64,000 nucleotides of DNA from Eledone cirrhosa. Lineage: Eukaryota. Below are positions 1 to 64,000 of the stretch, one piece after another. The position numbers and the translations under genes were made by a program. The stretch's first letter is position 1; every line of letters starts with the position of its first letter. The stretch lies in the NCBI GenBank assembly GCA_964016885.1, contig OZ024756.1, positions 26,660,001 to 26,724,000 of the forward strand. Reading direction: 5' to 3'. The notes beneath the pieces were generated by a model that was not told where the DNA came from, ran no database searches, and saw only the letters and a program-made list of their open reading frames with translations.

Positions 1-31
1 TAATAGTTTAACAAAACACAATTGCATCCAG

Positions 32-1582
32 ATGGGTAAGAATACATACCACTGTGCTGTCTGTAGTAAAACATTCTCTCGTAGTAGTACATTAAAAACA
101 CACAAACTTATTCACACAGGAGAGAAACCATACCACTGTGATATCTGTGGTAAGTCATTCTATGACAATAATGGATTAACTGTCCACAAACGTGTTCACA
201 CAGGAGAGAAACCATACCACTGTGAAATATGTGGTATGTCCTTCTCGCGAAGTCATAGTGTAACTACACACAAACGTGTTCACACGGGAGAGAAACCATA
301 TCACTGTGATGTCTGTGGCAAATCTTTCTCCCAGAATAGTACGTTTACTGTCCACAAACGGATTCATACAGGAGAAAATCCATACCAATGTGATATCTGT
401 GGTAAATCATTTTCTTACAGTAGTGGATTAACTATACACAAACATGTTCACTTAAAAGAGAAACCATATCACTGTGATATCTGTGGTAAGTCATTCTCTT
501 GCAATAGTGGATTAACTACACACAAACGTGTTCACATAGGAGAGAAACCATATCACTGTGATATCTGTGGTAAAACATTCTCTCAAAGAGGTAATTTAAC
601 TCAACATGTACGTATCCACACTGGTGAGAACCCATACCACTGTGATGTCTGTGGTAAAACATTCGCACAGAAAGGTCCTTTAACACTTCATATACGTGGT
701 CACACAGGTGAGAGACCATATAGTTGTAACATTTGTGGAAAGTCATATGCTGACAATCAGAATTTAATTCGTCACAAATTTGTTCACGCAGGAAAGAAAC
801 CCTATCTCTGTAACGTCTGTGGTAAAGGATTCTATAACAATAGCGCATTAAATATACACAAACGGATTCACACAGGAGAAAATCCATACCACTGTGATAT
901 TTGTGGTAAATCATTCCCTTCCAATAGTAAATTAGCTGCCCACAAACGTGTTCATACTGGAGAGAAACCATACCACTGTGATATCTGTGGTAAAACATTC
1001 TCCCAAAGTAGTACAGCAAATAAACACAAACTTGTTCACACTGAAGAGAATCCATACACCTGTAACATCTGTGGTAAAACATTCTCACAGAGAGGTCATT
1101 TAACCCAACATGTACGTATCCACACAGGTGAGAGACCATATAGTTGTGATATTTGTGGCAAATCATATGCTGATATTCAGAATTTAAATCGTCACAAATA
1201 TGTTCACACAGGTGAAAAACCATATCATTGTGATGTCTGTGGTAAATCATTCTCTCGCAATAGTACATTTACTGTTCACAAACGTGTTCACACAGCAGAG
1301 AAACCATACCACTGTGATATCTGTGGTAAAACATTCTCTACCAATAGTGGATTAACTGCCCACATACGTGTTCACACAGGAGAGAAACCATACCACTGTG
1401 ATATTTGTGGTAATTCATTCTCTTCCAATAGTAAATTAACTACCCACAAACGTGTTCACACTGGAGAGAAACCATACCACTGTGATATATGTGGAAAAAC
1501 ATTCTCTTATAGTAGTACAGCAAATAAACACAAACTTGCTCACACTAGTGAGACACCACACCAGAAAGAGATCTGTGTTTAG
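32..1582 (+). CDS. Tandem C2H2 zinc-finger protein (18 fingers, 516 aa, no effector domain visible)
   Basis: Uninterrupted ORF with 18 CxxC-x12-HxxxH repeats and TGEKPY linkers. The start MGKNTYHC is homologous to the starts of the two minus-strand paralogs. The frame is also open to the window edge, so an upstream extension cannot be excluded. Confidence 0.92.
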   Translation: MGKNTYHCAVCSKTFSRSSTLKTHKLIHTGEKPYHCDICGKSFYDNNGLTVHKRVHTGEKPYHCEICGMSFSRSHSVTTHKRVHTGEKPYHCDVCGKSFSQNSTFTVHKRIHTGENPYQCDICGKSFSYSSGLTIHKHVHLKEKPYHCDICGKSFSCNSGLTTHKRVHIGEKPYHCDICGKTFSQRGNLTQHVRIHTGENPYHCDVCGKTFAQKGPLTLHIRGHTGERPYSCNICGKSYADNQNLIRHKFVHAGKKPYLCNVCGKGFYNNSALNIHKRIHTGENPYHCDICGKSFPSNSKLAAHKRVHTGEKPYHCDICGKTFSQSSTANKHKLVHTEENPYTCNICGKTFSQRGHLTQHVRIHTGERPYSCDICGKSYADIQNLNRHKYVHTGEKPYHCDVCGKSFSRNSTFTVHKRVHTAEKPYHCDICGKTFSTNSGLTAHIRVHTGEKPYHCDICGNSFSSNSKLTTHKRVHTGEKPYHCDICGKTFSYSSTANKHKLAHTSETPHQKEICV

Positions 1583-1863
1583 GCTTTCTTACAGAGCTCC
1601 TTTAATAATTTGGATACTAGGTCTCACAAGATAGAATCCATACCACTTTGACATCTGTGGTAAAACATTCCCATAGAAACGTCATTTAACCCAGCATCTA
1701 CATGGTCTCACAGGTGAGAGACTGTACAGAGGTGATATTTGTGGAAAATCATATGCTGACAATCAGAATTTAATTTGTCACAAATATGTTCACACGGGGG
1801 AAAAAACCATGTGATGTCTGTGGTAAAGGTTTCTCTGATGATAAGTGTTTCAATAATCATTAA
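1583..1863 (+). pseudogene. Decayed zinc-finger repeats in the 3' UTR of the first ZNF gene
   Basis: Finger-like codons with stops and frameshifts continue after the stop (e.g. gacatctgtggtaaaacattc, gatatttgtggaaaatcatatgct), ending in a DVCGKGFSDDKCF remnant homologous to the paralogs' C-terminus. Confidence 0.8.
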
Positions 1864-2714
1864 AGAAAGGTTCATATAATTGCTTCAAAATATATAGAGA
1901 ATTAATTTGAAGAGTTTGTCCAAATTACTCATTCATCAAGCCACAATGGGATTCCTGTGAGACAGCTGATACAATGAAAATATCCAGAACAGGACAGAAA
2001 ATTAACAAAAGCTATATTTTCATACTACAATATCTTTGTTGTTTTATCTCAGATAAACATGAGCCAGAAGTTTTCTTTAACTTTTATTACTAAATGTTCT
2101 TTAAAACGGTAATGGAACTCAATGGAGATTTACATGTGTCAGTGTTACCATTTATCTGGTAGAAGGTTGAGTAGATAACAAATGACGTAATAGTTTATTA
2201 TTACATGTTATATAAATATGTGATCTTTGCACTGATTTACTTTGGATTAACTTTATTACCCAGTCTAGTTACACAGACATTTGTCACTATTTTCATGTTA
2301 TGAACAGTTGACAGTTGTGTTTTGTGACTTTGAATTAAAATTACAATAAATATTCTGGAAAGACAGTTTCATCATTTATTTATTTCGTTTTAATATTGTG
2401 TATTTAGAAGATGGGTGATTTGTTATAAAAGTGTAAGTTCAATTGAAAGAATATTTCTTGTTAATTATTGTGTTTGAAATATTAAGTTGACACGGGAGTT
2501 GTGACATAGAAATGGGTGTGGAAATTGGAATGAGAAATATCTAAAAAGAGAATTGGAGCAGAGTAGAGTCTTAGACATTGTTAAACGAAAACATACTAGA
2601 AGTCAGTGATGAAATGTACAGTTTGAGCAAGACCTTATTTAAGCTGTATACAATGTAATGGTGAAATATTGAGGTAGATAAGTTTATCAGAGGTAAGTCT
2701 CGAGTTTGAAAGTG

Positions 2715-3740
2715 TAATAATTTACTACATCCACTGTACCTATAGATTTTATTTCTAATAATTTACTACATCCACTGTGCCTATAGATTTTATTTCTAAT
2801 AATTTACTACATCCACTGTGCCTATAGATTTTATTTCTAATAATTTACTACATCCACTGTGCCTATAGATTTTATTTCTAATAATTTACTACATCCACTG
2901 TGCCTATAGATTTTATTTCTAATAATTTACTACATCCACTGTGCCTATAGATTTTATTTCTAATAATTTACTACATCCACTGTGCCTATAGATTTTATTT
3001 CTAATAATTTACTACATCCACTGTGCCTATAGATTTTATTTCTAATAATTTACTACATCCACTGTGCCTATAGATTTTATTTCTAATAATTTACTACATC
3101 CACTGTGCCTATAGATTTTATTTCTAATAATTTACTACATCCACTGTGCCTATAGATTTTATTTCTAATAATTTACTACATCCACTGTGCCTATAGATTT
3201 TATTTCTAATAATTTACTACATCCACTGTGCCTATAGATTTTATTTCTAATAATTTACTACACCCATTGTACCTATAGATTTTATTTCTAATAATTCACT
3301 ACACCCATTGTACCTAAAGATTTTATTTCTAATAATTCACTACACCCATTGTACCTAAAGATTTTATTTCTAATAATTCACTACACCTATTGTACCTATA
3401 GATTTTATTTCTAATAATTTACTACACCCATTGTACCTATAGATTTTATTTCCAATAATTTACTACACCCATTGTACCTATAGATTTTATTTCCAATAAT
3501 TTACTACACCCATTGTACCTATAGATTTTATTTCTAATAATTCACTACACCCGTTGTACCTATAGATTTTATTTCCAATAATTTACTACATCCGTTGTAC
3601 CTATAGATTTTATTTCTAATAATTCACTACACCCATTGTACCTATAGATTTTATTTCCAATAATTTACTACATCCGTTGTACCTAAAGATTTTATTTCCA
3701 ATAATTTACTACATCCGTTGTACGTATAGATTTAATTTCA
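2715..3740 (+). repeat. 41-bp tandem minisatellite, about 25 copies
   Basis: Unit taataatttactacatccactgtgcctatagattttatttc, period 41 (2715, 2756, ...). Confidence 0.97.
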
Positions 3741-3763
3741 ATAAATTATATGAAGTTTATCAT

Positions 3764-3924
3764 CCCGCACTGCAAGCAGCACATTGAGCTGGTGCTTATC
3801 CTGGTTTCATGGCGTGAAGTGACTGCAAGTACAAGACTTGCCCAGGACACCAGTTCGTTGTAGGAATTGAACCCACAACATAACGATCCTAAGTCCAACA
3901 CCCTTACCACTAGGCCATCACCAT
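3764..3924 (-). mobile_element. tRNA-derived SINE
   Basis: Minus strand has A box tggcctagtgg and B box ggttcaattcc. The segment is absent from the paralogous sequence near 16990. Confidence 0.75.
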
Positions 3925-4364
3925 TTGCAAAGAGAACAAATCAATTTAAATGTGTTGGGAAGAATATAAAATAAAGAAGAAAAGATATGCACACTTAATT
4001 ATACATTACAAGAGGAAGTGTTGGTGTTATTAAAGGAAGTTGAGGTAAGGTAAGGTAGATATAGCAATATCTGTAATGATAGCACAGATAAGGTGCTGGA
4101 GTAGCTAATCATATTTATGAGCATTGGTATACCTGGGTAATAGTGAGGTCAAAATGCTAGACTAGTAGACATCATCACTAGTTTCACGTGATATTAAAGT
4201 ATGGCCAGGTGATAGCATGTCTAATGGGCTGGCATAGCTAAGCACCCTCACTAGTTTCCCCTGATACTAAAGAAAGGCTATGTGATAGTGTGTCTAAGGT
4301 GCTAGAATAGCTAACCACTCTTACTATCTTCACCAGATATTATAGTGAAGCCGGGTGTTTGTGC

Positions 4365-4620
4365 TTCCTATCATCACCACTATATCACAGTTTGTGGCCA
4401 TCATCTATAGTTATCTCACCAAATCCACTCCATCTGACTTCAGCCAACCCTAAGATAATCCATGTGTATCTGGCAAGTTCATGTGTGACTTCTTTCTTCC
4501 TTCTGCAAGCATACAAAGCTTGGATGTTCCATGCCCCAAAGATAGTATATTCTTTAGAAAGTTTGATTGCACACTGATCATCTCCACCCTGGGAAATAGC
4601 AGTGGAGAGCATGGCCATTG
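4365..4620 (-). mobile_element. LINE (RTE/CR1-like) AP-endonuclease N-terminal fragment
   Basis: Translation contains GAWNIQAL...ILGLAEVRWSGFGEI, matching the WN and GL.E.RW.G motifs of non-LTR endonucleases. Confidence 0.75.
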
Positions 4621-4897
4621 GTTTTCCAAGCCTCGACCGATCCGGCTAGTTATTTGACTGTTTATCTAACTATAAAATGTCTATAGTATCTATTTTACTT
4701 TACACAGCTTCCCATTTAAATACTTGATACTTGTATTTACTCACTTTCAATCCTGTCACTTACCTCTGATAACCTGGGCTACCTCAATATTCCACCATTA
4801 CAATCTATACAGCTTAAATAAGATCTTGCTCAAACTATACACTTAATCACAGGCTTGTAGTATGTTATCTACCTTAACATTTCACCATTACATTCTA

Positions 4898-5986
4898 TGA
4901 GGTGGTATCAAAAAGTCTCTGAACTAGCTCCATAGTGCCAATAGATAGCAGCACAGGGTTACACATGCAGTGATTGTTAGCTGTAACTGTCATAATTCAG
5001 TGTACCAAGTGACATCATTGTGTTTTCTTCATGTTCACATCTGTGTGCAAGTCTGCAATTATATCATGGACATCAAGTTGGAATGTGAAATTGTGTGTTA
5101 AACTTGGAAAATCGTACACAGAAACATTGAACATGCTTCAGCAAACTTACAGCCATGAGGCAATGGGTCATTGACAATGTTTTGAGTGATATGGGCGCTT
5201 CCAAAGTGGAAGAACATCCCTGGAAGACCTTCGACAAGCAGCAATCCCGGAAATGTTGAAAGAATTAGGACATTTGTGGATGAGGATTGTTGGAGGACAA
5301 TCAACTACTTTGCTAACATTGTTGTGTCATATGGGTCAGTGCAGGCAATTCTAACGTGTAAACTGAACATACGGCATGTTTTCAAAAAAAATTGTTTCGA
5401 AGTTTGCCAAGAACTTAAACTGAGTGCAGCGGATGAGCCATCATTAATGTCGAGGATTATCACCAGTGACAATTTGGGTTTACAGGTATGATCCAGACAC
5501 ACAGCAGCAGTCAACGCAATGGAAGAGTCCATCATCTCCACGACCGAAGAAGGCAAGATAAGTTGCAGTTCAAATCAAGAACATGCTCATCATCTTTTGC
5601 AATATCTGCAGCATTGTTCATCGAGAATTTGTCCCCAAGGTTCAGGCTGTCAAAAAAAAATGTTACTGCAAAGTTCTGAAGCATTTGAGGGTGAACATTT
5701 GGCAAAAGTAATTGGATCTGTGGCATGTGAAGAACATGATTCTCCACAATGATAAAACACGTAAAAATTAAGCTGAAAGGTCGTGAATTTAGCACCGTTG
5801 CTGAGATCCAGCACAAACTGCTTACAAAAGATTATTTTGAGGACACAATCCAAGAGTGGCCGAAACACTGGGATCAATGCATTGTTGCTCAAGGGGATAA
5901 TTTCAAAGGAGTGCTATTTAAACTTACGTACATAAAGTCCTTTTTTCATTAAAGAGCAAGTCTGGAAACCTTTTGATTCACCCTCA
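4898..5986 (+). mobile_element. Decayed mariner transposon
   Basis: Imperfect ~31-bp TIRs (tgaggtggtatcaaaaagtctctgaactagc versus the reverse complement of gcaagtctggaaaccttttgattcaccctca) with TA on both flanks. Broken transposase pieces: GRPSTS, SYGSVQAIL, RIITSD, YDPDTQQQSTQW, LKGREF, WPKHWDQCI. Confidence 0.88.
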
Positions 5987-6307
5987 TATACAGCTTACAT
6001 AAGGTATTGCTAAAACTGTATACTTAATCGTTGACTTGTAGCATGTTATTTTTTAACAATGTCCAAGACTACTCTTCTCTAATTCTCTTTTTAAATAGCT
6101 ATTTCTCATTCCAACTTCCACATCCATCTATATGTCACAGCACTAGTTAAAGAAAACTTCCTGAGATAAAACAACAAAGATATTGTAATATGAAAATATA
6201 GCTTTTGTCAATTTTCTGTTCTGTTCTGGATATTTTCATTGTATCAGCTGTCTTACAAGAATTCCATTGTGGCTTCATGAAATAATAATTCAAACAATTT
6301 TTTCATA

Positions 6308-7488
<1,181 letters not shown>

Positions 7489-8304
7489 CCGAATGCAATT
7501 GTTTTGTTAAACTATTACTCTCAAAGAAGGTTTTACCACATTTATCAGTGTGGCATGGATTGACACCAGGGTGCACACAATTATGTATGTTATTCAAGTA
7601 CATCTCCAGAATTATTTTCTTCAGATATCACAGTGATATGTTTTCTCACTTATGTGGCTATATATGTGTATAGTTAATCAAGTACATCAAGAAAATTATT
7701 CAAGAGAATTATTTTCTTCAGATATCACAGAAATCACTATAGTATAGTTTATCACCAGTGAAATTATATTTGTAATTTGTCTGGATATTTTCACATTAAT
7801 ATCACAGAAGTATTATCCTTCTATAACCTCAATTTAAAATTCACACCAACTTAATCAAGGTTATAGAGAAGAATTATTTAAGATCTTGATAAAGTCACTC
7901 TTCTGGTCTCAAAATCTGCGAAGTTACTTGATATATCTTGTATCAACATTTACAATTTCAATGTCACCACAAAACCTGAAATAAAAAAACAAAAAACTGA
8001 GAGTAATATCTAATAGCTAAGAGATTAGGCACCAGGTTTACTTGGGGAGAGGTAGAATATTTCTGAGATATATTTAGTGTAACACAGACTGTGACATGGC
8101 TTACACTTTGAAAGACAGAAACAACACATCTTTGCTAGCTGAGTCAACTGGAGCGACGGAGTAAAGTGTCTTGCTCAACGGCACAACATGCAACCTATGA
8201 GTTGGCCATCAAGCTAGCTATACCTTGACCACAAAGCCACGCTCTTTCACACAGGCAGAAACATGGTGAAAACATAGATTGTGTAGGAGGGATGTTATCT
8301 GCGG

Positions 8305-9320
8305 TGACCCACCACAACCCCTTCGTATTCCTGAAAAAAGACAATTGCGATCATCTTGGAGGTCAAATTAGTTGATAGCACATTAAAAATACTATGGAAA
8401 ATATTTTTTTCCCTTAAAATCGAGTGCGTGTTCATTTATAAATTTACCAAAACATGGTGAAAACATAGATTGTGGATGTCTTAAATATATGAAGACTCAC
8501 TACAAACTAATTTCGTTGAAATGATACTTAGCTGACAAAGAGAACATTAAGACAATATGTCTGATTAGAGATTAAAGTTGAATGTAAACAAAGGCTGTTG
8601 TTACAGTAGAAATAATAAAATGTATTTAACATCAGACAAACTTACTGTGTCTTTCTCGTTTTTTAGTGAAATGATTTTGAGATGAAAGTTGTTTATGAAT
8701 TAACGTACTGCTTTAATATGACTGAATTTTCTATTTAATTATCAGCCGTAGTTTCGTAAAAGAACTGTCGTTCTAGTTATCTTCCCTTTAGTTATCCAAT
8801 AACACAGGACAGGGTATGTATTTAAATCAATGTTGTATATAATTTGTTTATTGTTAATAAATATATAGCATGGTCTTACTCTTTGTTCTTGTTTTAGTGA
8901 TAAATGATGATTTCATCCATGGCTGGACGTAATAAATTTGTGAAACACATCGAATTTATTCACTAAATTACATTCGTCAGTTTGTGACTGTCTAGAATTT
9001 AGTGGAAGAGATTATTGCAGCAACGAAATTCTTGATATTATTAATGGCTTAGTATCAGGTGAAGCTAGGGAGACTGGTTAACTATTCCACACCCTATCAA
9101 ATGGCCTTACTTTATAATGTTAAGCTAGTGTGAGTGTCGGCTATTCTAGCATTTTGGCTTCACTATTACCTAGGAATACTAATGCTCATAAATATGATTA
9201 GCTACTCCAACACCTTGTCTGTGCTATTAATCACAGATCTTGCCATATCTGCCTTACCTTACCTCAACTTTGTTTAGCACCAGCATTCCCTCTTATAATG
9301 TATAATTAAGTGTATATACC
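8305..9320 (+). repeat. Local segmental duplication, copy of about 15815-16935
   Basis: Colinear similarity (accacaaccccttcgtattcctg vs accacagccccttcgttttcctg, continuing to tataattaagtgt). Part of it is also present inverted at about 3925-4160. Confidence 0.85.
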
Positions 9321-10614
9321 TTTCACCACCTCTGTCCAGGTCTTCCTTCCATTTCCTCACCAGTGATCATCATATGTCCATACAAACAGTCTTCTTACAC
9401 CACTTCGGATTCCTCTTTAATCCGGTTTCTCTCTCAATTCATCTCTGCTCTTTTTTGCCTTTACATTTCACAAAGCGTGGTTCCATCATTTCTTTCCAGT
9501 CTATGCATGTAGTCACAAATATGAGACATTGTTCCACTACCATGCAGCATCACACTTCACAGTCTTCCTTTTGTATGTAGGGAGAAACCTTTTGTTGTCA
9601 ACAGTAGAAGTAGCTCTCTAAACTTCTTCCTTATTCTAGCTCTTATACTCTTAAGAGAGTTTGTCTTTGCTGCTGAGTTTATACCTTTTCCTTTTCTACA
9701 TATTGAGTACAGCCACTTTCCTGAGGAAATTAGGGTCCCATTCTCTATTTAAATAGATATTTCTCATTCCAACTTCCACATCCATAACTGTCATGTCAAC
9801 TAAATATTTCAAACAATAATTTACAAGAAATATTCTTTCAATTGAACTTACACTTTTATAACAAATCAGCCATCTTCTAAATGCACTAAATTAAAACTGA
9901 AGAAATTAATGATGAAACTGTCTTTCCAGATTATTTATTGTAATAAATGCAATCTTGGGAATAAATACATTTTCTCCTTGATGAATGCCTCCAAGAATAG
10001 TGATCTCTAGAAGATGGTTCATCATCATCCTAGCTGTAAAGTGTGTATCATTGCAGGTCTATGTTTCTCAAAAGGACGATAGAAATTTCAATATTTTATT
10101 TTATATGTAGATATAGATAATTGTATATAAATGTGTGTGTGTGTGTTCAAATTGAGTGTATCTGATTAAGTATTTATGTGAAGATGTGTGTATGTAACTT
10201 ACTAAGGCCTAACGTACGTAACAAATGTGCAATCACACACACTCATATACAAAATATGACGATGTCGTGTCAAAATATCCATTTACTTATAGTTGTCTAT
10301 TAGATTATTTTAGATAAAGTGTTATATTGTTTTAATCCAAATGAAAATATGTTGACACTCCCTTGTAAAAGATTTGGTCAAACTGTTTGGGAATGCATAA
10401 AGAAAAGAAAGAGACAAAGAATTTTATAAAAAGAGATTTTGTAAGAAAACTTCCAGCTCAGGTTTATCTGAGATAAAACAACACAGGTATTGTAGTATAA
10501 AAATATAGCTTTTGTCAATTTTCTGCCTTGCTCTTGATATTTTCATTGTATCAGCTGTCTTACAAGAATTCCATTGTGGCTTCATGAAATAATAATTTAA
10601 ACAAATTCTTCATA

Positions 10615-11928
10615 TTAATTCTCATATTTTATTGGTTCATTTTCATGAAACTTTTTTTTATTATTTTTATGATTAATGAAACACTTATGTTTAATGAAAC
10701 ACTTATTATTAGAGAAGCCTTTATCACAGACATCGCAATGATATTGTTTTTCACCTGTGTGAACATTTTTGTGATGAACTAAACTCTGATTGTTTGTGTA
10801 CGATTTACCACAAATATCACAGCTATATGATTTCTCACCACTGAAATGTACATGATGAGTTAAATGACCTTTCTGGGTGAATGTTTTACCACAGACATCA
10901 CAGTGGTATGGAGTTTCACCTGTGTGGATACGTAGATGTAGTGTTAAATTACCTTTCTGAGAGAATGCTTTTCCACAGATATCACAGCGGTATGGTTTCT
11001 CTCCTGTGTGAACTCGTTTGTGGACAGTTACTTTACTTTTGGAAGAGAATCCATTCCCACAAATATCACAGCGGTATGGTTTCTCCTCTGTATGAAGAGA
11101 CTTGTGGTAAGTCAATGAACGTCTGTCAGCAAATGATTGACCACAGATGTCACATTTGTATGGTTTCTCTGTGTGAACTCGTTTGTGAATAGTAGCTGAA
11201 CTACTATCAGAGAATGACTTTCCACAGATGTAACAGCTGTATGGTTTCTCTCCTGTGTGACTACGTATGTGACGAATTAATTTCTGACTCTCAGCAAAGG
11301 ATTTACCACAATTATCACAACTGTATGGTCTCTCACCTGTGTGACTACGTATATGTTGAGTTAAATGACCTTTCTGTGAGAATGTTTTACCACAGATATC
11401 ACAGTGGTATGGTTTCTCCCCTGTATGAATACGTTTGTGTTTAGTTACTGAACTACTATCTGAGAATGTTTTACCACAGATATTACAACTGTATGGTTTC
11501 TCTCCTGTGTGAATACGTACGTGTGTAGTTAATGCAAAACTTCGAGCGAATGAGCTACCACAGATACCACAGTGGTATGGTTTCTCTCTTGTGTGAACAC
11601 GTTTGTGGAAAATTATTCCAGTCCTATCAGCGAATGATTGATCACACATATCACAATCATATGGTTTCTCTCCTGTGTGAACACGTTTGTGTCTCTGTAA
11701 TAAAGTAGGAAAAGAGAAACTTTTACCACAGATATCACAGTGGTATGGTTTCTCTCCTGTATGCACACGCTTGTGCATAATGAGTGAACTATTGCTAGAG
11801 ATTGATTTACCACAGATATCACAGTGGTATGGTTTCTCTCCAGTGTGAATAACTTTGTGCTCTTTTAATGTACTACTATCAGAGAATGTTTTACTACAGA
11901 AAACACAGTGGTATGTGTTCTTATCCAT
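10615..11928 (-). CDS. Tandem C2H2 zinc-finger protein (about 15 fingers, 13 canonical; 437 aa)
   Basis: Intact ORF. The first ATG (MDKNTYHC) at 11928 is homologous to the paralog starts, and the ORF-track GTG at 12006 is not used. Terminal-exon acceptor tttcag at 12927. Confidence 0.9.
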
Positions 11929-12760
11929 CTGAATGCAATTGTGTTTTGTTAAACTATTACACTCAAAGAAGGTTTTACCACATTTATCAGTGGAATGTTT
12001 TCTCACCAGTGTGTAATCGTGTATAATTAATCAACTACAACTAGACAATTATTTTCTACATTTATCACAGTGGTATTGTTTTGTCAGCTGTGTGGCTATG
12101 TATGTATATAGTTAATTAAGTACAGCTATATATTTATCTTCTACAGATACAGTGGTACATTTTCTCACCTGTGTGGCTATATATGTGTATGGTTAATCAA
12201 GTACATCCAGACAATTATTTTCTACAGATATCAGTGGTATTGTTTTGTCACCTGTGTGGCCACATATATGTATAGTTAATCAAGTACATCTAGATAATTA
12301 TTTTCTATAGATACACAATGGCATGTGTTTAGTTAATCCATTTTCAGCACTGAATATTTTCCCACAGATATTACAATGATATGCTTTCTTCCCTGTCTGA
12401 AGTTGTTTATCAATGATCAAACTCAGTCATTCAGAAAATACTTTCACACATATCATAGTTGTATGGTATCTCACCTGTGTGTATACATACATTATTTGTT
12501 AAATGACCATTTTGAGAGAATGTTTCACCACAGATATCAAAGCGGTATGGTTTTTTATGTGTTTTTCACCAGTGTGTAGTTAATGCAATACTTTTAGGAA
12601 ATTATTTTCTACAAATATTACAGTGGTATTGTTTCTCACCACTATGTAAGTTGATGCGTCTATTTAATCCAATACTTTCAAAGAATGTTTTCCCACAGAG
12701 ATCACTATAGTATGGTCTATCAACAGTGTGAGTATATTTGTAATTTGTCTGGCGATTTCT
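11929..12760 (-). pseudogene. Decayed zinc-finger repeats in the 5' UTR of the intact minus-strand ZNF gene
   Basis: Repeated degenerate ggtgagaaa..taccactgt..tgtagaaaa units with stops, lying between the acceptor at 12927 and the ATG. An equivalent but shorter tract lies at 7489-7800. Confidence 0.75.
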
Positions 12761-13289
12761 GTCACAAAATATTTCCACTTTAATATCACAGAAGTATTAT
12801 CTTTCTATAACCTCAATTTAAAATTTACACCAACTTAATCAAGGTTATAGAGAATCATTTTTTAAGATCTTGATAATGTCACTCTTCTGGTCTCAAAATC
12901 TGCGAAGTTACTTGATATATACAAGACCTGAAACAGACAAAAATATATGAACAGTTAACATAAAAGTTATTAAAGTGGGGATATCTTAATTAGATATATT
13001 GAATGTTAGATTAAGAAAGAAAGATCAGAAAAGTATCTAGAGGAAAGACAACAACATTATAGATATATGGTGTAAATATATGATGTGATGTGTGGATGAT
13101 AGATTTTAGATAGGAGAAATAATGAAACACTCTGATGGAGAAAGAATACAGACATTGTAGAAATATATTGACACTGCTGTCTTGATGTAGTGGTGGTGGT
13201 GTTGGTAGTATGGTGGCATTGACAGTGGTGATAGAGGTATAGTGATGGCATTGATAGTTTTGCAGTGGAATGATAGGGACCCCAGTCCC

Positions 13290-13438
13290 TATCATCTCAG
13301 TTCTACAGCTGAGTAAACTGGAGCAATGTGAAATAAAGTGTCTTGCTCAAGGAAACAACACATCACCCGATCTGAGAATTGAACTCACAACCTTTCAATT
13401 GCAAGGCCAATGCTCTAACCACTAAGCCATGTGCCTCC
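13290..13438 (-). mobile_element. CORE-type tRNA SINE (other copies at about 8110-8250, 19730-19872, 22875-23125, 27797-27900, 53300-53625)
   Basis: tRNA head tggcttagtggttagagc...gagttcaattc followed by the CORE-like motif ccttgagcaagacacttt. Confidence 0.75.
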
Positions 13439-13457
13439 CATATTAATATATATATTA

Positions 13458-13655
13458 GGTAACACGGTAAAAAGCTCCCAGTCTACACTGTAAATGTGGT
13501 TGGTGTTAGGAAGGGCATCCAGCCGTAGAAAACCTACCAGATAGTCCTACACGAGCGAGACATGGTCACCTAATCTATCTTGCCTCAAGTGGGACAATTC
13601 CCCTCTAATCCATGCTAAGCATGGAAAATAGACGTTAAACGATGATGATGATGAT
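13458..13655 (+). mobile_element. SINE 3' part with RTE-like tail (many copies, e.g. 18045-18310, 37235-37490, 40850-41075, 45010-45240, 58795-59340, 60645-60880)
   Basis: Recurrent ggttggtgttaggaagggcatccagccgtagaa...gcatggaaaatagacgttaaacgatgatgatg, with the tail shared with RTE LINE ends in this window. Confidence 0.75.
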
Positions 13656-16600
13656 ATATTAATACATATAAATATATATACATATATAAATTAATAGGGA
13701 ACTATATCAGTATTCCTCACATAGAGATGACAATTATCGACTATAAAATGGTCAGCGATATTAAATAGAAATGTTTGATATGGTCTCCTCGTCGGAACCA
13801 AAAATAAAAAAATAAACAGAAAAATTCAAAAACACAAGACATCGAAAATAGGGACTACAATAAATGTAAAACCCGATGAATACCTGTCCCCATATTAAAG
13901 ATGTAAGTAGGATAATCATCATCATAATATCATAAAAAGGAGGAGTGCGGGACTGAGTTCTGAATATATTTCTTTTTATCTCGTTTGTAAAATAAATTGG
14001 ATTACTTTGAATAAATAATGAATGAATATTACATAATTTATGTACTAAATTTCGTAACTCTTGATTAGATATAAATAATTTTATTGCTTATTTCAATATT
14101 CCCTTTTTTGAAATGTCAACATCTCTGGTTTCGAGGTTAATTTTGCCTTTCATTCCTTACGGGGTCGATAAATAAAGTACCAGTACTGCACTGGGTAATT
14201 GCTGGCCTTGTGCCTAAATTAGAAACAATTATATTATAACACTCATTACATCGCTTATATAAACGTTCATATATTTGCATCTTCCGTCGTTAATTTTCTC
14301 CTAATTCAGTTTATATATAATATCGTCTTTTTTAAATGCATCATGGTTTACTTTACTGATTACAGAAGAGAGTGTAACACATTCTTCAATTTCTGTGCAT
14401 GTGACGTATCATATCTTAATGCCTATAATGTCAATATGGACACTACATATTCTAGCAGAAAACCACCCGATTTGTGGTTTTTCTGCTAGTAATACATTAT
14501 AAATTTTACGAATTTAACCGTTTAAACAAAAAAAAAAACAAAAAAATATCCCGGAAGTAGTTATAACAAGGGGCAGACTACGAAGAAAGGGAGATAAATA
14601 AGTAGAGAAATATAATAGATAATTAAGGATTTAAAAATAAATAAAAAGAAGTAAAAAAAGTGTGTTAATGATAAGAAAATGATAGATTTAAAATAAGGGG
14701 TATATAAAGAATATATACAGAGAGTGTATAAAAACAGGAGAATGGCCAAAGTAGTAAAAGTTAACACTACAAAAGAAAAAACACAGCCGGTTCATCCTTA
14801 CGGGGTCGATAAAATAAAGTACCAGTAATGCACTGGATATTTGCTGGCTTTGTGTCAAAAAGTAGAAACAATTATAATTGATTGTAAAAATGAGTGAGTT
14901 AAAAGGAGTATCGGGGATAAAGGATCTGGGTTATGAATTAAAATAATATAAGTGGAAGTAAAGGGGACAAAAATAGTATTAATATAACATTGGTAAAAAT
15001 AGCAAATTAAAAAAGAAAAAAAAAAAGGATATTAATTAATTAGGAAGAAAATTTGAACAGGTTAAAATGTGAAGGTAAGATAAGTGGAGTGGTGGAGGAA
15101 TAGTAAAAAGAATTTGGTATTGTTTTCTCTAGCCTTTAATTTATGTATTAAAGCTCTGCTTATACAATCTTTTGGTTGACATTTCTCAGGCTTACTCGCT
15201 GTTTGCTTGTCTTGCATCTAATTCGCATTGAGCACACTGCCCCCCTCACTACTGGCATATAATTCTCAAAACTAATTACTTATCTCTCCTCTTCGATTAG
15301 TTTGTATGCATAATTTTGATATATATATATATATTCCACTTCCACCAAGCGTGAACCTAATATATCTGTGTACAATTGCCTCCTGTGTTTTGTTCCTTCA
15401 CTTTCAACTATATAAATAAAAAATATATAAATATATATATATATAGAGAGAGAGAGAGGGGAGGGGGACTAAATATTACATAAATAACATTACAAATTGC
15501 TCATAATTCTTTTAGAATGAAAATATCAATACATACAAGAAATACAATTAACTATTGCTAGGAACTTCACAAATACAACGCACCAAAGTATACGACCAGA
15601 ACGAGAGAAAGAAAAAAAGGTATAAAAACAAAAACGACCACCAAGTGCGACAATCGGCCGCACATCATAAAGGCCTTATTTTGAGGCAAGCTAGTACGCT
15701 TGCAGAATTAACACGAGTGGGGACGATGGTAAACCGCTGAAACAACCAGGCTCTCTCACTGGTATAACCTTATACTTCAGTAAGGATTTTTTTTAAGGAA
15801 GGGTTTTATCCGGGATAACTCACCACAGCCCCTTCGTTTTCCTGGAAAAAAAGACAATTGCGATTATCTTGGAGGTTCAATTAGTTGATAACACATGAAA
15901 AACTCGTGCGAAAATAGTTTTTCCCACTTGAAATCGAGCGTGTGCTCATTTACAAATTTACCAAAACATGATGAAAGCATAGATTGTAGATGACCTAAAT
16001 ATATGAAGACTGACTATTTCGTTGAAATGATGCTTAGCAGACAAAGAGAACATAACAAGAGAGTAAGACAATATGTCTGATTAGAGATTAAAGTTGAATG
16101 TAAACAACTCACCATTAACATATACTGTAGGTTGTTGTTACAGTAGAGATGTTTACAGCAGAAATACTAACATATTTATCATCAGATAAACTTATTATGC
16201 CTTTCTCACTAATCATTGTAAAAGTGAATTGATGTACACACTAAATTAATATAAGACTGAATTATCTATGTAATTATCAGCCGTAGTTTCGTAAAAGAAC
16301 TATCCTTCAGTATCTTCCCTTGAATTGTCTAATAACATAGGGCAGGATATATGTTTAAATCATTGTTGTATATAATTTGTTTAATAAATATATTTACACA
16401 GCTGATAGGTAGAAACCCGTTGGTCTTGTTTTGGTGGTAAATGACTGATATATATATAATATCACTGGCAGCGACAGTTTCGCTCCTTTTCACAATTTAC
16501 ATCGTATAAATTATGGTGGTGTTGGGGATGATTGTATGCCATGACCGGACGTAATAAATTAGTGAAACAACTCGGATTTACTCACAATTACATTTGTCAG

Positions 16601-17019
16601 CTTGTGACAGCGTAGAATTTAGTGGAAGAGAGTATTCCAGCAACGAAATCCTTGTTATTATTAATGGCTTAGTATCAGGTGAAGCTATTGAGACTCGTTA
16701 GCTGTTCAGCACTACTTTTGATTAGTATCCGGGGATCCAGTAATAATGTCGGCTATTCTAGCATTTTGGTCTCACTATCACCCAGTCATACTGATGCACA
16801 AAAATATGAATAGCTACTCCAACACCTTATCTGTGCTATCAGTTACAGTTATTTCTATATCTGTCTTACCTTTCCTCAACTTCTTTTAACTAACACCAAC
16901 ACTTCCTCTTATAATGTATAATTAAGTGTGCATGTCTTCTCTTCTTTATTTTATATTATTTCCAACACATTTAAATTGATTTGTTCTATTTGCAAATGAT
17001 AAACTTCATATAATTTAAT

Positions 17020-17425
17020 TAAAATAAAATCTATAGGTACCAGGGATGTAGTAAATTATTAAAAAATCTATAGGTACTGTGGATGTAGTAAATTATTATA
17101 AATAAAATATATAGGTAGAATGGATGTAGTAAACTATTAGAAACTATATAGGTACAATGAATGTAGCGAATTATTAGAAATGTTATCTATAGGTACAATG
17201 AATGTAGTAAATTATTAGAAATAAAATCTATAGGTACAATGGGTGTAGTAAATTATTAGAAATAAAATCTATAGGTACAATGGGTGTAGTAAATTATTAG
17301 AAATAAAATCTATAGGTACAATGAATGTAGTAAATTATTAGAAATAAAATCTATAGGTACAATGGGTGTAGTAAATTATTAGAAATAAAATCTATAGGTA
17401 CAAAGGGTGTAGTAAATTATTAGAA
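17020..17425 (-). repeat. Inverted second array of the 41-bp minisatellite (about 10 copies)
   Basis: gaaataaaatctataggtacaatgggtgtagtaaattatta is the reverse complement of the 2715-3740 unit variant. Confidence 0.95.
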
Positions 17426-18345
17426 TTCATTATAAAAGAAAATAACTGAAATCATTTTATTGAAAATAGACTTATTAATTAATCTTTCTAAAAAAATCAA
17501 TCACCAATTACTCCAATACTCACTTAAACAAAAGAAACAGATATAAATCAGTTTGATTAAAAGTAATTGATTTTATTAGCCATAACAAACTCACATAAAT
17601 AACACAACCTTATGATTTTAACATGTGTATAGGAAAGTTAATCGAAGGTCATTTATTCAAATGAGATACATTTTATTAATGAATTGTGTCCCATCATTGT
17701 TTTTATGACAGTTCTTCCATGGACTCATGGATTGGACTGGTCCTTTTCAGCACAAAATCACTCCACTTGCTGCCTTCTTTCGTCATCTACTGTGAGGCTT
17801 CGCAGTTTGAGATCAGCTATCACCACCTCTACCCAGGTCTTCCTTCACCAGTGATCATCATTCATGTACATCACATGTCCATACCAATAGTTTTGAGCAG
17901 TTAGACCTTGTTTTACTACCAGGCAGTATCACGCTTCGCACACATTCATTGGCACAGAGTTGACCACCCGCAGGTGTGAGCCTCATGAGAGTCCTTTTGT
18001 TGGCAATAGTGGGAGTAGCTCTCTAAATTCCATCCTATCCTTCATCATCATCATCATCATCACCGTTTTACGTCCGTTCTTCCACGCTAGCATGGGTTAG
18101 ACGGGTTGTCCTGTTGTGGGCAGTGTCTGGTCGGCTGACCATGCCTTGCTCATACAGGAACTGATCTGGCTTGATTTCTACAGCTGGATGCCCTTCCTAA
18201 CACCAACCTCATTTACAGTGAGTGCTGGGTGCTTTTTCGTGGCGCCTACACGTCCACTTTACAGTGTGGGCTGGGTGCTTTTTTGCCGTGGCACCTCCAC
18301 GACCACCTTGCGGTGGGGGGAGTGGGGGCATATTGTTTATATGCT

Positions 18346-18810
18346 TCAGCATGTACCCATGGGAGGTCGGGTACCCTGTATTACTGCGTGACGCCAGAAG
18401 TCATGGTCGTGTGTCATTGACTTTGAGAGGTGTAGTTGGGTAAGGTCGGCTTTTATCACCTCATCCCAAGTCATCTTGGGTCTCCCCACTCCGCGGTTTC
18501 CATCAACTTCTAGTGCTCTGCACCTTTTTATGCAGCTGTCATCCTTCATACGCATCACATGTCCATACCAGCGTAACCGCCTCTCCTGCACGCAGCATTT
18601 GATTCCTCTTATGCTCAGTCTCTCTCTCAATTCATTTATGCTTTGTCGTTCACGTATATTACTGTTACACATCCATCGGAGCATGCAGGCTTCGTTTCTC
18701 TCTAATCTACGTAAGTCTTCCATCTTCAGCGCCCAGGTCTCACTACCATGCAACAGCTATTACACTCTGTCCCCACTGCAGATTAAGTCACCTAGATAGC
18801 AGAACTTTTG
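18346..18810 (-). mobile_element. RTE-clade LINE 3' ORF fragment
   Basis: HGSETWAL...MLRWMC...RRLRWYGHVMR...GRPKMTW, the typical RTE C-terminus. Confidence 0.88.
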
Positions 18811-19422
18811 AGATGTTTATAATATACTACTTTAAGGGACACAAGTGAAGCACATTTAGTATTAATGTGGTGTCGTAAATAAATATATACATATACACCA
18901 GGTCCAAACACAATGCAACCAGACTGTCACTGCCTCCATCTCTCCTCATCTTACACTGTTATAAGCAAATGGGGGCCCACGCACTAGCTGCACAAAATAG
19001 AAAAGGCATTTTGCCAGTGGATGGGGAGGAAGACACACTAGAAGAGCCATTCAAGCTCATGAGGCTCACACCTGCAGGTGGCCAACTCAGTGCCGATGGT
19101 GGTGAGTAGAGGTGGTCCTAGGGCCAAGGACACCAGTAGTCTCCAATGTGTTCCAATTCATGGCTCTATTGTTGTTAGAACCTATCTTTTATGTGCAGCG
19201 TGATACCCTTTGAAAGCTTATGAGGGTTCAGTGATACATGCCACCAAACCACTCAATAATGTAGTGCTGCTTCTGCAACCATGCTATATGCTTCAGACAG
19301 AATACTGTTTGTGATTAAATAACTTTTTTAAAAACAAGTATTTATTCTCATGTCTGCATCTCAGGATAGGCTCCTTTTTTTCTCTGCATGCAGCCCCTTC
19401 TTTTTTCTGTGTATATGTTTAA

Positions 19423-19943
19423 CCCTTTAGCATTTAAACCAGCTGTATCCAGCCAGAATTCTGTCACCTCTTTCTCTTCAAACTGGCCATAACCGGCTGC
19501 TCATACTTATGTTAAAGTATTGTTCTCAAAATAAATAATATCCATCATTTCATTTTACGTCCGCTTTTCCCTGCTTGCAAGGGTGGGACGGGAACTGATT
19601 CTGGCTTGATTTCTACAGCTGGATGCCCTTCCTAACACCAACCTCATTTACAGTGAGTGCTGGGTGCTTTTTTGCCGTGTCACCTCCACGACCACTTTGC
19701 AGTGGAATGATAGGTACCCTAGTCCTATCATCTCATTTCTACAGCTGAGTAAACTGGAGCAATGTGAAATAAAGTGTCTTGCTCAAGGAAACAACACATC
19801 ACCCAGTCTGAGGATTGAACTCACAACCTTTCGATTGCAAGCCCAATGCTCTAACCACTAAACCATGTGCCTAACTATTATGCGAGATAAAGTGTTTACC
19901 GTGAAAATACAATAGTAAATATAGTGATGTAAATGCTAAAGGG
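19423..19943. mobile_element. TTAA-flanked piggyBac-like MITE with a nested SINE
   Basis: ttaa|ccctttagcattt ... aaatgctaaaggg|ttaa. An intact 208-bp copy lies at 36457-36664, with others at 46788-46964 and 60445-61109 (nested insertion). Confidence 0.8.
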
Positions 19944-20049
19944 TTAAGAAGTTGTATGAAATTTCTCTTGTTCAATAAATAAAATGAACCTTTTCAACCT
20001 CATGACCACACAAGATGAAAGTTTCAAGTTACTAGAATTTTTTTCAACA

Positions 20050-20350
20050 CACCAACGCGTTTATGCATATGCATACATTTCTATGTATGTGTATATAAAA
20101 TATAAATGTGCAAACACAGACACACTTACAAAAATACATACTTAGACATACACTCACACATACGTACAAACACAGCATGACAAATGGAATGCCAGCCGCT
20201 ATTTTGCTATAGTTTTTTCACCACCCCTTCCTTCCTTTTACACACACATACATTCATGCAGGCCGCAGACATAAAAAGGAGGAGTAGCATGAGGTAGTCA
20301 AACAACTCTCTCTTTACATGTGACAGAATCGGAGAAATTTATACATAGAT
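20050..20350 (+). repeat. Dispersed ~300-bp repeat; inverted copy at about 51575-51880
   Basis: aaatggaatgccagccgctattttgctatagttttttcaccacc...tgaggtagtcaaac matches the reverse complement of 51630-51750. Confidence 0.8.
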
Positions 20351-20427
20351 AGACAAGCATACATTTAGGTTACAGGTATATGAACACCAATTAGCAGGGA
20401 TGAAATAACTTTATATCAGCTTCCGAT

Positions 20428-23400
20428 CTAGCTATGATAATGTTCAAGGTTCTCCAGATGGGTACAAGCAGAATCAGTATGTTCCAAGACCACAGAACTT
20501 CCATCAAAAATTTCTTCTGTCGTTACTAAATCTTCAAGAGACCTCCCAACTGGTAATCGGTGTCCATCAGAAAGGTAAAACAAGGCAAGACGCTGGAAAA
20601 AAAGAAAAAAAAGATAATTTATATAGCCATAAATACATACACACACATATATATGGCAGTGCCCCAGCATAGATTCAGCCTGTCAGCTGGAACAAATAAA
20701 AGAGCATAAAAGAATATATATGCACATACAGTCAAAATTAGTTCTGTATGAGCAAGACAATGTCATCTGACCTGAGTTGTCTCTTAACCCTTTAGCATTT
20801 ACATTGCTCTGTATATACTATTGTATTTCTCCAAGCTCTGCCTGTCTCTAACATTTATACTGCACATCCAACGGAGCATGGTTGCTTCATTTCTCTCCAG
20901 AATTCTAACATCAAAACTTGATACCATCATATTTACACTCACCTTATCACCAGGACGATTATTCCTATTCAGGATGTCGTAGCTGTCAGCCAGTTTATCA
21001 ATCACTTTACCAACTTTAAGAGCCTTGCAACAGAGAATCAAAATTTGTATTTTATTAATGAAAACATACTTAAAGAGAATAGTTTATTTTTAGTGCATAT
21101 TTCAACTCACAGCATAACATAGTCACTCAAGTCAAGATAGGAACCTTTAAACAACATGAATCTCGTTTGCTTGCCACTCAACACTCTGCAAAACTAACAT
21201 TGCTACCTGCTATAGTACAACACACCCACAAGCTTGGTACATATATTTTAAGCTTTGGTCAACCTGAATCTATGGTACAACACATCCACTAGCTTTGGTC
21301 AACCTGAGTCAATGGTCAGTGTACCCACAAGCTTGAGTCAAATTGAATTTATGGTACAACACCCACAAGCTTGGGTCAACCTGAGACTTTAGTACCAACA
21401 CCTGCTGAAGATGACATACAATGATACTAAACCTAAGAAATCATGATAACAAAGTCATCTTCTTAACTATTGTTTACTTTTTCAAGTCTGGTACTTATTT
21501 CATTGAAATTCATCATTATTATATTTTAGAAAATTTTCTTAAGTAATACTACTAAGTTAGGCATGGCTTGAGCCAAATTGGCCGAAACCTATCAAAGGGA
21601 TGTTCTAAATATCAGTAATGGAGGGGTTAAAAATGTTATTATCATGATAATCATCAACACCATTACAGAACTCAGAAAAAAAAAAAGAAGAATGAGTTAT
21701 GTCACATAAGCCAAAAAAATACCTTATGAAAGTAAAGCGCTTTGGATTGCTGTCCACTGTTCTTTGGTAAGAATACTAACAGATATACTCGGTTCTCTAA
21801 GATAACATTCTTCTCCCCAACAGCTTTCATCTTTAGCTTCATCAATGCCAGTTTTGCAGCCATTTTCTCACCCTTTGTACTTAGCTTTGCTTTTGCTTTA
21901 GGTGCTACTTCTGCGCGGGATGCTTTTTTAAAAATGAAAGAAAGACAATGATATAAAAAATGTTTTAACATATTGTTACTTCATATGCTTATCATATCTT
22001 TTGCTAATGGACACATCATTGGAAAAATTTGCAGAATTAGTATTAATGGAGGCTTTAACTTTTAATGTGATGCAGTCATAATGCTGTTTTGTGCTTTTGT
22101 TCATATGATTTCATACATTACAGTTTGTAATGAGTTAAGCTGGTGCCACAATAAACTTCATCCAGTATACTCTATAAAATGTTGGCATTAGGAAGGATAT
22201 CTAGCTGTAGAAGTCATGCCAAATATGGAATGTATGGGCCTGTCTAGCCTTGGATTGCGACATGGGAAGCAAGCATAAAATGAAGATTATGTGTAAGAAT
22301 TAGAAAATACAAATGAAATGACAAAAATACAATCAGGTTTACCCTCAAAATCCTGTACTGCATGAAACTACATTAACAAAACATGCAAAGCAACACTATA
22401 ACTGCATCATAATAAAGTTTGGATGTGTAATGTCAATGTGCGTGAACAACCAAGCATAGACGAGTTGAGAGAGCATGTGTATAAGAGGGATAAGCTGTAG
22501 TGTGTAGGAGAGAAGACTGCGTTGGTATGGACATGTGATGCGCATGGAAGATGATTGTTGGGTAAAGAAGTGCCAAGAAATCCAAGTAGAAGGAAGAGGC
22601 AGTAGAGGAAGAACACGAAAATAATGGGCGAAGGTGGTGAGAGCTGGCCTCAGATTGCTGAAGCTCATGGAGATACGAATGGAGAGATGCTGTGCTGAAT
22701 AGGACCCGTCCCACCCTTGTAAGCAGGGAAAAGCGGATATATGATGATGATGATGATCTGTCTACTAGAAAATATACTAAAAACATTTGGATTAACAAAC
22801 TTGTTTTCCGATATTTTCTGCTCAATCATTAGATGTTAAGAGTTAATTTGTAGTGAACTACTACATATAGTGTGGAGGCATGCATCCTAGTATTAAGTAT
22901 GTTGAGAGTTTGATTCCTTGATGGGTTGTGTTGTGTTCTTGAGCAAAACACTTCATTTCATGTTGCTCCAGTATACTCTGCTGGAAATGAGTACCAGCAA
23001 TAACTGGGGGTTTAACCCTGTGATGGACTGGCGTCCTGTCCAGGGGGAAGTCTTGAATTGTCAGTTGCTTCACGCTACAGAAACTGAGATAAGAACTGGC
23101 CTGATGGGCCTCCGGACTTAAAACAGACTTTAGTTAGAGCGTTGGATATTTGTTCCTGTTCTCTGTGTTTCGAGTTCAAATCCCGCCATGGTCCATTCTG
23201 CCTTTCATTCTTTCAAGGTCGATAAAAAGAATACCAGTCCAGTGCTGGTGCTACCTTCCCTTCTTCCAGAGGAAGGATCGAAAGGGTGTTTGTGTCTGCT
23301 TGCAACCACTCCGGCACTTAAAACTGTTAGAGAAAGCATGGTACACGTAATACTCGGTTGTAAGTTACAGCTCACAGATAGTACTACAGAGAGTAGTGTT

Positions 23401-26400
23401 ACAGGTGAAATTGTCAAGCAGCAGATTCCCAGTATTCTCAATATTCCAAATTCAAACACTACCAAGCGTAAACTGTAATTGTTTGTCTTTTCATGGTAAA
23501 TAACATAACACATATACTAACAAGGTGGCAAATTGGCAGAGTCATTAGAACATCAGATAGAATACTTTGTGATGTTTGTTCCGGCTCTCTGGTCTTTGAG
23601 TTCATATCATGACGAGGTCAACATTGTCTTTTTTCCCTTCGAGATCAATAAAAAAAAGTACCAGTCAAGTACTGGGGTAGATTATTATCTCTTTCTCACT
23701 TCTTTCTACTTTGTCATGTCTTTTGTATGGGTTGGATTTGTATATAAAAATAAACACGCACATTTTATTCAAAATGTTACATGAATTCAAAACCACCAAA
23801 CTCTGACATATGACTCTTTGACAAGTTCTAGCAAAGCAGTTGAGGCTGTGCTAGGACACCAGCATGACTGCATAGGTAGTGTCCAAAGATGAACAGTAAT
23901 CAAGCCATTTCAGATTAGTTGTTTTACTAGATATATATTAAAAAAATAGCTTACAATGTGCATCTAGGTTTAATGACATGAGAAAGAGAGAGAGGTTCAG
24001 GTCAAAAAGCTATCAGTCACCAGTCAACACTTACCTAAAATTTTATTGACAACTTCTTCTGTTTTGGAAACCTTTTCCACTTCTTTTTCTTCCAGACATT
24101 TGTGGTCGGAAGAGTGTCTATGTCTGAAAACAAATAAAAAAAAAAAAATTTTTTTTTTTTTAAATAGACACACTCTGAAAGTGATTGATTTGTTAGAAGA
24201 GCATCTGGCCATATAGAAAACCTGGCTAACAAGGGGTCGAGGAAGAATGATGAATTACACTTGGTTCACTCTATACAGCAGGAACTTATGTAAGTTGTGA
24301 ACCCTTGCTCTATCTGTGAGATTTTGAGCCACACACTAGTAGGCTATGCGAGTTTATAGCCATTTGGCCAACTAGAAATTGCAGCCAAATCCCCCCTCAA
24401 ATCACACCATTATGTCATAAAAGTAGGAAGAAACAAATTATTTAATCCTAGCTATTGAAAAACCAATGGGCTGGTCCTGGTTGGAATGTCTTTAATAATA
24501 GGATTACTTTATCATGACTGACCCAGGGCTAATCATATGCATGTGTGTATACATACAACCATTACAAGGTAGCAAAGTAAACACTTACTTTAAACAGACA
24601 TGAGCATTGCATCTGTCACAAATAATTACTTCAACACCATCTGCAGTACATTGCACCACGCTGCACTTATGAAATGAGGGCAATGCGCAATTTGGGGTTG
24701 GTCGATCACTGACATTACACTGCAAATATTTACATGAATGAAATATATATATATGCATGAACATATATACATATAAATATAAATAAACATATAAATGAAG
24801 TAATTCCGTCGGAAAAGTCCAGGAAAAAAGAGTGCTCTATGTAGGTTACAGAGCTTAATAGTTATGTAATAAACAACATAAGATAATTATTTCATTTACC
24901 AGTGGTTTCTTGAAAGCAAACAAAATTTGCTTTCAGTCATCAGAATGAAAACATCCTGGAGTATTTATTGACAGTGGATTTTAAAAACCACTGTCAATAA
25001 ATACTCCAGGATTTTTTCATTCTGATGACTGAAAGCAAATTTTGTTTGCTTTCAAGAAACCACTGGTAAATGAAATAATTATCTTATGTTGTTTATTACA
25101 TAACTAAATAAACATATATATATATATATATGTAAATTAGAATTGGTACTCTGAAATAGCTATATATATATGAATGTATATATAGTGTATTTTGCAATAC
25201 ACTGTATGCTTAATTAAAAGCATTTCGAAGACCTTATGCTATTGTTTTAGAGTAGTGACAGTCTCACTTACTTTAATTTTCAGCAAACAGGGGGAGATAG
25301 AGCTGACAGAGCCCTGTTCCGCATTTTTTTATGCTTATCAAAGCTAACTACTCCTCCTGTTTGCTGAAAATCATGGATGTTTGATTCTTATAGAATTGTA
25401 GTAAATAATCAGGAACTGATTATACAGAGCGGTTGCCGGTCAAGCAGAAATTGAAAATTAGAATTGGTGCTCTGAAATAGCTATATATATATGAATGTAT
25501 ATATAGTGTATTTTGCAATACACTGTATGCTTAATTAAAAGCATTTCGAAGACCTTATGCTATTGTTTTAGAGTAGTGACAGTCTTACGAACATTTTCTA
25601 TGACAAACGGCTTTCAGGAATGATTTAAGTTTGAGAACTGAGGTTCCACTGTATGTCAAATTTATGTATTTCTCTAAATTAAAATTGAAAAATATATATC
25701 AATTTGACATGTTTATATGATCAATATAAAGCAGCAAATTGGCAGAGTCATTAGAATGTTATATAGAATGCTTTGAGCTATTTATTTTGGCTCTCTGTGC
25801 TGAGAGTTCAAGTCTCACTCAGGTCAACTTTCATCCTTTCGAGGTTGACAAAAAAGTACCAGTGCAGTAATGGCTGTTGATTCTTTCTCTATATCTCTTT
25901 CTCACTTCCTCTCTGGTTCTCTGGAAGAAATTTGCCATGTTCAGCAGACATGGAGAGAGGATGAGCTTGGTGAGGTATAAAAATAAAATGGCCAAGAAAC
26001 ACTGTATGTCACTACGGCTCACTTTCAACTACATTAGGTGCTACATACATGTCTATATATTCAGTGTGTATATTCATATACATATTTATGGCGCCTCAGT
26101 TTATTCTCTACTGGCAGTGTATCATTTCATCAAAAATATAGTAACAAAAGAGTTACATTTTTGACGATATAAACACCAATTTGTAAATAATATGATAACA
26201 AACCTTACTACAGTCATGAGAATCAGGAAATTTATGCTCCAAGCTGTAATTAGACATAAAATAAAATATTACATTGATGCACATTAAGTACTCTCGGGTC
26301 TTGAATAATTATTAGTTTTCCAAATTTTTTCCAACCTCCCGGCTTATTAAATTTTACTAATCTATCTCTGGCGAAGTGGTAGCATTCCAGTGAAAACTAA

Positions 26401-28014
26401 TTTTCTGTAGACATTAAAAAACATTGTACATTACAAGAAATATCATGTTATAAAATAAATAGGATGGATTGAGGTCTTAATATATAAACTAAATGACTAA
26501 TTCAGGTTAAAAAAAAAAAAATCAAGGGAGACAACCTAGAAAAAATTATCGATTTTCCACCTGTATTACTTGGGACCAAAGAGTAATCTGAATTTTTGTA
26601 AAAGGAAAATTAGAGAATAATAATATATTTTTTTGTTTGTCAGCAACAAGGATACATATTATCATCATCACTGTTTAAACCTTTAGTTACAAACCTGGCT
26701 CTGCTTCTATGAAATAAAATCACCTATTTAAAAATTTTCCAATTTAAATAAAAATCTTCCAACATCATTTTATGTAAGAACCTTACATTAAGTTACTATT
26801 TTAGTAATGAAATAATTAATAATTTGAGTAAATCCCTCAAAATTCTTCATTAATTAATTAAAATAGAATGTATTCCATTAGAAATGTGGTCATGAGAAAT
26901 TCTGTATGCTGATGATCTGGTTTTTAGAACTGATTCCATGGAAGAACTAGAGAACAAATTGTGGCTGTAGGAAAGGGCTGAAAGTATACTTAGCAAAGAT
27001 GACGGTGTTAGTAAGTAGGAAAGAAGACAGGGCGTTAATCATGAGAAAATTGACCCTGCTCGATATGTTCAAAAGGTATAGACAGAAACTCTATAGAATG
27101 TACACAATGCAAATCTTAGGTACACAAGAGGTGTAGTGGAATAGTAGGCTAACAGGAAAAGGATGGTGATCACTAGGTGAAGAAGTGCCAAGAAATAACA
27201 GTGGAAGGAAGCCACAGTAGAGGAAGACCTGGGTGGAGGTGGTGAGAACTGATCTCAAATCTCTGAAACTCATAGAGGAGATGCTGTGCTTCTGTGCTTA
27301 GAAAACCCATCTAAACCATGCAAGCAGGAGTAAAAAGTTTATATATATATATTAGTTTGATTTAAATAACAGGAGGCTGGACTGGTGAAGTTTCTTTAAA
27401 GTTTTATTGTTGCAAAAACACTATATATATTGTCATGGCCTGGTTATGTAAGATCCTGGCGACTTCATCAGGTGTGTATTGCATAATTAGTAATATGCAA
27501 TACACACCCGATGATTTTGCCAGAGTCTTATGTAACAAGGCCATTGAAATATATATAGTGTTTTTGCAACAATAAAACTTTGAAGGAACTTCACTAGTCC
27601 GGCTTCCTGTTATTTTAATCAAACTAATATTTAACTCCGTTCCTGCACCAACCACAGGATTGAACATCAATGATGGATGAGTTGCATAGCATCAAATATC
27701 TTTCCTACTATTAAATCATGATTAACTAAACGGAATGACCAGTTCTATCCAGTGGTAAACCACTAAACTTAAATTAATATGCAGATATATATATATATGG
27801 CTTGGTGGTTAGAGAGCTGGATTCGCAATCGTGAGGTTGCGAGTTCAATTTTCAGGTGATACGTTGTGTCCTTCAGAAAGACACTTTATTTCACCTTGTT
27901 CCTTCTGCCAGGAGTTGCGACCAGTAGACAGTATCAGCAATGGAAAGACCAATGGAAACATTGTTTACATGGTCCGATTTGATGAGGTCTGGGATCTTGC
28001 CGATGGATCAAAGC

Positions 28015-28055
<41 letters not shown>

Positions 28056-30879
28056 GAAGGAAATGTGGTAAGGAACCAGGTGGACCATAACGCACCAAAG
28101 TACTCAATACTTAGGGTAGTAGAGTGGGTAATAGGAACGAGTAGGACCCCAGGACGTCCAGAATTAGCCGTCGAAACGGCTTCAGCTCAGCCGTTGGGGT
28201 CCTACTCGTTCCTATATATATATATATCTATATATATCAAAGATGGTTGTAGCTACTTACCAGAAAACCTTTGAACAGAAGGAACACTGAAATGGCAGGA
28301 AGTCTGGGAGGAAGAAGGAAAGTAATGATTATTAAAAGAGGTTTTGGCAGAGAGAAGAACATTATTTCTCAGAGTTCAAATTCTGCTGAGGTTAACTTTC
28401 ATCCTTACGGGGTGGATAAAATGACGTACCACTAACACACTGGGAATAATTGCTGGCCTTGTACCAAAAGTAGAAACAATTATTTCTCCTGTACATTCTA
28501 AGTGAAGCATGCCAGGACAAGGTTGTATAGATATCGATTTTGCACAGTATCCATTGTGCCAAAGTCCAATTACTTAAACCAGTAAAATACAAATTAAAAA
28601 GGGTAATTTAATTTCTATAATTTCTACATTATAAAAATCAATATAAACACATCTTATTGGATATAAATCAATATAAACATATCTTATTGGATATAATTTT
28701 TCTTGCTTTATGAGATTTTTCTTTTTTATTTCCTTTGTGGGTTTGAATGCGATGATATTGTAGAAAATATAGAAACTGTGTGGAGCAGATGAAAGAAAAG
28801 ACGGAATCAAAGTATGAGAGGAAATTCACGCCCCTCTCCCCCAATCAATCTCAATTTTAAACAATAAAACATTTATTTCAATTTACATGTTTTTCCTAAT
28901 ATAAAATAATTTAGTAACTTTATTCGAAAAAAGTGAAGATTTTAAAATCTGTCTTCGTCAAGTTTTTTTAATGCATATTCAAAAACTTACTCACGGGTCT
29001 CGAATACTCCCCCAATTAATTTTCTCGTACTCTCCCACTCCAACTATATGTGATCCGAGAGTATGAGGAGACTCGAGGGCGGTACATCTCTAACCATGTG
29101 CTGTAACTCGTTCTAAGAAACCTCGTTGTTGTAAATTCCCGTCCCTTTCTTTCGTTTGCTTATTGCCATTTATATTGTAGTTTTTATCACATTAGAAATT
29201 AATCAAGAAAATTTGGTAATTAATAATTAGCAATTCGCTGACTGAATGGGGTCTGCGCGCCAAAATAAAAGTGTCTTGTAGATAGCCTCTGTATGGACTT
29301 TTCACTTGCTAGAAATGGCAGCCAAATTTCTCTTAAATTAGTATCTTTAATCCTTACGGGGTCGATAAAATAAAGTACTAGTAATGTACTGGGAAATTGC
29401 TGGCCTTGTGCCAAAAGTAGAAATAATTATCTTTTAAAAAAAAGGGGGGGGGGCACTATGGTCGACGTTTCGAAATAAGTATTCCATGTAAAGAACCTTA
29501 ACGTTTTTTTTTCAACACATTCAGGATTCTACGTTCTGAACAAGATTACAATAAAAAAATTTCACCCCAACTTTATTATTTTTGGCTACTCTTTCTCGTA
29601 CACAGAGACTTCGTAGATAACCCACCTCATAGTTAGTACGTGGGAGGAATAACAATCGGGTTCAATTATACATTTGGAACTTATAGAATTATGATTCTGC
29701 AAAATTTCATTTTAAAATGTTCATGATTAAGAAACTTGCTAAGGTACTAAACTATTTACACTAACTCTTCAACATTTCAATTACTTAAGTTATTACATAA
29801 AACAATAAACAATAAATCTACTTAAAAATACAAGATATAAAAAAATCCACACCAGTGTATTTAATTCTAGTTTCAATAGAATTAAGGAAAACGAAGAAAA
29901 TCTATTTGTTATTATTAAACTGGACGTAAAGACATTTCTTTGAAAGTTCTTCAAATTCATGATTCAATGAAAGCTATCAATATAGAAGTATAAAATAAAT
30001 GGTAAATTTTTATTATTACACCCGTCTCTTGGACGAAAGTAAAAGTAAAAGAGAATTGAAATAGAAATTTTTTCACCGCATTTGAAAGATAAAAATGTGG
30101 AAATTAGCACGTGGTGATCGAATAGGGACCTCTTGTTTTCTACCATTTAAACTCGTGGAAAAAGAAAAAAAATCGTTCAGAGGCACACAGCAGGACTACT
30201 CGAGTACACAACCGAAAGCTTCAAGTGCAACACCAACAAAGTCCTAGGAACCAGTTATTTTCTACACGTGCGATCAATCACTGGGACAACTTCAAACAAA
30301 TGTTGACTTGAGGGTGCCCTCAAGTCAACATTTTTAATTCGAGGCTCGAGGAGTGAACCAACCACCCACTCAAGTTTAACCATCGCTTCTCGTATTGATC
30401 CCATCTGGGAGGCAAATAATTAATGCTCGATACTCAGAAGAGTATCATCTCTACCTTGGCATGAGTCTACCCTTACCGGGTACCAAATGACCATACTTAA
30501 AATATATAGTAAAATATTCTGAGCCATTTAAACTATTTTCTGAAAAAAGACAAAAAAAAAAAAAAACGCAATAAAGCTTTTAATTAATTTTATTTAAAAT
30601 TATTAAGTTGATAGGTCTAGTTAGAATTATTGTTTTTCCTAAGTTTTGATGTTATGAATGAATATAGCTTTCAAAACAGTCGTGAATTGTTTTTTGGTGG
30701 TTGTTCACTTAACATCTATCCTTGAGACGGGTATAATAATGAAAATTTGCACACAGATCTCTCCTCCCCTTATATTTAAAAAAATAACGCATTTTTTATG
30801 TGTGTAGATACATAAACTTACCCAGTTGTTTACACTCAGAAACTTCGCATTGTTGTCCTACATGTGTAAATTCAGCCAT
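20428..30879 (-). CDS. ZFAND1: AN1-type zinc finger protein 1, 8 coding exons, 268 aa
   Basis: Exons (-): 30879-30822, 28303-28261, 26243-26204, 24719-24589, 24123-24035, 21922-21723, 21023-20943, 20592-20428; all GT-AG, phases consistent, 807 nt. Protein MAEFTHVGQQCEVSECKQLDFLPFQCSFCSKVFCLEHKFPDSHDC...CLKHRHSSDHKC...AAKLALMKLKMKAVGEK...VGKVIDKLA: two AN1 fingers plus the ZFAND1-type C-terminal ubiquitin-like region. Confidence 0.95.
22390..22755 (+). mobile_element. RTE LINE 3' fragment
   Basis: agactgcgttggtatggacatgtgatgcgcatg (RLRWYGHVMRM) and a (gat)n tail. Confidence 0.8.
24890..24950 (-). ncRNA. Type I hammerhead ribozyme motif (sense to the ZFAND1 pre-mRNA)
   Basis: UUUCAUU-CUGAUGA-c[UGAAAGCAAA uuuug UUUGCUUUCA]a-GAAA-CCACUGG-UA/AAUGAAA: 7-bp stem I, 10-bp stem II, short stem III, GUA triplet. 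The 10.1-11.1 pair is a C/A mismatch. Confidence 0.75.
25015..25075 (+). ncRNA. Type I hammerhead ribozyme motif (identical twin on the + strand)
   Basis: CTGATGA 25022-25028, GAAA 25056-25059, predicted cleavage after 25068, stem I tttcatt/aatgaaa. Confidence 0.75.
25134..25585. repeat. 131-bp direct repeats (25134-25264, 25455-25585) enclosing a 20-bp inverted repeat
   Basis: The two copies differ at one base; the internal arms 25277-25296 and 25351-25370 pair at 19/20 positions. Confidence 0.85.
26885..27330 (+). mobile_element. RTE LINE fragment including the RT active-site motif
   Basis: gaaattctgtatgctgatgatctggtt = EILYADDLV, followed by a deleted body and a GR.RKTW-like end. Confidence 0.78.
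27349..27630. repeat. ~280-bp imperfect palindrome carrying two decayed hammerhead motifs (ZFAND1 intron 2)
   Basis: The arms are reverse complements. + arm: acac-CCGATGA...GAAA-tatata-TA-gtgt then aataaa. - arm: acac-CTGATGA...GACAA-tatata-TA-gtgt. Confidence 0.8.
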
Positions 30880-31344
30880 TTTAAATAAATAAACGCACTG
30901 AATTATATCGGATGGCTGATCATACCTTTTATAAATATATTTATCTAATTAAACTATTCATACTTTAAAAAAAAATAAATTGTGAACACATTTTTTTCAT
31001 TTCTTAATTTTTCTCTTGAAGAGGAAATAAGTTTTTTTGTGGAATTGTTGTAGAGGGGCTAGAGCAATAGGGTCTCCGAGAAAGATCGAACCCCTGTACC
31101 GCTAGGCACCAGTTAGAAGGCCTGTTGATCGGGTGTGTATGAGAGAGAACGTGTGAAGTTTTGTCCCTTTTCTCTTTCTCGCTCCCGCGTTATTCACTGC
31201 TGACTACCTCAGCTAACCGGAAGTAAGCGGCTTTGAGATAGAGCCATATGGCTGACGCAACTCTTATACGAAATATATAGATTGTAACTCATAAAGAAGC
31301 AGAACATCAGATATTTTTAAATTTAAAAAGAAATACCTTAAACA
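30880..31344. promoter_or_regulatory. Putative bidirectional promoter of ZFAND1 and EIF2S2
   Basis: The ATGs are 465 bp apart and divergent. ETS site CCGGAAGT 31217-31224, palindrome agccatatggct 31242-31253, TCT/TOP-like pyrimidine tract 31164-31180. Confidence 0.7.
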
Positions 31345-34300
31345 ATGGCGGATGACGAAGTGGTAAGTGATTTTAGTTTATGAGCTTAATGTTAACGATA
31401 TTGTAAGAAATTGATTGGGAGTGTCGTTATTTGATCATGTCGAATAGAGTAAGACATACTTCGTTAAAACGATAGACCTAAAGAAGACCTTATTTCTAAG
31501 ATAGTGTCTTTCATTGTAGAGTCCACCACCAGATTTTTACTTCCTGTATTAAATAAAGGTCAAGAAAAAAGAGCTGATATCTAAAAATTATACTCCTCAT
31601 TGCTCTTATTTAAAATTTCAATTGGTAAATTATAATTTGTTTTATAGAAAATTGTTTTTATTAATAATGGGATGTTAAACTATTAATATACACCAGTAGT
31701 AGTAGTAATATTTTCGTTATAATTACAACTTATGTCTTTAAAAAAAGTACATTGGTTATACTGAATAAAAGACGTGATAGTCACGACAGGATTGTTTTTA
31801 ATTTATAAGGTCTACACGACAATGCATATAATAAGACTTGTTCACAATGAAGCAACTAATGGTTGCTCGACTTTCTAGAAATACTAAAATCTACTCTCTT
31901 TAAAAAGGATGAAGATGTATTTGACTAAGTCTAAACATGCCGCCATGGGAATCTCTATATGGTCACTTAACTGCTGGAAATAGCAATTAAATCCAACCTT
32001 ATTGTCGTAAAGAAAAATGGAATGACACTGTTTAAAATAAGGATGAGATGGCCGTGGCTGAAACGCCTTTGATCATAGGTTTTCTGACCTGAGGCGATAA
32101 TAGAGCAACCACCGACACCATTCCATCAACACTATCATATCGGTTTGTCTTGATATAGTGGTGTAGTTCATGAACACTTGGTTGCTAGAAATAGCAGCCA
32201 AGTCTTTCTGAAATTCACTTGCTACCGTCTTATAAAAGGACACAGGAGTAAATCCGGAATATAGAATCTGATTGTAATGATCTGTTTATTCTATCATAGT
32301 CCTGCCTGTCAAATCTGATGTAGTTAGTCACTGTTACTATTTGTGCTGCAACCTAAGCAAAATAAATGTAACTAAAATCCAAAATCTGATTTCAAAAAAT
32401 AAAATGTTTGTGTGACATGATTAACGAAATTTCTCTTTTTTTCCCTTTTTCTCTCAATTTTCCTATCAATAAATAGTTTATAGTGTAGAATTCTTGTCCC
32501 GGTGGTTTGAGAACGCGATTAGATGAATTTAAGTTGAAATAAGCACAAGACTAGTTGGTGATTTGAAACTAATAATTTTTTTTTTTTTTTTTTTAATAAA
32601 TGAAAGACTTGAAAATCATATTAACTTAAATTGGAATTGTCTTTAAAATAACTAGTTTAAAATACCAATTTCTTTTTCATCCTTCTTTTCTGCATTCGCT
32701 TTTGTTTAACTCGAGTGAGGGGGTAGTCAGGATCGTAGAAATTAGATATATAATGGAAACCTGTCTCGTTTAGTTTTCTGATGTTTTATACTTAAGATCA
32801 CTTTATTTAATATGTTCTTTAACCATTGTAAGATTGGGCTGCTGTTATTGAAAGCAGGCCGACCAACAGCTTAGAGTCTTCGCATTTATCATTGATTCAA
32901 CATTCTCAGTTTAAATACGCACCCCAACTGTTCTACTTCTCACCCAAAACGTGGTTTTCTTGTTTTCATGCAAAAAGAAAATCGGATAAGATGTCTTGTC
33001 GTGGTTTACGTTTTGAATTCAAAACTCGCCGAGACTAAGGTTGCATTTTATGGTTTCGGAATCGAGAAAATAAGTACTGAGGTCGATTTAATCGTCTGCC
33101 TTCCTTCCCCGAATTGGTGGCCTTGTGTTTAATATAGAAACATACTATGATTAGTGATAGATGACAAAGAAGGTATCAAGTAAAATGCCATGTGGCGTTG
33201 AATTACTTCCCTTTACTTTATAGTAACGTCTTTCGTTCACCTGTTGTTTACTATAGTGAAATGCGTCACCTTTAATGTCAGGGACTATATTGGCATTGTA
33301 TCTTTTATGTAAATAGGCTGTGAATTAACAGGTGTTTGACTGCTATTTCTAGTGTCAAACGAACTTGTAGAGAGGCTCCCTCGTTAGTTTGTCAGGTATG
33401 CAATATTTAGTTGCATTCTGTGTTCAAACCCTACTGCTCATAAAATTAGGCACCAGGGATTGGTATAATCAACTTAACCCTACCTCAAGGGCTTGTGTCC
33501 TTGTGCTCAAAATTGCAATCATTATTATTGGATTAGCAAGGGTGTTGGACAACATGCTTTTGCAGTATTTAGTTACAACTTTCAGCCTTATGGGTCTATA
33601 AAATAAAGTACCAGTAACGCACAAAAAATTGTTGCCCATGTTCCTAAATCAGAAACTATTATTATTATTGGATTAGCAGAATCAGTAGAACGTCAGATAA
33701 AATACTTTGCAGCAAATAGTTACTGCCCATTATATTCTTAGTTCAAATTCCACTGAAGTTAGCTTTGCCTTAAGGGGTTAATATCAGAGAATCACCCCAC
33801 GTAGAGCTGCTACTTCTGAATTGAAAAATTACAACTCTGATACTGGACATGTTAGAATGTCTCTGGAAAGAATCACTGGACAGACTTTACGGGCAAAACC
33901 AACTGGCAGGAGACCCAGGGGTAGACCACAAGCAAGATGGTTGGATAACATCCATGAGCTCAGTTGGTCTCGCTTGGAGATCCAGCCAGATCAATTAGAA
34001 ATGGTTGCTTCTGACAGGACTCGCTGGAAGAAGTGTTTGAGGACCCTCTCCCACAAGCCTCCAATGAATATGTGGGCAAAGAAGAAAAAAAAGGCTGTGA
34101 TCTGAGAAATTTGGCTGTTGTTTCTAGCAGGTCGTGCGACAAGTCCTCTTCATTATTTTGAATGTCAGTTTATGAAACATCCACTTGACATAGAGACTTA
34201 CTAATTTGTAATATCGCACCTTTGCTGCTGGTGTCTCCACAAAGAATGGCAGGTAGGTATATTGATTAAGGATAATTAATTAGTCATGTTTATTTTGATG

Positions 34301-37300
34301 GTTCTTTCCTCTTATCTTTCATTCAGCTACCCTTTGACCCCTCGTTGAAGAAGAAAAAGAAGAAGAAGAAAACTCCTTTCATGGAGAGTTCTGAAATGGA
34401 CGGCTCCCGGATTGATGCTCCAACAGCTGATGGGACGCCAAGTGAGACCTCACATGATCAAACTGAGGGAGATATAGAAGTTCTCTGTGACAAGTTAGAC
34501 CAAGGTTCGTTGTTGTCTTCATCTTATCTGTTGCTCTGTATCACAGATTCCCAACCTTCTTCAGGTCATCACTCACTTTCACATGGGAAAATGTTTCCAC
34601 TGTTCAATTATACAGTAAATATTCAAAAGCATACCAAAAATGTTTGGTAAAAGTTTGTTACTGATTCATTAATCCCATTTAGCCTCCTGTTTTTGGCATA
34701 TTTCCTTTAAATATATTTTTGGCGGGTAACATATGTTGAAATATGTCCTAAATACTCAAAAACGTGTATCATCCACCAAACTTTTCAATCAGCTACCATT
34801 TTCTGTTCAGCTGCTCATCTCCCACCCAACAGTTGAAATCACCCTCTGGTGTGTGATTTTGCCTAGGTTGTGAAACCCTGCTCTATATCTTTATATTCTT
34901 TAGGCAACAAGTCTATTCTTTGTGGGTGTCTTTAGCATTTTCTTGCTTCTTCTTATCGTGTCCACAAGAGTGTCAGTTACAGAGCTTGGCTAGATGTGGT
35001 TCTACCACAGCTGAACACATTGCTGTCCTTTCTCATTAACCTCAGCCAAGTCCAATGCTGTGCAAAGGTGTTCCAGCAGGGGGCATATCAGGAGGTGCTG
35101 CGTAATCTGTGGCTTGATTCTGCAGTCACACATAATGTCTCCATCCTTTAAATATCCCCGTTTTGCAAGGTTGACTTTTGCATGTCCAACACCAGATCTT
35201 AGTCTGTTTAGGCATTTCTACACTGCATAGTTTGTATCTGCTCCAGGAGGCAGTGCCTCGCCTTTAGCTCCATTGTTGTTACAGATGGGAGGTTGTTAAT
35301 TTTTCTTCCCAGTGAATGGTTCTTTCACTACTTATGCTTGATATTCTAAGGGGCGTGATGCTCTTTAGTAGACTTTTCCGGAATTTAAGGCGGCATTTGG
35401 TTGGCCTATGGCCGAAGAGATGTTTTCTTGCTAAATAGTGCTAACTAAAAAAAAAAAAAATTAAATATATTTGGATAATAGCGGGCAGGAACAAATTTCA
35501 CTAATCTCTTGTATGTGAGAGCACCTTCTCAAAGAATATTCAAATATAGAAATAAAAATATGTATAAAATCCAAAGATCTTTGGAATAATGTTACATGAT
35601 AGAGTGTGTAGTTCAAAGATCAGGGAGTTACTCCATGTAGAGCAGCTACTTTAATGAATTGAGAGATCACAGCTCTGATACTATAGACATGTGGTTAAGA
35701 TGTCTCTTTATAGCCAAAATCAACCAGCAGGAGGCCCAGTGGGTAGACCACAAGTATGATGGTTGGTCACACTTGGGGGTTCAGCCAGATCAATTGGAGA
35801 CAGTTGCTTTGGACAGAAACCCACTGGAAAGTGTGTTTGAGGACATTTTCCCCCTTGTCACCCCCTGGAATAAGTGGGCAAAGAAAAAGATCTATAAAAT
35901 CAAATCATTTTCAGAGTTTCTAGGAGTTCTCGTGTTATATTGTTGTTTTTGTCTAATTCTAGATTTTTCTCTGGAACTCACAAAGAAGAAGAAAAAGAAA
36001 AAGAAGACTACAGATTTGGATGAGCAACCAGACAGTCCTCCTGTACGTATTAGATCATTTGTTTGGATGATGTAGGGAGATGACAGATATTAGCCCTTTT
36101 CAGCTACTGAAATCTACGGCTTTGGGGGACCCTTCAATTGTGTTAAGGACCTGACAGCATCTCTGGTGTTAGTGATTTACAGGATAAACACTCCCAGTAC
36201 ACTTAATAAAGTGGTTGGTGATAGGAAGTGCATCCATCCATAGAAAGCGCATCCATCCATAGAAAGCTTGCCAAACAAATGTTTTGGGTGAGCCCTCCAG
36301 TTGTGTCAAATACATGACAACCTCTCTAGTGCTGGTGCCATGATAAAATGCACTTGGTAGAACATGGAACCATATTAGTTTAATTAGTTACAGACTCCAT
36401 ATTAACACTGGCTGCTTAACAGATCAATTTAATATGCAAATTAAAGTGTCTTTTAACCCTTTAGCATTTAAACCGGCCATATCCGTCTAAGATTCTCTCA
36501 CCTCTTTCTATTCAAACCGGCTGGAACTGGCCACTCATACTGATGTTAAGGTATTGATCTCAAAATAAATAACATCAAAATCTCATAGATTCAATATTAT
36601 GTGAGATAAAGCCTTTACCTCAAAAATACTATAGCATATATAGAGTAATGTAAATGCTAAAGGGTTAAACCTTTCTAACCATCCTTTACTAGCCAGAAAA
36701 GAGTTTGCATTAGAATTTTCACCCTTTTTCTGCAAATGTTGTACAAACGTTTAGCTTTTCCTTCAGTGATCCAATCAGCCTAGGTTAGCCTTGGGCTAAA
36801 CAACAACTATTATAACATGTTCTATATTATACCTTGCTGTTGTTTTCAGGAAACGGTGAAAGACAGCAATGAATTCGATGTTGTTGATACCATCCAGAAT
36901 GACGATGATGATCTGAATTTGACATTGCCACGGAGGAAGAAGAAAAAGAAGAAGAAGATGATCAACTTAGATGAACAAGCTGAGGAAGATGAACTGGCAG
37001 ATGATGGTAAGGGATGTTTTTATTGGTTGAGTTGTATCGGTAGAGCATCAGAGAAAATGCTTAACAGACAGTATTTACTGTATACACTCGAATATAAGCC
37101 AACCTCACTATTATATGTCTGAAAAATGGGCCCTATTTGAAAAATCAAATCCAAACCTTATTCATGTAGAATTTGAAGTTGGTGAAAATCGCCAAATATT
37201 GGCTCCCAGATTTAAGTCCCCCCACCCCTCTCGTCTACCATCGTTTAATGTCCATCTTCCACGCTAGCATGGGTTAGATAGTTTTGTTCGACTCGAGGCG

Positions 37301-40300
37301 AGATTAGCCGGGAGACCGTGTCTCGCTTGTACAGAACTCCCTGGCAGGTTCTCTACAGCTGGATGCCCTTCCTAACACCAACCACATTTACAGTGTGGAC
37401 TGGGACCCTTTTTACTGTGTCACATGACTGCTTTACAGTGTGGACTGGGTGCTTTTTGTCGTGTCACCCACTCGACCACTTTACAGTGGACAGAAATGGG
37501 AGGATGGAGTAGGGTGTGTGTGTGTATATAGAGACAGAGTGGTGTGTTAAGAAACGCCAAGAAGAATCACCTATTCACTAGCCCCCTCCAAAAAATAGCT
37601 ATTGTCTTACACCTAAGGTATTAGAAATGATTGCTGATGTTATTTCTCTTTATTTTTAGATGATGATGAAGAAATTGGTCGCAGCAAGGCATGGCATGGT
37701 TCCGATCGTGATTACACATATGATGAGGTATTTTAAACACTGTTCTTTTCCTGAAAAATATTGATTCATATCTACCGATTTCAATTGCCTTTCTGTGGTT
37801 TAGCAGGGTTTATGAGATTTGCTGCACTTGTGTGATTTAACCCTTTCAATACCATGTTGCTTGAAACTACCCCGTGTTCTATGATACAAACAAAATTGTT
37901 TGATTTTAATGTAAGAGTTTTTCATTAAGTTAAAACACCAGCTTAATAATGAGAAAGTTTATTATATAACCCAATCTTTCCAAATTCTTGATTATTTTCA
38001 AAACCATTTGAAAACTATAAGCAGTGTCATCATCATCGTTTAACGTCTGCTTCCATGGTAGCAAGGGTTGAAGGAATCGTCAGCAGATCAGTTTGATTCT
38101 CAAAGTGGAGGTACTGAGTCCATAGCGGGCCAAGGGTCTGCGTCTCGCTTACATTCCTGCACTCTACCAAGTGCTCAGGCCGGCTAAGTGCATTTTATCA
38201 TGACGCCAGCACTAAGGAGGTTCTCAGATCCTTGACATAGCTGAACTGTCATTCCAGCATTTTGTTTGGCAGGTTTTCTACAGCTGAATGCCCTTTCTAT
38301 GACCAACCATTTTACAGAGTGTACTGAGTGTATTTGTCATGTAACTCACCATCTCTAGGGAGGTTAGTTGAGTTTTTTCATTAGAATTATAGTAACGAAA
38401 GAGTTGAATTTCTTTTCACAATGGTCAATGATGTAGCTTCTTAACCATATGATTATCACATATCTTAACGTATTAATTTGAAGTTAGACAATATTGTAAA
38501 TATCTTGGCTAAATGTTGTTTCTGTGCCATTTCAATCTTGATATAGTGTTAATCTGTGACCAGCTCTGATCCAGCTATAGAGCACCTTACATGTCGACAC
38601 TGAGCTTATGGGTTAAGTCAACTCTGAACTGGCTAAATTATCCAGTGTGTTCTCCTTTTTTTCTTTTTAAGACCATAGGTGTGATTTGAGGGCGATTTTG
38701 ACTGCTGTTTTTAGCAGACTAACTATGTAAATATTTCTTTTTTGGTTTGTATTACTGGAATATTTAAAATAGGTCATATTGTTTTGATTTTTTGGTTGGG
38801 TGAGTGTTTTGACGTGTGTTTTTTAATTTAATTTTTTCTTAAATTTGTGCTTTATTTTGTTGTTTTCAGTTGCTTACAAGAGTTTTTGATATTATACGGG
38901 AAAAGAATCCTGACATGGTTGCAGGGGAGAAGAAACGGTTTGTCATGAAACTGCCCCAAGTGTTGAGAGTTGGCACAAAAAAAACATCTTTCGCCAACTT
39001 CTCTGAAATATGCAGATTGTAAGTGATTAAGTAATTTATATATTATCTACATCTATGTTCCAGTTTACATTGACACTGTGGTCCCCTAAGTATTGTTGGA
39101 TAGTCCTCATAATACTCCTCAACTAGGAATTGGGATTTGTTTACTTCTAGTTCAACTAAAGCATGTACACTGATGTATTTACCTTGAACGATGGAGTTTG
39201 TTTTAACTCTTTTGTTATCAAGCCACCCCTTATTCTTCTTTGTCTACTATTAATCCTGAGAGGATCATGGGAGCAGAGTCCTCAAAGACTCCTTCCAAGT
39301 GGGTCTTATCAGAAGCAACTGACTCCAATTGATTCTGCTGGATCTCCAAGCGAGACCAACTGAGTTCATGGATATTATCTAACCATCTTGCTCGGGGATC
39401 TACCCCTGTGTCTCCTTGCCGCTTGGTTTTGCTTGTAAGATCTGAACCAGTGATTCTTTCCTGGGACGTTCTAACCCCACCCTCTTAATAATATTGGAGC
39501 TGTAATCCCACAATTCAGAGAAGTAATGGCTCTACCTGAAGCGACTCTCTGATCCCTGAATTACGCACTCTATTATGTAACGTTACTCCAAACACCCTTT
39601 AAGTTGCTTCTATTCACGATCGTATTCTTTCAGTCATTACCTAAGATTCATGACCATAGGTTCTGCAATATAAAATTATTAAGTTTAACAAAGTGTTTGT
39701 ATTTACTTCAAAACCTTCTGTTATACCATGCAGTTATTTTAACCTTATTCATACCAAATACTTTGGGTTAGATTTTGGTTGGACTATAAAGAGATTTAAT
39801 TTTGACCGTTTCTGTCACTGTATTGTCCTATTACATGTATACTAGCTGACCCTGTGGAAATTTGACAGTTTACTTAGAAACAATCACCAAGTTATTAAAG
39901 ATCAGTATGGCATTTTAAATGTTTTATTTATTTATAAAGTTATATATGCACACAAATAAAATAATCATCTGGGATTTAGAAAGAAAACAAATTTCAGTGT
40001 TGTTGCTTCCACTACTCTCTCTCTCTTACCATCCTTTTTCCAACATGATTATTTTATATTAAATATACATTAATATTATATACACATATACACGTCCAAC
40101 CCATGCCAGCATGGAAAATGGATGTAAAACAATGACATGCATATATATATAGCATATATTACCTATCTTTACAGACTACATAGAGAACCAAAGCATGTGT
40201 TAGCCTTTCTATTGGCTGAATTGGGTACAAGGTGAGTACCACGGTTTTATTACATATATGTATATGTGGATGTGTTGTAGCTGTCTGTATATGTAGTTGT

Positions 40301-43300
40301 GGTGTGGTTGTCTGTATATGTAGTTGTGGTGTGGTTGTCTGTATATGTAGTTGTGCTCTGGTGTGGTTGTCTGTATATGTAGTTGTGGTGTGGTTGTCTG
40401 TATATGTAGTTGTGTTGTAGCTGTCTGTATATGTAGTTGTGGTGTGGTTGTCTGTATATGTAGTTGTGTTGTAGCTTTCTGTATATGTAGTTGTGGTGTG
40501 GTTTTCTGTATATGTAGTTGTGTTGTAGCTGTCTGTATATGTAGTTGTGGTGTGGTTGTCTGTATATGTAGTTGTGTTGTAGCTGTCTGTATATGTAGTT
40601 GTGGTGTGGTTGTCTGTATATGTAGTTGTGCTCTGGTGTGGTTATTCTGCAGCTGTCTGTATATATAATTGTGTGGTGTGGTTGTGTTGAAGTTCTCACT
40701 GGTATTTAATAATAGGATAAGTATGATCTAGGTCCTTTTTCTGTGTTGGTTTTCAATGTGTAATGTTGAGTCCCAGTGTCTCTCTCTGTCATTGATGTGT
40801 AATATATATGAGACAGTGTATGTTTGTATTGTGTAACACACACACACACACACAGTCCACGCTGTAATGTGGCTGTGTAGGTAACACGGTAAAAACCTCC
40901 AAGTCCACACTGTAAATGTGGTTGGTGTTAGGAAGGGTATCCAGCCGTAGAAAACCTGCCAGATAGTCATATACGAGCGAGACACCGTCACCCGACCAAT
41001 CTTGCTTCAAGTGGGACAATTCCCGTCTAAACCGATGCTAGCGTGGAAGACAGGCATTGAACAATGATGATGATGGTGTGTGTGAGGTATATATGTGTTT
41101 GTGAAAAATGTAACTTTAGATTCCTGGTCTCGTCAGCATCTATTTTTATTTTTATTTCATTTTTTTTTTTTTTTTTTTTGCTTTGTTTTTCAGTGGTTCA
41201 ATTGATGGTAATCACCAATTAATCATCAAAGGACGTTTCCAACAGAAACAGATTGAAACAGTCGTTAGGAAATATATTAGTAAGTTAGAAACTGCCTCAT
41301 ATTCTTGTATTATGTTCTTTCTAATTAGCCTCACCCACCCTACATTGTTGGGTGAAGAAGTGATAGGAGATGCCAGTGGAAGGGAGTTCTCTCCAGTAGA
41401 GGAAGACTTTGACTAGAAGTGGTTGGGGAGTGGAGCTCGGTGGTGAGGTGAAAAAGGAACATGATTTGTGGGAGGTTGTGCTGGATGATGAAAAAGACCC
41501 ATGCAATCATGGAAAAGTCTGACATAAAAAGATGATGAGGTGGGAATATGTCTGCTTTGAACAAGTTAGCAGTCATGCAACATCCAGTTCTTGCTACATT
41601 GTCCTTGTTTACCCTAAACTTGGCTGAAGTGGTATTGTTGAAGTCATCTACTTCACGTTAAACAGTCAAAATGTTATTGTTCACTTCATTTCACACAACA
41701 GTTCTTGATATGCATGGCCTCTTTCTCTTTCTCCCTATAATATATATATATACTAGCCGAATTACCTGCGCCTTGTTGCATTTCACACATTTTTTTTTGT
41801 AAGAAAATGATGATTGATTTTCAATCAGTGACAATTTATGGAGAAAAAATAAAGGGAAAATGTTAAAAAAGTAGAGGCATTAACTAATAATTTTTGTTGT
41901 CATAATTTTAATAAGATAAAATGTCTAAATTAGCCAAATTTTACTATAAAAGAGAGGTGCTTTTTTATTGATTTACATTTAATTAATAGAAAAACCCCGT
42001 GATAATAGGTTACAATACTCAAGTTATAGGCTTCCAAAATTTTCACTATATTGTGTTTACCCCCCATTAGGGTGTCTTAATATTATTGAAATTTTGTGAA
42101 TAGGCATCATACCTTGTCATTTACTTATGGTTTAAATTTCATATAAATCGAATGGAAAACATTTTCAGCATGGGTTTGTGCCCCCAGGGAACCCTTTGAT
42201 TAAAATGAAATATACTTATCCAAGTATCCTGGGCAATGTAGTTTAAGAATATATATGGTTATGGGGGTCTATCTCCAAAACCATAGGAAGAGTTTGTGAA
42301 CAAACAAACAAATAGGAACTACAACTTTATATATATAGATAATAATAACAAAGAGGTGGTGTTACGTCAATAAATATATATATAATGTTATTATTGTCTT
42401 AGGCAGCGAATTGGCAGATCTGTTAGAATGTCAGCTAGATATCTTCATTTCACACTCACATGGACAATTGCAGCATATGCTCTTCACTGGCCCTTCTCAC
42501 TTGCCTCGACTGTAACCGTACACTCTGCCAGTGTTCTTCCCTTCTAATCCCTGATGTCATCACCCCAGCGTCTCTGGTCTTCCTCTGGATCTTCTGCCAT
42601 TGATCTGTCCCTGCATGATCTGGAGGGTCGAAGTTCTGGGGCCTGATGGCTTGGCCAAACTATTGTAGCTTTCCCCTTCCTTGTGGTTGTGACCATCTGC
42701 CTCTCTGTTCCCATCTCCAGTTAAAGCCCTTAGTCAAGTGCTATAAGGGTGGTGGATTGGCAATATTGTTAGAGTTCACCCCGCACCATACACACACACA
42801 CACACGTGTGTATATATTTAATTATATAATAAACAACACAATATAATTATTCCATTAAGTAATGGAATAATTATATTGTGTTGTTTATTATATAATTAAA
42901 TAGCTCTGTACTATACATGGAGCTCTCTTCCTTCCTTTATCTTTTCTACGGAAATACATAATATATATTTATATAAGCAGAAGGGATATTCAATTTGTTG
43001 GTAATTCAACAAATATAAATGTTTATAACTGATTTAGAGCACTCAACAAGCTTTCTGAAGTATAATATACATTGATATTAAATAAATGGAAACTATATTT
43101 ATAAAACCATATTTATTCTATTATATATATTTTAAGGGTACCAAAATTTTGGTACCCTTGAAATATATATAATAGAATAAATATAGTTTCCATTTATTTA
43201 ATCTCAATGTGTAATACATGAAAATATTGTAGTTTTCTCCTTCCTTATGGTCACGACCATCTGCCTCTCTGCTCTTATTACTATCCAGGACCAACTCTGT

Positions 43301-43628
43301 TGTTTTATAGTCCATCCAGCTGATGTAGAGTAGCCCCTTGTCATATGTTATTTCAAATGATTAATTTGTTAACAGCCAATATTATTATTTACTAGTCTGT
43401 CTATCTAATACTGGACACGTTGATTCAATCTGCTTACTTTTTGTTTTCACAGAGGAATATGTGACGTGTCATACATGCCGGTCTCCAGAAACCCTACTCC
43501 AGAAAGACACAAGACTGTTCTTCCTACAGTGTGAAACCTGTGGATCCCGTTGTTCTGTCACAAGCATCAAGTCGGGTTTCCAAGCTGTCACCGGAAAGAG
43601 AGCTGCTATCCGAGCGAAGAATGCATAA
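31345..43628 (+). CDS. EIF2S2: Eukaryotic translation initiation factor 2 subunit beta, 9 coding exons, 322 aa
   Basis: Exons: 31345-31362, 34327-34504, 35963-36042, 36850-37006, 37660-37727, 38870-39018, 40175-40231, 41194-41279, 43453-43628; GT-AG, phases consistent, 969 nt. Three poly-Lys K-boxes, [46 protein letters not shown], and the C4 zinc ribbon CHTCRS...CETCGS. Confidence 0.97.
33785..34090 (+). mobile_element. RTE-type LINE 3' fragment (related copies at about 35590-35890 on + and 39240-39660 on -)
   Basis: GHVRM...[18 protein letters not shown]...DRTRWK, typical of RTE C-termini. Confidence 0.75.
36457..36664. mobile_element. 208-bp TTAA-flanked piggyBac-like MITE
   Basis: TIRs ccctttagcattta / taaatgctaaaggg, with TTAA on both sides. 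Confidence 0.85.
40255..40690 (+). repeat. ~27-bp tandem minisatellite just after the EIF2S2 exon 7 donor
   Basis: Unit tgtctgtatatgtagttgtggtgtggt, alternating with a tgttgtagc variant. Confidence 0.92.
41753..42339 (-). mobile_element. Non-autonomous Helitron-like element
   Basis: On - it starts A|TCTATATATATAAAG with a (TTTG)n tract and ends CTAG|T, with no TSD. Similar CTAG ends occur at 55665 (hairpin cccg-gcattgca-cggg) and 39842. Confidence 0.6.
42814..42902. repeat. ~89-bp palindrome, truncated member of the 24859-25106 family
   Basis: tatttaattatataataaacaacacaatataattattccatta-ag-taatggaataattatattgtgttgtttattatataattaaata. The downstream 42895-42957 is homologous to the reverse complement of 24800-24860. 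Confidence 0.85.
43077..43202. repeat. Palindrome centred on aagggtaccaaaattttggtaccctt
   Basis: The arms pair except for a short insertion; the right arm reads GAAA-tatata-TA. Confidence 0.8.
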
Positions 43629-44079
43629 ATTTACTCTCAGATTCTTGCTCAACGATGCTTCACCATTCATGCACTACTTTTAAATACCAGCTAATGTGCA
43701 TGCATTTGTGTGTGTATGTGTGTGTATATGTATATACATATATATATATATATATATATACACGCACATACACATATGCATCCCTTATGTATTTTGATCT
43801 GCATACATATTCATTTCACCATATATATACATATACATACGTATATATGTGTGTATTTGTGTTTGTGTATGCATGTGAGTACTCATTCTTTGAAAGGAGG
43901 GGAACAAAAATAAAACAAAATCAGAAAATATTTAATAAAAGTTGTTTTGTAAAAAATGAGATTGGAAGAAACAAAAGGGGCTTTCTTGCCAAATAAAGAA
44001 AGAGCTGAAATCGAAGCAAATAAAGGGTGTCCAGATTTTAACAATCAGTTCTTTGTAGCTTTGTTATTATTGTACATGT

Positions 44080-44680
44080 CTGGGATTTGGATTGACAGTA
44101 TCGGTAGAGAGTTGGACACCATGCTTTGTGGCATATAGTTACGGCCCTTTACTTTCTGAGTTCAAACCCCGCCGAGGTTAGCTTTGCCTTTCCACAGGGG
44201 GTCGATAAAATAAAGTACCAGTAACACACTGGGCGTTGATTTAATTGACTTTCCCCTCCCCTCAAATTGCTGGCCTTGTGCCTAAATCGGAAACTATTAT
44301 TATTTTTTAAATCTATTTCTTCAAACATTTGTTTAATGCATGTCGTATCTGATTAAATTTACTTTCTGAGTTCAAATCCTGCCATCATTACTGAGGTCAA
44401 TAAAATAAAGTACGAGTCACGCACTGGGATTGATTTAATCGACTTTGCCTTTCCCCAAATTGTTGCGGTGGGTTCACAGTATGGGTAAAGCATCGGACAA
44501 CATGGTTTGTGACAGTTACAGCCCTTTATGTTCTGAGTTCAAATTCTGCTGAAGTTAGCTTTGCCTTTCATCCTTGCGGGGTTGATAAAATAGAGTACCA
44601 ATAATGCACTATGGTCAATCTAATTGACTTTCCCCACTCCCAAAATTGTAGGCCTTGTGCTTCAGAAACCATTATTATAC
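44080..44680 (+). mobile_element. Tandem array of Meta/MESC-like tRNA SINEs (family also at about 14120-14235, 28340-28480, 47440-47710, 49750-50530, 53700-54500, 61200-61560, 62085-62240, 63785-64000)
   Basis: B box gagttcaaa followed by gccgaggt..ctttgcctttcatcc..ggggtcgataaaataaagtaccagt, ending aattgctggccttgtgcc..gaaac(att)n. Confidence 0.8.
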
Positions 44681-45344
44681 ATACATTAGTGAGGCTATCA
44701 AGTTGGGGGGGGTATGTATGCCACAAAAAATGTCAGTGGGGGAATAAGGGAAAATAGTGCTCAATCTAGTGGAAGAGAGCTAATTTAGTATTTGTTGATA
44801 TTTTTACATGTAACATATATTGTGCTACTTTAGGTTTCAAGATCTAGGTATGGCCACCAACATGTACAGTTTGCTGCAGAGGAGACCATACCTTGAAACC
44901 TAAGGTAGCATGATGCATATTAATAAATACTTGTGTGTATGTGTATATGTACATGTATCTGGTGACCCTGTGATAAACAGGCAAAACTCCAAAGTGACAA
45001 AATAAAATTAATCATCATCAACGTTTAGCGTCCGTGTTCCACGCTTGGATGGGGGTATTCCCACTTGAGGCAAGAGTGATTGTCTTGCTCGCATAGGACT
45101 GTCTGGCAGGTTTTCTACAGTTGGATGCCCTTCCTAACACCAACCACATTTACAGTGTGGGTCTGGGCGGTTTTTACCGTGTTGCCTACATGGCCACATT
45201 ACAGCGTGGACTGTGTTTTTTTGTCGTGACACCTACACGATCTCATTTGTTTCGGCCTGGATGGCGCGGCACCAACATAACTTTACATAGAACGGGGTGT
45301 ATTTTGTTAGAGATGCCTACTGGCTGTAGTAGGTTTTACTATGT

Positions 45345-46040
45345 ATTTAGGTAAGGCGGGTCTTCTCTGTTACTGAGTACCGCCAAAGGTCTCGGTCCAG
45401 TGACATTGTCTTGGAGAGGTGTAAGTGTGTGAGGTCGGAGTTTATCAGCTCGTCCCAGGTTTTTCTAGGTCTGCCTATTCCGTGGCTACCGTCTATATTT
45501 ATTGCCCTGCACTTTGTTATACAGCTATCGACTTTCATGCGCATCACGTGTCCATACCAACGTAGCCTTCTCGAGTAAACAACATCTGATCCCTCTTATT
45601 TCTAATTTTTTCCTTAGTTCGTTTATGCTTTGCCGTTCACATATATTACTGTTACACATCCAGCGGAGCATGCAAGCTTCGTTCCTCTCTAGTCTGCGTA
45701 TATCCTCTGCACACAATGCCCAGGTCTCACTGCCATGTAACATTGCTGTTCGTATGCAGGCATCATACAACCTGCCTTTCATTTTTAGGGAGAACCCTTT
45801 AGCAGCTAATAGTGGTATAAGCTCTGAACTTTTTCCAACCAGTTCTGACTCTAGCTACTGTACTTTCAGAGCACCCTCCCCCACTGCTGATTTTATCGCC
45901 CAGGTAACGGAAGCTGTCCACTTTCTATAGAACCCTCTGCGCAATTGAAAGAGCTAGTATTTTGTGGGCACTTGCTGCTACTTATTGCACCAGAGCACCG
46001 GCCACATGTAAAATCTATGTTCTTAGTTAGCTTACCTGTG
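45345..46040 (-). mobile_element. RTE LINE 3' fragment (frameshifted)
   Basis: KGRLYDACIRTAMLHGSETWAL...MLRWMC...GRPRKTWDE. Confidence 0.88.
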
Positions 46041-49000
46041 ATATATATATATATATTATTAACACTGATTAAAAGTTTAAACAAGCAATTTCTTTCACCC
46101 TAAAGCAAGATCTTCTGAAACTGTAGAATATCAATCTGTAGATGCAGAAATATTTTTAAAAATTACTTACAAATATTACCTTTAGAAAATAGGACATAAT
46201 GGTAATGTGTGAAGACGTTCTATTGAGATTAGCGAAGTGTATGCAAGGAGAATTATGTCATTAAGTGAAGCATGAAGAACAAATTCTTGCTATGAAAAGA
46301 TTGGATTAATAATTTTCCTTTTAGAAGAGCCGAATATTTTTCAACTACTATTAATAGAATATAATCATACAAAGATACTGAAGGTATTAATAATAGTATA
46401 TAACTAAAGTACGTAAACAGTATCAAGAAAATCCTGCGATTCTTGAAGTCATTTGTGATATTTGTTCTGCCACGAGTTACAAACACTCCCACCACCAGTA
46501 ATATAGTGAACTAGTGACTGCTCTGTTAAAAAGCCGTAACCAAGACAGAAGTTAAGGGCTGAAACACTCGCTTGCATGGTGGAGTTTCTTTGAAGAACTG
46601 CTGTCCAGCTCTCCTGAAGGTTTCTTACTACAGCCAATTGGAATATAAAAGAAATAAATAACATGTAAACAAATTTTAAATAGATACAAACAACTCTTTT
46701 TGTGTTGTTTGATTTTTATTTATATTCCTGACATTTTTTATGCAATGATGGGAGGAAGGTGACTGTCAACTGCTTGTTTCATCTTAACTCTAGCATTTAA
46801 ACCAGCCAGAATTCTCTCACCTCTGTTCAAACTAGCTGTAACCAGTCACTCATACTGATGTTAAGGTATTGTTCTCAAAATCTCATAGATTCGATATTAT
46901 GTGAGATAAAGTGTTTACCACAAAAATACAATAGTATATATAGAATAATGTAAATCCTAAAGGGTTAAATACCCAAACAAAATGGTGGCCTTTTGCTGAT
47001 TAAAAATAAATAGCTATGATAATGACATTGTAAAATGTGACTGAAGAAAAATAAAAAGAGTCAACTACCACCACACACACACACACACACACTATCATTA
47101 TCAGAAGGTTTATGATATTGATGAGGGAAGACCTGTGCAGAGGTTGTCAGAGCTGATTTCAAATCACTGAACCTCATAGCGAGGTCAAAGAAAGACAGAG
47201 ATGCTGTGCCAGAAAGGACCCATGCAGGCAAGGAAAAACGAGATATAAAACTATGATGATAAAAAATAATAATAATGAAATTACTGTGTACAGTGCTCAG
47301 GTACACTACAACTCATCAAAGGTGCATGTATAGTACATAGAATAATGCACAAATGTCAGGAAAGTGAACAGTCTATGAGTCATAATATGCGTGTGTATGG
47401 AGGGACATATTTTCTTTTTCGTCTTATTATATCATTATCTAATCGACTTACCCTTCCCAAAAATTGTTGGCCTTGTGCCTAAATCAGAAACCATTGTTTT
47501 TATAACTATATGCCGCAAAGCATTGGTAGAACGCCGGAGAAAATGCTTTGTGACATACAGTAACAGCCTTTTATGGTTTGAGTTCAAATCCCACCAAGGT
47601 TTTATGGGGCCGATAAAATAAAGTACCAGTAATGCATTGGACCAATTTAATTGACTTAGCTCTCCCCTTCAAATTGCTGGCCTTTTGCCTAAATCAGAAG
47701 CCATCATTATAATCATTAGTGTCAGCAATTTATCATTTGTATTGTTTATTCACAGCTCAGTCTTGAACCAACCAGCATCTTAAATATGACCAAAGGCATT
47801 TTGCCATTATATTTCAGTCATGACCATAATGTACCTAGGACTACACTTCTAATGTGTCCTGGAGTTTTTAATCAGGTGAAGAGAGACTTGGCTGTTATTT
47901 CTAACATATCAATAGACTGTAAAAATTCCTGTCACTGGCTTCATGGTTATGATGACATTGGCAAATCTATAGCTTATTTCTTTATGTCAATCTAGCTCAG
48001 ACATGGTGAGATGATGCTAACAATGAGATGAAAGACATTTCATAATAGAAGAAAGCTCTATTAACAAAATCTACTATAATATCTGTGTATATATATATAT
48101 ACATATACACACATATTCATACATGTCTGTGTGTGTATGTATAGGTACTTGTGTGGTCAGAGTAGCAACAAAAGGGACAGAATCAAGTTCGGTGAGATGC
48201 AATTCGGCTCTGTGTCAAGCAAGGATACTCTTTCTGGTGTTAACAACTGCGAGAGAAATACTTAGCTATGGGTAAGCCACTGTACATCTGAAGAAGGTTT
48301 TTAACACTCTCAAGCTTGATGAAAGTCTTGTAGAGGACTATGCAAGGTAGAAGTTGGAAATGAGTACAGTAATGAATTTGAAGAGTAGGTTGGGCTCAGT
48401 CTTCAGTTCTCTTCTGTTTATTTAGTGCTGGTGTCAAGATAAAAGTAAGATGCAGGCACCCAGCCTGTCTGGGAGATCAGTAGCCCTGCTTAAGTAATGG
48501 CCTGTTCTCTGAAGACCCATTCAACTCTTGCTAACAAGGAACACAGATGTTAAATGATGAAGATGATATAGAGATATGGTGGTCATGCTGGTGCAGTGAC
48601 AAATAAAAAAAAAAAACACCCAGTCCGCACAAATAATAGCAGTTTGAATACATACAAGATTATTATTTTTTTAGGGTCCGACAGATTTATCTATAATATT
48701 GAAAAGATTAGATTCTAAGTTAAACGAACGTATAACAGATAACAGTTTAAATACTGATAGGTAAATGGACCAAGAAACAAGGAGAGAAGAAAATGAACCG
48801 CATATATTACATTTCTGAAATCAACAATTCGGCAGTAAGATTCAAATAAATTCTGGTTCAGTACTCTTATTTTATATTTGCGGAGAGAGAGGGAGGGGTT
48901 GAGAGAACATGTAAGAGTATAAGCAATGTATGAGGGAGACAGAGAGGGGGTTGGGGTGGGGGGAAGGTTCCAGAAGGAAATAATAATAACAATGGGAAAG

Positions 49001-49580
49001 TTTACGAGAAGATTATTTTTATAAATGTCCGACAGATTCATCCGTATTGAAAAGTTAAACGAACATATAAATAATAGCAGTTTAAATACGAGAAGATTAT
49101 TTTTTCTTTTTGAGGGTCCGACAGATTTATCCATAATATTGAAAAGATTAGATTCTAAGTTAAACGAACATATATATATATATTGATGATGATGATATAT
49201 ATATATATACATACATACATGTGCGTATATATCAGCATGACCGGATGGTTGGAACAGGTAAAAGAGTAAAAGAGTGTGTATGTTTAGTCACAGGATAGAA
49301 GTTAATAGCTTTTGCTTGCACTCAACACTGCAGTGGATGGAAGTCCTCCAGGGTCACTAAGAGAGTGATTAAGCACAATATAGCTCACCACATGCAGCTG
49401 AGGGTTCATGTTTGACTTGCCGAAGCATAGATTCAGTGGCAAAGAATAAAATCTTGTTTATCAAAGAAGCTATGTAGAGCTAGACTTAAGAAGAGCAAGT
49501 GAAGAGCTTGGCTCAAGCACAGCAAGTGTTTGTTGGCTCAACTGCAGGCAGCTGAGCGAGGTTTTGTCCCGCTTTAAATT

Positions 49581-52500
49581 TTAATATTTTACATCGTAGA
49601 TATTGAAGCGATCATAGTTCTCCATTCTGCCCATTTCCAGGCTGCTGGTTTCAGAATCAGAGTTATCATAATCTGGTAGAAGAGTTTGTGAAATATCTTC
49701 GATGTTTGTCACTTGCACTTTCACTGAAATAATATTAATAACAATAATAATAATAATAATTGTTTCTACTTTTGGCACAAGGCCATCAATTACCCAGTAC
49801 ATTACTGGTACTTTATTTTATCGACCCCGTAAGGATGAAAGGCAAAGTTGACCTCGGCGGGATTTGAACTCAGAATGGAAAGAGCCGTAACTCCATGCGT
49901 CAAAGCTTGGCGTCCGACCCTCTACTGATACTGCCAACCCAACACCCTGACGATAATAATAATAATAACAATAAAAATAATAATAATGGTTTCTTATGTA
50001 GGCACAAGGCCAGCAATTTTGGGGGGGAGGGGAAAGTCGATTAAACAGACCCCAGTGTATTACTGGTACTTTATTTTATCAACCTCGTAAGGACGAAAGG
50101 CAAAGCTAACATCGGCAGGATTTGAACCCAGAACGTAAAGGGCCATGACTCTATGCTGCAAAGCATGGTGTGTGACGCTTTATCGATTACTGCCAATCCA
50201 GCGCCCTAACAATAAAAATAATAACACTAATGGTTTCTTATTTAGGCACAAGGCCAGCAATTTTGGAGAGGGGAAAATCAATTAAATTAACTCCAGTGCA
50301 TTACTGGTGCTTTATTTCATCAACCCTATAAGGGTGGGATTTTAACTGAGAATGTAAAGGGCTATAACTCTATGCTGCAAAACGTTTGATGCTCTACCGA
50401 TACTGCCAATTCATTGCCCTTAATGGTTTCTGATTCAGGCACAAGGCCAACAATTTGGTGAGAGTGGTAAGTCAATTAAATCAAACCCACCATGCAACCC
50501 CGTAAGGATGAAAAGCAAACCTAACCACAATGGAATTTGAACTCAGATCATAAATTTGTGTTTTGTGTAGTCAACTACTTCAAATTGTGGGCAACCTATG
50601 GTAACCATATCTACTTCCCTAAAGAATATCCGGTGTGGTTTGACCATGTCCACATTGGCATATCTGAGAAATTCAGTCGGTACATGCCAGACAGAAAACT
50701 TTGAGAAGGTTTTTGAGGCTTTTACACCCTCCTCTCCTATATACTAGTCTTACACAGTCCCAGTATGCATCTCAAACACAGTTCCAGTTGTTCGCTAACA
50801 CTAAAGTGCGGAACATTCCTAGAAAGGCCTATAGATGCCTGAAGAAATCTGACCATCTTACTCCTGTCGGGCCATAGGCAGCAAGTAGTCTAAAAGCATG
50901 TCCTTTGCTGCTGGCCACATCCAGCATCCTCGACTTACTTTTGGGTCCAAAAAGATGGTCTGGATTGTGAGATCCAGGCCTTTGTGAAACAATACAGCGC
51001 AACTCTACCTCCCGAGAAAGGAGAATAGGTTAAAGATATTTAAAATATTTGATGACAACACACACTAAAACAAAGTGGAGTAAAATACCACTTGAGAGAG
51101 AGAGAGAGTATACCTTTAAGTGTGAAGGGGTTGTCTTCATCAGGAATGATTTCCTCCTCTTCAAATTCATCATCATCATCATCATCATCATCAATTTGGT
51201 CCATTTCAAATCGTTCAAAGTCTTTATAAAGATTCGGAATCTGAGAAAATAGATGGAGCAATAGCAGAAGAAAATTAAGGGTTTCTATATCTGGAAAAAA
51301 TTCACACATTAAGGGTTTCTAGATCTGGCAAAAATAAACAAATTAAGTATTTCTAGATCTGAAAAAAACCCCGCAAATTAAAGGTTTCTAAATCTGGCAA
51401 AAATCCACAAATTAATAATGAAACAATTATAATTTTTAGTAAATCCCTTCAAACTCTTTATTAGTAATACTAAAGGGTTAAAGCTGCAAGAAGAAAAACA
51501 ATTCTCAGGTTTTGGACAGGAAGGGCTCTGTTTTAAATGTTAGACTTCCCTTTTTCTTCACGGTATAAAATGTATTTCCATCTATATGTAAATTTCTGCG
51601 ATTCTGTGACAATACGTAAAGAAAGGAGTAGTTTGACTACCTCATACTACCCCTCTCTTTACGTCTGTTGCCTGTGTAAATGTATGTGTGTGTAAAAGGA
51701 AGGAAGGTGGTGGTGAAAAAACTATAGCAAAATAGTGGTTGGCATTCCATTTATGCTGTGTATGTGTGTGTTTGTGTGAATGTATGTCTGAGTGTGTATT
51801 TTTGTGTGTCTGTGTTTGCACGTTTATATTTATATACTTATACATATAAATACATACACATATGTGTCAGCGTGTTGAAAAATATCCTAGTTGTTAAAAT
51901 TATTCCATTATGAGGTATATGTAAAACATGAAATACAGGGCAGCAAATGGAATGAATCTATTGCAACTTAAAAGTAAGAACATGATTGAAATTATCTCTA
52001 CCTCATGATAATGCTGGTATGTTTATAGAGCCATAATAAAACCCTCTTACCTTTTCTGTAGTTCTCAAGAAACGAGGCCAGTAAGCTGGGACTGTTTTAG
52101 CAAGGGACATCAGTATTTCATTTGGTTTGTGGCGTATTATACACTTGGAGATCACAACCTTCTCATAAAGTTCATAGGTTGCTAAAATGGGAGCATTGCT
52201 GTCCATGGGACTGAAGAGGTGAAAAGATGAAAAACAACATATGACAGCAATTTTGACAACATTTGAATATGAACACTTCATTGGTATACAGTAGTTATTG
52301 ACAGTAGTATGTATAATGTGTTAGTAGTAGATTGCAGCTATAGTAAAGGTAGATGATGGTGGCATGGATGTATAATGGTAGCTATATTAAAGATATAAGG
52401 TAGTATGGATATATGATGATAGCTGTATTAGAGATATATATTGCTATAGGTATATAGTGGTAGCTATAGTAAAGATATGTGACAATGGTATAGGTATATG

Positions 52501-55500
52501 ATGGTAACTATAGTAAAGATATATGACAGTGGTATAGCTATATGATGGTGCATAATAAAACACACCCTGTACTGTCAGTAAAGAAGTAGTGAAGGTAGTA
52601 TGATAAAATGTACATTTTATTTTGACACGGCTGGATGACCTACCTAATGTCAACCACTTTACAGAGTTCCCTGGGAGCATTTTATCAGAGCAAGCATCAG
52701 CATTACCACATTACAGAATGTATTGGGTGTATTTTATTGACAACAGTACTACCATGTTTCAGAGTGTATTGGGTGTATTTTATTGTGGCAACAGTACTAC
52801 CACGTTTCAGAGTGTATTGGGTGCATTCTATTGTGACAATAGTCACAGAGTTTATTGTGTGGATTTTATTGACAACAGTACTACCAGGTTACAGAGTGTA
52901 CTGTGTGCATTTTATCATGGTACCACCACTATTTCTTTACAGAGTGCACTGGGTGCATTTTATTCCATTTTGGCATGGTTGTGAAAATATGGAACATAAT
53001 GAGGAGAGGTTTGGCCAAAAAAGGTGAATGTTGAAGGAAATGAAGAATGACAATTGGTTGGACATGATGGAGTATTGAAATGACAGAATGGAAGGAATTC
53101 TTCACCAGAATCAACTTACCGAATGTGGATTGTTGTTTCATGAAAGTCTACTGTGAATTCTTTTGTTCGCTCTATTTCTGCCGTTACAAGCAACCGGAAT
53201 TTGTTCTGGCACCAGTAAATTGGTGGAGAACGGCTAGAAAAATCAAACAGTTCAATAGTTATTTAAAATTTCATTAGGAAGTAAAAGGGTAGGGTAAAGA
53301 CACCCCCCCCCCCTGCTTCAGTCACGAATGACCATGGGATTGGCATCTAGAAAGTTCCACTCCAAGGCACAGGTCCAGGCAAGGTTGTTAGTGAAAGACC
53401 AGGAGATGCCCATGCATACCAGCCTCCCCTCTCCATGTCTCCGATGATGTCCAAGGGAAAGGCAAAGGCCGATACTGCTTGGCACCAGCCAGTGACGTCG
53501 AAACTCATTTCTACAGTTGAGTGAACTGAAGAACTGAAGAACACAACACAACACCCATTCCAAGAAACAAACTCACAACCTCTCAATTGCAAGCCCAGCA
53601 CTCTAACCACTAAGCCATACACCTTCAAAAACCTTGTTTCGCCCTAGGATGTATCAAGGCAATAAAGCCATTAAAATACAAGGGGTTACTGAGAACTCAA
53701 GGGCAGTAGATTAGCTGAGTTTCTAGAACCATGGACAAATACTTAGCAGTATTTGTTCTGGCAATTTACGTTTTGAGTTCAAATCTCGCTGAGGTCAACT
53801 TTACCATTCATCTTTGTGCAGTAGATAAAATATATTTGTTTCTACCTTTGGCACAAGGCCAGCAATTACCCAGTGCATTACTGGTACTTTATTTCATCGA
53901 CCCCATGAGGATGAAAGGCAAAGTTAACCTTGGCGGGATTTGAACTCAGAATGGCAAGGGACATAACTCTATGCGTCAAAGCATGGCGTCCGACCCTCTA
54001 CCGATACTGCCAATCCACCGCAGTAGATAAAATATAGTACCAGTTAGTTACTGAGGTTGATATAAAATCAACTTCTCCTTCCCCCTCAATTACAGGCCCG
54101 GTGCCAATATTAAATACAATTATTAAGCTGGTGTTTGGAACATAACTCAACAAAGGTTCTTAAATAAAATAATTGTTTCTACTTTAAGCAGAAGCCCAGC
54201 AATTACCCAGTACATTACTGGTACATTATTTTATCGACCCAGTAAGGATGAAAAGCAAAGTTAACCTCAGTGGGATTTGAACTCAGACTGTAAAGGGACG
54301 TAACTCTATGCTAGAAAGCATGGCGTCCAACCCTCCACCGATACTGCCAATTCACCGCCAATAAAATAATGGTAGAAGGCTTTTAGTTAAATATAAACAC
54401 TTTAAAATAAATAGCTTTGTTTAGAACCAGGGATGGTTGCCTTTCATCCTTGTGTGGTAGATAAAATAAAGTACCAGTTAGGTACTGGGGTTGGTATAAT
54501 CAACTTTCTCCTTCCCACCATTACACTCACCACTACCAATGTGGCATTACATGAAAATATACCACTTACCTGGTGGTCATTTGGGGGAGGTTGTCGGACG
54601 AAGGCGTTTGTAGGACGTCCAGGCATGGAGTGACCTTCACAAACAAGCTCTCTAGTAACTCTTCACACAGCCGCAGTGAAGCACCATCATAATCATCATC
54701 ATCACCACTGCCGCTGCCACCACCACCACCACTGCCGCTGCCACCACCACCACCACCACCATCACCACTGCCGCTGCCACCACCACCACCACCACCATCA
54801 CCACTGCCGCTGCCACCACCACCACCACCACCACCACCACCACTGCCGCTGCCACCACCACCACCACCACCACCATCACCACTGCCACCACCACCACCAC
54901 CACCACTGCGGCTGCCACCACCACCACCACTGCCGCCGCCACTGTCACCACCACCACCATCATCACCACCACCGCCACCATAACCACTGCCGCCGCCACT
55001 GTCACCATCACCACTGCCACCACCACCGCCGCCATCACCACCACTACCACCATCATCATCATTAACATCAACATCATCATCATCACCATCATCCACAAGA
55101 TCATGATGATCCCCATCTTCTACATCACCACCGCCGCCGCCACCAACATCATCATCACCACCATGATCATCGTCCATAGGATCACCACCACCACCACCAT
55201 CATCATCATCCATAAGATCACGATCACCATCATCTACATCATCAACATCACCATTGTCCATAAGATCACAATCATCACCACTATCACCACCACCACCATC
55301 ATCATCATCGTCCATAAGATCACGATCATCATCATCATCAAGATAATGATCACCATCACCATCATCATCATCATCATCAACATCACCATTGTCCATAAGA
55401 TCATAATCATCGCCATCACTATCACCATCATTATCGCCATCACTATCATCACCACCATCACCATCATCGTCCATAAGATCATAATCATCACCATCACCAT

Positions 55501-58500
55501 CGCCATCACTATCATCACCACCATCACCATCACTATCATGATGATCACTATGATGATCACCATCATCGGCAGCAGCAGTGGTAGAAGAGACTGGTAAACC
55601 AGCAGCAGCATCACTGGCCACAGATTTCTTAAAACTGAAATGAAATGTACAAAATTATCATATACTAGCAGTGGTACCCGGCATTGCACGGGATAAGGTA
55701 TTTTGGAACGCGGGCCGCCAACAGACCTAATCGTGGAAAAACTGCATGCCTGGACAATATGTAAAGAAAATAAAGTGAATACTCTGATGGCTGGATAATT
55801 TTAAGATTTTCCTCGATGAAACAAGAAAAATGCAGGTTTTCACCTAATGCGGGCCCTAGGGGATCAAGAAAATGAATTTTTTTTATGTGCATAATATGCC
55901 TTGAAATTTCGGGAAAATCGGCTAGACGTAACGCCTCAAAAAAGCCCTAAAAAGCTGAAAAAATGAAGTTTTTCACCTAATGTGGGCGCTAGGCCATAAA
56001 AAAGTTGGATTTTCTTTGCTCACGGTATGAAGAAGAGACTGACTAATACATAGCTGTGTCAAGAACATGACAACCTCCCTAGTGTTGGTGATCTACATCA
56101 GGCATGTCAAACAGAGGGCCACATGGGTCACATATGTGTTGTCTGAGGACCACACATGACAACTAATTGCACACATTACAACTTTATTTTATATTACAAA
56201 GATGAAACATGCTCACGCTGTAAACATCTTTGTGCAGGCTGCAGGTGTGCTTGTGAAAGGGCTGCATGTTTGACATGCCTGATCTACATGATAAACACAC
56301 CCAGTACACTCTGTAAAGTGGTTGGTGATAGGAAGGGCATCTAGCCTTAGAAAGCTTGCCAAATAAAGGGTTGGGAGGACCCTTCAGTTTTGTGAAGGAC
56401 ATGACAACATCCCTAGTGTTCGTGCCATGATAAAATGTACACAGTAGAATATGGAACTATGTAAGCGAGATGCAGGCCCCACACCTACTCCCATCATCCA
56501 GCCTGTCTGGGAGGGAGGTAGCCTTTCTTCAGTACAGACTCAGCTTGTGAAGACCTGTCCTGAAAAAAAGGGGTCATGGCTAGTCCTTTTCTTTATCCAA
56601 TTAACTGATAAACACCCCCAGCAATTCTCAAAAAGAACACTCACCTCAATAGAATTGGAACAATGTTTAATTCTAGGAGCAATGTTTTATTTTTCCGGCT
56701 TTCCACAGAAAGATTCTTGCAGACTTTAAGACATGTATAAACACACTAGGGAAGAGAATTAGAAGAATGAGAAATAGTATGGTATGGTGTGGTGTGGTGT
56801 GGTGTGGTGTGGTGTGGTGTGGTATGGTATGCTGTAATGTGGTGTGGTTTGGTATAGTATGGTGTGGTGTGGTATGGTATGGTGTGGTGTGGTGTGGTGT
56901 GGTGTGGTATGGTATGGTATGGTATGGTGTGGTGTGGTATGGTGTGGTGTGGTATGGTATGGGGTGGTATGGTATGATTTAATGTGGTGTGGTGTGGTAT
57001 GGTATGGTATGGTGTGGTGTGGTATGGTGTGGTATGGTATGGTATGGTGTGGTATGGTATGGTATGTTATGGTGTGGTATGGTATGGTGTGGTATGGTAT
57101 GGTATGGTGTGGTGTGGTATGGTATGGTATGCTGTGATGTGGTATGGTGTGGTGTGGTATGGTATGGTGTGGTGTGGTGTGGTGTGGTGTGGTGTGGTAT
57201 GGTGTAATGTAGTATGGTATGGTATGCTGTGATGTGGTATGGTGTGGTGTGGTATGGTATGGAGTGGTATGGTGTGGTGTGGTGTGGTATGGTGTAATGT
57301 AGTATGGTATAGTATGTTATGATGCAGTGTAGTGTGGTATAGTAAGAAGAAAAACAACAACAAAAACAGCAACAACATTAGTAACAGCAGCAACATGTCA
57401 AACATGTGAAGAAATATATGTAAAAAAAATGAAGCCAGTATAAAAGAAGGTGGTTAGTTACCTTGCTACAACTTCTGTTTTTGATGATCTGCAGTATACA
57501 ATGTATTGGGGTTTCACGCTTTAGTTCATCAAGACCACTGTGTAAGGAGAAGACAAGAGACATCACCATCACAACCACAACCATCATCATCATCACCACA
57601 ACCACTATCATCATTATCACCATCACAACCACTACTACTATCATCATCACCATCACAACCACCACTACTATCATCATCAGAGCCACTACTACTATCATCA
57701 TCATCACCATCACAGCCACCACTACTATCATCATCATCATCATCATCACCACCATCACAGCCACTACTACTATCATCATCATCATCATCATCATCACCAT
57801 CACAGCCACTACTACTATCATCATCATCATCATCACCATCACAGCCACTACTACTATCATCATCATCATCACCACAATCACTACTACTACTATCATCATC
57901 ACCATCACAACCACTACTACTACTACCATCATCATTATCACTATCACCAACAACACAACCATTACCATCATCATCATCATCATCCAACACTACCAACTCC
58001 ATCATAATCACTACCAACATCATCATCATCACCAACAACATAATCATTACAAACACCATCAACTTCGTAAGTTGACCATATAATCATGTGGTAACTTGTA
58101 CAATGTCTGAATAAAAAGTTTTATACATTTTTTTATAACTTTTTATAAAGTTATTTATATATTGAACATTCGTAAAAATTCTAAATAAAATCTTCCACAC
58201 TAGCATGGGTTAGATGGGAGTTGTCCTACTTGAGGCAAGGCTGGTTGGGTGACCGTGTCTCGCTCGTATAGGACTATCTGGCAGGTTTTCTACGGCTGGA
58301 TGATGTATATATATATATATATCAAATTGAAATTCCCATTACCTTTCCAATTTCATAATAATGTTGAACAATGACAGGTATGTTTCCAAGAAGTGGTGGT
58401 CACCAACATCAACAAAATCCATTATCAAATGAGGACACATTTGAGATTCAAGTAGCAAAATTGTCAGCCTGCAATTGAAACAAAAATTTGGATCTTCATA

Positions 58501-59733
58501 AGTAAAAAAAAAAAAAATATTTTTACCTTTTCTTACCACATTTCTAATGAAATATATTGAAATATAAAAAAAAAAAGAGATAGCTCACACTTATGTAGGT
58601 TTAGTTAGCCTCCTATGAGGTTGTATCACATTGGAGACTTCTCAGGTGTTTTAATGACAAGGGCTGGGCCCCAGTCCTATCACAAAGTGCCAACAAGAAA
58701 TAAAACACCATGCTTAAGAACAGAACCTACTGCCCAATCCAGGAATCAGAGATTAAACGATAATGTTGGTCATCTGGTTTGGTTTAGAACTCTGCAAGAT
58801 GGTAGTGCTGGTGCCACAACAAAAAAGTAACCAGTCCACCCTACAAGGTGGTAGTGCTGGTGCCACGATAAAAAAGCAGCCAGTCCACACTGTAAGGTGG
58901 TAGTGCTGGTGCCACAATATAAAGTACCCAGTCCACACTGTAAGGTGGTAGTGCTGATGCCAAGATAAAAAGCACCCAGTCCACCCTATAACGTGGTAGT
59001 GTTGGTGCCACAACAAAAGGCAACCAGTTTACTCTGTAATGGTAGTGCTGATGCCAAGATAAAAAGCACCCAGTCCACACTGTAAGGAGGTAGTGCTGGT
59101 GCCACAACAAAAGGCACCCAGTTTACTCTGTAAGGTGGTAGTGCTAGTGCCACAACAAAAGGCACTCAGTACATGTTGTAATGTGATTGGTGTTAGGAAG
59201 AAGATCCAGCCATAAAAAAAAAAAACGTAAAATGGAGTACGTAAGGCCAGGCATTATCACCTGACCTGCATGGCACCATAACGTGACAATCTGTCTGACC
59301 CATGGAAACATGAAAAATAGGTGTTAAATGATGGTGGTGATGATGGTGATGGTGATGGTGGTGGTGGTGATGATGGTGATGGTGATGATGATGATGAAAA
59401 AAATAAAGAGAAGTCTTACCAGATATTGTCCTGACAGAGAGAGTATAGTAAATGACAAACTGATATTTTCACCTGGAAAATGAAAAGAAATTCAACATGA
59501 GGGAAGACAGCAAGAATTGATATTACACATTTTCTGGTGGATGAGGGTAGTGGTGGAGGAGCTTCTTACAAATCAGTAGGGGCAGAACATCGGACACCAT
59601 ACTGGTTAGCATAGAGTTACGTCCCTTTACGTTCTTTGAAAGAGGAGGACAAGGAGAATGTATGTGTGTGTATATATATATATATCATTATCGTCATTGT
59701 TTAATGTCTATTTTCCACGCTAGCATGGGTTTA

Positions 59734-59798
<65 letters not shown>

Positions 59799-59912
59799 GC
59801 GGTGCCCCAGCATGGCCTCAGCCGGATGGCTGAAACAGGTAAAAGAGTAAAAGAGTAAAAGAGTAAACACACACACATATATATAAATACACACACACAC
59901 ACGCGCGCGCAC

Positions 59913-59943
<31 letters not shown>

Positions 59944-62900
59944 GTTGTTGTATGGTTGCAATAAATGCGTCCATAGGCGGTATGCCATTTGAGCACTTGA
60001 TGCTCGCGCAGAGCAGAGTTTATTATTATAGATAAGTATAGTATAATAATGAAATTATTGTGTAAAGTGCTCAGGTGCACTAAACGAGGAATCAATCGGA
60101 TGAAATGCTTTGAAAGCGCAAAACATATCTGAGGAACTTGGGAATGCAGAGTAAGGTTTGATCTGTAACAGATCCTGCCTTGAGCTGATCGTCAGAGAAA
60201 CATATGTAATATGTTAATAAATTGTGTTTTGATGCATCACTGATTCCTCGTTATCTATAATATAATATATATATATGAAAGAAAATGAAAATTCTTACTT
60301 TGGATGAAAAGGAACTGTTCAATAATTTACAAATTGTTAAAAACAAAGAATAAGCTGGGCTTGGACAATTCTCTTCATTTTCCACTCTGGAGATAAATAG
60401 GAAAAAAAAAAGAGCTATTAGCAATTATAACATTACTCCATTATCCCTAGCATTTAAACCGGCCGTATCCAGCCAGAACTCTCTCACCCCTTTCTGTTCA
60501 AACCAGCCATAACTGGCTGCTCATACTGATGTTATGATATTGTTCTCCAAATAAATAATATCAAAATCTCAGATTCGATATTATGTGAGATAATTATGTA
60601 AGATAAAGCATTTACCACAAAAATACAATACTAAATATAGAGTAATCATCATCATCATCATCATCATCGTTTAACGTCCATCTTCCACGCTTGCATGGGT
60701 TAGGCAGTTTTGTTCCATTTTATGCGGGAATGGTTGGAAGACCATGTCTCGCTCGCACAAAAGCGTCTCTGGCAGGTTTTTTTTTACAGCTGGATGCCCT
60801 TCCTAACACCAACCACATTTACAGTGTGAACTGGGAGCCTTTTCACCGTGTCTCCTACAGGGCCACCTTACAGTGTGGACTGTTGTGTCATCGACACAGT
60901 GGATGGAACGGGAGAGAGAGGATGGGGGTAGGGGGTGGGCTTTACATTGGGTTAAGAGGTGCCTACTGACTGTAGATTTGTATGCAATGGCAGTCGGGTC
61001 TTCTGTACAACTGCTGGCGCCAAAGGTCTCGATCCAGTGTCATTGTCTTAGAGAGGTGTAGGTGAGCAAGGTCAGTTTTTATCATCTCGTCCCTGTAAAT
61101 TCTAAAGGGTTATATAAAGGTTGTGGATTGGCTGAAAAATAAGAACATCAGAGAAAATACCTTGTAATATTTGGTTACTCGCCTTTATAATAATAATAAT
61201 TGTTTCTACTTTTGGCACAAGGCCAGCAATTATCCCAGTGCATTACTGGTACCTTATTTTATCGACCCCGTAAGGATGAAAGGCAAAGTTAACCTCGGCG
61301 GGATTTGAACTCAGAATGGCAAGAGCCGTAACTCTATGCGTCAAAGCATGGCATCCGACCCTCTACCGATACTGCCAATCCACTGCCCTTTATAATAATA
61401 ATAATAATTATTATTATTATTTCTACTTCAGGCACAAGGCCAGCATTTGAAGTTGAAGGGAAAGGCAATTAAATAGACCCCCAGTGCATTACTGGAACTT
61501 TATTTTATCAATCCAATAAGGATGAAAGGCAAAGCTAACCTTGACGTGATTTGAACTCAAACATTACAGCCGGTTTGAACAGGAAGAGGTGAGAGACTTG
61601 TGGCTGGATATGGCCGGTTTGAACAGAAAGAGGTGAGAGAATTGTGGCTGGATATGGCCGGTTTAAATGTTAAAGGGTTAATTTAAAAACAGGCACAAAG
61701 ATGAAAGAAGGGGTTAATATGATATGATAATTGTTTGTCAACATACCTGTCTGTAAAGCTGTGTAAATCTGGAATCAGTTGTATCACAGTTTCGAGGATG
61801 GTCTCATCTTTGTTCTTGACAACCATCGGAAATGGATCCGCAATTAAACAAGAGGGAGGGAAAAAAAAAGAACTATAAATGCGTGTTTACATTATAGTAT
61901 TCTGTTACACACACACACACACACACACATATATTTGGAAATGGAGGAAGGGGTTTAGTCAATACAAAAACTTACCATTTCTAAAATATTTCTTAAAACT
62001 TTGTAGAGGCCACAGTTTTCCAGGTCTGAATAAATACTGTGGGAAAAATAAAAATAAAAAAATAATAACAACAACAACTCTAACAATAATGGTTTCTGAT
62101 TTAAGCACAAGGCCAGTAATTTTTGGGGGAAGGGAAGGTCAATTAAATCAATTCCCCAGTGCATTACTGGTACTTTATTTTATCGACCCCATAAGGATGA
62201 AAGGCAAAGCTAACCTCGGCAGGATTTGAACTCAGAATGTAAAGGCACGTAATTATTTAGGAACAAGGCCAGCAATTTTGAGGAAGGGGAATGTTGAGTA
62301 TATCTATCCCAGTACTTATTTTATTGATCACAGAAGGATGAAAATAAAAAAACATAAAAAGTTAGAACAAATCCCAGACACCATGCTGTCTGGTACTTTA
62401 ACAATTTTGTCAAATAATAAATAATGATTTCTAGCATATGCACAAGGCCAGCAATTTGAAGGAAAGGGACACCAGTAAAGTAGTGTGGTGCCTCAGCATG
62501 ACTGCAGTCTAATAACTGAAACCAGTAAAGTAGTGTGGTGCCCCAGCATGACCGCAGTCTAATAACTGAAACCAGTAAAGTAGTGTGGTGCCCCAGCATG
62601 ACCGCAGTCTAATAACTGAAACCAGTAAAGTAGTGTGGTGCCCCAGCATGACCGCAGTCTAATAACTGAAACCAGTAAAAGTGTGGTGCCCCAGCATGGC
62701 CGCAGTCTAATAACTGAAAACAGTAAAAGTGTGGTGCCCCAGCATGGCCGCTATCTAATGAGTGAAACCAGCAAAAGAGTGTGGTGCCCCAGCATGGCCG
62801 CTATTTAATGAATGAAACCAGTAAAAAGAAAGAAAAAAAAAAGAACAATACCTTTGATGTGGAAAAAGTCCTTTCAGGATAGTTACCAGGGTGTCGAAGA

Positions 62901-63467
62901 TAACTGAGTTACCTGTGTAGTTTAACAGTTTGAGCAGGTGTCCAGGGTACTTAGCGGTTATAAGTTTGTCTGGATACCTGGGTGGGAAAATGAAAGCAAC
63001 AAAAGTAACAATAACAGCAACAAAAAAAGCAGAGCTAGAAAACAGGAAGCTATAAGTAAAAAAATCCCTGTGAATCCCCTTTCCCTTTCCATAGTTCTAA
63101 CGAATGACACTGCCCTGCCCTCTTACACTACATACAGGGATGCTGAAAAGTTCTTGGCTTAGGGTAAAAGAAAATACAGGAAGATCGGTTAAAAGAAAAT
63201 AGAGGAGGATCAGTTAATTATGATTATATTCAATATATTCCCCTCTCAGATTCACACACTTATTGTAGAGGTCCTACCTCTCCTATAAAAGTAACAGCCC
63301 TATCCTTTCGTGATACCCTTAAAGACAAGAAATTTTTAGCACCCCAGTACAAAGCACTAACTTTATAGACTAAGGAGCAGACATGGCAATAATGATATTA
63401 CTTACTTGAGACATAGTTTTGTGTATTTCCCAAGTAAATTAGCAGTGAATTCGAGACCAAAATTGTC
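49581..63467 (-). CDS. 5'-partial gene: ARM/helical-repeat region, Asp/Gly-rich insert, C-terminal CS (p23-like) domain and acidic tail; 13 exons, 788 aa in window
   Basis: Exons (-): 63467-63406, 62977-62852, 61872-61747, 60386-60299, 59472-59420, 58468-58343, 57537-57462, 56745-56645, 55634-54570, 53233-53120, 52210-52051, 51240-51114, 49723-49581 (TAA); all GT-AG, phases chain without a stop (2367 nt). CS-like PPIYWCQ...V.F...LYEKV...EILMSLAK..YWPRFLR...DFERF; ARM-like KNLSVESRKNKTLLLELNIVPILL. Confidence 0.82.
50530..51020 (-). mobile_element. Possible L1/Tx1-like endonuclease remnant
   Basis: Minus translation includes LDVASSKGHAFRLLAAYGP..FFRHL, reminiscent of the RL..VYAP endonuclease motif; heavily decayed. 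Confidence 0.45.
53835..54019 (-). mobile_element. Young Meta-like SINE inserted in an oppositely oriented SINE
   Basis: 17-bp TSD gcagtagataaaatata at 53818-53834 and 54020-54036. Confidence 0.85.
56778..57340 (+). repeat. Pentanucleotide microsatellite (TGGTG/TGGTA)n
   Basis: Direct inspection. Confidence 0.97.
57560..58062 (+). repeat. Intronic trinucleotide mosaic (CAT/CAC/TAC)n
   Basis: Direct inspection; it ends about 25 nt from the acceptor at 57537. Confidence 0.93.
58795..59180 (+). repeat. ~47-bp tandem repeat amplified from a SINE-internal segment
   Basis: Unit aaaagcacccagtccacactgtaaggtggtagtgctggtgccac, running into the SINE tail. A related minus-strand array lies at about 52650-52970. 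Confidence 0.85.
60122..60215 (+). ncRNA. Type I hammerhead ribozyme motif with palindromic stem III and long stem II
   Basis: AACAUAU-CUGAGGA-(61 nt incl. gatctg-taa-cagatc)-GAAA-CAUAUG-UA/AUAUGUU, immediately followed by AATAAA and enclosed by a 12-bp inverted repeat (60083-60094 / 60241-60252). Confidence 0.68.
62471..62825 (+). repeat. 50-bp tandem repeat (about 7 copies) derived from a SINE tail
   Basis: Unit accagtaaagtagtgtggtgccccagcatgaccgcagtctaataactgaa at 62471, 62521, 62571... Confidence 0.93.
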
Positions 63468-63538
63468 CTGCAAATACAAAAAATACAATGTAAACAAGTT
63501 TATTCCTTTGTTACTATAAATCTAATGAAAGTTACTTA

Positions 63539-63747
63539 CCATATATACTCGAATATAAGCCAAGGAATATGTGACCAAAAAAAAACAATCGATGGTAAAA
63601 TGGTGGGTGGCGTTTATATACACCATCTAAACAATGTGTTAATTAGCTGCCTTAGCTTATAAATGGGGTTTGGATTTTTGCCGATTTCTCAGACATAAAA
63701 TAGGGAGGGATAAGGAAGGGAGTTGGCTTATATTCGTGTATATATGG
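63539..63747. mobile_element. Tc1/pogo-like MITE
   Basis: TIRs ccatatatactcgaatataagcc / ggcttatattcgtgtatatatgg (1 mismatch), with TA on both flanks. A partial copy starts near 37078. Confidence 0.85.
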
Positions 63748-64000
63748 TATTTATAATTTTGTTACTATAATTTTAATAAGAGCGTTACTGGTACTTTATT
63801 TTATCAACCTCAGAAGGCTGAAAGGCAAAATTAACCTCGGCGGGATTTGAACTCATAACATAAAGGTACATAACTCTATACTGCAAAGCATGTTGCCCGA
63901 CCATCGCTCTACCAATACTGCCAATCCTTTGCCCTAATGATATGATAATAATTGTTTCTGATTTAGGCACAAGAGCAACAATTTGGGGGAGAGAGCAAAA

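Follow-up and report, generated by a model that had tools for sequence, protein, structure and literature searches.

A young head-to-head stump of a Hydra-type Penelope-like element with a hammerhead motif in each arm, in an intron of Eledone cirrhosa

Arms placed head to head, a palindrome at their junction, a tail at one end and a TSD make up a layout already published for Penelope-like elements (PLEs) (PMC3846280; PMC8557442), and how the inverted ends originate is listed as an open step in PMC8557442. Section 11 of the latter defines the Hydra clade by RWK, DKT, CxCX5C plus GIY-YIG at the C-terminus, and by the absence of an IFD and of a CCHH motif in the EN. One Poseidon protein nicks and extends both strands and two RT start sites bound the tail, and the hammerhead of the element PAc is protein-dependent and dispensable for insertion (PMC11167929). 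Opposite-strand hammerhead pairs 100–700 bp apart were reported in Schistosoma, and a lone minimal PLE hammerhead showed no cleavage (PMC4209133).

Within a 64-kb stretch of E. cirrhosa DNA, the whole of which was analyzed and is called the window, we found a head-to-head stump, young and lacking an ORF, that derives from a Hydra-type Penelope element and has the layout already published. Its features are given below.

24780–24793 (+): left TSD copy, 14 bp, in AT-rich/(TA)n DNA; the longest word common to both flanks.
24797–24858 (−): PLE "tail", 62 nt, on the left arm only.
24859–24982 (−): left arm, a 5′-truncated element 3′ end (pLTR region), sense to the host pre-mRNA.
24890–24950 (−): the type I hammerhead motif that reads sense in the host pre-mRNA, with cleavage predicted between 24897 and 24896.
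24974–24991 (no strand): junction, with the native micro-palindrome TTTTAAAA at 24979–24986.
24983–25106 (+): right arm, a second 5′-truncated copy, without tail.
25015–25075 (+): type I hammerhead motif that runs antisense to the host gene and has a quasi-palindromic stem III; H17 at 25068.
25105–25118 (+): right TSD copy, overlapping the arm end by 2 nt.

The arms are complementary at 122/124 positions with zero spacer, the mismatches falling at 24978/24987 and 24952/25013. Comparison with solo copies and centre classes showed that the first mismatch is native sequence crossing the axis from the left arm, and the left arm carries one private substitution at 24952. The inverted repeat at 24859–25106 that an earlier note on this DNA had described is therefore real, and its coordinates and pairing counts hold; its extent of 248 bp is exact for the arms, but the unit is larger and takes in the 62-nt tail to about 24797 and the 14-bp TSD. 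At the tail end, a further 3–5 nt to about 24792–24794 are ambiguous. The 14-bp TSD word occurs twice in the 64-kb window, at the two flanks alone.

Scanned on both strands with a hammerhead descriptor, the window yielded two motifs only, one per arm, which confirms that each arm holds a complete type I hammerhead motif as had been claimed. Both are built of a 7-bp stem I, CUGAUGA, a stem II of 10–11 bp, GAAA, a 3-bp stem III and GUA, and thus show the CUGANGA core, GAAA, NUH and three stems of the type I class, with H17 at 25068 (+) and 24897 (−). On the plus strand, CUGAUGA lies at 25022–25028 and is followed by a C25029·A25055 mismatch (10.1–11.1). The 61-nt motif alone folds as a hammerhead at −13.8 kcal/mol (z −2.6), and 4/200 shuffles were as good. 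The covariance-model check proposed in the earlier note failed: the Rfam hammerhead models gave no match, either in the window at the gathering score or in 24700–25300 at E ≤ 10. Weak miRNA-type Rfam matches were set aside, as they reflect the long hairpin only. RNAalifold on 30 family copies recovered stem II, did not recover the whole hammerhead and found no compensatory pair. Among the 30 close copies, 95% of 600 cells were paired with one two-sided change and no excess over shuffles, in copies too alike for covariation to bear on the fold. The C·A at 10.1–11.1 marks a subfamily, and in a sister subfamily U at 10.1 pairs with A11.1. The mismatch thus characterizes a high-copy subfamily, whose spread it has not prevented.

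The host gene lies on the minus strand and was mapped as follows.

30879–30822, 28303–28261, 26243–26204, 24719–24589 and 24123–24035 (−): host coding exons.
26204–26243 (−): coding exon 3, 40 nt long, which completes the first AN1-type finger; from an in-frame micro-exon search.
24589–24719 (−): coding exon 4, first half of the second AN1-type zinc finger.

The position of exon 3 sets intron 3 at 26203–24720 (−), and by this exon map the palindrome lies in coding intron 3. The earlier placement in intron 3 was thus right, and so was the stated distance of 170 nt to exon 4, on its upstream side (24890 to 24719); the exon 4 acceptor is 77 nt from the tail end. One weak zf-AN1 match was obtained (E 0.02, below the cut-off), and from it and from sequence motifs we tentatively take the gene to be ZFAND1-like. 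In run X4, the contigs span exons 4 and 5 only and end at exon ends; one of them covers 24589–24721 and then stops. This would fit normally spliced RNA, in an animal that may or may not carry the insertion. An Atlas search with a host exon gave no usable match, and PDB sequence searches returned nothing useful.

Other repeats were present in the window.

27346–27633 (no strand): older head-to-head hammerhead palindrome in intron 2, of another family, used as an internal control; arms 86% alike.
25131–25595 (motif on −): direct repeat of 321 nt, 1.45 units, of a high-copy family.
43063–43216: a separate AT-rich inverted repeat in the same 64-kb stretch, with 55-nt arms, 84% complementary, and a 44-nt spacer.

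The palindrome in intron 2 has a tail-like extension on its right arm, to about 27720, and its family comprises 1027 candidates at 86–90% identity with a TATATA stem III. In its cores, one arm has CCGAUGA and the second arm has GACA, where CUGAUGA and GAAA stand in most relatives. As it is of the same build and both cores are mutated, such cores decay.

The direct repeat is 95–98% identical to dispersed copies, and at G000:C2:208903151-208908167 about 16 units of its family stand in an array. The repeat holds a hammerhead-like type I motif with a U3-A8 core (UUGAUAA), present in 23/23 regex matches; stem III is palindromic, and the closing rod is long (z −6.85). With its direct tandem units and hammerhead, this neighbour does fit the layout of non-LTR retrozymes, and from its sequence it looks like one with the rare U3-A8 variant, a hammerhead variant reported in PMC4209133. 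The same assignment was rejected for the palindrome, which is inverted and belongs to an ORF-bearing family and is not composed of direct tandem monomers of 170–400 nt. The window copy of the U3-A8 motif (25305–25345, −) is sense to the host gene and has a private GAAA to GGAA core change. The earlier note held that sequestration in a duplex would let a self-cleaving motif persist in a host pre-mRNA, and a mutated free sense motif is what this idea predicts; the one case leans that way. A single GGAA change is unremarkable, because the repeat diverges by 2–5% from its relatives.

When the arm was searched against the 3.0-Gb genome, 1460 candidates were obtained, and the best 40 scored were mostly 97–100% identical. 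Exact matches numbered 555 for a 25-mer of the window subfamily, 2301 for a 20-mer of the sister subfamily and 4837 for a 22-mer common to both, with 0 for the reversed-pattern controls in each case. By these sequence matches, the family comprises thousands of copies, and the window insertion is a young one among many. Longer copies have a microsatellite-rich 3′ UTR between ORF remnants and the hammerhead. At five other loci, the arm lies 1.3–1.9 kb downstream of RT/GIY-YIG ORF remnants, where the C-terminal motif of the ORF precedes the same-strand hammerhead by 1329 nt (L031), 1778 nt (L032), 1880 nt (L061), 1456 nt (L067) and 1550 nt (L124).

A near-full element is present at L031, its 5′ end bearing a tail and part-arm in inverted orientation; it carries RWK, DKT, YRDD, the CxCX5 linker, in which Y replaces the last C, and then VVY..YVG. 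The Hydra-clade RWK near the N-terminus was seen in the L031 and L066 translations, the change from DKG to DKT in L031, L063 and L066, and the CxCX5C linker before a C-terminal GIY-YIG in L062 (CSCRKPDEC) and L066 (CNCRNKTNC). Flanks of the copies examined show the (TA)n insertion preference, with the hammerhead near the 3′ end. Compared by eye with supplement rows of PMC8557442, the family protein closely resembles Hydra-1_Obim. In a homology search, 3764 candidates included 258 relatives with a length of about 700 aa, the best 56% identical, and one of the 258 matches the GIY-YIG Pfam PF01541; three locus proteins scanned directly against Pfam had no match. Among 150 scored of 51869 candidates, the family showed no intact full ORF, the longest open frame being 507 aa. 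These sequences indicate that the palindrome arms are PLE 3′ ends, assignable to the Hydra clade by motifs and by-eye comparison. At other loci, ORF remnants lying upstream of this arm carry the Hydra-clade motifs, which supports the Penelope-like origin proposed in the earlier note. An assignment to Neptune was dropped, as the motifs fit Hydra.

L066 also holds an uninterrupted 830-codon frame (4427–6916, −) with RWR, DKT, YRDD, CxCX5C and an N/K/T-rich insert, apparently an intact Hydra-type ORF of another family judging by its translation, which is 47% identical to L031 over the RT stretch. The flanks of L031, L036, L038 and L039, and others, contain several unrelated type I hammerhead motifs with the same core and different stems, which suggests many hammerhead families in the genome.

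Arm pairs were counted by hand on contigs 1–2 only. Head-to-head pairs within 200 nt numbered 11 in the first 100 listed 25-mer matches and 14 in the first 100 listed sister 20-mer matches, and no tail-to-tail pair within 200 nt was present among those 200 listed matches. The inverted, head-to-head geometry claimed for the locus is thus borne out by its arms and by recurrence in the 25 listed pairs. Extrapolation from these 25 pairs in 200 listed matches would give several hundred such palindromes genome-wide. The axis lies 37–54 nt upstream of the core in 18/25 pairs, at a native U-rich run ending in TTTTAAAA, and elsewhere at 13–23 nt (six pairs) or 75 nt (one pair) upstream; the zero-spacer centre of the window locus was the same at 9 loci. 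Centres near the cleavage site were also seen (14 within 9 nt, 1 exact), with no clear spike of 5′ truncations.

The tail was on exactly one arm in 18/20 palindromic loci, a sample partly selected for resemblance in the centre or the full arm. The survey excluded L051, which has an internal duplication, and L009, L010 and L043, where the seed did not match. Tail matches in the loci examined, window duplicates included, were identical in 6/62 and within 4 mismatches in 56/62. Unlike the one-tail majority, L027 and L053 have mirrored flanks too (both arms tailed, or neither) and are possibly later inverted duplications. L057 and L058, 400 kb apart on G000:C2, have near-identical palindromes and flanks in opposite orientation and represent either a segmental duplication or a haplotype duplicate.

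Taken together, we consider it very probable that the locus is a young dead-end insertion of two hammerhead-bearing 3′ ends of a Hydra-motif PLE standing head to head, with the ribozyme a likely passenger, predicted to be locked in a 120-bp hairpin. The element endonuclease would have nicked both strands of the AT-rich site about 14 bp apart, and reverse transcription would have been primed from both nicks, a distal start yielding the tailed arm and a proximal start the tail-less arm. Both cDNAs would have ended some 40 nt upstream of the core, within the U-rich run, where a weak rU:dA hybrid may be the reason; the two cDNAs would then have annealed via TTTTAAAA, and repair would have fixed the product. 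Such joining of two separately primed cDNAs at the micro-palindrome is the route we favour, with some reserve, over a fold-back, in which one cDNA, or an antisense template, would turn back on itself at the micro-palindrome and prime its own copying, giving the same element and the same silence. The fold-back route is possible, if rather doubtful. Self-priming of this kind was proposed for head-to-head junction palindromes in PMC3846280, and the zero-spacer centres do sit at a native quasi-palindrome. In five of the nine zero-spacer centres, native sequence crosses the axis from one arm; this run-through arm is tailed in 3/5 and tail-less in 2/5 (L044 and L048), where the other, would-be copy arm is tailed. 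Because a fold-back copy cannot gain a tail absent from its template, fold-back is ruled against at L044 and L048. Filler junctions with both arms past TTTTAAAA (L016, L026, L054 and L055) also argue against it, as does the prediction of no stable hairpin for the cDNA end, for which a self-dimer of about −7 kcal/mol was predicted. Nine variants common to both arms, in 5/20 loci (L046, L052, L055, L057 and L058), count in favour of self-priming and fit fold-back copying or arm-to-arm conversion equally well. For two primings, the arms of L042 differ at one position that is variable between copies. The asymmetric tails, the self-pairing of the cDNA and the two-strand priming of Poseidon thus favour two primings, in an argument drawn from 2/5 loci and one discordant site, which is a small sample.

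If the 310-bp palindrome were a non-autonomous mobile unit, a MITE-like mini-PLE copied whole, the zero-spacer centre common to 9 loci and the same 248-bp extent at three loci among the window's best matches would fit. We consider this unlikely: the centres fall into three classes, the tail is on either arm relative to the centre, spacers vary at other junctions and the arm variants are locus-specific, as expected of a hot spot where such palindromes form anew again and again. A near-perfect zero-spacer palindrome could also point to a fold-back artefact of assembly, and no listed short-read contig spans the centre with 31 nt on each side, so that short reads settle the matter neither way. The 14-bp TSD, the one-sided tail, the unique host DNA with correct exon order on both sides, and the recurrence at other loci with different flanks, nine of them with the same centre, make such an artefact very unlikely.

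A single sense hammerhead (24950–24890), preceded by its antisense, is present in the host pre-mRNA. The predicted cost of the hammerhead fold is 76 kcal/mol in the palindrome versus 1.4 in the right arm and 3.2–3.5 in the left arm alone, and predicted folds of growing transcripts zip the duplex before the core is transcribed; L019, where a variant escaped the anchor, was left out of the folds. The antisense arm, transcribed first, would pair with the emerging sense arm, and the intron would stay uncut and be spliced out. A ribozyme born sequestered in a duplex of ~120 bp, as had been proposed, is therefore predicted by these folds, with the restriction that only one hammerhead is sense per transcript. 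Sequestration may not even be needed, because the lone minimal hammerhead of PMC4209133 did not cleave.

The further proposal, of an active ribozyme stored in the duplex and set free by ADAR or a helicase to switch the host pre-mRNA, found no support and is very unlikely. Octopuses are a group known for heavy editing, and this counts for a switch together with the intact cores, the predicted sequestration and the mutated free sense motif next to the palindrome. Activation of a PLE hammerhead by protein (PMC11167929) would also fit. The switch would, however, face the 76 kcal/mol barrier, of which simulated editing left 68 kcal/mol when all 45 antisense-arm adenosines were read as G and 24 when all were non-pairing; were half of the sites edited (50%), the probability that none of the five core A is hit would be 0.03. 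Even alone, the sense arm is predicted to be a hammerhead about 0.3–0.5% of the time. Stem III is predicted at +0.4 kcal/mol as a monomer hairpin versus −8.2 as a dimer helix with a same-sense partner, and in this model it looks dimer-dependent; the palindrome offers no such partner, and the descriptor scan found no same-sense family partner in the 64-kb window. A domesticated switch would be old, single-locus and conserved, whereas this insertion is young, unconserved, one of many and 97–100% identical to dispersed copies, and the older palindrome in intron 2 has decayed. Long duplexes are established ADAR substrates, and the hairpin is likely one as well, with editing that would damage the core sooner than free the ribozyme.

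A genome-wide version of the idea appears improbable to us: hundreds of stumps would act as self-locked cassettes, free sense intronic hammerheads would be purged or mutated and palindromic cores kept intact, and a helicase or element protein would open some of them, cutting host pre-mRNA, with heavy A-to-I editing. Literature searches, largely without subscription papers and bioRxiv supplements, found no paper on an ADAR-released intronic hammerhead and none on this element family.

Taken singly, the insertion is a transposon stump of an ordinary kind. Viewed as a class, such hairpins keep a record of the way in which Penelope-like elements make their inverted ends, and tail side, centre asymmetry and arm variants across the several hundred loci expected by extrapolation could separate two primings from fold-back. 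They also likely supply ADAR or Dicer with perfect double-stranded RNA from introns.

Among described systems, Hydra-1_Obim of Octopus and the Hydra-clade PLEs (Craig et al, 2021; PMC8557442) have the C-terminal GIY-YIG, RWK, DKT, CxCX5C, (TA)n targets and a hammerhead near the 3′ end in common with the window family, and Hydra-1_Obim is also alike in its ACCA-N-TGGT stem III. The window family differs from it in the CUGAUGA core, a longer stem II, the GUA site and, in the window subfamily, C·A at 10.1–11.1, and further in a longer, microsatellite-rich 3′ UTR and the 62-nt tail; the window copy is without ORF. With Pen2a_Av and other EN+ PLEs (PMC3846280; PMC8557442, Fig 2 legend), the locus has inverted, 5′-truncated pLTRs, a junction palindrome, one tail and a TSD in common, and the head-to-head truncation, one-end tail and TSD of these inverted pLTRs were all found here. 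Compared with the Pen2a_Av type, both window halves are cut to 124 nt and form a pure hairpin, and the tail has 62 nt versus 30–40 nt. The minimal type I hammerheads carried by PLEs of metazoans (Cervera and De la Pena, 2014; PMC4209133) are similar in their long helix II and small palindromic helix III suited to dimers, whereas in the window a monomer helix III of 3 bp can be drawn, the G10.1-C11.1 pair is absent and the motif is known from sequence. PAc, a Poseidon element of Anolis (Frangieh et al, 2024; PMC11167929), resembles the locus in its AT-rich target and has two RT start sites bounding the tail, as proposed here for the locus; with PAc, both strands were nicked and extended in vitro. 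PAc belongs to another clade, and its hammerhead overlaps the ORF start, whereas that of the window family comes after the ORF and 3′ UTR.

Follow-up and report, generated by a model that had tools for sequence, protein, structure and literature searches.

A probable in-frame expansion of an acidic GAT/GGT-encoded loop in an octopod gene with predicted ARM-like and p23-type CS domains

Introduction

Long, disordered, Asp-rich coding repeats are known from dentin phosphoprotein (DPP; DSPP exon 5) and from Aspein. According to excerpts of the respective reports, pig DPP alleles differ in length while staying in frame (551-594 aa; PMC6175968) and Aspein consists of 60.4% Asp punctuated by Ser-Gly (PMC3091754). 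Low-complexity sequence in chordates is, likewise according to excerpted text, often gained via repeat expansion, and Ala/Gly-rich tracts seem to be the best tolerated (PMC3523016). Here, a locus of Eledone cirrhosa is described that shares with DPP and Aspein a long, predicted disordered, Asp-rich coding repeat, with Asp taking 87 of the 172 codons of its acidic block. DPP and Aspein, however, are tooth and shell matrix proteins in which the repeat is the functional body, whereas the present repeat forms an internal loop, making up 296 of at least 654 residues, in a protein whose domains would be typical of the cytosol; the comparison does not imply sequence homology.

The closest known system is an uncharacterised gene of Octopus bimaculoides, LOC106875577 (XP_014779272.2; UniRef100_A0A0L8GPJ9, 'CS domain-containing protein'), which, judged by protein sequence, appears to be the ortholog of the gene described here. 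Literature searches for LOC106875577 and for an octopus p23/CS protein found no paper; a search on p23-CS plus armadillo co-chaperones turned up no such fusion in titles and the opening parts of abstracts, and searches on coding-repeat expansion in octopus listed no title on the subject. All coordinates below refer to the window, the whole 64,000-nt stretch of DNA that was analysed.

Results and discussion

Gene model and splice signals

The loop exon (54570..55634, minus strand, 1065 nt) is bounded by an acceptor (ttcag, directly before 55634) and a donor (gtaagt, directly after 54570), has symmetric phase 2-2, and carries the expanded Asp/Gly loop; on all of these points an earlier note on this DNA was borne out. 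As that note had also stated, the coding frame contains no stop, compared with 96 and 5 in the other two frames. On a generic donor matrix, the donor scores 8.9, the best of the gene, and no internal GT site exceeds 1.5; because 2 of the 12 real donors of the gene score just ~1.1, weak internal donors may nevertheless exist. Any GC donors within 140 nt of the start of the exon look poor by eye. On the acceptor side, 28 AG sites keep the phase and a stop-free frame up to the donor, and the only one that resembles the gene's other acceptors is that at 55634, with a score of 6.1 (range of the other 12, -1.2 to 9.5). The remaining 27, all inside the exon, are weak (best -4.3), in agreement with the proposal that the repeat holds no strong acceptor. 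Given these internal donor and acceptor scores, removal of the repeat as a separate intron was rejected. The gene model of the loop exon thus holds, with the repeat most probably exonic, and the exon would be expected to be included in transcripts.

A script that joined ten exons between 60386 and 49581 produced a single frame in which the sole stop is the terminal one. The protein has at least 654 residues, with conserved predicted folded domains on both sides of the repeat. Upstream of the loop exon, and likewise on the minus strand, lie ARM-like exons at 59420..59472 (53 nt; 13/17 identical to residues 1-17 of the UniRef ortholog model), 58343..58468 (126 nt; 26/42 identical to the ortholog model P0005), and 57462..57537 (76 nt; 21/26 identical to P0005), followed by the preceding exon at 56645..56745 (101 nt, donor phase 2; 26/33 identical to P0005), which encodes the pre-loop helices. 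Further upstream candidate exons within 60299..63467 on the minus strand (63467-63406, 62977-62852, 62036-61976, one ending at 61747, and 60386-60299) are based on splice signals and open frames only and lie outside the coverage of the ortholog models; those that were scanned had no Pfam match. A scan of 48000-64000 against Rfam and a tRNA search each returned zero matches. The same window also contains zinc-finger open frames of 470-530 codons.

It is rather improbable, in our judgement, that the loop exon is mostly skipped, with 56645 joined in frame to 53233, or that the repeat is removed via weak sites, so that the long loop is rarely translated. Skipping would preserve the frame, 1065 being divisible by 3 and the phases 2-2; moreover, the exon is far longer than the other 12 scored exons of the gene (53-160 nt), the 27 weak in-phase AG sites lie within it, and two-tier RNA G-quadruplexes predicted in its glycine block could affect splicing (-301 kcal/mol when quadruplexes are allowed and -105 when they are not, values that are likely overstated). 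The strong terminal splice sites and the weakness of the internal ones argue for inclusion, however, as does the loss of a conserved closing helix that skipping would entail, and the zinc-finger frames suggest that long exons may be usable in this window.

Comparison with the Octopus bimaculoides ortholog

The gene is colinear with LOC106875577 over nine exons and has the same C-terminus; outside the loop, 245 of 334 residues are identical (~73%). It should be noted that the ortholog entries are predicted gene models, compared here as protein, and that the comparison rests on one species; these models lack the further upstream candidate exons of the window. The loop exon itself is colinear with P0005 residues 119-209 (62 of 90 aligned residues identical). 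Its post-loop segment (54572..54691, minus strand), which comprises a linker and the helix predicted to close the ARM-like region, is 26/33 identical, on par with the other eight compared exons (62-81%), and identity is even along the gene; the 5' flank of the loop is poorly conserved (8/22, ungapped). Two ortholog models, P0003 and P0005, continue through the loop site, and an earlier RefSeq version (P0006, 158 aa) begins downstream of it.

Loop length was the comparison that the earlier note had proposed to make between orthologs, and the loops do differ. At the same position and with the same block order, acidic first and glycine second, the ortholog has only 32 aa of low-complexity sequence (Ala / Asp-His / Gly), with a charge of -9 and no DLMD units, whereas the window encodes 296 aa with a charge of -99. 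Between the two flanking helices there are 53 aa in the ortholog and 316 in the window, a net difference of ~263 aa. The ~310-aa insert that had been described is therefore present as a long Asp/Gly tract but is not a new insertion: a seed loop already exists at the same site in the ortholog, so the difference is a change in the length of an existing loop, and a new insertion was rejected. The change was probably an expansion, approximately ninefold; a contraction in O. bimaculoides is a possible alternative, as the ortholog is known from one species.

Other homologs were sparse. A word-index search with a CS-domain exon had no match among 6 candidates, P0003 matched only itself among 8000 scored candidates of similar length, and its region 165-312 matched none of 251 longer proteins. 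A full phmmer search with the same CS exon returned two matches, one to the ortholog and the other to an unnamed fragment of 61 aa (E 1e-3) that carries no weight here.

Composition and duplication of the repeat

The repeat core spans 296 codons (55567-54680, minus strand). Its acidic block (55052..55567; 172 codons, among them 38 for Gly besides those for Asp) contains D[LP][MV]D units duplicated in series at intervals of 12-27 codons; seven were counted, five of them DLMD, matching the roughly seven DLMD-like motifs previously noticed. The Gly/Ser block (54680..55051; 124 codons, with 87 Gly, 19 Ser, and 14 Asp) is organised in 36-39-nt higher-order units. The longest exact duplicate measures 34 nt in the acidic block and 71 nt, at lag 36, in the Gly/Ser block, which is probably the younger part. 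Codon use in the insert is highly uneven (GAT 94, GAC 7; GGT 96, GGC 28, GGA 0), its 25 Ser codons are all AGT or AGC and never TCN, and only one of its 102 acidic residues is Glu. Such purity would be typical of slippage and, together with lags divisible by 3 in 48 of 48 exact self-repeats of at least 20 nt in the loop exon, upholds the microsatellite origin suggested earlier. The charge-hydropathy relation likewise agrees with the prediction of a disordered, highly acidic loop, placing the repeat well on the disordered side (H 0.345 vs a boundary of 0.533). With its high net charge, 5 aromatic residues, and 3 Arg, its composition would argue against self-condensation. No result of the analysis supports either of the two activities raised earlier as possible, phase separation and cation binding.

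The near-exact 36-nt units of the glycine block are of a kind that assemblers are prone to miscount, and the candidate exon ending at 61747 has an uncertain acceptor, with the expected AG absent right after the pyrimidine tract. It is nonetheless very improbable that the loop length is an assembly artefact or that the gene is a decaying pseudogene with an unconstrained repeat. Pairwise, the 24-nt windows around the D[LP][MV]D units match at 16-23 of 24 nt, a mutual divergence beyond what miscounting creates. The ten joined exons, moreover, are intact in frame with GT-AG sites, the evenness of identity to the ortholog extends along the gene, and an in-phase AG alternative to the uncertain acceptor is found at 61814.

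An intronic control array

An array of GAT/AGT/GGT triplets at 57560..58079 (minus strand), ~2 kb upstream of the loop exon and not in frame with the exon that follows it, serves as a non-coding control; the ortholog passes directly from the match of the exon ending at 58468 to that of the exon ending at 57537, skipping the place of the array. It belongs to the same triplet family as the loop exon, with similar lags (22 of 22 repeats divisible by 3), has one register without stops over 405 nt, and is open for 184 codons. The 48 of 48 lags in the exon are thus no proof of selection, and the shared triplet family points to a general mutational process. Stops are also barely reachable from the insert codons, where 12 of 2664 single-base neighbours are stops; for the remaining coding sequence in the comparison the figure is 135 of 3042. 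From a rate of 1 shift per 550 nt in two non-coding triplet arrays, zero register shifts in 858 nt of repeat has P ~0.21. The absence of stops in the repeat is at chance level, and the argument that the repeat must code because it is stop-free was rejected. The frame of ~900 nt that had been put forward as a sign of coding is indeed open, but the weight of this observation is almost nil.

Proposed origin of the long loop

The explanation that we favour, with some confidence, is that the loop grew approximately ninefold by in-frame slippage and is a tolerated polyanionic disordered spacer, a side effect of a genome prone to repeats and not a new function. The starting point would have been a loop exposed between the two final helices that already carried a short Ala / Asp-His / Gly tract. 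Its GAT- and GGT-rich part would have been enlarged stepwise by triplet slippage and by duplication of 36-81-nt units that copied DLMD, until the tract reached 296 codons with its block order retained; the same process would be at work in the neighbouring intron. Such growth may be tolerated in an exon because changes in triplet register keep the frame, mutations of the codons seldom yield a stop, and the loop protrudes from the fold. The whole exon would then be spliced in, leaving in the product a ~300-aa polyanionic coil that acts mainly as a passive spacer. The intronic comparison suggests that the loop may be near-neutral. In common with known slippage-derived coding low-complexity expansions, the repeat has codon purity, triplet-register duplications, and a Gly/Ala seed tract, but it is unusually large (~+263 aa between octopods that are ~73% identical), Asp-based, and located inside a predicted helical repeat instead of at a terminus.

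Alternatively, the expanded loop could have been co-opted as a polyanion that works as an ATP-independent holdase or mimics nucleic acid, capturing basic clients (histones, ribosomal, or zinc-finger proteins) and passing them to Hsp90 via the CS domain, with DLMD serving as hydrophobic docking motifs and with condensation alongside cationic partners. Consistent with this idea, the 296-aa loop is strongly charged and far into the disordered range, the seven acidic-hydrophobic motifs persist, the exact 11-nt core occurs five times and is absent from the rest of the window, the loop is fused to a p23-type domain, and acidic tracts with such roles are described for NPM1 and G3BP in excerpts of the literature. 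DNA duplication, however, accounts for the motif copies, and the ortholog loop does without DLMD; the near-pure GAT/GGT sequence with its single Glu resembles raw slippage, aromatic residues and Arg are few, and the intron holds a similar array. Co-option is accordingly considered unlikely, and tolerated slippage expansion is preferred.

Predicted domains of the host protein

Structural statements are drawn from models of the ortholog. The ortholog model has a helix at 114-136, a coil at 137-172, and a helix at 173-186, so the loop would separate the final two helices predicted for an ARM-like region. This agrees with the earlier placement of the loop inside an ARM-like repeat, on models of low confidence (mean pLDDT 37 and 51). 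For both ortholog models (residues 1-190, including the post-loop helix), the leading VIA-align neighbours include the ARM proteins V-ATPase subunit H (Z 11.2, rmsd 3.6, 146 aligned), a kinesin-2 chain that we take to be KAP3 (Z 10.3), and Vac8 (Z 9.7), with ZNFX1 ARM also a lead neighbour. These ARM matches reach Z 8-11, whereas VIA-align advises Z 13 for helical repeats, and identities are 10-15%, with non-ARM helical proteins close behind; no family is assignable. Foldseek returned no match at E<=0.001 with either ortholog model, and the sole ARM-clan match in Pfam, V-ATPase_H_N on the ortholog, is sub-threshold (12.5-12.6 bits vs 25.7).

Overlooked in the earlier reading was a C-terminal CS domain of the p23 type, followed by an acidic tail. 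Its first exon (53120..53233, 114 nt) is 27/38 identical to P0005 and its second (52051..52210, 160 nt), with a YWPR motif, 38/54 identical to the ortholog; an exon at 51114..51240 (30/40 identical) encodes a Phe equivalent to p23 F121, placed by ortholog-Sba1 alignment, and the acidic tail (8 x GAT), and the last coding exon (49581..49723, 34/46 identical) ends in TAA with the C-terminus of the ortholog. All four are on the minus strand. Pfam CS (PF04969) matches the ortholog at 21.9 bits against a cut-off of 21.3; the 10 single-exon translations of the window had no Pfam match. In the ESM Atlas, the first match of the second CS exon scored 0.93, in a cluster with 12% PF04969 members, and the best match of P0003 (0.76) serves merely as a lead. 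A PDB sequence search with the CS exon found nothing, and the best PDB sequence matches of the ortholog were At3g03773 (E 0.0026), presumably an Arabidopsis p23, and Sba1 (E 0.065, 0.03).

The protein thus resembles p23 / Sba1 / PTGES3-type Hsp90 co-chaperones in its CS domain, YWPR motif, acidic tail, and F121-equivalent Phe after the CS core, the last present in both window and ortholog. In contrast to them, the W124 equivalent is Phe in both octopod proteins, and the CS domain is fused behind a helical region, with at least 190 upstream residues in the current ortholog models, whereas p23 stands alone. In Sba1, according to excerpted text, F121 drives binding and W124 ATPase inhibition (PMC7864943). 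The host protein is plausibly an Hsp90 co-chaperone or client adaptor.

Implications

For those who scan genomes, the lesson is that openness of a GAT/GGT frame should not be taken as evidence of coding. Should the exon be included, a helical-repeat domain accommodates a loop that is ninefold longer and carries ~90 extra negative charges. The ARM-like region joined to a p23-type CS domain may represent a hitherto undescribed Hsp90 adaptor. Together, the short ortholog and the intronic array form a built-in experiment on whether slippage-born disorder is a neutral passenger or functional. A bolder and quite improbable proposal is that an octopod ARM-plus-p23 co-chaperone gained from a microsatellite, within the last helical repeat, a ~300-residue polyanionic arm, the DLMD motifs of which would capture basic clients or tune the hand-over to Hsp90, its length being a heritable dial between alleles and species. 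Were this true, a raw repeat expansion would have been caught in the course of turning into a chaperone module.

Reading Frame and Splice Sites of the Loop Exon

A candidate exon of 1065 nt on the minus strand (55634-54570), bounded by a ttcag acceptor and a gtaagt donor in phase 2-2, contains a loop of 296 Asp/Gly-rich codons (55567-54680). The earlier note had described these coordinates, splice sites, phase and stop-free frame accurately, as judged by frame and splice-site scoring. Stops number 0 in the coding frame and 96 and 5 in the remaining two frames, and ten exons (60386-49581), joined by coordinates with a script, form one frame with a terminal stop only. According to an acceptor model trained on the gene's 12 other acceptors (training range -1.2 to 9.5), the acceptor at 55634 scores 6.1 and the best of 27 other in-phase, stop-free AG sites scores -4.3. 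With a generic donor matrix, no internal GT in the exon exceeds 1.5 and the real donor scores 8.9, although this test is not strict, as 2 of 12 real donors reach only ~1.1. In-frame skipping of the 1065-nt exon is quite unlikely; the conserved closing helix would be lost with it.

The ~900 nt to which the earlier note drew attention indeed lack any coding-frame stop, but as evidence of coding this is no better than chance: single-base neighbours of the insert codons include 12 stops among 2664, versus 135 among 3042 elsewhere in nine compared exons. A GAT/AGT/GGT array of the same repeat family lies in an intron two exons upstream (58079-57560, minus strand), where it reaches the pyrimidine tract of the acceptor at 57537. 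This intronic array keeps a single register for 405 nt within a 184-codon open frame, has one register shift, and does not share the reading frame of the exon that follows. Given 1 shift per 550 nt over the two non-coding triplet arrays found, the probability of 0 shifts across 858 nt of the loop is ~0.21. All exact self-repeat lags in the loop are divisible by 3 (48/48), which is no sign of selection because the same is true of the intronic array (22/22).

Comparison with the Octopus Ortholog

Queried with the 53-aa translation of exon 52209-52051, a full phmmer search returned two matches, the strong one being LOC106875577 of Octopus bimaculoides (XP_014779272.2; E 7.6e-16). This is the sole full-length relative found for the gene, and homolog searches yielded none in a second species. 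Nine exons are colinear with the 391-aa UniRef model of the ortholog at 62-81% identity per exon, with 245 of 334 residues (~73%) identical outside the loop; the comparison is one of predicted protein models only, of which an older 158-aa version begins downstream of the loop. At the loop position, the ortholog has an Ala-rich stretch followed by a few Asp/His residues and a run of Gly, and reads through into the conserved segment, such that the repeat position is a coding loop in the predicted O. bimaculoides models. Residues between the two helices number 53 in the ortholog versus 316 here, and those following a TAAA anchor number 32 (charge -9) versus 296 (charge -99). Since the ortholog reads through with a short loop, what differs is the loop length, by ~263 aa; the long Asp/Gly loop previously proposed stands, not as an insertion but as a changed length, probably an expansion, of an existing loop. 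The post-loop flank is identical at 26 of 33 positions and the low-complexity 5' flank at 8 of 22, ungapped.

Probable Growth of the Loop and Its Repeat Context

The loop begins with an acidic block (55567-55052, minus strand), in which 87 of 172 codons encode Asp; a Gly/Ser block (55051-54680, minus strand) follows, with Gly at 87 of its 124 codons. Codon usage is near-pure (GAT 94, GAC 7, GGT 96, GGC 28, GGA 0), with a single Glu and only AGY codons for Ser. Seven D[LP][MV]D units, spaced by 26, 27, 18, 16, 12 and 27 codons, are DNA duplicates alike at 16-23 of 24 nt. These diverged copies favor stepwise expansion over assembly miscounting; an assembly artefact or pseudogene is the least likely of the readings and very improbable, and the loop is a real feature. 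The longest exact duplicate of the acidic block measures 34 nt and that of the glycine block 71 nt, which suggests an older, acidic and a younger, glycine phase of growth. In chordates, low-complexity sequence is reported to arise often through repeat expansion, and Ala/Gly tracts seem to be the best tolerated (PMC3523016). Many two-tier RNA G-quadruplexes are predicted in the (GGT)n block (55051-54680), at energies that are probably overstated (-301 kcal/mol when quadruplexes are allowed vs -105 kcal/mol when they are not). A second poly-Asp run, in the acidic tail of the host gene (51192-51169, minus strand), has 8 residues versus 5 in the ortholog.

The window also carries plentiful simple repeats, scattered SINE-like copies and clustered C2H2 zinc-finger genes with an 84-nt period (2-1582, plus strand; 6683-7506 and 10615-12315, minus strand). 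Such a content resembles that of octopod DNA, and at ~73% protein identity to O. bimaculoides the source is probably a different octopod species. The array at 6683-7506 seems interrupted, as its ~800-nt span has an open frame of only 156 codons. Two related minus-strand fragments (18346-18756 and ~45930-45340) are similar to the C-terminal region of a putative reverse transcriptase from an RTE-type LINE. A 103-copy TGGTG/TGGTA pentamer array (56777-57321) occupies most of a 716-nt intron and stops shortly before the acceptor at 56745, and two related 41-nt minisatellite arrays (2715-3748, 25 copies; 17018-17425, 10 copies) lie in opposite orientations.

The Host Protein

The ortholog scores 21.9 bits for Pfam CS (PF04969), where the cut-off is 21.3. 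Among PDB sequences it is closest to At3g03773 (E 0.0026) and to Sba1 of yeast (E 0.065, or 0.03 when the query is the 158-aa model). The host protein may act as a p23-type module without belonging to the p23 family as such. In Sba1, Hsp90 binding is reported to be driven by F121 and ATPase inhibition by W124 (PMC7864943); both positions are Phe in the host protein, which suggests Hsp90 docking with weak or absent inhibition.

The structural reading was made on the ortholog. AlphaFold2, run on its residues 1-200 plus four exons of the window added to the alignment as rows (mean pLDDT 51), placed helices at 84-96, 105-110 and 114-136, a coil at 137-172 and a helix at 173-186. VIA-align neighbors were headed by ARM proteins, including for the full model a V-ATPase chain (Z 11.2, rmsd 3.6, 146 aligned), a kinesin-2 chain (Z 10.3) and Vac8 (Z 9.7), and for the short model Z values of 8.6, 8.5 (ZNFX1 ARM), 8.3 and 8.2, all below the VIA-align caution line for helical repeats. 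Foldseek returned no significant match with either ortholog model. An ARM-like region with the loop between its last two predicted helices is thus a reasonable but low-confidence assignment.

Five or six candidate upstream exons (63626-60299, minus strand), among them a possible 87-nt exon (63626-63540) preceding a 72-nt intron, would continue the helical region past the start of the O. bimaculoides models; these may therefore lack their 5' end. At 61873-61747 (minus strand), CG stands in place of the expected phase-0 AG after a strong pyrimidine tract, and one has to go to 61814 for the nearest AG that keeps the phase and is stop-free; a shorter exon, a non-canonical site, a variant or an assembly slip are alternatives.

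Mechanism and Relation to Known Systems

The loop's charge-hydropathy value is 0.345 versus a boundary of 0.533, and a scaling-law estimate puts its coil radius at ~58 versus 15 angstrom. Probably, the extruded loop is a permissive site in the fold at which the genome's GAT/GGT slippage would run on in frame, its product being a polyanionic coil that would serve as a passive spacer. An acidic holdase or docking function acquired by co-option of the loop is possible but unlikely. Self-driven phase separation is also unlikely because of the charge of -99, 5 aromatics and 3 Arg, while condensation with cationic partners may occur, NPM1 and G3BP being putative parallels.

Other proteins are known in which a long acidic repeat is coding and varies in length in frame between alleles: pig dentin phosphoprotein has alleles of 551-594 aa (PMC6175968), and Aspein consists of 60.4% Asp (PMC3091754). 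Both are mineral-matrix proteins, however, and resemble the host loop in composition only. Within the openly accessible main-text literature, nothing was found under LOC106875577 or under octopus with CS domain and p23, nor any paper on an architecture joining ARM-like and p23-type CS regions (63467-49581, minus strand). What is distinctive here is a large length change between close relatives, inside a predicted helical repeat, in an unstudied gene.
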